From Pasteurella multocida (GTDB lineage Bacteria > Pseudomonadota > Gammaproteobacteria > Enterobacterales > Pasteurellaceae), in contig NZ_LT906458.1 of assembly GCF_900187275.1 (NCBI RefSeq), forward strand, positions 480,001 through 512,000: a stretch of 32,000 nt of DNA, in the 5' to 3' direction. Within the stretch, counting starts at the first letter, position 1; the number at the start of each line of letters is the position of its first letter. This document shows positions 1-32,000 of this stretch, piece by piece. The notes below the pieces were generated by a model that worked only from the letters and a program-made list of their open reading frames with translations, was not told where the DNA came from and searched no databases. The position numbers were made by a program, and so were the translations under genes.

Positions 1-1
1 C

Positions 2-148
2 TAGATTGGCAATATATAACGGAATTTCACGCCCAATAATCTGTCCGTTATAGCGCCATTGATCAATGAGTTGATTGAGCAAATAAACGGGATCTTGTGT
101 GACATCATCTGTTGGGGTATAGCGAAAAAATGCTTCGATAAGGTACAT
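2..148 (-). CDS. hypothetical protein, N-terminal part only (runs off window edge)
   Basis: ATG at 148 on minus strand, stop 15 nt upstream in frame, open to the window edge (MYLIEAFFRYTPTDDVTQDPVYLLNQLIDQWRYNGQIIGREIPLYIANL...). No family recognised and the SD is weak. Confidence 0.3.
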   Translation of the reverse strand, partial: MYLIEAFFRYTPTDDVTQDPVYLLNQLIDQWRYNGQIIGREIPLYIANL

Positions 149-278
149 AGTGGCATAGGATAATCATAAAAAGTGATTCATTTTAATCAATTTTTGTAAA
201 ATTGCCGCCTATTTTTTTACGTGATTGGCTTAAAAGAGGAAAATCCCCTAAAATAGCGGCTCATTTTTAAAGGAAGGA

Positions 279-596
279 ATGCACATGCATCAACAAACAA
301 AAATGCATTTACAACAGCTACAGTTGAATATGCAGTCATTAGGTTTATGGCAAATGACACCACCACCAGAAAGCGCTTTTTTAAGTGAACAACCTTTTGC
401 GCTAGACACCATGAGCCCAACAGAATGGTTACAATGGATCTTTATTCCTCGTATGTATGCGTTAATCGAAAGTGAGGCAGGGTTGCCAAATAAAATCTCA
501 ATTACGCCTTATCTTGAGGAGGCGCTGAAAGAAATGGATGGATTGGCTGATTTATTAAGTCCGATCAGCGAAATTGAAAAATTGCTGCAGAAATAA
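279..596 (+). CDS. yqcC: YqcC-family protein (DUF446), usual partner of TruC
   Basis: QPFALDTMSPTEWLQWIFIPRMYALIE closely resembles E. coli YqcC (QPFFMDTMEPLEWLQWVLIPRM). It sits 3 nt upstream of truC as in enterics. The exact start (279/285/300) is uncertain. Confidence 0.8.
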   Translation: MHMHQQTKMHLQQLQLNMQSLGLWQMTPPPESAFLSEQPFALDTMSPTEWLQWIFIPRMYALIESEAGLPNKISITPYLEEALKEMDGLADLLSPISEIEKLLQK

Positions 597-599
597 GTC

Positions 600-1331
600 A
601 TGACATTAGAGATTTTATATCAAGATCCATATTTGATTGCTGTAAATAAACCAGCAGGTATGCTAGTCCATCGTAGTTGGTTAGATCGGCATGAAACACA
701 ATTTGTCATGCAAACATTACGCGATCAAATAGGGCAGCATGTTTATCCTATTCACCGTTTAGATCGACCGACTTCAGGTGTTTTACTTTTCGCATTAAGT
801 AGCGAAGTGGCAAATTTATTGTGTCTTCAGTTTGAAAATAAGCAAGTGCAAAAAAGTTATTTAGCGATTGTTCGAGGATATTTAGTCGGTGAGGGACGGA
901 TTGATTATCCACTGAAAGTACAATTAGACAAAATTGCGGATAAGTTTGCCCAAGATGACAAGGCGCCACAAGAAGCGGTGACAGATTATCTCGGGTTAGC
1001 TAAAGTTGAAATGCCGTATTGTGTGAAAAAGTACCCAACAACGCGTTATTCGCTTGTGCGTTTAATTCCGCATACGGGGCGAAAACATCAGCTGCGTCGT
1101 CACATGAAACACCTTTTTCATCCTATTTTGGGAGATACACAATATGGTGATTTACACCAAAATCGTGCATTAACCACTCATACGGGCGTGCAACGTTTAA
1201 TGTTACATGCGGAACGATTGATTTTTACACACCCGATAACACAGCAGCAGATCACGATCTGTGCGGGTGTCGATCAACAATGGCTCGATTTGATTAATAT
1301 TTTTGATTGGGATTTAAATTCCATACATTAA
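600..1331 (+). CDS. truC: tRNA pseudouridine(65) synthase TruC (RluA family)
   Basis: LEILYQD..LIAVNKPAGMLVHRSWLDR...HRLDRPTSGVLLFA is near-colinear with E. coli TruC. The catalytic HRLDxxTSG motif is present. Confidence 0.9.
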   Translation: MTLEILYQDPYLIAVNKPAGMLVHRSWLDRHETQFVMQTLRDQIGQHVYPIHRLDRPTSGVLLFALSSEVANLLCLQFENKQVQKSYLAIVRGYLVGEGRIDYPLKVQLDKIADKFAQDDKAPQEAVTDYLGLAKVEMPYCVKKYPTTRYSLVRLIPHTGRKHQLRRHMKHLFHPILGDTQYGDLHQNRALTTHTGVQRLMLHAERLIFTHPITQQQITICAGVDQQWLDLINIFDWDLNSIH

Positions 1332-1370
1332 GTATGGGTAACTGAATTTGTTTTTTCTAGGTGAAATGAA

Positions 1371-1535
1371 ATGTTAGATAATGCACTATTAGGTTTAACG
1401 CATGAGCAACAACAAGAGGCAGTTGAGAAAATACAACAGCTCATGGCTGAGGGGATGAGTTCAGGAGAAGCCATTGCATTTGTGGCACAAGAATTACGAC
1501 AAAAACAACAAAAATTAAATAATACACATTCTTAA
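1371..1535 (+). CDS. yoaH: YoaH-family small protein (UPF0181)
   Basis: 54-aa ORF not in the supplied track: [54 protein letters not shown]. The LTHEQQQ.AVE.IQ.LMA.GMSSG.AIA.VA.ELR core matches E. coli YoaH. Confidence 0.75.
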
Positions 1536-1740
1536 CTCGTTATGATTAAGTGAGGCGAATTGAGAAAACGTTTCCAAAATGCAAAAATTTTGTGATCTCG
1601 GTTTGATTTTAAACTATTTTTAATTGCCAAAAAGAGAAAATTCCTAGAAGATTACTCTGAATAAAATTTGGGTGGTAAGACAATCTTGTCTTATTAAAAT
1701 AAAAATAGTTAAAGTCGTTAGACGATTAGAGGTTTTAATT

Positions 1741-1950
1741 ATGGAAGTTGGTGTAGTTAAATGGTTCAATAACGCGAAAGGATTTGGATTCATTTCTGCA
1801 GAAGGAACAGACGCAGATATTTTTGCGCATTACTCAGTCATCGAAATGGAAGGCTACCGTTCATTAAAAGCGGGTCAAAAAGTACAATTTGAAGTCGTAC
1901 ATGGCGATAAAGGATCACATGCGACGAAAATTATTCCAATCGTTGAATAA
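1741..1950 (+). CDS. cspD: cold-shock-domain protein, CspD-like
   Basis: MEVGVVKWFNNAKGFGFISAEG..DIFAHYSVIEMEGYRSLKAGQKV.FEV..G.KG..A carries the RNP1/RNP2 motifs. The ATG at 1741 is preferred over the track start at 1672, whose extra 23 aa have no CSD counterpart. Confidence 0.9.
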   Translation: MEVGVVKWFNNAKGFGFISAEGTDADIFAHYSVIEMEGYRSLKAGQKVQFEVVHGDKGSHATKIIPIVE

Positions 1951-1980
1951 GGTTTTCTCTTAACATTTAGTCATCGTAAC

Positions 1981-2013
1981 AAAAAAGACAAGGATGTAAC
2001 CTTGTCTTTTTTT
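1981..2013. terminator. bidirectional rho-independent terminator between cspD and matP
   Basis: AAAAAAGACAAGG-atgtaa-CCTTGTCTTTTTT: perfect 13-bp stem flanked by an A-run and a T-run. Confidence 0.85.
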
Positions 2014-2019
2014 CTCGGT

Positions 2020-2466
2020 TCATTTTAATAAGTCTTTGAGCCCTGCTTTCATGGCAGAAATTTGGTGTTCATATTGGGCTTTGCTTTCTCGTTCATCGAT
2101 CATGTAAGTAATGGTTTCAGAAAGCGTCATTTTCATTTTACGTGAATAACGTGAAAGTCTAAGCCAGACAGCATATTCTAAGTCAATGGATTTTTTCTTG
2201 GTGGATTGTTTTTCACCATTAAAGAAACGTTTACGACGTGCACGAATCGCTTGATCAAGTTTGATCATCAAGTGAGGCGATAGGTGGGCTTTGATCCAGT
2301 TCTCAATTGCTTGGGGCTGATTTTGCTGAGAGAGGAGTTGTTTTACCTTGTCTTCACTTAAACTGCGTTCTTCATAGCGCGTAATGTTTTCACCTTCACG
2401 GTGCTTTTTGATTAAATACAACCATTTCCAATGCGCTTCTTGATTCTCAAGTTTTTGATATTTCAT
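2020..2466 (-). CDS. matP: macrodomain Ter protein MatP
   Basis: MKYQKLENQEAHWKWLYLIKKHREGE.ITRY...IRARRKR.F...KKKSIDLE..VW.RL...LSETI is colinear with E. coli MatP (YcbG). It neighbours ycbZ and fabA as in E. coli. Confidence 0.9.
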   Translation of the reverse strand: MKYQKLENQEAHWKWLYLIKKHREGENITRYEERSLSEDKVKQLLSQQNQPQAIENWIKAHLSPHLMIKLDQAIRARRKRFFNGEKQSTKKKSIDLEYAVWLRLSRYSRKMKMTLSETITYMIDERESKAQYEHQISAMKAGLKDLLK

Positions 2467-2630
2467 GGTATGCTCTCACTTTGGCTTATTCGTGACGTGG
2501 TAACTCCGTCAATATACTCTGTTTTAGGCATTTTTTCTAGCAGATTTTTACTATTCAGGGAAATGTGAGATAATGCCGAGCGAATAAATTAAACGGTTTA
2601 AAACCACTTAAAATAACGAAGAGAATACGT

Positions 2631-4421
2631 GTGAATCCATCTTTTTTAGCTGAAAAAGCCCTTTCCTGGCAAGAACTACGCCCAGAACTTCAATTAACTG
2701 AATTACCCCATTCATCATTAGATTTCTTTGCTTTGCAGCAGCGAGCAAGTGCGGCTGTGAATCAATTTTTACACAATCCTCATCGCCACCTATGCGTGTT
2801 AAAAGCTGATGAGCAAGGGGAATATGCGCATTTACTGGAACAGTTTGTCGCCAGACAGCAACAACATGATGATAAAGTACATGGTGTGCAATACTTTGTT
2901 GAGCAAGGTGACTCTTTTTCATTTCCACGCATTTTTATGGAAGTTGCACAAAATCAGAATGATAATTTTGCCGCCAAAAGAAAGGTTGCGAGTGCGTTAT
3001 ACGTTGATCAATTTCAATTACTGGGATCAATACGTATTCATCCGAGTTCGCAAGAAATTCAGTTAAATCCCGGCTTAGTGCATCAACTCAATGGGGGAGT
3101 GTTAATTTTAGGTGTTGGTTCCCTTATCAACCAATTTGATTTGTGGATTCGTTTAAAACAACTGCTTTTAACACAGCGTTTTGATTGGTATTCCGCACAT
3201 CCATTTAAAGCTTTACCTTGTGATATTCCAAGTTATCCTTTGTCATTAAAAGTGATTTTACTCGGTAACCGAGAAGAATTAGCGACATTGGCAGAATTGG
3301 ATGCAGATTTGTATGATCTGGCAGATTATTCTGAAATTGAAAGCTATTATGCTATTGAAAGTGCTGAACAACGCATGAAATGGGCAGAATATGTGCAATC
3401 AATGGCGAGCTATCACCAATTACCCCAATTAACCTTAGACGGTCTGAACAAGCTTTATCAACTCTTAGTGCGTGAAAGCGAAGATCGCGCATTTGTTTCT
3501 ATCTCTCCATTGAAATTAAAAGCCATTTTATCAGGTAGCGCGATTTTAAAACAAAAAGACACCAATGCGTTGTTAAGTGCGGTGGATTTTGAGCAATTTT
3601 TTCAACAGAAAGAAATGCAACAAAGCTTTTTAAAAGAACATACCTATTCGGATATTTTGCATGAACAAGTGTATGTTGCCACCGAAGGGGATATCGTAGG
3701 GCAAATTAATGGGCTTTCCGTAATTGAATATCCCGGTACACCAATGGCATTTGGTGAGCCTTCTCGTATTAGTTGTATTGTCCAATTTGGGGATGGTGAG
3801 GTGGTGGATGTTGAACGTAAAAGTGAATTGGCGGGCAATATTCACGGCAAAAGTATTATGATTGCACAAGCCTGTTTAGCACATACTTTGGGTTTCCCTT
3901 CTCAATTGCCTTTTTCTGCTTCTTTGGTCTTTGAGCAATCCTATGGCGAAATTGATGGCGATAGCGCATCTTTAGCAAGTTTTTGTGTTTTAGCCAGTGC
4001 ATTAGCGGATTATCCATTACCCCAATCTATCGCTATTACAGGAGCGATCGATCAATTCGGGCTAGTCCATTCAGTAGGGGGCGTGAATGCCAAAATTGAA
4101 GGATTCTTCTCTATCTGCGCACGTCGTGGTTTAACTGGACAGCAAGGCGTGATGGTACCGAGCACGGTAATTCATCAACTGAGTTTAAGTGAAGACGTCG
4201 TCAATGCCGTGAGGGCTGGACAGTTCTTTATTTATCCTGTTGAAGATGTGTATCAAGCTTGTCATATTTTATTTCAACGGGATTTGGTTGAGGAAACGGG
4301 AAAAGTTTACAGCGAAGTGGACTTGCCGCTTTCTCGCTTGATCGCAATACGAATAGAACAACGAGCAGAGCAGCAATTGTATAAAACGAGTGTTTGGGAT
4401 TGGTTGCTGCGTAAACGATAA
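2631..4421 (+). CDS. ycbZ: Lon-like protease homolog (YcbZ/LonH type, C-terminal S16 protease domain)
   Basis: 596 aa with a GTG start. The C-terminus has the Lon S16 hallmark GEIDGDSASLASFCVLASAL...ITGAIDQFG.V..VGGVN.KIEGFF. The matP-ycbZ-fabA synteny matches E. coli. Confidence 0.8.
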   Translation: MNPSFLAEKALSWQELRPELQLTELPHSSLDFFALQQRASAAVNQFLHNPHRHLCVLKADEQGEYAHLLEQFVARQQQHDDKVHGVQYFVEQGDSFSFPRIFMEVAQNQNDNFAAKRKVASALYVDQFQLLGSIRIHPSSQEIQLNPGLVHQLNGGVLILGVGSLINQFDLWIRLKQLLLTQRFDWYSAHPFKALPCDIPSYPLSLKVILLGNREELATLAELDADLYDLADYSEIESYYAIESAEQRMKWAEYVQSMASYHQLPQLTLDGLNKLYQLLVRESEDRAFVSISPLKLKAILSGSAILKQKDTNALLSAVDFEQFFQQKEMQQSFLKEHTYSDILHEQVYVATEGDIVGQINGLSVIEYPGTPMAFGEPSRISCIVQFGDGEVVDVERKSELAGNIHGKSIMIAQACLAHTLGFPSQLPFSASLVFEQSYGEIDGDSASLASFCVLASALADYPLPQSIAITGAIDQFGLVHSVGGVNAKIEGFFSICARRGLTGQQGVMVPSTVIHQLSLSEDVVNAVRAGQFFIYPVEDVYQACHILFQRDLVEETGKVYSEVDLPLSRLIAIRIEQRAEQQLYKTSVWDWLLRKR

Positions 4422-4437
4422 CTGCTCCGATAAGTTA

Positions 4438-4455
4438 AGCTTACAAGTGTTAGCT
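4438..4455 (+). promoter_or_regulatory. putative FabR-type operator upstream of fabA
   Basis: AGCTTACAAGTGTTAGCT is an imperfect palindrome. It closely resembles my recollection of the FabR site in E. coli fabA/fabB promoters (AGCGTACA..TGT.AGCT) and lies about 25 bp upstream of the -10. Confidence 0.45.
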
Positions 4456-4476
4456 ATTTTTATTTTTACTCGACTC

Positions 4477-4485
4477 TGTTAGAAT
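4477..4485 (+). promoter_or_regulatory. fabA promoter, extended -10 (TGtTAGAAT)
   Basis: TG-n-TAGAAT lies 54 bp upstream of the fabA ATG. The -35 region is T-rich and weak. Confidence 0.4.
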
Positions 4486-4538
4486 GCCGACAAGCAGAAT
4501 TTGCTTGTATATCCTAAAACTGAGGAGAGTTTAAAATA

Positions 4539-5069
4539 ATGAACAGTTGTACACCAAATAAAAAGAGTAGCTACAGCTACGAAGATTTACTCGCATCGGG
4601 TCGTGGCGAATTATTTGGCGAAGACGGGCCGCAACTGCCAGCACCAACCATGCTGATGATGGATCGCATTGTCGAAATGAACGAAACTGGTGGGCAATTT
4701 AATAAAGGTTATATCGAAGCAGAACTCGATATTAAGCCGGATTTACCGTTTTTTGGCTGTCACTTTATAGGCGATCCTGTGATGCCAGGGTGTTTAGGTT
4801 TGGATGCTATGTGGCAACTGGTTGGCTTTTATCTCGGTTGGATTGGCGGCAAAGGCAAAGGTCGAGCGCTAGGGGTAGGAGAAGTGAAGTTCACAGGACA
4901 AATTTTGCCAAGTGCGAAAAAAGTGGTATATCGTATTCACATGAAACGTGTTATTAATCGTAAACTTGTGATGGGCATGGCGGATGGTGAAGTGGAAGTA
5001 GATGGTCGCGTGATTTATACCGCAACAGACCTCAAAGTCGGGCTATTTCAAGATACGAGCGCGTTCTAG
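4539..5069 (+). CDS. fabA: 3-hydroxydecanoyl-ACP dehydratase/isomerase FabA
   Basis: [29 protein letters not shown]...[49 protein letters not shown] is colinear with E. coli FabA, including the active-site His in FGCHF. Confidence 0.95.
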
Positions 5070-5100
5070 TGATTTTATCGACTTAAATAGAAATAACAAA

Positions 5101-5132
5101 ATTACCAGCTTATTAGGCTGGTAATCTTTTTT
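5101..5132. terminator. bidirectional terminator between fabA and ybaK
   Basis: ATTACCAGC-ttattag-GCTGGTAAT followed by CTTTTTT. An A-rich run lies on the other side. Confidence 0.8.
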
Positions 5133-5137
5133 CAGGC

Positions 5138-5614
5138 TTATTCGTCCACAATATCCACAAATTCAGCATTGAGCAGTTTGGCTAAGTCTTGCGGTGCTAA
5201 TTCCACACTCAAGCCTCGTTTTCCACCAGAAACAAAAATATGTTCAAAGGCTAGCGCAGACTGAGCAATCACGGTTTTTAAGACACGCTTTTGTCCTAAT
5301 GGGCTGATTCCACCGACTAAATAACCGGTACTTTTCTGGGCAAATTCTTTATCTGCCATTTCCACTTTTTTCACAGCGATCGCTTTTGCGGCTTTCTTTA
5401 AATTCAGCATATTCGCAGTCGGTAACACAAAACAGGCTAATTTTTTCTGATCACCATTTTCTGCTACTAACAGTGTTTTAAACGACTGGTTGGGATCAAT
5501 CCCTAATTTCTCCACAGCCTCATCACCAAAATGGGTGTTATTTGGATCATGATCATAATGATGTAGCACAAAGGCAATCTTATGTTTTTTCAGTAAATCA
5601 ATTGCTGGTGTCAT
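5138..5614 (-). CDS. ybaK: Cys-tRNA(Pro)/Cys-tRNA(Cys) deacylase YbaK
   Basis: [19 protein letters not shown]....FG.E.V.KLG..P.Q.FKTLLV...[15 protein letters not shown]...SGGKRGL..EL is colinear with E. coli YbaK. Confidence 0.9.
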
Positions 5615-5670
5615 TGTCTTTTCTTCTTGTTCCAGTAAAATGAGCCCATTATTTTACTGCGGAGAGAAAA

Positions 5671-6645
5671 ATGAACGCAACCTTAAATGTCGCTATTGCG
5701 GCAGAATTCGAATTAAGCGAGAAAATTGCTGAAACACTAGAACAAAGTCAATTAAATATTAGTCAATTATCAATTGTTGAAATTTATCCTTTCAATGAAG
5801 AACAAGGGATACGTTTTCATAATAAAAGTGTGGTACAACTTAAACCAGAAGAGGTGGAATGGTCATCAATCCATTATCTTTTCTTTGCTGGCGATATTCA
5901 GCAAGTCGCTCATCTCGCGAAAGCCGCAGAAATGGGTTGCGTGGTGATTGATATGAAAGGGATTTGTGCCAGCTTGCAAGACGTCCCTGTGGTGATACCG
6001 GGAGTAAATCAGGAAAAATTGGTAGATTTACGTCAGCGTAATATTGTGTCCTTAGCCGATCCACAAGTGACACAACTTGCATTAGTCATCGCCTCGTTGA
6101 TGTCAAATCACGAAATCAAAGACATTGCCGTAACCTCGTTATTACCTGCATCTTATACTAACGGAGAAACGGTAGGTAAATTAGCGGGACAAACAGCGCG
6201 ATTGTTAAATGGCATTCCACTTGATGAAGGCGAACAACGTTTAGCTTTTGATGTTTTCCCTACGCCTGCATCGCATTTAAATATGCAAATTCACAAGATC
6301 TTTCCACAATTAAATAATGTCGTATTTCATTCTATCCAAGTGCCTGTTTTCTACGGGATGGGGCAAATGGTGAGCGTATTATCGGATTATGCATTAGATC
6401 CTCAATCTTGCTTAGCGAGCTGGACTGACAATCCGTTGATGACTTATCATGCAGAAAAATATTGCACCCCAGTGACGAATGGCGAACAGGAAATGGCAGA
6501 AGAGCAAGCAGCAAAATTACATATAAGTGGGTTAAGTGCGGTGGAAAATGGTCTACAATTTTGGTCGGTTGCAGATGAACAGCGCTTTAATCTTGCTTTA
6601 TTGAGTGTTACGCTTGCAGAGTTAATTTACTCGCAAGGTTATTAA
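5671..6645 (+). CDS. usg: USG-1-like protein (aspartate-semialdehyde dehydrogenase family paralog)
   Basis: 324 aa with Asd/ArgC-like architecture (N-terminal Rossmann-like region, IPGVN, ADPQVTQL, C-terminal dimerisation part). Assigned by overall resemblance to enteric and Haemophilus Usg proteins. Confidence 0.65.
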   Translation: MNATLNVAIAAEFELSEKIAETLEQSQLNISQLSIVEIYPFNEEQGIRFHNKSVVQLKPEEVEWSSIHYLFFAGDIQQVAHLAKAAEMGCVVIDMKGICASLQDVPVVIPGVNQEKLVDLRQRNIVSLADPQVTQLALVIASLMSNHEIKDIAVTSLLPASYTNGETVGKLAGQTARLLNGIPLDEGEQRLAFDVFPTPASHLNMQIHKIFPQLNNVVFHSIQVPVFYGMGQMVSVLSDYALDPQSCLASWTDNPLMTYHAEKYCTPVTNGEQEMAEEQAAKLHISGLSAVENGLQFWSVADEQRFNLALLSVTLAELIYSQGY

Positions 6646-6690
6646 TTTAAATGTGTTTTTGCACGATATTTTTATCTTGAACTTTGAGAG

Positions 6691-6718
6691 CGCACTCGTT
6701 TTTGACGAGTGCGTTTTT
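6691..6718 (+). terminator. usg rho-independent terminator, which also forms the left edge of the island
   Basis: CGCACTCGT-ttttg-ACGAGTGCG followed by TTTTT. Its 3' arm ACGAGTGCG is also the first conserved block of junction-repeat copy A. Confidence 0.8.
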
Positions 6719-6746
6719 GTTAAAACATTCGTTTGAAAGACAGTGA
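6705..6746 (+). repeat. island junction repeat, copy A (diverged)
   Basis: acgagtgcgtttttgttaaaacattcgtttgaaagacag aligns with the consensus cgtgtTCACACGAGTGCGGTTTGATTAAAGCACTCGTCAAAGgCGAG..CTAGCTGTGGG seen in copies B-F. Confidence 0.6.
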
Positions 6747-6953
6747 ATGAATAGCGGAGTTATTGATAAGAATCAATTTATACAAAAGCAACTGAATGTT
6801 ATTAATCGAGGCAATAAACCTATTGATAGTTTTAGTTGGCGCCATAATACATAAACTGTACTTAATAATATGCAATCAATACCTAGAAATATTCATGACG
6901 TAATCCAACATATCGGGGAGGGGATTTTAAGTGATGGTAGAAAAAACATTTAG
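6747..6953 (+). pseudogene. orphan WHH (HNH/EndoVII-superfamily) nuclease toxin tip, inactivated
   Basis: The frame reads MNSGVIDKNQFIQKQLNVINRGNKPIDSFSWRHNT*TVLNNMQSIPRNIHDVIQHIGEGILS. It is homologous to copy B, but WHH has become WRH and there is an in-frame TAA at 6852. No N-terminal delivery region is present. Confidence 0.7.
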
Positions 6954-7452
6954 AAATCTAAAAATATATGATGATTATGGTTCTGTCTCTCAGGAAATTA
7001 TTTTTAATTTTGAAAAAGAGTTTGATATAAAACTCCCTTTATCCTATATCTCACTTGTGAAAAAGTATAATGGCGTTTGGTTTAAGGAAAGTGATTTTGA
7101 ATATTTATCTCAAAATGGGAAAAGAATAATAAGCTCATTGAGTTTTGATAGTTTTGAGACAAAAGATAATATCGAACCAATGAATAATATATTAAGACAA
7201 TATATTTATGATGATGAAATTTATGGATATAAGAATGTTTATTCCTTTGGTTACACTGGAAATGGTGACTTTGTCTGTTTTGATTATCGTGATGACCCAA
7301 AAGGTGATGAGCCCAAAATCTGTATCGTGATTCATGATGAATATGATGAAAAAACAGGCAAGCGTTTGTTATTGCCTGTGGCAGAAAATTTTGAGGCATT
7401 TTTAGATATGCTTTACGATTTTGATGAACGCTATCCGAATGGTTATGAATAG
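6934..7452 (+). CDS. SUKH/SMI1-KNR4-family immunity protein, paralog 1
   Basis: Intact 172-aa ORF (ATG at 6934 preferred over GTG at 6931). It has the typical SUKH N-terminus (..IE.FE.EF.IKLP..YI.L..KYNG) and lies directly downstream of, and overlapping, a WHH toxin tip. It is paralogous to 8417..8926 and 10672..11187. Confidence 0.8.
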   Translation: MVEKTFRNLKIYDDYGSVSQEIIFNFEKEFDIKLPLSYISLVKKYNGVWFKESDFEYLSQNGKRIISSLSFDSFETKDNIEPMNNILRQYIYDDEIYGYKNVYSFGYTGNGDFVCFDYRDDPKGDEPKICIVIHDEYDEKTGKRLLLPVAENFEAFLDMLYDFDERYPNGYE

Positions 7453-7508
7453 GTATTTGTTTAAATAATGTGTTGTATTTTTTAAGCATTATTTACAACT
7501 AACATTTT

Positions 7509-7568
7509 AAGTGCGGTCAATTTTGAAAAAGTTTTGGGCTTTGAGAATTGGGCGCATTTTTTTTGAAA
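7509..7568 (+). terminator. USS-containing terminator module, copy 1
   Basis: AAGTGCGGTCAATTttgaaaaagttttgggctttgagAATTGGGCGCATTTTTTTT: exact USS core, imperfect inverted repeat and a T8 run. The same about 55-bp module recurs at 11237 and 13352. Confidence 0.65.
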
Positions 7569-7790
7569 TATTCTTCAATGATGAGCACTAATTATGGATT
7601 AGATAATGGGAATTATCGAGATATGGATGGTAATAAAGGATGGAGGCTAGATTTTGATCCTGAGAAAGTTGTTCATGTAAATATTTTTGACTTTACTAAA
7701 GGTAAAGGACTAGGTAAAGCAGTTAAAAAGTCATTCTTTTTGATAGTACTGAACAAGAGTTTGAAAAATTTTAAAGCAATTAAATAAGGA
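7548..7790 (+). pseudogene. unclassified toxin C-terminal fragment (5'-truncated, frameshifted)
   Basis: It begins inside the preceding terminator with no credible start. It reads ..NYGLDNGNYRDMDGNKGWRLDFDPEKVVHVNIFDFTKGKGLGKAVKK. The natural continuation (ILFDSTEQEFEKF) lies in another frame, which implies a 1-nt indel near 7730. Confidence 0.5.
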
Positions 7791-7797
7791 AGATAAA

Positions 7798-8151
7798 ATG
7801 ACATTATTTGATGAATGTAAATTAGCTCTTAGAGACGATTTTAATCTAATTTGTGATGAAGAGAAGGATTGTGTAATGGATAAGTTTTATTTCTATTTCT
7901 TGGAAAAGAAAGAGGAATTTAATTTTCAAGATTATTCATTTGAAGAAATGTATATATTTTCAAAAATGGAACCTGTGTATGTTTTATGTGATAGCTCTAA
8001 TATACCTTTGTTTAGGAGTAATTGGGAATTGATTATCAATAATATATATGATGTTGTCTGTTTATCTACAAAAGTATTTTTTCTAGATGATGAAAAGTTA
8101 ATGATGGAATTATTTCCTGAAGATAAAGTAAGAGTCATCTATAAAAGATAA
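7798..8151 (+). CDS. putative immunity protein (117 aa, singleton)
   Basis: Intact ORF with SD AAGGAAGATAAAATG, acidic and cytoplasmic, immediately after a toxin remnant. The assignment is by context, and no family was recognised with confidence. Confidence 0.55.
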   Translation: MTLFDECKLALRDDFNLICDEEKDCVMDKFYFYFLEKKEEFNFQDYSFEEMYIFSKMEPVYVLCDSSNIPLFRSNWELIINNIYDVVCLSTKVFFLDDEKLMMELFPEDKVRVIYKR

Positions 8152-8412
8152 TTACCCCTTGATCGCGCTCGTGTCAGCACGAGTTCGCTTTCATTAAAGC
8201 TCTCGTTAAAGACTAGCACTAGCAGTGAGGTTGATCGTAATCAATTTACTGAAGAACAGTTAATTAAAATTAATAAGAGGCTTGATAAAATAGAGGGATT
8301 TACATGGCATCATAACTCACAAAGTAGTCCCCAAAATATGTAGTTAATACCTACACCAATTCATAAGGCTGTTCAGCATATAGGTGAAGGCGCTTTAAGT
8401 GAAGGAAAGTGA
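8152..8412 (+). pseudogene. junction repeat copy B (8167..8230) read through into an orphan WHH nuclease toxin tip with a single nonsense codon
   Basis: The frame is open from 8152: ..DRARVSTSSLSLKLSLKTSTSSEVDRNQFTEEQLIKINKRLDKIEGFTWHHNSQSSPQNM*LIPTPIHKAVQHIGEGALSEGK*. The WHH motif and distal H are intact. TAG at 8341 stands where copy A has CAA. Confidence 0.75.
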
Positions 8413-8416
8413 TAAA

Positions 8417-8926
8417 ATGAAAAATTTTAGGAATATAAATATTTATAGTGATTATGGAAAGGTTGATAAGGAAATTATATTAGAATTCGAAAATGAATTT
8501 AATATAAAGCTTCCTTCTTTATACATAGATTTAATTACGGCGCATAATGCTCCGAAGAGTGAAGAGAATTGCTTTGAATATTACAATGAGCGTAATGAGC
8601 CCACGTTTTCTTCCTTTGGATTTGAAGGGTTTGAGACAGAGCGGTCTAGCGCCTCTCTTGAAAATATATATGCTCAGTATATTTATGATGATCCAATCTA
8701 TGGTTATGAACATGTGTATTCTTTTGGTAGTACTGGCGAGGGACATTTTATCTGTTTTGATTATCGTGATGATCCAAAAGGTGATGAACCCAAAATCTGT
8801 ATCGTGATTCACGATGAATATGATGAAAAAACAGGGAAAATGCGACTGTTTCCTATAGCAGAGAATTTTGAAGCGTTTTTAGATAGTTTGAAATCATTTG
8901 ATGAAATGATAGAGAAGTATTCGTAA
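8417..8926 (+). CDS. SUKH/SMI1-KNR4-family immunity protein, paralog 2
   Basis: Intact 169-aa ORF from ATG 8417 (the track start GTG 8399 overlaps the toxin tail). MKNFRNINIYSDYGKVDKEIILEFENEFNIKLPSLYIDLI... It shares a near-identical DNA block (FDYRDDPKGDEPKICIVIHDEYDEKTGK) with paralog 1. Confidence 0.8.
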   Translation: MKNFRNINIYSDYGKVDKEIILEFENEFNIKLPSLYIDLITAHNAPKSEENCFEYYNERNEPTFSSFGFEGFETERSSASLENIYAQYIYDDPIYGYEHVYSFGSTGEGHFICFDYRDDPKGDEPKICIVIHDEYDEKTGKMRLFPIAENFEAFLDSLKSFDEMIEKYS

Positions 8927-9003
8927 TGTCTCCGTTCATATCTCATAGCGATGCTCTCTCCCCTGATTTTATGGAAATTTTGTTTAAATTAGGAGGGCAC
9001 TAA
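8926..9003 (+). pseudogene. last ~24 codons of a second toxin type (tail only)
   Basis: ..SPFISHSDALSPDFMEILFKLGGH* matches the tail at 9522..9596 (LAPFAVSDLISPDVMEILFKLGGD*). It is cut off at the stop of the preceding SUKH gene. Confidence 0.55.
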
Positions 9004-9004
9004 A

Positions 9005-9358
9005 ATGAAAAAATTTTATTTAATTTTTTTATTATTCCTAAGTGGATGTTTTTATCATGATGGATGTATCTATACTCCTCAGATGGTAAATTGTTTTGTT
9101 GATAAAGGAGATATATTTCCATCAATATCTCGGTATCAAAAGCCTTATAGTCTAGGAAAAACCAATTCAGAACAGCGTTGGAAGGATGTTATGTTTTGTG
9201 GAGGTAAATATGGTGATTATAAATTAGAGAATATAAAAACAGTGGAACAATCGGATAAATTACATCATTGTATGACCCAAAAAGGGTATATCCATTTAAC
9301 TCCCGCAGAATGTGGATACCAAAATCCTAAATGGGATAAAGGCGTTTGTAATTTATAA
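9005..9358 (+). CDS. small lipoprotein, putative periplasmic immunity protein, paralog 1
   Basis: MKKFYLIFLLFLSGC has a signal peptide plus lipobox. SD GGAGGG lies upstream. The C-terminus TPAECGYQNPKWDKGVCNL is shared with 9598..9969. Confidence 0.7.
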   Translation: MKKFYLIFLLFLSGCFYHDGCIYTPQMVNCFVDKGDIFPSISRYQKPYSLGKTNSEQRWKDVMFCGGKYGDYKLENIKTVEQSDKLHHCMTQKGYIHLTPAECGYQNPKWDKGVCNL

Positions 9359-9596
9359 GTGTTTTGGATTTTACTTTACGAATTTTTTTTGAAAAAAGTT
9401 ACCGCAGGTATGTTTTTAATCAAAGCCCAGGTGGCGCTTGTTGGATGTGTTATTCGCATAGTAGTTATTATGCGGAAGTGCTAAATGAATTCATTATTAA
9501 AAATGGAATTAAAGAGCGTAATTAGCACCGTTTGCGGTGAGTGATTTAATTTCTCCTGATGTTATGGAAATATTATTTAAGTTAGGAGGTGATTAG
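9359..9596 (+). pseudogene. longer remnant of the toxin type paired with the lipoproteins (no start, frameshifted)
   Basis: One frame reads ..EKSYRRYVFNQSPGGACWMCYSHSSYYAEVLNEFIIKNGIKERN* (stop at 9523). A second frame continues LAPFAVSDLISPDVMEILFKLGGD* (stop at 9594). A T8 run lies at 9383..9390. No initiation codon is present. Confidence 0.5.
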
Positions 9597-9597
9597 G

Positions 9598-9969
9598 ATG
9601 AAAAAGTTGTTATTGTTCAGTTTATTATTACTTTTAAATGGATGCCTATATTCTTTTGAAGAGGAGTGTTTTAGACCGTTAATTCAGGTGGGGTCATCTG
9701 CTTGTCATAAGAATAAAGGAGATATATTTCCATCAATAGCACGTTTCCAAAAAGTAGAGAACATCGGAAAAACTGATGCCAAGCAACGTTGGAAAGATGC
9801 GGTTGATTGTGGAAGTAAGTATGGCGATGAAGATTTAATATATATAAATGATAATAATTTATATAGCATTTTTCACTCCTGTATGGTTAAAAAAGGATAT
9901 AAAAAGTTTCATCCCGCAGAATGTGGATACCAAAATCCTAAATGGGATAAGGGTATTTGTAATTTATAA
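9598..9969 (+). CDS. small lipoprotein, putative periplasmic immunity protein, paralog 2
   Basis: MKKLLLFSLLLLLNGC (lipobox-like), SD GGAGG. ATG 9598 is preferred over GTG 9589. It shares GDIFPSI.R.QK....GKT...QRWKD...CG.KYGD and ..PAECGYQNPKWDKG.CNL with paralog 1. Confidence 0.7.
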   Translation: MKKLLLFSLLLLLNGCLYSFEEECFRPLIQVGSSACHKNKGDIFPSIARFQKVENIGKTDAKQRWKDAVDCGSKYGDEDLIYINDNNLYSIFHSCMVKKGYKKFHPAECGYQNPKWDKGICNL

Positions 9970-10033
9970 GTGTTTTGAATTTTACTTTACAAACTTTTTT
10001 TGAAAAATGTTACCGCTGGTATGTCTGTTTTTA
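9970..10033 (+). repeat. third, abortive copy of the 5' end of the lipoprotein-cassette unit
   Basis: gtgttttgaattttactttacaaactttttttgaaaaatgttaccgctggtatgtctgttttta matches 9359..9420 and then diverges. This marks a tandem-duplication boundary. Confidence 0.6.
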
Positions 10034-10105
10034 GGGATAAAGATTCGTTCATTTTCTTTAAATTTAGGCACGGTATAAAAGAGCTTGATTATCAAATAAT
10101 AATAT

Positions 10106-10172
10106 CGTGTTCGTGTCCACACGAGTAGGGTTTGATTAAAGTACTCCTCAAAAGCGAGTGCTAGCTGTGGGG
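10106..10172 (+). repeat. island junction repeat, copy C
   Basis: cgtgttcgtgtCCACACGAGTAGGGTTTGATTAAAGTACTCCTCAAAAGCGAGTGCTAGCTGTGGGG. In the frame used by copy B it carries a stop (TGA), followed by a 28-codon tail ending at 10220. Confidence 0.7.
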
Positions 10173-10208
10173 TAAACGGTGGGAAAGAAAGTAAAGAGTA
10201 TATAAACC

Positions 10209-10235
10209 AATTGACCGCATAACGTGCGGTCAATT
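10209..10235. repeat. perfect USS-like inverted repeat hairpin
   Basis: AATTGACCGCA-taacg-TGCGGTCAATT (11-bp stem). The core differs from the canonical USS by one base (ACGTGCGGT). It lies between junction C and the convergent minus-strand ORF. Confidence 0.6.
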
Positions 10236-10243
10236 TCTAAGAT

Positions 10244-10450
10244 TTATGAGTTCCAGAAAAATAGACCGAAAAGTGCGGTAAAGGGGTAACGAAACACAAA
10301 AAATAAAAATATGACAGCAAGCTGTGTCATTAAACCCCAGAAAAAAACTTGACCGATTGTTGCACTGCTGAAAATGGCAAAAAGTAAGCCGATTTCATAG
10401 GGTAGCATTGCAATAAACCAGATTAATCCACTTGGATGATCACTTTTCAT
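10244..10450 (-). CDS. small integral membrane protein (68 aa, 2 predicted TM helices)
   Basis: MKSDHPSGLIWFIAMLPYEIGLLFAIFSSATIGQVFFWGLMTQLAVIFLFFVFRYPFTALFGLFFWNS is preceded by a good SD (TAAGGAGTCCGTAATG). This is the only minus-strand gene in the island. The track's longer version (to 10603) looks like a spurious extension. Confidence 0.55.
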   Translation of the reverse strand: MKSDHPSGLIWFIAMLPYEIGLLFAIFSSATIGQVFFWGLMTQLAVIFLFFVFRYPFTALFGLFFWNS

Positions 10451-10466
10451 TACGGACTCCTTATTT

Positions 10467-10586
10467 ATGGCTGATAACTTAACACTTGTATTGAAAATTA
10501 AAGCAGATTTAAACAATGCGTTGAGCGATTTTAAAGCGCTTAAAACGGAATTGCAACGCGCAGGCGTGGAGTCTATCAGTAAGTAA
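10467..10586 (+). CDS. 39-aa ORF, possible N-terminal fragment of a phage-type structural protein
   Basis: MADNLTLVLKIKADLNNALSDFKALKTELQRAGVESISK* has an amphipathic coiled-coil-like start reminiscent of tape-measure N-termini. No SD is present. This is a weak call. Confidence 0.2.
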   Translation: MADNLTLVLKIKADLNNALSDFKALKTELQRAGVESISK

Positions 10587-10611
10587 CTCGCCAGTTTTTG
10601 CAATCATTTAT

Positions 10612-10650
10612 CATATTCACAAAGCCGTAATGCATATTGGAGAAGGTTAA
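10612..10650 (+). pseudogene. last ~12 codons of a third WHH toxin tip
   Basis: HIHKAVMHIGEG* aligns with PIHKAVQHIGEGALS of copy B. Everything upstream has been replaced by the 10244..10603 segment. Confidence 0.6.
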
Positions 10651-10671
10651 GTGTAAGTGAAGGAAGATAAA

Positions 10672-11187
10672 ATGAAATTTAGACATTTTGGCATTTATTA
10701 TGATTATGGCGTAGTTTCCCAAGAGATTATTTTAGATTTTGAGGAAACGTTTGGTATTAAATTACCAAAATTGTATATTGAGTTGATCACAAAACATAAT
10801 TCCCCAAGATTGAATAGAGATCATTTCAATTATTATGATTTCTCTACGAGTGAGGAAGAAGGAACGGAATTTATATTCAAAGGATTTGAAACAGAAAGTA
10901 ATAGGCATGCGCCGCCAGAAAATATTTATGCACAATATCTTTATGATGATGAAATATATGGTTATGAACATGTGTATTCTTTTGGCAGTACCGCTAGTGG
11001 TGACTTTGTCTGTTTTGATTACCGAGATAATCCGAAAGGCAGTGAACCTAAAATTTGTCTTGTGATTCATGATGAATATGATGAAGAAACAGGCAAGCAT
11101 TTATTGTTTCCTGTGGCAGAAAATTTTGAGGTATTTTTAGATATGCTTTACGATTTTGATGAACGCTATCCGAATGGTTATGAATAG
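10672..11187 (+). CDS. SUKH/SMI1-KNR4-family immunity protein, paralog 3
   Basis: Intact 171-aa ORF from ATG 10672 (SD AAGGAAGATAAAATG). The 3' ~90 bp plus the downstream ~70 bp are near-identical to paralog 1 (..PVAENFE.FLDMLYDFDERYPNGYE*). Confidence 0.8.
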   Translation: MKFRHFGIYYDYGVVSQEIILDFEETFGIKLPKLYIELITKHNSPRLNRDHFNYYDFSTSEEEGTEFIFKGFETESNRHAPPENIYAQYLYDDEIYGYEHVYSFGSTASGDFVCFDYRDNPKGSEPKICLVIHDEYDEETGKHLLFPVAENFEVFLDMLYDFDERYPNGYE

Positions 11188-11236
11188 GTATTTAAATAAT
11201 GTATTGTATTTTTTAAGCGTTATTTAATAACGTTTT

Positions 11237-11286
11237 AAGTGCGGTCAATTTCAAAAAAGTTTTGCTTTGAGGAATTGACCGTTTTT
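11237..11286 (+). terminator. USS-containing terminator module, copy 2
   Basis: AAGTGCGGTCAATTtcaaaaaagttttgctttgaggAATTGACCGTTTTT: exact USS, 9-bp outer stem (CGGTCAATT/AATTGACCG) and a T-run. Confidence 0.7.
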
Positions 11287-11334
11287 GTATCATGGATATG
11301 ATGTGAGCAATTGATATCCTGTTTGTGTTAACTG

Positions 11335-11380
11335 GCATGTGGTAAAGCATTCGTCAAAGACGAGCTCTAGTGGTGAGGGA
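11335..11380 (+). repeat. island junction repeat, copy D (3' half only)
   Basis: gcatgtGGTAAAGCATTCGTCAAAGACGAGCTCTAGTGGTGAGGG. In the copy-B frame it reads VVKHSSKTSSSGEGLI and runs straight into the ATG of the next ORF. Confidence 0.65.
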
Positions 11381-11386
11381 CTAATC

Positions 11387-11773
11387 ATGAATGAACTATT
11401 GGACTTTTATAGAAATATAACTTTTTTTGAAGAATATGATGAAAACTCATTCATAGGAAGATGGCTTGATTACTCGGAATGGAATGATAAAGAATATTGG
11501 AAATTAGAGAAAGATTTACTGAAAATTGCTCAAATGTATAGAACTACTAATGAAGTTTTTCCAGATATTTTAATAGGGGTTATGCGTATCATTGAATTAT
11601 TAATGATACCTAACTGGAATAGTTTTATAATATCTAATTCAGAAAGTGTTGATATTTATGATAGATATGAACGATTTAAATATATAATTTCAATACTTTT
11701 CAATAATAAAGATGTTAGACTAGATGGCTTTTCATATACAGAAAAGAATGATGATGTATTTTATAATGAATAG
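11387..11773 (+). CDS. putative immunity protein (128 aa, singleton)
   Basis: MNELLDFYRNITFFEEYDENSFIGRWLDYSEWNDKEYWKLEKDLLKI... is an acidic cytoplasmic ORF. The track start at 11339 merely includes the junction repeat. The assignment is by context. Confidence 0.55.
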   Translation: MNELLDFYRNITFFEEYDENSFIGRWLDYSEWNDKEYWKLEKDLLKIAQMYRTTNEVFPDILIGVMRIIELLMIPNWNSFIISNSESVDIYDRYERFKYIISILFNNKDVRLDGFSYTEKNDDVFYNE

Positions 11774-11835
11774 AAAAATTAAAAGTAAGCTAATTTGTAG
11801 AAATAATAAAAGTCTCGCTTGTATTTTTTCTTTGA

Positions 11836-11872
11836 GATCGTGCTTGAGTCCACACGAGTGCTAGCTGTAGGC
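11836..11872 (+). repeat. island junction repeat, copy E (internally deleted)
   Basis: gatcgtgcttgagTCCACACGAGTG|CTAGCTGTAGGC: the outer blocks are retained but the central GGTTTGATTAAAGCACTCGTCAAAGGCGAG block is missing. Confidence 0.6.
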
Positions 11873-11954
11873 AGAGTGTCTTGGTGATTATAAAAAGTTA
11901 AGGATAGTATTGTTGATATGAAAGAAAAGACTAAATATTCAATGGGGAATCAAA

Positions 11955-12077
11955 GTGATAAAAAATAAATTTTATATTTCTTGGTTAGGATTTTCAATAT
12001 CATTATATGTTTTGCTTTTATGTAGAGATTTGTTTTATTCTCTTTATATGTTTTTTATTATGATGTATTTGTCTTAA
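11955..12077 (+). CDS. 40-aa hydrophobic ORF, possibly a fragment of a decayed membrane protein
   Basis: VIKNKFYISWLGFSISLYVLLLCRDLFYSLYMFFIMMYLS*. The same frame stays hydrophobic after the stop (NFLLRRRFLLSLFLLCYVSLFIIHYSLFYI*) and runs through the heptamer repeat. Confidence 0.25.
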   Translation: MIKNKFYISWLGFSISLYVLLLCRDLFYSLYMFFIMMYLS

Positions 12078-12130
12078 AATTTTCTTTTAAGGAGGCGTTT
12101 TTTACTATCTTTATTTTTATTGTGCTATGT

Positions 12131-12160
12131 TTCATTATTCATTATTCATTATTCATTATT
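12131..12160 (+). repeat. heptanucleotide tandem repeat (TTCATTA) x4.3
   Basis: ttcatta ttcatta ttcatta ttcatta tt is perfect. It lies 112 bp upstream of the ATG at 12272 and just upstream of TATATATAAAT. Confidence 0.9.
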
Positions 12161-12271
12161 TTATATATAAATATGGTAAAAGGTCTGAATGCCCAAAAAA
12201 GAAACCATTAAGTGAAAATGTAACATACAATAAAAGGTAGTAGGAATAAATAAAATATTAGGAATAACAGA

Positions 12272-12715
12272 ATGATAAAATATTTAGAGGGAAATATTAA
12301 CTCGTTTATATCGGCATTAGGTAAAAACGAAAGTAATAAAGATATTTTAAAATTAGTAGAAATAGTTTCTTCAGATTTTGAAGTGGATGAACTAAGTCAT
12401 AAAGATGAACACGAGATATATTATTTGTTTTATAAGAGGGGTGTTGAATTTTGTTTTAAAAGAATAGATGAAGAGTATGTCTTATATTCGGTTTTCTTTT
12501 TCTTGGTAGAGGTTGATAATTATTTTTCATGCCCATTTATTCATGAATTAATATGTGATCTTAAACACGGATTCTCAATAGAGGATATTATAAGGTTTTT
12601 AGGGGAGCCAAATTTTAAAGGTAGTGGCTGGGTAAGATATTCTTATAATGGAAGAAATATTCATTTCGAATTTAATGAATCTAATGAATTATCCCAGATT
12701 AGCATTTTTATTTAA
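12272..12715 (+). CDS. putative immunity protein (147 aa, singleton)
   Basis: The ORF is intact. Its C-terminal ..IIRFLGEPNFKGSGWVRYSYNGRNIHFEFNESNELSQISIFI has the pattern common in small immunity families (LG.P...gg.W..Y....i.f.f......i..I.i). The assignment is by context. Confidence 0.5.
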   Translation: MIKYLEGNINSFISALGKNESNKDILKLVEIVSSDFEVDELSHKDEHEIYYLFYKRGVEFCFKRIDEEYVLYSVFFFLVEVDNYFSCPFIHELICDLKHGFSIEDIIRFLGEPNFKGSGWVRYSYNGRNIHFEFNESNELSQISIFI

Positions 12716-12729
12716 TAATTTAGGATTGG

Positions 12730-12894
12730 GAACGCTCTCGTGTTCACACAAGTGCGGTTTGATTAAAGCACTTGTCAAAGGCGAGATCCAGCTGTGGGAG
12801 ATTTGATAGAGAAATGGCTCTCAGGATTGACGTTAGTAGAGGGAGCATAAATCAAGAAAAAACATTTAAAATAGGAACATTAGGTGGTGAGTAA
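12730..12894 (+). pseudogene. junction repeat copy F (12730..12800) plus a ~30-codon residual toxin tail
   Basis: gaacgctctcgtgTTCACACAAGTGCGGTTTGATTAAAGCACTTGTCAAAGGCGAGATCCAGCTGTGGGAG contains an exact USS core at 12750..12758. In the copy-B frame there is a TGA at 12760, then LKHLSKARSSCGRFDREMALRIDVSRGSINQEKTFKIGTLGGE*, whose TAA overlaps the next ATG (TAATG). Confidence 0.6.
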
Positions 12895-13298
12895 TGGAAA
12901 TCACTCGTTTTAAAATCCTACTTATTGCCTTGATTATATTAGGTAATGGGTATGTGTTTCTTGGTGGACCAGCTAAAAAACAATTCGCTATAGAAGCAGA
13001 AACAAGGCGGATTTATCGTACTTTAACGAAAGAAATTATTTTTATGAATGGAGAATATAAACAATTTGGAGGGCGAGTTATTCAAGGATTTACTTTAGTC
13101 ATTTCTTTTTCTCATTCAAGTACAGAAAACCGCATTAAGATTTTAGAAAAAATTAAAGAGATGGGATTTGATTCAAAAAATAAAACATCAAAACCGAGTC
13201 TTCATCTTTTTTGTCAAGGAGAAAGTGGTTTTTTGATCGCAGAAAAACCTGAATTTAGAATAGATTATGAGAAAAAGATGACTTATTGTTTGGAGTAG
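12894..13298 (+). CDS. membrane-anchored protein (134 aa, N-terminal TM helix), putative immunity protein
   Basis: MEITRFKILLIALIILGNGYVFLGG is followed by a soluble domain. The start is coupled (TAATG) to the upstream toxin-tail frame. Confidence 0.55.
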   Translation: MEITRFKILLIALIILGNGYVFLGGPAKKQFAIEAETRRIYRTLTKEIIFMNGEYKQFGGRVIQGFTLVISFSHSSTENRIKILEKIKEMGFDSKNKTSKPSLHLFCQGESGFLIAEKPEFRIDYEKKMTYCLE

Positions 13299-13351
13299 CA
13301 AAGGAAGGCAATGATAAGTGTATTTTCTAATCAGATTTAATTTAAGTATTA

Positions 13352-13403
13352 AAGTGCGGTCAATTTTGAAAACGTTTTACTTTGAAAAATTGACCGTTTT
13401 TTT
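13352..13403 (+). terminator. USS-containing terminator module, copy 3
   Basis: AAGTGCGGTCAATTTtgaaaacgttttactttgaaAAATTGACCGTTTTTTT: exact USS, 10-bp outer stem and a T7 run. Confidence 0.75.
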
Positions 13404-13417
13404 ACATGAGAGAGTGA

Positions 13418-13774
13418 AAGTACACCACCTTAGGCAATGTGGTTGTGGATAAGGTGATTAAGGAATACCCAAATGGGGGTTATGAAGCGAGGGTGCTGAT
13501 CCCTAACCCGAAAGCGAAAACCGATCCTGATGCGCCGAAATTTTTGGAGAAAAGGGGAAATGAAGGTGTATCCACAATGTTTCCAAGAACATGGACAGAG
13601 GATAGGTTGAAAGTGGAGTTAGAGCATGCGTTTAATAATAGAGTACCAATGGAAAAGTTTGAAAATAAATGGGAAGGTATAACAAAATCAGGCGTGAAAG
13701 TAGAATGGGTTCTGGATAGAAATGGTAAAGTGTTGACTGTTTATCCTTCTAGGAAACAAGGAGTTATAAAATGA
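13418..13774 (+). pseudogene. EndoU-like (bacterial EndoU nuclease-type) toxin C-terminal fragment
   Basis: The frame is open from 18 nt after the terminator. ..GVSTMFPRTWTEDRLKVELEHAFNN...ITKSGVKVEWVLDRNGKVLTVYP resembles the distal half of bacterial EndoU toxin domains (K..FP..Ws.e.i....gv.i.vv.d..g.i.TayP). The His-bearing proximal half and any delivery region are absent. The only start is the weak GTG at 13439. Confidence 0.5.
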
Positions 13775-14196
13775 AAGTAAAATTTGGTTATTATGCTTTG
13801 AATGGAGACTGGGATACTTATTGTAAAGTATATGAAAGTGATAATAAGTATGATGATAGTGTTGTTACTGACTATATTGGTACATTAGACGAGCTAAATT
13901 GGATAGATAACATATTACAAATGCTTAAAAATCCATCACTTGATAGAGGGTGGATTGATGCAGAGCCTTTTGAAGCTTTGATAGATCATGATCAAATAAA
14001 AGTGGGTTTCTATTTATTGGATGATATGGAAGAAGAGGACATCCCTGATGATGTTGACGAAAGAGATACCGATCCCCGTTTCATCCCCCGTAAAGAATTT
14101 GCCTATTTACTGGAAAAATGGATCGCTTTTTACCAAAGACCTATTACTGATATGAATTACCAAGAAATTATTGACACCAAGGAGGCGTATTTATGA
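13771..14196 (+). CDS. putative immunity protein for the EndoU-like toxin, paralog 1 (141 aa)
   Basis: The start overlaps the toxin stop (ATGA at 13771..13774). It is highly acidic (DDMEEEDIPDDVDERD) and paralogous to 14336..14728. Confidence 0.7.
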   Translation: MKVKFGYYALNGDWDTYCKVYESDNKYDDSVVTDYIGTLDELNWIDNILQMLKNPSLDRGWIDAEPFEALIDHDQIKVGFYLLDDMEEEDIPDDVDERDTDPRFIPRKEFAYLLEKWIAFYQRPITDMNYQEIIDTKEAYL

Positions 14197-14335
14197 CTGT
14201 GATTGTGGGTGGATATTCCACCTTAGGCAAGGTGATAAAAGAATAATAAAATCAGGTGTTGAAGTGATATAACATTTTGATAAAATAATAATATTTCAAC
14301 AGTTTATCCAGTAATAAATTGATGGAGATAATAAA
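14197..14335 (+). pseudogene. internally deleted second copy of the EndoU-like toxin fragment
   Basis: ggatattCCACCTTAGGCAAggtgataaaagaata matches 13421..13460, and aaatcaggtgttgaagtga...cagtttatcca matches 13684..13745. The ~220 bp between them is missing and there are multiple stops. Confidence 0.6.
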
Positions 14336-14728
14336 ATGAAAGTTCTTTTTAGTTATGGCACATATAATAATCGCCCACATAAAGCTTGCTGCGTTTATGA
14401 AAGTAATAATCGGGAAAATGATGAGGTGATTATTGATTATCTTAGCACGTTGGAACGTTTAAGTTGGATGAGTAAGGTATTAGAGATGCTTCGAGATTCA
14501 ACGATTACTCGGGATTGGATTAGTTCGCAGTCATTTGATGCCTTGATAGATCATGATCAAATAAAAGTGGGTTTCTATCTGTTAGATGATATGGAAGAAG
14601 AGGACATCCCTGATGATGTTGATGAGAGAGATACCGCTCCCCGTTTCATTCCCCGTAAAGAATTTGCCTATTTGCTAGAAAAATGGCTGGATTTTTACCA
14701 CAGACCTATTACTGATATGAATTACTAA
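14336..14728 (+). CDS. putative immunity protein for the EndoU-like toxin, paralog 2 (130 aa, C-terminally shortened)
   Basis: The central ~75 aa are nearly identical to paralog 1. It ends at TAA where paralog 1 has CAA (..DMNYQEIIDTKEAYL vs ..DMNY*), and the downstream DNA is still homologous. Confidence 0.7.
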   Translation: MKVLFSYGTYNNRPHKACCVYESNNRENDEVIIDYLSTLERLSWMSKVLEMLRDSTITRDWISSQSFDALIDHDQIKVGFYLLDDMEEEDIPDDVDERDTAPRFIPRKEFAYLLEKWLDFYHRPITDMNY

Positions 14729-14838
14729 GAAATTATCGATACTAAGGACGCATATTGATAATCAGCTTGAGAAAACATCCTCTGTTCTTTTATGCCTGAT
14801 ATTTAATTAAGCGAACAATAAGAGAGCGGAAACGTGAT

Positions 14839-15582
14839 TTACTTTTCTTTCCAATAACCGAGCCATTCTTTTAACAGCAACATATTTTTGTTCAGGGCAC
14901 CCGCTTGTGGGATAAAATACATCACATTAAGTCCATAACTTTGGGGTGAAATACCGTGCCCTACACTAGCAGGTAAAACCTCGAATCCTTGTTGTTCAAA
15001 AAGCAGTTTAGCACGTTGCATATGCCATTGGTTTGTTACGACAATAACGCGTTTAATGCCTTCTTTTTCGAGAATCTCACGACTAAACAAAGCATTCTCT
15101 TTGGTAGTTCTTGCCTTACCCTCCACCCATGTTGTTGGAACAGAAAAGAAAGTATTGAGTTCATTTGCCATGATTTGCGCTTCTGAAATTCCTTTTGGTG
15201 AACTACCTGTAATCAATAATGGAAGTTGGGTTTGCTTTTGTAAATAAGCAGCATAACGAACGCGCTCTAGCGGGATCGCACTCACCGTCAGCTTGTCGTA
15301 TAACTCTTTGCTATCACGTAATCCGCCTCCAAGTAATACAATCGCCTGGGCTTGTTGATAATCAGCTAGGCTTAACTTGTCTTCAATGACTAAGCTATCT
15401 TCAATCTTATGTGAAGTATAAGGCAAACTAAAAATATAGAGGATCGTGAGACCTAGGAGTGCACATAAACGGCTGAGTTTTTTATAATGTAAGACAGAAA
15501 AGAGCAAAGACAGTAGCCAAAGAATCAGCACATTAAATGGCGGAAGAATAACGACAGTAATGAGTTTTGTGAGTCCGAACAT
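14839..15582 (-). CDS. elyC: DUF218/YdcF-family envelope biogenesis protein (ElyC-like)
   Basis: Two N-terminal TM helices are followed by a DUF218 core (AIVLLGGG......SG......EA..M........P...I..E..A.TT.ENA......L...GI..VI.VT...HM.RA...F...G). Confidence 0.75.
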   Translation of the reverse strand: MFGLTKLITVVILPPFNVLILWLLSLLFSVLHYKKLSRLCALLGLTILYIFSLPYTSHKIEDSLVIEDKLSLADYQQAQAIVLLGGGLRDSKELYDKLTVSAIPLERVRYAAYLQKQTQLPLLITGSSPKGISEAQIMANELNTFFSVPTTWVEGKARTTKENALFSREILEKEGIKRVIVVTNQWHMQRAKLLFEQQGFEVLPASVGHGISPQSYGLNVMYFIPQAGALNKNMLLLKEWLGYWKEK

Positions 15583-15699
15583 GTTAAGTAAAGATAAGTA
15601 AAAGGTGTACTATTATTCATGATCTCCCCTTGGTTGTCTATTGTTTAAAATTGTATTGTTGTTAAAATGGCGCCTTAGTTATTTGACCTAGAGCACAGC

Positions 15700-16899
15700 A
15701 TGAAAGCCATTAAAGACAGTGCAATTTATTTATTCGGAGAGTTGATTTCCAGATCGGTGCCTTTCCTTTTATTACCGTATTTGTCCCGTAAATTAGGGGT
15801 AGAGGGTTTTGGTGAACTGTCTTACTATCAAACTTATCTTGCCTTATTTCTGATTATAGTTGGGTTAAGCCAAGAAGGTGCCATTGCGCGTTTTTTTTAC
15901 GTTTATGGTAAACGCGCCTTAAATTTAGTGGTAAATGCGGGATACGCTTATACCTTGTCTATTGGTAGCGTGATCTTAGCATTTTGCCTCTTCTTTAAGG
16001 CAGAGATGTTGGCGTATTTAGCACTTTCTGCGATTTTTCAATCTTTCTTGGCGGTCCAATTAAGTGTTCGGCAATGTCAGAAACAGGCTGTGGCGTATTC
16101 TGTCATCCAATTTCTTTCAGCAAGTTTATCCGCAGGTATCACCGTTTTCATGTTAGAAATGTATCAAACCGAGTTGGTAGAAAAGCGGATTTTGGCGATT
16201 TTATTCAGTAATTTGTTAGTTTTTCTGTTTGCTTATCTTTTATATCGCCAAAAAACACGGATAAAATCGTTTAATTTTCGTCAGTATAAGACCGCACTTT
16301 ATTATCTATTGGGCTTTGGCTTGCCATTAATCTTTCATAATGTCAGTCTATTTTTACGTGGACAGTTAGATCGGATTTTTATTTATCATGCCTTTAGTGA
16401 AGCGGAACTGGGGCTGTACGCGATGGGCGCACAAATTGCAGCAATTGTGATGATTCTGATTCAAGTGTTAAATAAAGCCTTAGTCCCTTATTTTTTTGAG
16501 GGCTTAAAACAGCAACGTATCACATTAGTGCAGGTACAACGATGGGCAAGATACAGTTTGTTATTGGTGCCGATCCCTGCTTTGATCATGTGGTTTATTC
16601 CAGAGCCATTTGTTGTTTGGTTATTAGGGAACCAATTTGTTGGCACTAAATACTATATTGTGCTGTTTTTGATTGCCACGACCCTCGTGGTGCCTTATCT
16701 GATTTTAGTGAATTATCTGTTTTATCATGGTCAGAATAAGTCAATTTCGATTTGTTCTGTGTTAACCACATTGATTTATGTGATCAGCTTATTGGGTTTG
16801 ACCCTCACCGAGATCCAGTTTGTGCCATTAGCCAGTATTATTGGTGCAATCAGCATTTTACCTGTGTTGTATTGGATGACGGCTAAAGTAGGAAAGTAA
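15700..16899 (+). CDS. wzx: oligosaccharide/polysaccharide flippase (Wzx, MOP superfamily)
   Basis: 399 aa with about 12 hydrophobic segments and a typical Wzx N-terminus (..[38 protein letters not shown]). It is the first gene of the glycosyltransferase operon. Confidence 0.75.
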
Positions 16900-16900
16900 A

Positions 16901-17827
16901 ATGAATTTGATTATTTGTTGTACACCGTTACAGGTGTTGATTGCAGAAAAAATTATCGCTAAATTTCCGCATACGTCATTTTATGGTGTCATGCTTTCAA
17001 CAGTCAGTAATAAAAAATTTGATTTTTATGCAAAGCGGCTTGCGCAACAGTGCCAAGGTTTTTTTTCCATGGTGCAGCATAAGGATCGCTTCAATCTATT
17101 AAAAGAAATTCTGTATTTAAAACGAACGTTTTCGGGTAAGCACTTTGATCAGGTTTTTGTGGCAAACATTAATGACTTACAAATTCAGTTTTTATTAAGT
17201 GCCATTGACTTTAATCTGTTAAATACCTTTGATGACGGCACAATTAATATTGTACCGAATAGTCTTTTTTACCAAGATGACCCTGCCACGTTGCAGCGAA
17301 AACTGATTAATGTGCTGTTAGGTAATAAATACAGTATTCAATCATTACGCGCTTTATCCCATACACACTACACTATTTATAAAGGCTTCAAGAATATTAT
17401 TGAACGGGTGGAGCCGATTGAATTGGTCGCAGCAGATAACAGTGAAAAAGTCACTTCAGCGGTGATTAACGTATTGCTTGGGCAACCCGTTTTTGCTGAA
17501 GATGAACGCAATATTGCCTTAGCGGAACGCGTGATCAAACAATTTAATATTCATTATTATTTGCCTCATCCACGCGAAAAGTATCGTTTAGCCCAAGTCA
17601 ATTACATTGATACGGAATTGATCTTTGAAGATTATATTCTTCAGCAATGTCAAACCCACAAATACTGTGTTTATACATATTTTAGTAGCGCCATTATTAA
17701 TATCATGAATAAAAGTGACAATATTGAAGTGGTAGCATTAAAAATTGACACAGAAAATCCCGCCTATGATGCTTGTTATGATTTGTTTGATGAGCTAGGC
17801 GTTAACGTTATTGATATAAGAGAGTAA
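16901..17827 (+). CDS. GT52-family LOS sialyltransferase (Lst/LsgB/SiaA-like)
   Basis: The N-terminus MNLIICCTPLQVLIAEKII is the signature start of Pasteurellaceae/Neisseria GT52 sialyltransferases. Size and context fit, and the gene is separated from wzx by 1 nt. Confidence 0.75.
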   Translation: MNLIICCTPLQVLIAEKIIAKFPHTSFYGVMLSTVSNKKFDFYAKRLAQQCQGFFSMVQHKDRFNLLKEILYLKRTFSGKHFDQVFVANINDLQIQFLLSAIDFNLLNTFDDGTINIVPNSLFYQDDPATLQRKLINVLLGNKYSIQSLRALSHTHYTIYKGFKNIIERVEPIELVAADNSEKVTSAVINVLLGQPVFAEDERNIALAERVIKQFNIHYYLPHPREKYRLAQVNYIDTELIFEDYILQQCQTHKYCVYTYFSSAIINIMNKSDNIEVVALKIDTENPAYDACYDLFDELGVNVIDIRE

Positions 17828-17828
17828 T

Positions 17829-18614
17829 ATGCAGAAATGGCTTATTTCATTAGAAAAAGATCACGCGCGTCGTGAGCATTTTTTTGCTCAACCAGATACG
17901 GCGGACTTCACTGTCTTTTCTGCAATGAATACCATGCAGGAAAGTTGGGAAAATTTGACCGCACTTTTTGATCTTAACCGTTTTCAACAATATTATGGGC
18001 GAGCGGTGACTAAAGGGGAAGTGGGGTGTACGCTCAGTCATTTTGCGGTGTACCAACAGATCGTAGGCGATGCCACGATATCAGAAAATGACTATTGTTT
18101 AGTCTGTGAAGACGATGTGCTGTTTAATCAAGGTTTTCAGCGACATCTTGAGACGTTACTGACACAAAAACCGCAGGCAGATGTCATTTTAGTTGGACAA
18201 TCAAAAATTGATCACTTTGAGGCAAGCGAGCTCGAAATTAATTATCCGACGACATTTGCGTGTTGTGCAAAGAAAATTGCCCATTCGTCATTTTATTACG
18301 CATATCCTTATAAAAATTACTTTGCAGGAACCGTGGCGTATTTGATTAAGAAATCTGCGGCTCGAGTATTTATTGAACAATCACAACAAGGACAACGTCC
18401 ATTCTGGTTAGCGGATGATTTTATCTTATTTGGTCGCGATTTTTGCTTGGACATCATGGTCGTGCGCCCATTATTGGCGATTGAAAACCCCGCATTAGTC
18501 AGTAATTTAGAGGCGAGTCGAGGCTCGGTTTCACATCATTTATGGCAGAAATGGCTGAAATATCCGTTGAAAAAATGGTTAGCAATTCAACGTAATTTTC
18601 AGATTAAAGGTTAG
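17829..18614 (+). CDS. GT25-family LOS glycosyltransferase (Lic2B/LpsA/LgtB-like)
   Basis: ..ISLEKDHARREHF........F.VFSA......GEVGCTLSH........CLVCEDDV.. is the typical GT25 layout. Confidence 0.7.
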   Translation: MQKWLISLEKDHARREHFFAQPDTADFTVFSAMNTMQESWENLTALFDLNRFQQYYGRAVTKGEVGCTLSHFAVYQQIVGDATISENDYCLVCEDDVLFNQGFQRHLETLLTQKPQADVILVGQSKIDHFEASELEINYPTTFACCAKKIAHSSFYYAYPYKNYFAGTVAYLIKKSAARVFIEQSQQGQRPFWLADDFILFGRDFCLDIMVVRPLLAIENPALVSNLEASRGSVSHHLWQKWLKYPLKKWLAIQRNFQIKG

Positions 18615-18623
18615 GTACAGGGT

Positions 18624-19811
18624 ATGTCAGCATTATTGAATTTCTTTTATTTGTACGATCCTTGGTTAGCGCATGTTTTTCGCATGGCCTTTTTTAGCGG
18701 TGTGATTGCCTGTGTGGTGTTAGCCTATCGGGTATATCAAAAACAGTTACCACAAGGTATTTTGCTTCCGCTAGACAGTATTGGCGTGATTCTTGCGTTG
18801 ATTTTATTGAGCCTCATACCGACGCTGATAAACGGGACAAACGAGTTTGCTGTCGCCAAAATGTATGTCAAAACGTTGTTACTGTTTTTGTTTGGAGTGG
18901 CGATTTATCATGTATTTTATTGCCATCATCAAGGCAAAACACAGTTGATACGTGATTTAAAAATCGGGATTGTGGTACAAGCCGTCGTGGGTATCGTTGC
19001 ACTTATGGGCGTGGCTTTTATGATTGATTTTGCGTTATCAACGAATACGCTATTACCTCGCTTTTATCAGTCAGAGCAAGAATACCGTTTATACAATCTC
19101 ACTTCTTCCGCGTTTTTCCAGCTCAGTATTTTCTATTTGATGCTGTTACATTTTTTATTGGCCTATAATGCAAAAACGAATCAAATATCACCAATATTTG
19201 TGTTTTTATTGCTGTTTATTGGCTTAATTTCAGGCCGAACTTTCTTTATGTTGTCTGTTGTTAGTATTTTGATTTATTTTAAATGGCGTTATTTACCAGT
19301 CTTGTTCTTGTTTGCTGGTCTTGTGTTGTTCTTCGCCCTGAATTTCCCACAACATAAATATGTCGCACATGCGTTAGAACCGGTGATTAATTTACTGTCA
19401 CATCAAGACGTAAGCAAGATCAGTTCATCAAGTGAGAATTTGATTAAAAATCAGTTGTTTATCCCAACGTTTAAACAATTTTTGATGGGGGATGGTTATT
19501 ATTACACCGCCGAAGGGAAATATTATGGTGCTACCGATTCAGGGTTTCTTCGCCAAGTTTTGTATGGTGGGCTAGGTTATTTAGTAGTGTGTTTTTTGTT
19601 TACCTTCTATTTTGTCAAACGGGTAGCGGATAACTGGTTTGACGGTAGTTGGCGCTTTATGCTGTCCACAGTATTTATTTTAAGTGTATTACACGTCAAA
19701 GCTGACACCTATGCCTTTCCCGGTATTATGCTAGTTTTATTGATGTTCTTATCGTTATTTGGCACGACGGGAAAATACCGTATTTTCTGTCAAGCGCGAG
19801 AGGGGGCATAA
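18624..19811 (+). CDS. O-antigen polymerase/ligase-family polytopic membrane protein (Wzy/WaaL-like)
   Basis: 395 aa with at least 10 hydrophobic segments and a larger loop near residues 250-300. It lies inside the glycan operon and its stop overlaps the next ATG. Confidence 0.6.
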   Translation: MSALLNFFYLYDPWLAHVFRMAFFSGVIACVVLAYRVYQKQLPQGILLPLDSIGVILALILLSLIPTLINGTNEFAVAKMYVKTLLLFLFGVAIYHVFYCHHQGKTQLIRDLKIGIVVQAVVGIVALMGVAFMIDFALSTNTLLPRFYQSEQEYRLYNLTSSAFFQLSIFYLMLLHFLLAYNAKTNQISPIFVFLLLFIGLISGRTFFMLSVVSILIYFKWRYLPVLFLFAGLVLFFALNFPQHKYVAHALEPVINLLSHQDVSKISSSSENLIKNQLFIPTFKQFLMGDGYYYTAEGKYYGATDSGFLRQVLYGGLGYLVVCFLFTFYFVKRVADNWFDGSWRFMLSTVFILSVLHVKADTYAFPGIMLVLLMFLSLFGTTGKYRIFCQAREGA

Positions 19812-20695
19812 TGTTTAGTATTATTGTGCCGTCTTACAATCGACAAGCGGAAATCCCTGCGTTGTTGGAAAGTTTGCATCAGCAAACCGTAACGCATTTT
19901 GAAGTGATTATTGTCGATGATTGTTCCCGTGAACCGGTTGAGATCAATCAAGAATATGCTTTCCCTTGCACAGTCATCCGTAATCCGCAAAATTTAGGGG
20001 CAGCAGAAAGTCGTAATGTGGGGGCAAGACAAGCACGTTATGACTGGTTGCTTTTTTTAGATGATGATGATCGGTTTTTAGCAGAAAAATGTGCTGTTTT
20101 AGCTCAAGCTATCGTTCAGCATCCGGAAGTGAACTTTATCTATCATCCAGCATACTGTGTGATGGTTAATGAAGGGTTTACTTACCAGACTCACCCTTAT
20201 GCAGACCCTACGTTATTAACCTTAGAGAATTTGCTCCGTGCCAATAAAATTGGTGGGATGCCGATGATTGCGGTGCAAAAATCGCTTTTTTTAAAGGTTG
20301 GCGGGTTATCTTCTTATTTAAGGGCATTGGAAGACTATGAATTTTTGTTAAAGCTGGTGTCTGATGAGGATTTCCAACCTTTATATGTGGAGCAAGCATT
20401 GACACGTTGTACTTTTCATACTAAACGTGCCAGTGTATCCACCAATACTTCACATACGGAACAGGCGATTGAAGAAATTAAAGCACGTTATGTTAAAACG
20501 ACACAACAAGCACAAGCGTTTGAGTTAAATGCGTTATATATGCTGGCGTATCCCCATATGATGAATTTATCACGGGGCGCTGCACGTTATTACGCCGGCA
20601 TGTTTCGCAAAAGCGGGCAACTTAAATATGGCATATTGGCGTTACTCACTTGTCTTTCGCCTAAATTGGTTATTCAGATGAAAAGGTTTATTTAA
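19811..20695 (+). CDS. GT2-family glycosyltransferase
   Basis: MFSIIVPSYNRQAEIPALLESLHQQT..HFEVIIVDDCS....NLGAAESRN.G......DWLLFLDDDD is the canonical GT2 N-terminal domain with DxD. The starts overlap (TAATG). Confidence 0.85.
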   Translation: MFSIIVPSYNRQAEIPALLESLHQQTVTHFEVIIVDDCSREPVEINQEYAFPCTVIRNPQNLGAAESRNVGARQARYDWLLFLDDDDRFLAEKCAVLAQAIVQHPEVNFIYHPAYCVMVNEGFTYQTHPYADPTLLTLENLLRANKIGGMPMIAVQKSLFLKVGGLSSYLRALEDYEFLLKLVSDEDFQPLYVEQALTRCTFHTKRASVSTNTSHTEQAIEEIKARYVKTTQQAQAFELNALYMLAYPHMMNLSRGAARYYAGMFRKSGQLKYGILALLTCLSPKLVIQMKRFI

Positions 20696-21495
20696 TGAAA
20701 TTTTCTGTTTTGATGTCTTTGTATGTGAAAGAAAATCCCTTGTATTTAAGGGAATGTTTCGAGAGCTTACAACAGCAAACTTTACCCGCAGATGAAATTG
20801 TATTGGTGTTTGATGGTCCGGTCAGTGAAGAATTAGAAGCGATTGTACAGCAGTTTGAAATGCGCTTACCGATTAAAACAGTGAAATTGGCACAAAATCG
20901 TGGCTTGGGTAAGGCGTTAAATGAAGGCTTATTGCATTGTTCTTACGATTGGGTATTTCGCATGGACACCGATGATATTTGTGTGCCGACCCGTTTTGAA
21001 AAACAGGTAGCCTATATCCAGCAACATCCCGATGTAATCATTGTGGGTGGACAAATTGCCGAATTTGGGCAGTCGCTTGATGAGATTGTCAGTTATCGAA
21101 ACGTGCCACTTAGCAAAGCCGACATTGTGCAATTTACCCGAAAGCGCTGTCCATTTAATCATATGACAGTGGCTTATCAAAAACAGGCTGTCTTAGCTTG
21201 TGGTGGTTATGAAGATCTGCAAGAAGATTATTATTTGTGGATTAAATTAGTGGCAAGTGGTCACAATGTGGCGAACTTACCTGATATTTTGGTTTATGCT
21301 CGTGTCGGAAATGGCATGGTGGGGCGTCGCCGGGGGCTTGCTCAAGCACAAGCGGAATGGCGCTTATTTAAGTTGAAATATCGCGTAAAGTTACAGGGTA
21401 TGTTATCAGGCTTATTCACCTTTTTATTACGGGCATTACCACGCTTATTGCCCACTTCATTGTTACGTATCATTTATCAATTTTTAAGAAAGTAG
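20695..21495 (+). CDS. GT2-family glycosyltransferase (AmsE/WcaA-like)
   Basis: FSVLMSLYVKENP.YL.EC.ESL.QQTL.ADEIVLV.DGPV......NRGLGKALNEGL..C..DWVFRMDTDD. The starts overlap (TAATG). Confidence 0.85.
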   Translation: MKFSVLMSLYVKENPLYLRECFESLQQQTLPADEIVLVFDGPVSEELEAIVQQFEMRLPIKTVKLAQNRGLGKALNEGLLHCSYDWVFRMDTDDICVPTRFEKQVAYIQQHPDVIIVGGQIAEFGQSLDEIVSYRNVPLSKADIVQFTRKRCPFNHMTVAYQKQAVLACGGYEDLQEDYYLWIKLVASGHNVANLPDILVYARVGNGMVGRRRGLAQAQAEWRLFKLKYRVKLQGMLSGLFTFLLRALPRLLPTSLLRIIYQFLRK

Positions 21496-21505
21496 GACAG
21501 GTATT

Positions 21506-22600
21506 GTGTTAGTTAAATCATGGTTTCGCCTCAGTGCATTATTGATGAGCCTTATCTTAGTTGGTTGTGCAAATAAGCCGCCTATTACGCCATTAGCGGC
21601 AGGAAGCCAATTCCAAAAAGCGCGTCAGGTAGAAAACTTTTCAGATTATGTGCTCTTTTTAAAACGCAAAGCGCGTGCTGAAGGCGTCTCTGAGCAAACG
21701 CTCAATGATCATAATGATATCCAGTATATTTCCAGAGCGATTGAGCTTGATAGACAACAAGCAGGTCGTGTTCAAAAACGTGATCCTAATGCGCCCGTTC
21801 GTTCCAATCCACATGGCACAACGCATTATCTTGATCGGGTGTTAACACTACGTAAAGTGGATGTGGCGACCTCACGTTATTGGGAGCAACAAGCCCAATT
21901 AGAAAAGGCAAGTCAACGTTTTGGTGTGCAAAAAGAATACCTCATGTCTTTATGGGGTATGGAAAGCAGTTTTGGGCATTATCAAGGGCAATATGATGTA
22001 CTGTCTGTATTGGCTACTTTAGCTTTTGAAGGACGCCGAGAAAGCTTGTTTAGCCGTGAATTTGTTTCTGCCATGAAAATGTTAGAACGTCGTGATATCC
22101 CTCGCCAGAAAATGTTAGGCTCATGGGCGGGAGCGATGGGACAAACTCAATTTATGCCAAGTTCTTATTTACGCTATGCCGCCGATGGTAATCATGACGG
22201 CGAAAAAGACATTTGGAAAAACCACGATGATGTGTTTGCCTCAATTGCCAGTTATTTGAGTACAGTTGGTTGGGATAAACAATTACCATGGGGGGTAGAA
22301 GTGCAGTTGACCAGACCTCTCGATATCGCCTTGTCTGGTATTGAGCATCAGAAAAAACGCCCCTTAACTGCTTGGCAACATTTAGGCGTCGCACTCAAGT
22401 CAAATAGCCTTCAAAATCAAGAAAAGCTGAGTGCACTTTCTGGTGCAGATTTATGGCTTGTGCAACCTGATCGTGAAGTAGGGCGCGCCTTTTTAGTGTC
22501 AAATAATTACCGCACATTACTCGATTGGAATCGCTCAAATTATTTTGCGGTGAGTATTGGCATGTTTGCTGATCGCATTAAATATCAGTTAGGTTTGTAA
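21506..22600 (+). CDS. mltB: membrane-bound lytic murein transglycosylase B
   Basis: Lipobox LILVGC with a GTG start. LWGMESSFG...GAMGQTQFMPSSYLRYA.DGN.DG.KDIW are MltB hallmarks. Confidence 0.9.
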   Translation: MLVKSWFRLSALLMSLILVGCANKPPITPLAAGSQFQKARQVENFSDYVLFLKRKARAEGVSEQTLNDHNDIQYISRAIELDRQQAGRVQKRDPNAPVRSNPHGTTHYLDRVLTLRKVDVATSRYWEQQAQLEKASQRFGVQKEYLMSLWGMESSFGHYQGQYDVLSVLATLAFEGRRESLFSREFVSAMKMLERRDIPRQKMLGSWAGAMGQTQFMPSSYLRYAADGNHDGEKDIWKNHDDVFASIASYLSTVGWDKQLPWGVEVQLTRPLDIALSGIEHQKKRPLTAWQHLGVALKSNSLQNQEKLSALSGADLWLVQPDREVGRAFLVSNNYRTLLDWNRSNYFAVSIGMFADRIKYQLGL

Positions 22601-22772
22601 CGCGATTGATGTAAAACGATTGCCTCCCCGTCATCATTTGCTTTGATGTGTTGATTTTTGAGTGAAAAAACAATGCATCAAGGCTTTTCTTTTGTTAGAA
22701 TTCGGTGGAAAAACACCTCTCATTTTATCCTGTTTTTCAGCATTTCATTTTCATCATCACTTAGGAATCATA

Positions 22773-24083
22773 ATGGAAAATCAATCTTTTCTTCATCGTT
22801 TTTTTAAATTGACTGAGAAAAAAACAACCTTAAAAACAGAAATTATTGCCGGTATCACCACCTTTTTTACTATGGTGTATATTGTTTTTGTTAACCCGTC
22901 TATTTTGGGCGACGCAGGCATGGATAAACAAGTCGTATTTGTCACGACCTGTTTAATTGCCGCATTGGGTACTATTGCTATGGGATTGTTTAGCAATCTT
23001 CCTATTGCACTCGCACCCGCCATGGGCTTAAATGCATTTTTTGCTTATGTCGTTGTGGGAAAATTAGGCTATTCTTGGCAAATTGGTATGGGTACTATTT
23101 TTTGGGGATCGCTCGGTCTATTGGTATTAACTATTTTCCAAATTCGTTATTGGCTCATGGCATCGATTCCGTTGGGATTGCGTGTGGGAATTGGTGCAGG
23201 AATTGGTTTATTCATTGCTCTGATTGGTTTTAAAAATATGGGACTGGTGATAGCTAACCCTGTCACATTAGTTGCATTAGGTCATTTACATGATCCTAAA
23301 GTCCTTCTCGGTATTTTAGGTTTCTTTATTATCGTGGTCTTAGCTGCACGTAATATTTATTCTGGTGTGTTAGTGTCGATTGCGGTTGTGACCGGTTTAG
23401 CCTTTTTTATTGACCCTAATGTGACATTTAATGGGATCATGTCTATGCCACCAAGTTTAAGTACGGTCGTTGGTAAAGTGGATATTGCGGGAGCATTAGA
23501 TACAGCGTTACTGGGCATTATTTTCTCTTTCTTGCTGGTCAATTTATTTGACTCATCAGGCACATTACTCGGTGTAACCGATAAAGCGGGCTTTAGTGAT
23601 GAACGTGGGCGTTTCCCTAAAATGAAACAAGCGCTTTATGTGGATAGTGTAAGTGCTGTAGCAGGGTCTTATATGGGGACTTCCGCCATCAGTACTTATA
23701 TTGAAAGTGGCGCCGGTGTGTCAGTCGGAGGACGTACCGGATTAACTGCAATTACCGTTGGCGTATTATTCTTATTAACCATTTTCTTTTCGCCTTTAGC
23801 CAGTGTGGTGCCAGCTTATGCTACAGCAGGAGCATTGGTGTATGTTGGAATTTTAATGGCATCTAGCTTGATTCGTGTTAAATGGGAAGATTTAACAGAA
23901 GCGACGCCTGCTTTTATTACGGCTGCCATGATGCCATTTACCTATTCGATTACAGAAGGGATTGCATTTGGTTTTATTAGCTATTGTGTCATGAAAGCCT
24001 GTACCGGTCGTGTGAAAGAAATCAATGCGCCAGTTTGGGTGGTGTCTTTACTGTTTTTGATTAAATTTATTTGGGTAGGTTAA
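22773..24083 (+). CDS. NCS2/AzgA-family purine (adenine/hypoxanthine/guanine) permease
   Basis: From MENQSF: FKL.EKKTTLKTEIIAGITTFFTMVYIVFVNPSILGDAGMDKQ.VFVTTCLIAA.G.I.MGLF.NLPIALAPAMGLNAFFAYVVV is colinear with E. coli PurP/YicO-type permeases. The track start at 22662 adds 37 non-homologous residues. Confidence 0.85.
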   Translation: MENQSFLHRFFKLTEKKTTLKTEIIAGITTFFTMVYIVFVNPSILGDAGMDKQVVFVTTCLIAALGTIAMGLFSNLPIALAPAMGLNAFFAYVVVGKLGYSWQIGMGTIFWGSLGLLVLTIFQIRYWLMASIPLGLRVGIGAGIGLFIALIGFKNMGLVIANPVTLVALGHLHDPKVLLGILGFFIIVVLAARNIYSGVLVSIAVVTGLAFFIDPNVTFNGIMSMPPSLSTVVGKVDIAGALDTALLGIIFSFLLVNLFDSSGTLLGVTDKAGFSDERGRFPKMKQALYVDSVSAVAGSYMGTSAISTYIESGAGVSVGGRTGLTAITVGVLFLLTIFFSPLASVVPAYATAGALVYVGILMASSLIRVKWEDLTEATPAFITAAMMPFTYSITEGIAFGFISYCVMKACTGRVKEINAPVWVVSLLFLIKFIWVG

Positions 24084-24442
24084 TGATGAAAAAATTCCTT
24101 TTTATTATTAGTGCTGCCCCTTATGGTAATGAAAGTTTTTTTAGTGCCTTACGTTTAGCCTTACAGTTACAAGAGCAACACAAAAGTGCGGTTGAGATTA
24201 AATTATTTTTAATGTCCGATGCGGTAACTGGAGGTCTGGCAAAACAAAATCCAGCAGAAGGCTACCATTTACAACAAGCGTTGGAAATTCTCACAGCACA
24301 AGGTGCACAAGTGAAGTTGTGTAAAACTTGTACTAATGCGAGGGGGATCTCGGAACTCCCTTTAGCCGAAGGAGTAGAAATTGGTACCTTATCTGAGCTT
24401 GCAGATTGGACCTTTGCGGCGGATAACGTCTTAAACTTTTAA
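24083..24442 (+). CDS. ychN: DsrE/YchN-family protein
   Basis: MMKKFLFIISAAPYGNESFFSALRLALQLQE....E.KLFLMSDAVTGGL..Q.P.EGY..QQ.LEILTAQG..VKLCKTCT.ARGIS.LPL..GVEIGTL.ELA.WT..AD.VL.F is colinear with E. coli YchN. The ATG overlaps the permease stop (TAATG). Confidence 0.85.
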   Translation: MMKKFLFIISAAPYGNESFFSALRLALQLQEQHKSAVEIKLFLMSDAVTGGLAKQNPAEGYHLQQALEILTAQGAQVKLCKTCTNARGISELPLAEGVEIGTLSELADWTFAADNVLNF

Positions 24443-24446
24443 GTGA

Positions 24447-24478
24447 AAAAGTGCGGTAAACTAGACCGCACTTTTCTT
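24447..24478 (+). terminator. USS inverted-pair terminator after ychN
   Basis: AAAAGTGCGGT-aaactag-ACCGCACTTTTCTT: both arms are exact USS cores. Confidence 0.85.
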
Positions 24479-24502
24479 ATCTTTGATTGATAGCGAGAAA
24501 AT

Positions 24503-27500
24503 ATGATGGATACAGCTGTTCTCAACCCCGTAACTCTACCGTTAAATAAAGTGTGTTTGATTGAAGCCTCCGCAGGGACAGGGAAAACCTATACGATTGG
24601 TTCGCTTTATTTGCGCTTATTATTGCAAGCCGGGGAAAACAGCTTTTCCCAGCCGTTAACGGTTGAACAGATTTTAGTGGTCACTTTTACGGAAGCCGCG
24701 ACAGAAGAACTGAAAGGGCGAATTCGAGAGCGTATTCATCAAGCCAAAAAAGCCTTGATCGCGTATCAAGAGCAAGGTGAACAAGCCTTGCAAGATGATC
24801 CTTTTTTGTTAGCATGTCTTGCTTCAATTTCCGATCTTGATCTGGCGATTCAACGTTTAACTATCGCAGAACAGACCATGGATCTTGCGGCGATTTATAC
24901 GATTCATGGTTTTTGTCGTCGTATGTTGATGCAATATGCCTTTCATTCGCGAGTTCATTTCAATCTTACTTTAAACAAAGATGAAACAGCGTTACTTGAG
25001 CGTTTGTTTAAAGCGTTTTGGCGTGAACATTTTTATTCACAGCCGTTTTTGGTTGCCAATTATATTCACCAAACGCTAGGTTCCCCCCAAGCAGTATTTT
25101 CTGAGCTACGCCAATATATTGCACAAGATTTACAGGTTGAACCGGCATATCAAGCGTGGCTGGCGATGCCATTGCAAGATTTTTTACAACAACATATCGC
25201 ACCACAACAACAAAATATCCAGCGATTAAAACAACAATGGCTTGCACAGGAAGCAGAAATTCAAGCATTGATATTGGCGGAGTTAGAGAAAACCTATCCG
25301 AAAGGGGAAAAGAAAAGACTCAAACGTACCACTTTTAAAAAGCCAAATGTCCTCAATTGGTTTAAAGTCATTCATGAGTGGGCAACCTCGCCATTGGTCA
25401 GTGGATTAAATGATAAGTTAAGTAAATATTTTAGCCAAAGTGCGTTAAATACTTACGCAGAAGAAGGGGCAACACCGTTGAGCCATCCTGTTTTTGCGTT
25501 AGTCGAAGAAGTCAATGCACAACTTGACGTTCAGCCTTTTTACGCAAAATTATTACGCTATTATTATTTACGTGGTGTGCAACAGACCTTGATTGCGTAT
25601 AAAGCGCAGCATACAGAGAAAAATTTTGACGATTTATTGCGTTTGTTACGTGACGCACTTTATTCAGCGCAAGGCGAAGAACTTGCACAGTTTATTCGCG
25701 TGCAGTATCCCTTTGCGATGATCGATGAGTTCCAAGACACCGATGCTCAGCAATATCATATTTTCTCCAAGATTTACTTGCACCAACAAACCACAGAAAA
25801 TGGTTTCATTATGATTGGCGATCCTAAGCAGGCCATTTACAAATTCCGTGGTGCGGATATTTTCACCTATTTTCAAGCGGCAGAACAAGCGGATGCTCGA
25901 TTTACATTAGGCACGAACTGGCGTTCGGAACAACGTTTAGTGAATGCTGTCAACAGTTTATTTCAGTTTGAACAAGGCTTACCTTTTTTATATCCGCAAA
26001 TTCAATTTCTGCCTGTCGCAGCTTGCCAAAATAAGCCAACATTCTGGTTAAATGGGCAACAAGAACCTCCATTCCGTTGTTATGTGGGGGATGTTGGGGT
26101 TGCCAAAAAAGCCAGTGGGAACCTGACTTCAGCCCAAAAGCAAACGTTAGCGACGATTTGTGCTCGTTCGATTCAACAGTGGTTACAAAGTGCGGTTCAA
26201 CATAACGCAATTTTTTATTCTGCCGAGGCAAAACAAGAGGAAGAAAAAAGACAACCTTTGCGCGCGGAAAAAATTGCAGTGTTGGTAAAAGATTGGAAAG
26301 AAGCGTCATTTGTCAGCGAGGCGTTACAAAAAGTAGGTATTGCGTCGGTTTATTTATCGGATAAAAGTAACGTATTTGATTGCCATGAGGCGAAAGAATT
26401 AGCCTTGATTTTAACCGCATGTTTACATCCTTTTAGTGAGCGCAATATTTTAAACGCCATTGCGACGCGTATTTTTGCCTTAACCACACGTGAAATCAGT
26501 GAGATTAAACAAGATGAGCAACGTTGGACACAGGTCGTTGAGCGATTTGTGAATTACCAACGGATTTGGCAATGGCAAGGGATTTTAGTGATGTTGCATC
26601 GCCTTTTCCTAGATGAAAAAATCATGGAAAAATTGTTAAGTCAAGTAGGCGGTGAGCGTCAAACAACGGATTTATTGCATCTTGCTGAATTGTTGCAAGA
26701 AGCGAGTACTTTGAATGAAAGTGCGGCGAGTTTATTGCGCTGGTTTGAGAAGCAAATTCAAGGTGAAAATCGCCAAGAGGAGCAACAAATTCGCTTGGAA
26801 AGTGAGCGTCAGCTTGTCAAAATTGTGACGATCCATAAGTCGAAAGGGTTGGAATATGATTTAGTCTGGTTACCATTTATTGCGGATGCACCAAAACCGA
26901 ATCGCGCGTTGCTTGATACTTATTACCATCACGAAAAACAGCAGGTACTTTGGGATCTCAACGAAACACATCAAACTGAGATTGAACAAGAACAACGTGC
27001 GGAAGCTATGCGTTTGTTTTATGTTGCCTTAACTCGCGCAAAATACCAAGTTGCTATGGCGCTACCTGAAACCTTTGTCAGTCATTGGAATTGCTTACAA
27101 TATGTGTTAACCCAAGGCGCAATGACACAAACTGATGTCCGTGCGGCACTGACTGCATTCCAGCAACGTGTTGTCTATCCCGATGTTAAGATTCAGGTGG
27201 AGGAATTTGAGGCATTACCGATTCATCTGAGCACTAGCATAAAAGAGAATAGCGCGGATCAGGTGCTACAATGTGCAGAATTTCATGGCAATATTGAACG
27301 TAATTGGCAAGTGACTAGCTTTAGCGCGATCAGTGCATTGCATGAAAAAACAATGCAGTTACTCACACAGGCAGAGGAAGAAAAAACGCCGGATGTGTCA
27401 TTCTTGCTCGATCATAAAGATTATGATGTTTCGTTAGGACGCAATGTTGCACTCGGACCTGTGGCGGAGATGGCGGGGTATAGCAAAGGCTATACGCCTT

Positions 27501-28195
27501 TTGATTTTCCAGCCGGTACAATGGTTGGTAAAGTACTGCACCGTTATTTTGAAAAATTCCCTTTAGATCAACCCGTGGACAGAGCAGCGGTGGCTCAAAT
27601 GTGTCAGGCATTGCAATTAGAGGAAACATGGCTTGAACCCTTGCAGACATGGCTCACAACCATTTTAAACACGCCATTATTACGCGAACACCCAGTAACT
27701 TTATCTGCTCTCAGCGCACAGGATTGCATAAAAGAAATGGAATTTTATTTGAAATTTGAGCATGAATTTCAAGCACATAAATTTAATCAATTGTTACAAA
27801 AATACCGTTTTATTTCAGCACCATTACAATTACACACCCTTAAACAAGGTATAAAAGGGTTGTTGCGTGGCTTTATTGATCTGGTTTTCCGCTATGATGG
27901 ACAGTATTATCTGTTGGATTATAAATCGAATAAATTGGGAACTTCTCCTTCGGACTATACACCCGCGCATTTACAGCAGGTCATGCTGGAACAACATTAT
28001 GACTGGCAGTATTTATTTTATACTTTGGCGCTACATCGTTATTTAACCTTGCGTGATCCTCATTATCAGTATGCAACCCATTTTGGTGGTGTCTTGTACA
28101 CCTTTTTACGTGGCATGAATGGAAAGGATCAACAGGGGATCTCTTTTCATAAGCCAGATGCTAATTTGATTCAAGAATTAGAGGAGCTTTTTTAA
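24503..28195 (+). CDS. recB: exodeoxyribonuclease V beta subunit RecB
   Basis: 1230 aa. Walker A is IEASAGTGKTYTI, followed by the UvrD-type helicase motifs (MIDEFQDTD, GDPKQAIY.FRGADI, VTIHKSKGLEYD). The C-terminal nuclease domain has GFIDLVF...YYLLDYKSN. Confidence 0.95.
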   Translation: MMDTAVLNPVTLPLNKVCLIEASAGTGKTYTIGSLYLRLLLQAGENSFSQPLTVEQILVVTFTEAATEELKGRIRERIHQAKKALIAYQEQGEQALQDDPFLLACLASISDLDLAIQRLTIAEQTMDLAAIYTIHGFCRRMLMQYAFHSRVHFNLTLNKDETALLERLFKAFWREHFYSQPFLVANYIHQTLGSPQAVFSELRQYIAQDLQVEPAYQAWLAMPLQDFLQQHIAPQQQNIQRLKQQWLAQEAEIQALILAELEKTYPKGEKKRLKRTTFKKPNVLNWFKVIHEWATSPLVSGLNDKLSKYFSQSALNTYAEEGATPLSHPVFALVEEVNAQLDVQPFYAKLLRYYYLRGVQQTLIAYKAQHTEKNFDDLLRLLRDALYSAQGEELAQFIRVQYPFAMIDEFQDTDAQQYHIFSKIYLHQQTTENGFIMIGDPKQAIYKFRGADIFTYFQAAEQADARFTLGTNWRSEQRLVNAVNSLFQFEQGLPFLYPQIQFLPVAACQNKPTFWLNGQQEPPFRCYVGDVGVAKKASGNLTSAQKQTLATICARSIQQWLQSAVQHNAIFYSAEAKQEEEKRQPLRAEKIAVLVKDWKEASFVSEALQKVGIASVYLSDKSNVFDCHEAKELALILTACLHPFSERNILNAIATRIFALTTREISEIKQDEQRWTQVVERFVNYQRIWQWQGILVMLHRLFLDEKIMEKLLSQVGGERQTTDLLHLAELLQEASTLNESAASLLRWFEKQIQGENRQEEQQIRLESERQLVKIVTIHKSKGLEYDLVWLPFIADAPKPNRALLDTYYHHEKQQVLWDLNETHQTEIEQEQRAEAMRLFYVALTRAKYQVAMALPETFVSHWNCLQYVLTQGAMTQTDVRAALTAFQQRVVYPDVKIQVEEFEALPIHLSTSIKENSADQVLQCAEFHGNIERNWQVTSFSAISALHEKTMQLLTQAEEEKTPDVSFLLDHKDYDVSLGRNVALGPVAEMAGYSKGYTPFDFPAGTMVGKVLHRYFEKFPLDQPVDRAAVAQMCQALQLEETWLEPLQTWLTTILNTPLLREHPVTLSALSAQDCIKEMEFYLKFEHEFQAHKFNQLLQKYRFISAPLQLHTLKQGIKGLLRGFIDLVFRYDGQYYLLDYKSNKLGTSPSDYTPAHLQQVMLEQHYDWQYLFYTLALHRYLTLRDPHYQYATHFGGVLYTFLRGMNGKDQQGISFHKPDANLIQELEELF

Positions 28196-30168
28196 TGCTT
28201 GCTACCTTAAAAGAATTAAAACAACACAAGGTGATCAGTGAAGGAGATTACTACTTTGCGCAATTGATCGCGGGTAAGCAACCAGATGAACTGTCGCGGG
28301 AACAGAAAAATTTAGCCATATTGCTTGCCGCACTTTGTAGTTACAGCTATCAACAAGGCAATACTTGCTTATTTCTAGAGAAAGGGCTGGAATCTAATTA
28401 TTTTAATTTGGCTTATCGAACAGCAGAGCAGCATTATCTCCATATTATTCAAGAAAAAATTGCTTTTCTACCGATTGAATGTTGGCAATCAAGCTTGGCG
28501 GATCATATAGCGTTTACAGCAACGCCGCTGGAAAAAGTCGCCCCTTTAGTGTTTCAGTTTAATGCGCTTTATTTTTATCGTATCTGGCAAGATGAATACC
28601 GAGTTGCTCATTATCTTCAACGTGCAGTACAGCGGGGGGCTGAGACAGCGCCTATTGCTTATGAGCAAATCAACGCGATCTTAATGCACTATTTTCCTGC
28701 GGTACAGCAAATAGAAGGGGTGAATTGGCAAAAAGTAGCAGTAGCGACCGCGTTAAAACAACCATTTTGTTTGATTACAGGTGGTCCAGGAACAGGGAAA
28801 ACCACTACTGTCGCACGTTTACTCTTGGCGTTACAGACACTTTCTGCGTGTCAGCTTAAGATTAAGTTAGTTGCACCTACAGGCAAAGCGGCAGCACGCT
28901 TGACGGAGTCAATTAATGGTGCGTTAACGCGTTTAGCACAAGAAAATATGGCGATCTGTGCCGATTTAATTGCCTCTATTCCGACTACAGCGCAGACCTT
29001 ACATCGTTTATTGGGCATACGTTTTTTTGAAGAAACACCCACCTTTCATCCAAACAATCCATTGCCATTGGATGTATTGGTGGTCGATGAGGCGTCTATG
29101 ATTGACTTGCCATTAATGGCGAAATTATTACAGGCACTCAAACCGAATACCAAATTAATTTTGCTTGGAGATGAAAATCAATTGTCTCCTGTGGAAGCAG
29201 GGGAAATGTTGGGAGCGTTGTCTGAATTTTCTCAACACGCCTATAGTCCTACGTTAACCCAGTATTTAAAAGCAGTGGCGGATATTGAGTTAATTTCGTC
29301 AGATCAAGGTTCCCCGTTGCGTGATCATTTATGCCGTTTGCATCATAGTCATCGTTTTTCGGGGGATTCTGGGATTGGACAATTAGCGCAGGCGATTAAT
29401 CAAGGCAATGTTGAGGTAAGTTGGAACGCATTTACCCATTTTAATGATATCGAAATGGTGGATTTTGATCAGGTTGCCTTATTAAAAGGAGATAACCCGA
29501 GTTTATATAGCCAAGCGTGTGCAGCGTTAGTGGTAAAAAGTGCGGTTGAAAAATACACAGATTATTTAGTGAAACTGAAAGCATTACAACAACAGTCACC
29601 TATACTGAATGAACAACAAGTTGGAGAAATTTTTGTCTTGTTTAATGCGGTTCGTTTCTTAACAGCATTACGCGTTGGAGAGCTAGGGGTAGAACAGCTA
29701 AATCAGAAAATCGCGCAACGCTTACAACAAAAAGGCTTACTTGATTTTAAACACGAACGCGATTGGTATTTAGGTAAACCAATTATGATCCAGCAAAATG
29801 ATCGCCATATTGGCTTATATAATGGCGACATTGGCTTATTTTTAGGACAAGGTAAAGTCTGGTTTGAGCAGGGACAAGGGCATTATAAAACTGTGCTCGC
29901 TAGCCGTGTGCCAAACTATGAGACCGCGTTTGTGATGACGGTACATAAATCACAAGGGTCTGAGTTTGCGCACACGTGTTTGGTATTACCGACCGAACCT
30001 AACCCGATTTTATCACGTGAATTGATTTATACAGGCGTGACACGTGCGAAACAGCAATTAACCGTTTTTTCAAGTGCCGAAATTTGGAAAAGTGCGGTGA
30101 AAAATCCAGTAAAAAGACAAAGTGGCTTGAACCAATTGTTAGTTGAATTATTTAACAAATCTGATTAG
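28195..30168 (+). CDS. recD: exodeoxyribonuclease V alpha subunit RecD
   Basis: ITGGPGTGKTTTV (Walker A), LVVDEASMIDL (Walker B), MTVHKSQGSEF and YTGVTRAK. The ATG overlaps the recB stop (TAATG). Confidence 0.95.
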   Translation: MLATLKELKQHKVISEGDYYFAQLIAGKQPDELSREQKNLAILLAALCSYSYQQGNTCLFLEKGLESNYFNLAYRTAEQHYLHIIQEKIAFLPIECWQSSLADHIAFTATPLEKVAPLVFQFNALYFYRIWQDEYRVAHYLQRAVQRGAETAPIAYEQINAILMHYFPAVQQIEGVNWQKVAVATALKQPFCLITGGPGTGKTTTVARLLLALQTLSACQLKIKLVAPTGKAAARLTESINGALTRLAQENMAICADLIASIPTTAQTLHRLLGIRFFEETPTFHPNNPLPLDVLVVDEASMIDLPLMAKLLQALKPNTKLILLGDENQLSPVEAGEMLGALSEFSQHAYSPTLTQYLKAVADIELISSDQGSPLRDHLCRLHHSHRFSGDSGIGQLAQAINQGNVEVSWNAFTHFNDIEMVDFDQVALLKGDNPSLYSQACAALVVKSAVEKYTDYLVKLKALQQQSPILNEQQVGEIFVLFNAVRFLTALRVGELGVEQLNQKIAQRLQQKGLLDFKHERDWYLGKPIMIQQNDRHIGLYNGDIGLFLGQGKVWFEQGQGHYKTVLASRVPNYETAFVMTVHKSQGSEFAHTCLVLPTEPNPILSRELIYTGVTRAKQQLTVFSSAEIWKSAVKNPVKRQSGLNQLLVELFNKSD

Positions 30169-30204
30169 AGTAAACTATTTCATGTAAATTAAAAGGAGTA
30201 AAAA

Positions 30205-30852
30205 ATGGAACTCTATGTTTATGATCATTGCCCTTATTGTGTCCGTGCGATGATGATTTTTGGCTTAAAGAACATACCCTTCAAAAAACATGTTCTGTTA
30301 AATGATGATGAAGAAACCCCAATTCGTTTAGTGGGAAAAAAAATGGTGCCTATTTTAGTGAAAGAAGACGGTACTGCCATGCCAGAAAGCTTAGATATTG
30401 TGAAATACATTGACGCACATTACGGGGAAGCGATTTTACAGACAGCGGTTCGTCCAGAAATTGAGGCATTGTTAGCGGAAATCACGAGTTATTCTAATTA
30501 TTTATTGATGCCACGTTTCGTAAAACTGGACTTGGCGGAATTTGCTACGCAAAGTGCGATTGATTATTTCACCAAAAAGAAAACCGACTATGTGGGTGAT
30601 TTTACGCAACATTTCAATAATACGCCGACTTATCTTGCACGTTTAACACAAGATCTTGAAAAATTATCTGCGCTCGTAATGGGGGAAACTTCATTAAATC
30701 AGCATTTGTCATTCGAAGATATTTTAGTTTTTCCGTTGCTGAGAAACTTAACTTGTGTCAAAGGACTTCGCTTTCCTGCGCGCCTAGAAAAGTATATCAA
30801 ACGTTTGTCCGAATTGAGTAAAGTTGAACTCTACACTTCACAGGCAATTTAA
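30205..30852 (+). CDS. grxB: glutaredoxin 2
   Basis: M.LY.YDHCPYC..A.MIFGLKNIP...HVLLNDDEETP.R.VG.K.VPIL.K.D...MPES.DIV.Y.D is colinear with E. coli Grx2, with the CPYC active site. Confidence 0.9.
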   Translation: MELYVYDHCPYCVRAMMIFGLKNIPFKKHVLLNDDEETPIRLVGKKMVPILVKEDGTAMPESLDIVKYIDAHYGEAILQTAVRPEIEALLAEITSYSNYLLMPRFVKLDLAEFATQSAIDYFTKKKTDYVGDFTQHFNNTPTYLARLTQDLEKLSALVMGETSLNQHLSFEDILVFPLLRNLTCVKGLRFPARLEKYIKRLSELSKVELYTSQAI

Positions 30853-30942
30853 TTGGTTAAAAAGGTTGCAATTTTCGCCAAAAATTTTATTCTTGTTGAT
30901 GAGAATTTCGTCTCATGGGAACTTTATAAGAAGGAGAACAAT

Positions 30943-31287
30943 ATGGCATTAGGTTGGTATGAACTGAAATTGGCAAAAGATGGTCAATTTATGTTTAATT
31001 TAAAAGCTGCAAATAGCCAAGTGATTTTAACTAGCGAACTTTATCGTTCACGCTCTGCCGCTGAAAATGGCATTGCATCGGTCCAAAAAAATGGTCTTGA
31101 TGAAAAAAATTTTGAAGTCCGTGTTGCAAAAAACGATAAGCCTTATTTCGTTTTAAAAGCAAAAAATCATCAAGAAATTGGTCGTAGTCAATATTATTCC
31201 TCGTCCGTCTCTGCTAAAAAAGGGATTGTGTCAGTGACCAAAAATGCCGCTTCAACAGTCATTAAAGATTTGACAAGCGAAGCATAA
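30943..31287 (+). CDS. yegP: YegP-family protein (tandem DUF1508)
   Basis: From MALGWYELKLAKDGQFMFNLKAANSQVILTSELYRSRSAAENGIASVQKN there are two DUF1508 repeats. A strong SD AAGGAG lies 6 nt upstream of ATG 30943. The track start at 30853 is rejected. Confidence 0.85.
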   Translation: MALGWYELKLAKDGQFMFNLKAANSQVILTSELYRSRSAAENGIASVQKNGLDEKNFEVRVAKNDKPYFVLKAKNHQEIGRSQYYSSSVSAKKGIVSVTKNAASTVIKDLTSEA

Positions 31288-31295
31288 GCCAATCA

Positions 31296-31340
31296 AACCG
31301 TTTGTGGTGAATCCGTAAGTCGCAGACGGTTTTCTTTTTT
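31296..31340 (+). terminator. probable rho-independent terminator after yegP
   Basis: AACCGTTTG...CAGACGGTT (9-bp stem with one G-U pair, 18-nt loop) followed by TTCTTTTTT. Confidence 0.55.
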
Positions 31341-31364
31341 CCTTTCTCTTGCTTTTTCTGTGGC

Positions 31365-31412
31365 AAAATTTAACAAAAAGTAGTCGCTTTTCCTTTTTTT
31401 CTCGAGTATAAT
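31365..31412 (+). promoter_or_regulatory. candidate rplM-rpsI promoter (A/T-rich UP-like tract, consensus -10 TATAAT, GC-rich discriminator)
   Basis: TATAAT lies at 31407..31412 and is followed by CTTGCGACCC. aaaatttaacaaaaag sits at about -42 to -57. The -35 hexamer is poor (TCGCTT). Confidence 0.4.
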
Positions 31413-31502
31413 CTTGCGACCCTGTGAATGTACTGGATTTCCCACCAGACATTATTTTATCGAGATCACACTCGAAGGGGTGCTTGATTAAGATTCATGG
31501 TT

Positions 31503-31533
31503 GTGTTTATGGGTGAATAAACAACATAAACAC
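31503..31533 (+). promoter_or_regulatory. stem-loop in the rplM 5' leader
   Basis: GTGTTTATG-13 nt-CATAAACAC is a perfect 9-bp stem lying 35 nt upstream of the rplM ATG. Confidence 0.45.
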
Positions 31534-31564
31534 TGGGTATTAATATTATTTTATTGGTAATTAA

Positions 31565-31996
<432 letters not shown>

Positions 31997-32000
31997 TCAC

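Follow-up and report, generated by a model that had tools for sequence, protein, structure and literature searches.

A non-coding palindromic repeat between toxin/immunity cassettes of Pasteurella multocida, a candidate breakpoint for illegitimate joints at the cdiBAI locus

The window (the whole 32-kb stretch of P. multocida DNA analyzed) contains a 6-kb orphan CDI toxin-tip/immunity array. It lies between a usg (USG-1-like) gene on the left (5671..6645, + strand), an ORF whose protein recurs unchanged at this position in many P. multocida assemblies, and a DUF218 gene on the right (14839..15582, − strand). All intervening features are on the + strand. A WHH nuclease tip remnant (6747..6929; a pseudogene with the translation ..VIDKNQFIQKQLNVINRGNKPIDSFSWRHNT*..HDVIQHIGEG) is followed by a SUKH-1 (SMI1/KNR4) immunity gene (6931..7452; Pfam PF09346, E 1.8e-19). 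An uptake-signal dyad terminator of repeat family D6, the family of the Pam-1 members discussed below (7506..7561), adjoins a truncated toxin-tip fragment (7548-7787; a 79-aa ORF, no Pfam family) and a CdiI_ImmP immunity gene (7798-8151; PF24172, E 1.2e-21). Another WHH tip pseudogene, recognized by its translation and relatives and carrying an internal TAG (8232..8412), is accompanied by a SUKH-1 gene (8399..8926; Pfam E 8.8e-18) and by two paralogous lipoprotein-like genes (9005-9358 and 9589-9969; no Pfam family, repeat families D4, D9 and D18). The third SUKH-1 gene (10657..11187; identified by repeat families D1 and D3, its translation and Pfam matches in L001) has a WHH tail remnant ahead of it (~10590-10650, seen in translation). 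Genes for Imm41 (11388..11773; PF15592, E 7.3e-29) and CdiI_5 (12272..12715; precomputed Pfam PF19929 in L001) come next. A 40-codon tip ORF and a 134-aa gene share a TAATG stop/start overlap (12772..13298); the latter has no Pfam family and is probably an immunity gene. The segment 13349..14728 comprises an uptake-signal dyad (13349-13404), an EndoU fragment (13439-13774) and two DUF5376 genes.

The first-pass annotation had claimed six copies of a junction repeat, here called J. A profile search (nhmmer), with a profile built solely from copies outside the window, recovered each of the six sites; every one is on the + strand and within the array, and the remaining 26 kb contained none. No other + strand match with E <0.4 was found in the 32 kb; the sole other matches below that value lay on the − strand, where the palindromic copies A (6715-6692, E 0.0011) and B (8218-8153, E 0.084) are echoed. 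In 20 shuffled control windows, the best E was at least 0.11.

Copy A (6684..6741, E 5.9e-5) is old and diverged, with a U run behind a 15-bp hairpin; as had been noticed, it merges with the usg terminator, whose hairpin is formed by its arms 1 and 2 (−22.3 kcal/mol, z −3.5). Copy B (8161..8231, E 1.4e-15) begins 9 nt past the ImmP stop codon, takes the long-hairpin fold and is joined by its tail to the WHH pseudogene. Copy C (10099..10174, E 5e-19) has a terminator-like arrangement of arms 1 and 2 together with a T run, with a terminator scan match at 10108-10127. Copy D, previously taken for a mere 3' half, proved to be complete apart from a 6-nt deletion and to belong to a second subtype that is more widespread; it is of the same type as Pam-1 member 2 and has the long form (11234..11380), of which J occupies 11310-11380 (E 8.8e-18). 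Copy E (11832..11861, E 9.5e-4) indeed lacks its centre: arm 2 is fused to the tail (CACGAGTGC joined to TAGCTGT), and comparison with copy C shows that the deletion runs between arms 2 and 4, from one direct repeat CGAGTGC to the other. Copy F (12725..12801, E 6.7e-20), 9 nt past the CdiI_5 stop, folds into nested stems 1:4 and 2:3 with a compensated stem change, and the 40-codon tip ORF is open from it. The exact uptake-signal core reported for it is present (AAGTGCGGT at 12750-12758).

In the archetype of J (~75 nt), ..GCTAGC and a G run, which forms a G-rich tail, come after a perfect 21-bp hairpin; the fold has −43.3 kcal/mol (z −9.3). An 8-bp inverted repeat described earlier is real, yet it is part of this larger one, with arms of 21 nt in the archetype; it stands as a consensus (ACGAGTGC/GCACTCGT) and not as an exact pair of the window, where copy F alone has a perfect 8 bp (ACAAGTGC/GCACTTGT). 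The long form (~150 nt) opens with an uptake-signal dyad and ends sharply behind unrelated genes, 5' at AAAGTGCGGT and 3' at GCTAGCGGKG. In copy D, the dyad (11234-11289) is followed by a spacer with a promoter-like TTGACC-16-TATGAT (11275-11302) and by J itself. The nested stems of J carry compensatory changes in five pairs and 9 cells, figures equalled by 0 to 8 of 500 shuffles, and the outer stem is strand-specific owing to G-U pairs. Such changes are present in the very stem singled out by the first-pass annotation and support its alternative reading, a non-coding structured boundary element. They come from a few lineages. In a DNA palindrome, compensatory changes can also arise by template-switch mutation, with no selection needed. 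Over all 28 aligned copies, the common hairpin is merely 6 bp and shows no covariation. The copies recombine among themselves, yielding a chimera (in L007) and, in copy E and Pam-1 members 10 and 11, deletions from arm to arm.

J lies just 3' of immunity genes and is co-oriented with them. Among 861 pairs from 42 contexts, the flank was conserved upstream alone in 328 and downstream alone in 5; homology between copies extends upstream and stops sharply at the G-rich 3' tail. Judged by sequence continuity, J belongs with the upstream module; the earlier statement that it marks cassette 5' boundaries holds as a description. Past the tail lie either the start of an immunity gene or pieces of cdiA or cdiA-CT cut at many different points. 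The tail is the exact starting point of more than 20 different truncated toxin fragments, and cdiA-derived fragments are joined at more than 10 different positions, in different frames: ~540 codons before VENN (1,618 nt) in PK-2025, ~215 codons before it in L010, 8 codons before it in L017, at two points of WHH tips, at an EndoU tip in L007, and at the last 31 codons of a toxin before Imm42 in L005. L005 and L010 have in common the upstream gene with J and the downstream tip with Imm42, and differ at the joint by 1,289 nt of cdiA. Wherever the intact sequence is known, G-rich microhomology of 1-5 nt is found at the joints, whose position shifts by several nt within the G run. The microhomologies are short.

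In other strains, the same locus encodes cdiB and a cdiA of 2,793-2,870 aa that carries PT-VENN and a WHH or an EndoU tip. In the intact loci examined, an uptake-signal dyad and not J comes after the active cdiI; therefore J is no obligatory module end. J was found in Pasteurella and Bisgaard taxa 45 and 46 only. In each of two complete genomes, pattern matches fell in just two loci, all of them toxin/immunity arrays or a DUF596 gene. In Bisgaard Taxon 45, a lone DUF596 immunity-type gene between asd and tkt is flanked by two direct long copies, which take in the last codons of that gene; in Bisgaard Taxon 46, one isolated copy lies 3' of an autotransporter gene.

The reading preferred in the first-pass annotation took J for the coding sequence of a conserved pre-toxin peptide (..LKHSSKTSASGG..) within a full-length toxin and for the crossover site of tip swapping. 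Several observations speak for it. As had been reported, the frame of copy B runs into a WHH nuclease tip, and its relatives are short P. multocida ORFs that run through J into tips carrying Pfam WHH (P0001-P0008). In 20 of 30 contexts (P ~2e-4), no frame beyond J stays open longer than the ..KHSSKTSAS.. one, which crosses the 3' half of J uninterrupted and is in register with the tip or gene that follows. One copy contains an ATG from which a complete GH-E nuclease ORF starts. The peptide SSKTSAS-GGE has a loose resemblance to the native pre-VENN SSLTHASIGGE, and the joint in L017 lies close to VENN. Given the open frame and the ATG-headed GH-E ORF, the 3' half of J may be translated to some extent. 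However, no long ORF carries J, and it was not found in the intact cdiA examined (the 3' 7.2 kb of L016, the 5' 5.3 kb plus cdiB of L005, and the cdiA 3' end of PK-2025). Stops occur in frames 0, 1 and 2 of 20, 28 and 24 of the 28 distinct copies, most of which have them in every one of the three frames; frame 0 of the dominant type has a TGA two codons ahead of K, and copies C and F carry, as claimed, a TGA in the frame that B keeps open. Most copies have no start codon. The third-position bias expected of a coding segment is absent (variability 0.087/0.060/0.071 at positions 1/2/3), long cdiA fragments, including the VENN region, are attached out of frame, and DNA identity with the pre-VENN region is restricted to GGTGGGGAG. 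The coding explanation is thus largely refuted by frame stops, substitution pattern and absence from intact cdiA, and we regard it as very improbable. J is a non-coding spacer and no piece of toxin coding sequence.

A generic genome-wide palindromic repeat, frequent here by chance, is hardly a more credible source of J, short, palindromic and intergenic as it is. REP/BIME, ERIC, Correia (NEMIS) and BOX elements are likewise 50-150 nt hairpin-forming repeats at gene 3' ends or between cistrons; they have been proposed as terminators, mRNA stabilizers and promoter donors, and several occur in naturally competent bacteria. The isolated copy of Taxon 46 and the partial cataloguing of J as Pam-1, a stem-loop family counting 12 copies in strain Pm70, would suit a REP-, ERIC- or MITE-like element. 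In contrast to these, J is confined to one kind of locus, as the two complete genomes and the rest of the window show, has no terminal inverted repeats or known mobilizing enzyme, and adjoins truncated genes at its 3' foot. Site-specific cassette capture, in which a recombinase or nuclease would cut an attC-like, Xer-like or HUH-type hairpin at the 3' foot and join cassettes there, appears improbable as well. It would account for an imperfect palindrome in a single orientation at cassette boundaries, a sharp 3' boundary beside the palindromic CGCTAGCG core, the restriction to toxin/immunity loci and the asd-tkt unit. Integron attC sites and integrase-less arrays share the imperfect palindromes between small, co-oriented, mostly promoter-less genes and the variability of the array. 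However, the Pfam lists of several strains show no integrase, transposase or Xer gene in the 10 kb to either side, and no integrase- or transposase-like product was seen, as judged by eye, among the array-strand ORFs of at least 110 aa in the PK-2025 arrays. The GTTRRRY core and R'/R'' core sites are missing, partner sites are non-specific and lie at random positions within genes, the joints wobble in the G run, and the asd-tkt repeats hold the last gene codons, as homologous or duplicative events would give.

J and its long form might instead be purely regulatory, that is, terminator, promoter, leader and ribosome-binding units that would insulate and express each orphan immunity gene with no role in joints; the sharp 3' edge would then be the unit's end, inherited by descent and spread by homologous recombination. 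Copy A as the usg terminator, the terminator-like copy C and the strand-specific outer stem agree with this. So do the promoter-like site behind the dyad, which matches the consensus at 10/12 positions and is kept in all long copies, and the tail GGTGAGG/GGTGGGG, 5-12 nt ahead of the ATG of Imm41 (in the window, 8 nt past the GAGGG), UCP019853 and another gene. Yet promoter-like matches are no commoner across the region than in shuffles (44 found, 44.1 expected), and the truncated toxin fragments starting exactly at the tail, the microhomology and the two truncation points at one J are left unexplained. On these sequence features we consider an exclusively regulatory role unlikely.

The array resembles orphan cdiA-CT/cdiI modules of CDI loci, reportedly described by Poole and co-workers in 2011. 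The concept was restated by Zhang et al. 2012 (PMC3482391). Common to both are tandem, co-oriented, 5'-truncated cdiA 3' fragments at the cdiBAI locus, each followed by its cognate immunity gene, in a set that varies among strains. In contrast to such modules, no cassette of the window keeps VENN or sequence common to the main cdiA, many are down to 10-60 codons or the immunity gene alone, and the boundaries are marked by a non-coding hairpin repeat; the array flanks cdiBA on both sides in other strains and persists here without it. Polyimmunity loci are likewise strain-variable tandem arrays of unrelated immunity genes (SUKH, Imm41, CdiI families, DUF5376), but are by definition uninterrupted by toxin cassettes (Zhang et al. 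2012, PMC3482391), whereas toxin-tip remnants are retained here. Part of the long form has been known since 2008 as Pam-1, a structured, border-spanning repeat of Pm70 that was defined by its uptake-signal dyad and described as holding uptake sequences and possible terminators (Petrillo et al. 2008, PMC2267715). J is present in published members 2, 4 and 9-12, of which member 2 is the long-form copy of L013; half of the Pam-1 members are without J, the dyad is missing from copies A, B, C, E and F, and that paper makes no tie to toxin/immunity cassettes, junctions or cdiA.

We therefore favor, with a probability of roughly 0.55, the reading of J as a non-coding palindromic repeat between cassettes of the cdiBAI locus, in P. 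multocida and the taxa closest to it, with a 3' foot that repeatedly served as the breakpoint of illegitimate joints. Once transcribed, the hairpin is probably a terminator or an insulator; the doubling of copy A as the usg terminator was counted in favor of the overall reading. In the long form, the next immunity gene may be expressed from the promoter-like site with the aid of the Shine-Dalgarno-like tail. The foot of the hairpin, together with the G run, would be a hot spot for illegitimate microhomology-mediated joining, which could proceed by replication slippage, by template switching, or by cutting incoming single strands back as far as the hairpin. Such events, repeated at one and the same foot, would delete cdiB and the 5' part of the next toxin gene, so that the toxin would be disarmed and the immunity gene kept.

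The source species was Pasteurella multocida, with usg and DUF218 proteins identical in many assemblies, including Pm70 (AE004439). Between usg (5671–6645, the left border) and the DUF218 gene (14839–15582, minus strand, the right border) lies a one-directional run of small genes. Its immunity genes comprise three SUKH/SMI1-KNR4 genes, CdiI_ImmP, Imm41, CdiI_5, and two DUF5376 genes; two lipoprotein-like genes, a 134-aa gene without a Pfam family, and remnants of WHH and EndoU nuclease domains were also present. In other strains, the same locus encodes CdiB (618 aa) and CdiA of 2,793–2,870 aa (TPS, haemagglutinin repeats, PT-VENN, and a WHH or EndoU tip), and a cdiB-cdiA-cdiI operon was found between usg and DUF218 in six of the genome stretches compared (L005, L006, L008, L016, L017, L020). 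cdiBA was missing from the locus of the window strain. Because the locus elsewhere carries cdiB and a full cdiA, the array is a set of orphan CDI toxin-tip/immunity cassettes. WHH/EndoU fragments accompanied by SUKH, DUF5376, ImmP, Imm41, and CdiI_5 genes are the content of an orphan cdiA-CT/cdiI array; in such arrays, however, orphans keep the VENN region common to the main cdiA, whereas the window cassettes do not. The VENN codon pattern had no site in the window and was found only in L010, L016–L020, and at L017:13912.

The two lipoprotein-like genes (9005–9358 and 9589–9969) are paralogous, carry lipoboxes LSGC/LNGC, belong to no Pfam family, and are candidate lipoprotein immunity proteins. 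Lipoprotein-like genes of similar size (126–128 aa) occur five times in the array of Pasteurella sp. PK-2025 (stretches L077, L046, and L028), and tblastn did not pick them up as relatives of the window's pair. A perfect heptanucleotide repeat, (TTCATTA) × 4.3, lies at 12131–12160, ~110 nt 5′ of the CdiI_5 gene; its copy number is 2, 4, 5, 7, or 8 across strains with identical flanks, and it could be a phase-variable spacer. The segment 10175–10656, bounded by J copy C (the third of the repeats described below) and the third SUKH gene, contains an inverted uptake-signal pair (10205–10240), a minus-strand 119-aa ORF with a weak DUF350 match, and a 39-aa plus-strand ORF, while the WHH tip before that SUKH gene is cut to its last ~17 codons (..HKAVMHIGEG). 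This segment looks like foreign DNA inserted in a WHH/SUKH cassette. In L010, another of the stretches compared, cdiA is interrupted by frameshifts (L010:14950-20743, minus strand), ends in haemagglutinin repeats, and directly precedes a separate Toxin-deaminase ORF without VENN; this cdiA is probably decayed or rearranged.

The ~75-nt hairpin repeat J, reported as six junction copies in the first-pass annotation, proved real: a profile made from copies outside the window recovered all six sites, exclusively on the plus strand (A, 6684–6741; B, 8161–8231; C, 10099–10174; D, 11310–11380; E, 11832–11861; F, 12725–12801). No other plus-strand site in the 32 kb had E < 0.4, the remaining low-E matches were minus-strand echoes of copies A and B, both palindromic, and shuffled windows gave nothing below E 0.11. 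The exact uptake-signal core in copy F, the reading frame running through copy B into the WHH domain, the TGA in copies C and F, and the doubling of copy A as the usg terminator were all as described earlier. Copy D, taken at that stage for a half copy, is instead a full copy of a second subtype. An Rfam scan of the window yielded 0 matches at the gathering score.

The archetype of J, seen in L004 (another stretch compared) and Pm70, is a perfect hairpin with arms GCGCTCGTCTTTAACGAGTGC and GCACTCGTTAAAGACGAGCGC and a 12-nt loop, folding at −43.3 kcal/mol (z −9.3). Each arm is nearly self-complementary, giving four alternating short arms, of which arms 2 and 3 account for the 8-bp inverted repeat noticed at first. 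The hairpin is followed on its 3′ side by ..GCTAGC and a G-rich tail (GGTGGGG, GGGGGG, GGTGAGG). Among 28 distinct J copies, the nested stems 1:4 and 2:3 had both-side changes in five pairs (9 cells), a level equalled in 0 to 8 of 500 shuffles, and the side-by-side model 1:2 + 3:4 had none. The only pairing common to every copy, CTCGTC-AAA-GACGAG, showed no covariation. The structural support is thus real but confined to one subfamily; in DNA palindromes, both-side changes can also be obtained by template-switch mutation.

A G+C-rich stem with a U run behind it, the form of an intrinsic terminator, was found in arms 1 and 2 of copy A, in copy C, and in the archetype (GATTTTATT); these arms are predicted to be terminators. 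The universally conserved 3:4 hairpin lacks a U run. An attenuator alternating between stems 1:2, 2:3, and 3:4 was considered and rejected, because the U run follows arm 2, so that later pairing cannot stop termination, and because 1:2 + 3:4 lacks covariation. The dominant subtype of J forms part of a discrete ~150-nt unit (the long form) consisting of an uptake-signal dyad, a spacer, and J, with a sharp 5′ end, AAAGTGCGGTCAATTT, at the dyad. The spacer of the long form holds a promoter-like TTGACC-16-TATGAT with 10/12 consensus matches (11275–11302), kept in all long-form copies. Two parts make up this site: the dyad's right arm and the spacer ahead of J.

Flanks of 80 nt upstream were compared in 42 distinct contexts (861 pairs, conserved meaning 80% or more): the upstream flank alone was conserved in 328 pairs and the downstream flank alone in 5. 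F-type J always follows CdiI_5, C-type J follows the lipoprotein gene, and the archetype follows UCP019853, while the contents downstream of all three vary. Since upstream flanks are conserved while downstream sequence varies, J closes the upstream module, with its 3′ foot as the breakpoint. On the downstream side, J has been joined to cdiA-derived sequence at many different points: in L010 about 215 codons before VENN (where the frame differs), about 540 codons (1,618 nt) before VENN in PK-2025, 8 codons before VENN in L017 (the same region in a further strain), at two points of the WHH tip, to the last 31 codons of another toxin, to an EndoU tip, and straight to immunity gene starts. Joints with known intact toxin sequence showed G-rich microhomology of 1–5 nt. 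L005 and L010 share the upstream gene with J and the downstream tip with Imm42, and L010 retains 1,289 nt more cdiA at the joint; thus, one J has two truncation points.

Mosaic copies were also found. J of L007, a further stretch compared, is a chimera of an F-type 5′ part and an archetype 3′ part; copy E and L005:12634 consist of arm 2 fused to the tail, and members 10 and 11 of the Pm70 repeat family Pam-1 of arm 1 fused to arm 4. J copies recombine with each other. Uptake-signal dyads alone stand at boundaries at 7506–7561 and 13349–13404 of the window and after the active cdiI of L016, playing the same boundary role as J. Such dyad terminators abut 5′-truncated toxin fragments: an unknown toxin, an EndoU, and a PT-VENN orphan (also L016:7720-7790, 9900-9960).

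The first-pass annotation had preferred J as a pre-toxin coding segment of CdiA serving as a homology handle, with a structured boundary element as the alternative. Protein searches with a 600-aa query from the cdiA repeat region and with the pre-VENN region returned only fragments among the matches listed, and intact cdiA DNA was obtained via a protein entry (P0012). The J profile had no match in the last 7.2 kb of an intact cdiA with VENN and WHH (L016:1-7159), in cdiB and the 5′ part of cdiA (L005:13072-20294), or in the cdiA 3′ end of PK-2025. Stops occurred in frames 0/1/2 of 20/28/24 of the 28 distinct copies; in most copies, no frame is free of stops. In J's 3′ half, substitutions had no third-position bias (at codon positions 1/2/3, column variability was 0.087/0.060/0.071), and the J-carrying homologues of the WHH tip are all ORFs of 52–105 aa. 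With J missing from intact cdiB/cdiA DNA, interrupted by stops, lacking third-position bias, and joined at many positions, the coding handle is largely refuted.

After J, frame 0 (..KHSSKTSAS.. through the 3′ half of J) stayed open longest in 20 of 30 contexts (P about 2e-4); the five long cdiA fragments were all out of phase. We prefer to explain this excess by pairing of the tail GGT GGG G with G runs of Gly codons, which have a fixed phase; the out-of-phase joint of L010, lying in CGG GCG, fits it. A putative homology between J's 3′ half and the coding region ahead of VENN was considered as well, on the peptide likeness SS.T.AS.GGE; this likeness has no backing in DNA identity beyond GGTGGGGAG. 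One PK-2025 copy (L028:3685-4158, minus strand) has an AAG to ATG change opening a 157-aa ORF (MHSSETSASCG..) that encodes a complete GH-E HNH/EndoVII nuclease domain; the 190-aa gene after it is ankyrin-repeat-like by eye. Some translation through the 3′ half of J may therefore take place.

In a pattern scan covering one genome per species, true J copies came from three taxa only, namely Pasteurella sp. PK-2025 and Bisgaard Taxa 45 and 46; the remaining roughly 50 pattern matches were due to chance. No P. multocida record was among the matches, though Pm70 (L013) has fitting sequences, which may reflect the choice of representative genome or masking. PK-2025 has two J loci, of which one packs 17 copies into 24 kb of cdi orphans; a single isolated copy occurs in Bisgaard Taxon 46. 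An Rhs-core-like end (..RFRYYDPESGNYISSDPIGL..) followed by a tip was seen where a PK-2025 CDI orphan array finishes (L053:7594-8000), making Rhs-type and CDI-type cassettes neighbours. In Bisgaard Taxon 45, J occurs in a cdi array and between asd and tkt (CP182107, about 1.96 Mb; L080:7744-8000 with L054:1-394, also L079:1376-1995), where a lone DUF596 gene lies between two direct dyad+J copies, each including the last codons of that gene (TGGACTTAG). When the CdiI_5 and lipoprotein proteins were used to look for further junction variants, nothing but the common arrangement of the window itself came back.

J had been partly catalogued before: Pam-1 was described in Pm70 as a 155-nt, border-spanning repeat of 12 copies with uptake sequences, possibly terminators (Petrillo et al. 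2008, PMC2267715). Its supplementary members 2, 4, and 9–12 contain J, members 2 and 4 matching copy D and the long form and members 9–12 the asd–tkt type of Bisgaard Taxon 45. The uptake-signal dyad of Pam-1 precedes copy D only (11234–11289); copies A, B, C, E, and F lack it upstream. We failed to find a paper linking J or Pam-1 to CDI cassettes in the literature on the locus tags and on CDI in P. multocida. Integron attC sites need a nearby integrase and a GTTRRRY core, whereas the J boundary reads GAGCGCTAGCGG; no recombinase Pfam was present among called genes within 10 kb either side of the array loci, and no Xer/dif-like or attC-like core was seen by eye in the J consensus. Unlike REP/RAYT-type repeats, which have many dispersed copies, J gave exact-pattern matches in two loci in each complete genome scanned (NZ_CP187170 and CP182107; scanned by pattern rather than by full profile). 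MITEs of the Correia-like kind have terminal inverted repeats, whereas no inverted-repeat relationship links the long-form ends AAAGTGCGGTCAATTT and GAGCGCTAGCGGGG.

J is thus a real, locus-specific, non-coding hairpin repeat that marks illegitimate junctions in the CDI orphan array. We infer a hot-spot mechanism at its foot and regulatory roles for the repeat. That J is the cis site of a dedicated cassette-capture or toxin-disarming mechanism in naturally competent Pasteurellaceae, acting through a hairpin-directed nuclease or hairpin-limited processing of transforming single strands, is improbable, with about one chance in ten. Were it so, downstream or incoming toxin/immunity DNA would be repeatedly joined to the hairpin foot, and immunity arrays would be built in a way that is integron-like in function without an integrase.

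For the growth of orphan toxin/immunity arrays, and for toxin disarming with immunity kept, the usual explanation is homologous exchange at conserved pre-toxin sequence. At the window locus, a non-coding hairpin sets the boundaries instead, its G-rich foot joined to many different points of cdiA. Should J be no more than a terminator/promoter spacer, it would still show how orphan immunity genes could stay expressed. If its foot is a true hot spot, it would offer a simple, testable route to toxin-minus, immunity-plus cells and a handle for retracing how the CDI loci of a veterinary pathogen came about.

Follow-up and report, generated by a model that had tools for sequence, protein, structure and literature searches.

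Results

An AT-rich island of open immunity-type genes

The window, the whole 32,000-nucleotide stretch of Pasteurella multocida DNA analysed here, carries between usg (5671-6645) and the minus-strand gene ydcF (DUF218; 14839-15582) an island (6646-14838) whose GC content is 0.317, against 0.393 in the left flank and 0.400 in the right. A preliminary description of this DNA had noted the AT-richness together with 11 open, co-oriented, immunity-like ORFs and no intact toxin ORF, and our analysis bears this out. Exactly 11 small ORFs are open in the island, all on the plus strand, and they fall into the classes listed before: three SUKH/SMI1_KNR4 genes, two lipoprotein genes, two EndoU-linked DUF5376 paralogs and singletons at 7798, 11387, 12272 and 12894. 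They make up 57% of the island, with gaps between genes of up to ~690 nt; on the plus strand outside them a stop occurs about once per 12 codons, and the probability of accidental opening of any single one of the 11 frames is 1e-5 to 1e-7. The toxin remnants, comprising WHH tips, a piece of a 5T86-type CdiA toxin, part of an EndoU domain and short tails of four other toxins, are all truncated to 14-110 codons or interrupted by stops. Upstream of each of the 11 ORFs lies a broken toxin tip or no tip; the degenerate toxin fragment previously assigned to every ORF was found for most, and not for the Imm41 gene. The proteins of the island and its flanks are all P. multocida proteins, with exact sequences present on 500-700 contigs.

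Toxin remnants and their adjoining genes

Each SUKH gene stands behind a WHH-type nuclease remnant (features are on the plus strand unless noted), an order that recurs in the cognate pairing of a WHH CdiA (P0113) and then SUKH. WHH/HNH tip remnant 1 (6687-6941; tblastn against the WHH end of CdiA fragment P0113, 45% over 85 aa) shows in translation in-frame stops at 6744 and 6852 and a WHH motif mutated to WRH, and is followed by SUKH gene 1 (6934-7452; 172 aa; PF09346, 1.8e-19), a called gene in locus L013. Remnant 2 (8227-8409; tblastn against P0113, 64% over 61 aa) contains one nonsense codon only, at 8341, and is 94% identical in nucleotides to an intact 94-aa WHH ORF of Bisgaard Taxon 45 (L001:12474-12758); SUKH gene 2 behind it (8417-8926; 169 aa; PF09346, 8.8e-18) has a dN/dS of 0.16 against its ortholog in that taxon. 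Remnant 3 (10170-10656; its WHH tip near 10600-10650), recognised by three-frame translation, is heavily degenerate, with many stops, ends in HIHKAVMHIGEG before a stop codon and precedes SUKH gene 3 (10672-11187; 171 aa; PF09346, 8.1e-19). A minus-strand ORF inside it (10244-10603), whose single weak Pfam match is to DUF350, is probably spurious.

The adjoining ORFs at 7548-7787 and 7798-8151 match chains A and I of PDB 5T86. The first, of 79 aa, is a 5T86-type CdiA-CT toxin fragment (phmmer against 5t86_A, 'CdiA toxin', 5.8e-12), the match being confined to ORF residues 24-62 (39 residues), which correspond to residues 49-87 of 106 in 5t86_A; the second, of 117 aa, is a CdiI gene of the CdiI_ImmP family (PF24172, 1.2e-21; 5t86_I, 'CdiI immunity protein', 2.1e-18). 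The Imm41 gene (11387-11773; 128 aa; PF15592, 7.3e-29) has no intervening toxin remnant, its start being directly abutted by copy 3 of the repeat described below. The final 14 codons of a P0117-type CdiA-CT (12228-12271) precede a 147-aa CdiI gene (12272-12715); from position 12228 the window is 96% identical in nucleotides to locus L028, in which a CdiA ORF (28-1683) overlaps the start of cdiI and the homolog of the window gene lies directly 3' of the VENN-bearing CdiA fragment (P0117). A precomputed Pfam annotation of this gene, PF19929 CdiI_5, was not reproduced by our own hmmscan. Similarly, the final ~15 codons of a glycine-rich CdiA-CT (12847-12893, ending in KTFKIGTLGGE and a stop; 88% nucleotide identity to L023 from position 12847) precede a 134-aa CdiI gene (12894-13298) that is 88% identical to a 135-aa ORF of L023; that ORF overlaps at its start with the stop of a 788-aa CdiA fragment that bears VENN and has the CT end HTFKIGTLGSE. 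Its protein family is small (16 representatives), and a hydrophobic N-terminal stretch is read as a membrane helix.

A toxin tail (8927-9004, translated end SPDFMEILFKLGGH before the stop), which also ends 83-86-aa toxin-tail ORFs upstream of lipoprotein genes in L001 (13400-13660) and L002 (11510-11761), precedes lipoprotein gene 1 (9005-9358; 117 aa; lipobox LSGC; dN/dS 0.15), which has no match in Pfam or PDB. Downstream lie a 28-residue remnant of a P0002-type toxin domain (9415-9498; tblastn against P0002, 68% over 28 aa), which has an NHSRGG motif, a weak Pfam match to DUF7379 and longer versions in L023 and L028, and then a second copy of the toxin tail (9525-9597, translated end SPDVMEILFKLGGD before the stop; 96% nucleotide identity to L001 13601-14185) and lipoprotein gene 2 (9598-9969; 123 aa; lipobox LNGC). 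Lipoprotein 2 is 54% identical to lipoprotein 1, with a dN/dS of 0.27 and a dS of 0.062 against L001. Both are classed as putative immunity proteins solely from their position after toxin-tail fragments.

The EndoU RNase fragment (13421-13774; PF14436, 1.8e-15), annotated as a gene in public records, is an open ORF of 109-111 aa yet truncated: its match to the 129-position domain model runs from position 37 to 128 only, and the opening third of the domain is absent. Its tblastn alignment to the CdiA fragment of L001, a protein of 1007 aa, covers residues 896-1004 of the latter, with homology beginning right after the GGH motif of that fragment. DUF5376 gene a (13771-14196; 141 aa; PF17346, 3.3e-43) follows and is an inferred EndoU immunity gene, EndoU being followed by DUF5376 also in L001, L019, L020, L023, L025 and L028. 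A stub at 14197-14260, which reads TVIVGGYSTLGKVIKE and then two stop codons, is the start of a second EndoU domain by comparison with the translation of L001:19133-19483, which begins MTVIVGGHSTLGN, and DUF5376 gene b lies beyond it (14336-14728; PF17346, 1.6e-44, profile positions 1-126 of 136). A premature stop ~11 codons early shortens the product of gene b from 141 to 130 aa (reading past it in translation gives EIIDTKDAY and a stop), so decay affects immunity genes too.

The profile searches proposed in the preliminary description thus returned PF09346, PF24172, PF15592, PF17346 and PF14436, and nine of the 11 ORFs either match an immunity family (in Pfam or as the solved CdiI structure, PDB 5T86) or have, in a relative, a homolog that immediately follows a CdiA fragment with VENN. 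Recruitment of the genes to a role unrelated to CdiA, such as defence against secreted bacteriocins or phage, or regulation, is very improbable in the light of these links: SUKH and Imm families do neutralise toxins from several secretion routes (PMC3482391), and three of the ORF families are functionally uncharacterised, but no sequence feature suggests such a role, and the other evidence of context, that of the two lipoproteins, is again a position after toxin-tail fragments only.

A terminator-related repeat and internal terminators

A ~70-nt repeat, here called E, is homologous to the usg terminator and sits at the left edges of modules. The usg terminator itself is copy E0 (6681-6747; nhmmer 48.8 bits, and alignment), a hairpin followed by a U run (-24.7 kcal/mol, z -3.6). 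Copy 1 (8159-8228; 66.8 bits, and alignments) begins ~5-10 nt past the stop codon of the CdiI gene at 7798-8151; the others are copy 2 (10099-10169; 61.8 bits), copy 3 (11308-11375; 50.6 bits), a partial copy (11830-11861; 16.7 bits) with ~370 nt 3' of it of GC 0.23-0.26 and without recognisable homology, and copy 5 (12725-12796; 67.2 bits). The 'junction sequence' taken earlier for a 3' coding part of a toxin proved to be this usg-terminator-like repeat, with stops in the plus-strand frames.

Three further hairpins with U runs lie inside the island: one formed by an uptake signal sequence (USS) at 7509 and a degenerate inverted copy (7509-7565; -17.9 kcal/mol, z -3.2), and USS-pair terminators at 11237-11287 (-19.9 kcal/mol, z -5.1) and 13352-13404 (-16.3 kcal/mol, z -4.0). 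With three strong internal terminators, each segment would require its own promoter; a promoter scan gave sites no more numerous than in shuffled sequence.

The usg-ydcF site in relatives

No homology to CdiB, a TPS domain, an FHA repeat, PT-VENN, Rhs, an integrase or a transposase was found in the island, as the preliminary description had stated for N-terminal toxin regions, secretion components and mobility genes, and tblastn queries with CdiB and CdiA gave no match anywhere in the 32-kb window. The modules are indeed detached from a parent gene, and frames of the parent type appear at the same site in relatives. When the interval was compared among P. multocida strains and with their sister taxon, Bisgaard Taxon 45 (L001), as had been suggested, the same position showed variable content and CDI remnants. 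In CP023305.1 (L017) the site keeps a cdiB 3' end, and cdiA is split into a TPS-type N-terminal piece of 1166 aa, one of 553 aa that continues it, and a deaminase tip; the cdiB and cdiA pieces are separate ORFs interrupted by stops, and none is among the called genes. L001 has the 1007-aa CdiA fragment with Fil_haemagg_2, PT-VENN and EndoU, then DUF5376; L023, L024, L028 and L029 have VENN-bearing, 5'-truncated cdiA fragments; and Pm70 and the window type, to which CP003328.1 and CP199472.1 belong, have orphan modules only. This comparison identifies the usg-ydcF interval as the P. multocida CDI locus (cdiBAI, type Vb), in a state of decay that differs by strain. The parent is CdiA/CdiB and not Rhs or MafB. 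In a collection of 5.8 billion proteins, which may lack those above ~2,040 aa, no P. multocida protein resembles the L017 CdiA N-terminus, the best match being 50% identical and from another source; the species may therefore have intact CDI rarely or not at all.

The same comparison bears on the earlier suggestion of a silent cassette library, in which modules would recombine with a full-length cdiA elsewhere and change the deployed toxin. This idea is accepted for orphan modules generally (PMC3150448, PMC5422565), and orphans of other P. multocida strains, which retain 400-600 cdiA codons 5' of VENN, could serve in this way. The window, however, contains no VENN or pre-toxin (pre-VENN) homology, and with all of its toxin parts truncated or stop-bearing, recombination could not give a working toxin; nor was a cdiA with a matching pre-toxin region seen in the examined parts of window-type genomes. 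A silent library is therefore highly unlikely here, and in the strain type of the window the island is best read as retained immunity to the CdiA toxins of neighbours.

Selection and apparent exchange between species

Against Bisgaard Taxon 45 the immunity genes have dN/dS values of 0.07-0.35, by which they show purifying selection, although these low between-species ratios could mostly reflect selection predating toxin loss. At the nucleotide level several modules share 94-96% identity with that taxon, compared with 87% for the core, and dS is 0.045 for Imm41 (99% aa identity and dN/dS 0.07 against L001:20155-20541) and 0.062 for lipoprotein 2, compared with 0.29-0.53 for the core, so that modules appear to have been exchanged recently with the sister species.

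The island could instead be a neutral relic, a CDI locus in mid-decay whose immunity genes have no present function and are still open through shortness, later decay or selection until recently. The delivery and toxin parts are all destroyed already, one DUF5376 copy stops prematurely, the internal E copies, 10170-10656 and 11862-12227 are plainly degenerate, no intact P. multocida CdiA of this lineage was found in the protein collection (perhaps without proteins above ~2,040 aa), and promoter signal is not above chance, all of which favour such decay. We nevertheless consider a relic rather unlikely, as 11 immunity ORFs are open against no intact toxin amid stops every ~12 codons, their dN/dS is low, identical protein sequences occur on 500-700 contigs, and the apparent recent exchange with a sister species is hard to square with useless DNA.

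Discussion

The anatomy of the island and its counterparts in relatives point to the remnant of a CDI locus whose kept immunity proteins probably still work against neighbours' CdiA toxins. The ancestral locus would have comprised cdiB and a cdiA of ~1,900 codons, trailed by orphan cdiA-CT/cdiI modules. In the window strain type, deletions would have taken out cdiB, everything in cdiA that served delivery, and the VENN region of each orphan, leaving 11 cdiI-type genes, each behind the last few to ~110 toxin codons or straight after the boundary repeat. Each predicted immunity protein would bind and block one CdiA C-terminal toxin family: SUKH proteins would counter WHH DNases, DUF5376 proteins EndoU RNases, CdiI_ImmP the 5T86-type toxin, and the membrane-anchored and lipoprotein ORFs toxins that act on the envelope. 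The putative attackers are neighbouring Pasteurellaceae still firing CdiA toxins, and homologous recombination after natural transformation may reshuffle the array between strains and sister species.

Supernumerary immunity genes have been proposed to protect against non-self toxins, and polyimmunity loci contain no interrupting toxin cassettes, are spaced closely enough to suggest a single transcript and are often found beside XerC/D-type recombinases (PMC3113570, PMC3482391). Like them, the island holds many unrelated immunity families next to one another, Imm41 and several SUKH paralogs among them, all in the same orientation, is strain-variable, and has a proposed role in pre-emptive protection against non-kin toxins. 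It differs in its toxin remnants between most genes, its gaps of up to ~690 nt, its three internal terminators and its lack of a recombinase, so that while the earlier suggestion of poly-immunity survives as retained immunity, the island falls outside the strict definition of Zhang et al. 2012 (PMC3482391). Closer in origin are the orphan cdiA-CT/cdiI arrays 3' of cdiBAI in E. coli EC869, Y. pseudotuberculosis PB1/+ and N. meningitidis FAM18, for which Poole et al. 2011 (PMC3150448) report that some fragments lack VENN and some are disrupted by other elements. In those arrays, as in the island, each cdiA 3' fragment is paired with a small immunity ORF, the pairs lie in tandem and in one orientation, tips and immunities are homologous to those of full-length CdiA proteins elsewhere, and content is strain-variable; the window differs in having no upstream cdiBAI, VENN or intact toxin, only the immunity halves surviving, and a module-edge repeat related to the terminator of the flanking gene finds no mention in the accessible part of that paper. 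In V. cholerae T6SS clusters, orphan immunity arrays arise by effector displacement (Kirchberger et al. 2017, PMC5361080). There too old immunity genes outlast effectors in strain-specific arrays of a naturally transformable species, but delivery is by a T6SS that is still present and active, the effector being replaced rather than the whole weapon lost.

Arrays of orphan cdiA-CT/cdiI modules, like those of orphan immunity genes, are already well known, and the island is a known type of arrangement; what is new is P. multocida as the host species, no earlier account of such an arrangement in it having been found in the searchable literature. The site shows antidote genes intact while the secretion genes and toxins are gone or broken. 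Bacteroidales reportedly carry acquired interbacterial defence (AID) clusters (Ross et al. 2019), with orphan immunity genes against T6SS effectors, on mobile elements or with a recombinase. These resemble the island in clustering orphan immunity genes against the contact-delivered toxins of other strains, whereas the window array occupies a fixed chromosomal site without a mobility gene and is derived from CDI.

A putative disarmed CDI locus between usg and ydcF

The analysis presented here shows the AT-rich island between usg and ydcF to be a CDI locus whose weapon has been lost and whose shields have been kept, and we infer that these shields would still be used against CdiA toxins from neighbours. 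The 8.2-kb interval separating usg (5671-6645), its left neighbour, from the DUF218/YdcF gene (14839-15582, minus strand) on its right has a GC content of 0.317, against 0.39-0.40 in the flanks. ORF calls and Pfam searches placed 11 open small ORFs on its plus strand, all in one orientation and with gaps of ~80 to ~690 nt between them, an inventory that the preliminary description had right, count included. All proteins of the island and its flanks match sequences named P. multocida exactly or nearly so, and the usg product clusters with Usg1 of Pm70. These ORFs make up 57% of the island, and since a stop occurs about every 12 codons elsewhere on the plus strand, each frame is unlikely to be open by accident (chance openness of 1e-5 to 1e-7 per immunity ORF frame). 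The same searches revealed neither an integrase nor a transposase ORF there, in agreement with the earlier claim that the island carries no mobility gene. A minus-strand ORF at 10244-10603, which lies inside degenerate toxin DNA and has a weak DUF350 match only, was rejected as spurious.

The plus-strand ORFs comprise three SUKH/SMI1_KNR4, one CdiI_ImmP, one Imm41 and two DUF5376 members, together with two paralogous lipoproteins, a 147-aa ORF (12272-12715) and a 134-aa ORF. Named immunity-type families were matched by 8 of the 11, namely the first seven and the 147-aa ORF, whose match (PF19929, CdiI_5) is found in the precomputed Pfam table only; our own hmmscan against Pfam gave none for it, even at E up to 1, and the Pfam sources thus disagree. 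The ORF following the 5T86-type toxin remnant is the CdiI_ImmP member and matches CdiI, chain I of PDB 5T86, in which chain A is the toxin. NCBIfam gave no family for the unannotated ORFs, PDB sequence searches returned no meaningful match for the 147-aa ORF, DUF5376, the 134-aa ORF or the lipoprotein, and a single-sequence AlphaFold model of the 134-aa ORF (pLDDT 41.6) was set aside. The 134-aa and 147-aa ORFs are assigned from genomic context in relatives rather than from family or structure searches: because their homologs stand directly after VENN-bearing CdiA fragments there, both are predicted to be CdiI genes. By the same kind of context DUF5376 is the putative EndoU immunity protein, as it follows EndoU in all loci examined. 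The lipoproteins follow only 83-86-aa toxin-tail ORFs ending in ...MEILFKLGG and are probably immunity proteins against an envelope-acting toxin; this is the weakest of the assignments, and a periplasmic location would fit a toxin acting on the envelope. Pfam already holds families built on proteins of the P. multocida locus (DUF5376 and PM0498), and genomic context now offers a candidate function for the unannotated families, that is, DUF5376, the 134-aa and 147-aa ORFs and the lipoprotein family.

Remnants of WHH, EndoU, 5T86-type, glycine-rich and P0117-type toxins (P0117 being a VENN-bearing CdiA fragment from a draft genome) stand ahead of the matching ORFs. Two WHH nuclease tips carry in-frame stops, at 6744 and 6852 in one and at 8341 in the other, and a third is degenerate. 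The ORF ahead of CdiI_ImmP matches residues 49-87 only of the 106-residue CdiA toxin of PDB 5T86, and of the 129 positions of the EndoU domain model the open EndoU piece spans 37-128 only, the part homologous to a relative's CdiA starting just past the GGH motif of that CdiA. Of the toxins formerly encoded ahead of the 147-aa and 134-aa ORFs, no more than 14-15 codons remain. Searches by tblastn with CdiB, the CdiA N-terminus and FHA-repeat fragments detected no homology to CdiB, TPS or FHA across the whole 32-kb window, and four VENN-bearing CdiA fragments matched by their toxin-tip ends only, with no VENN in the window. These stops, truncations and tblastn results uphold the earlier statement that no intact toxin, delivery domain or secretion component is present, and the toxin halves in the window are judged to be dead. 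For this strain type, a silent cassette library is a very improbable reading of the island, since VENN homology and usable toxin parts are both missing from the window. A MafB or Rhs parent was ruled out, as no such domains were found anywhere and all longer relatives of the tips are CdiA fragments. Between a partial copy of the module-edge repeat and the final 14 codons of a toxin lies a stretch of ~370 nt (11862-12227) with a GC content of ~0.23-0.26 and no detectable homology to any fetched sequence.

Traces of the parent CDI genes at the same site in relatives

The same usg-ydcF site was recovered from a sister taxon and from other P. multocida genomes, and it is here that the parent of the modules becomes visible. 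In Bisgaard Taxon 45 (locus L001) the island holds a 1007-aa ORF that combines hemagglutinin repeats with PT-VENN and a complete EndoU domain and is followed by DUF5376, and also an intact 94-aa WHH ORF followed by SUKH. This WHH ORF opens with about nine codons taken from the beginning of a 92-aa lipoprotein gene (MTKLF.KIS), after which come the module-edge repeat and the nuclease (L001 12474-12758, with the lipoprotein source at 14956-15234), a chimeric start that appears to have been created by recombination. In P. multocida CP023305.1, positions 14530-20744 of the locus (L017) carry on the minus strand a cdiB 3' end, a 1166-aa TPS-type CdiA N-terminus, a 553-aa continuation and a deaminase tip. 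These pieces lie in separate reading frames, are absent from the called genes and are read as probable pseudogenes; they are the only trace of delivery genes at the usg-ydcF site in P. multocida among the loci recovered.

Other arrays retain larger parts of cdiA than the window does. The array of CP097620.1 (L023) exceeds 16 kb and contains two 5'-truncated cdiA fragments, one encoding 776 aa with VENN and WHH and followed by SUKH, the other encoding 788 aa with VENN and a glycine-rich tip, its stop overlapping the start of a 135-aa ORF, which shares 88% identity with the 134-aa ORF of the window. In the draft genome (L028) the stop of a VENN-bearing CdiA fragment overlaps a homolog of the 147-aa ORF, and the downstream gene order is that of 12272-14196 in the window. 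VENN-bearing fragments occur in L001, L017, L023, L028 and the JBHMOE010000002.1 locus (L029), and the pairings are WHH (P0113, a VENN-bearing WHH CdiA fragment) with SUKH, the L001 CdiA-EndoU with DUF5376, P0117 with the 147-aa ORF and the 788-aa CdiA with the 135-aa ORF. The claim that the modules are detached from their parent gene is thereby confirmed, the parent being the CDI genes seen at this site in relatives. L029 also contains, at 7637-17469, an element with two phage-integrase-family genes and MerR, cation-efflux and ArsC cargo, which directly follows a 611-aa CdiA fragment that matches P0113 and ends early without WHH, which suggests that the element disrupted the array.

Because the same site was recovered with differing modules (window type, Pm70 type, CP023305.1, CP097620.1 and others), its position is fixed and its content hypervariable, the window type representing one common state. 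In the reference strain Pm70 the island measures 11.3 kb and its modules differ, among them an EC869-like toxin with two CdiI, PM0498, Imm42 and several EndoU/DUF5376 pairs; cdiB and the CdiA N-terminus are absent. Exact window-type proteins were found on 500-700 contigs, and the two main YdcF sequences on ~900 and ~800. Neither ydcF nor a homolog of the island was present within 10 kb downstream of usg in ten more distantly related Pasteurellaceae genomes. Lengths above 3,000 aa are common for CdiA and FhaB proteins. In the protein collection the P. multocida matches to the 1007-aa and 1166-aa queries were all fragments of at most 788 aa, and no close relative of the N-terminus came up, a result whose weight as evidence for the lack of a full-length CdiA in P. 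multocida is reduced by the longest hit being 2,041 aa, since the collection may omit, cap or split longer proteins.

Repeat E at the module edges

The ~61-nt repeat of the preliminary description extends to ~70 nt (repeat E) and is present in five and a half copies, at 6681-6747, 8159-8228, 10099-10169, 11308-11375, 11830-11861 and 12725-12796. Further copies were located in relatives, at 9932-10000 in L023, 5596-5665 in L029 and 13609-13679 in L017. The leftmost copy is the usg terminator (-24.7 kcal/mol, a hairpin with a U run), and the inner copies are decayed versions of it that fold little better than shuffled sequence. Repeat E marks the left edges of modules, beginning 5-10 nt past an immunity stop codon in two cases. 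Its end in relatives coincides exactly with the first codon of cdiA fragments, which are truncated to differing depths. All copies found lie inside usg-ydcF islands, with no match in JGI metagenomes and none beside usg in ten other Pasteurellaceae genomes.

The earlier proposal that this 'junction' is toxin coding sequence did not hold up, a query joining it to WHH having matched only short P. multocida fragments. A pre-toxin junction is ruled out by the stops that three of five copies carry in all three plus frames, by the alignment to the usg terminator and by the position of E 5' of variously cut cdiA fragments. Rfam was silent over 6000-15500 and the RNAalifold consensus structure is weak (-6 kcal/mol), which, with the near-shuffled folds of the inner copies, rules out a structured RNA. 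On the simplest reading, modules have been repeatedly joined at, or deleted back to, E itself as a piece of usg flank, and recombination between E copies would reshuffle the array. A bolder and rather unlikely reading treats E as a portable homology anchor by which transformed DNA would add, swap and delete modules without a dedicated recombinase, an integrase-free 'immunity cassette' system common to P. multocida and Bisgaard Taxon 45 and kept for updating protection against the CdiA of neighbours. We retain it because E stands at variably truncated cdiA starts, and is specific to the island, and because several modules look to have been exchanged between the two species more recently than the core genome.

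Selection, exchange and transcription signals

Against the Bisgaard Taxon 45 orthologs, dN/dS was 0.16 for SUKH-2, 0.15 and 0.27 for lipoproteins 1 and 2, 0.07 for Imm41 and 0.29-0.35 for the more divergent pairs, with 0.00-0.09 for three core genes. Three segments of the window (8154-8953, 9525-10110 and 11275-12272) are 89-96% identical in nucleotide sequence to L001, some modules reaching 94-96%, compared with ~87% in the flanking core, and dS for Imm41 and lipoprotein 2 is 0.045-0.06 versus 0.29-0.53 for the core, 5-10 times lower. This greater closeness of the modules suggests recent exchange of some of them between P. multocida and Bisgaard Taxon 45, which is plausible in a naturally transformable lineage. 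The island contains five perfect uptake signal sequences (USS).

Each USS (AAGTGCGGT) that is paired with an inverted partial copy forms a strong terminator hairpin with a U run, at 7509-7565, 11237-11287 and 13352-13404, and also at 10209-10235 on the minus strand. A neutral relic, in which a CDI locus is decaying and its immunity genes have no present function, is an alternative that we hold to be improbable; it keeps some weight because the three strong terminators divide the island into at least four segments, because a promoter consensus scan found 43 sites where 43.3 were expected, and because no firing strain was found, the CP023305.1 CdiA N-terminus having no close relative among annotated P. 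multocida proteins in a collection that may omit those above ~2,040 aa.

Comparison with known arrays and implications

Orphan cdiA-CT/cdiI arrays are already well described (PMC3150448). The island resembles such arrays in its 11 co-oriented modules, which pair cdiA 3' fragments with small ORFs, and in tips and immunity proteins homologous to CT/CdiI pairs elsewhere. It differs in not lying downstream of cdiBAI and in that its fragments lack VENN, which is usual there together with some upstream cdiA. In E. coli EC93, according to the same part of that source, the orphan toxins are active and the orphan region is transcribed, whereas the toxin parts in the window, judged from sequence, cannot be active.

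The polyimmunity locus (PMC3482391) is a second point of reference. Like it, the island combines several immunity families (SUKH, CdiI_ImmP, Imm41, DUF5376 and four more CdiI-type ORFs), and its content varies among strains of one species. A polyimmunity locus is, however, defined as never interrupted by toxin genes or cassettes and has short gaps that suggest one polycistronic transcript, whereas here remnants precede most ORFs, the gaps are ~80-690 nt and three terminators intervene; the island may work like a polyimmunity locus but departs from the definition in interruption and spacing. Unlike an integron-like or mobile cassette array, it contains no integrase or transposase ORF and the structure of its repeat is weak, the L029 integrases being part of another element that has entered the array. 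That immunity genes can outlast their effectors is known from the T6SS of V. cholerae (PMC5361080). The P. multocida literature, as far as it could be searched, yielded passing mentions of cdiA or SUKH proteins and no description of the usg-ydcF locus.

Among veterinary and zoonotic pathogens P. multocida is a major one, and the upper-airway and oral communities in which it lives are crowded. Should the immunity genes that remain be active, what this one locus contains in a given strain would decide mutual exclusion by contact-dependent toxins among strains and related species, with a bearing on carriage, co-infection and the competition of live-vaccine strains. The island would offer a clean natural case of an important pathogen with a disarmed-but-immune genotype. 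Across genomes the locus forms a natural decay series, from interrupted cdiB/cdiA frames through VENN-bearing cdiA fragments and tips only to immunity genes only, which could be used to test how 'disarmed but shielded' genotypes arise after loss of the CDI weapon.

The right flank of the island (15700-21495) is a glycan cluster encoding a Polysacc_synt flippase, GT52, GT25, a 395-aa protein of no family and two GT2 members; GT52 is a family of sialyltransferases. Beyond the cluster follow an SLT_2 transglycosylase, a xanthine/uracil permease, DsrE and a RecB-like helicase-nuclease.
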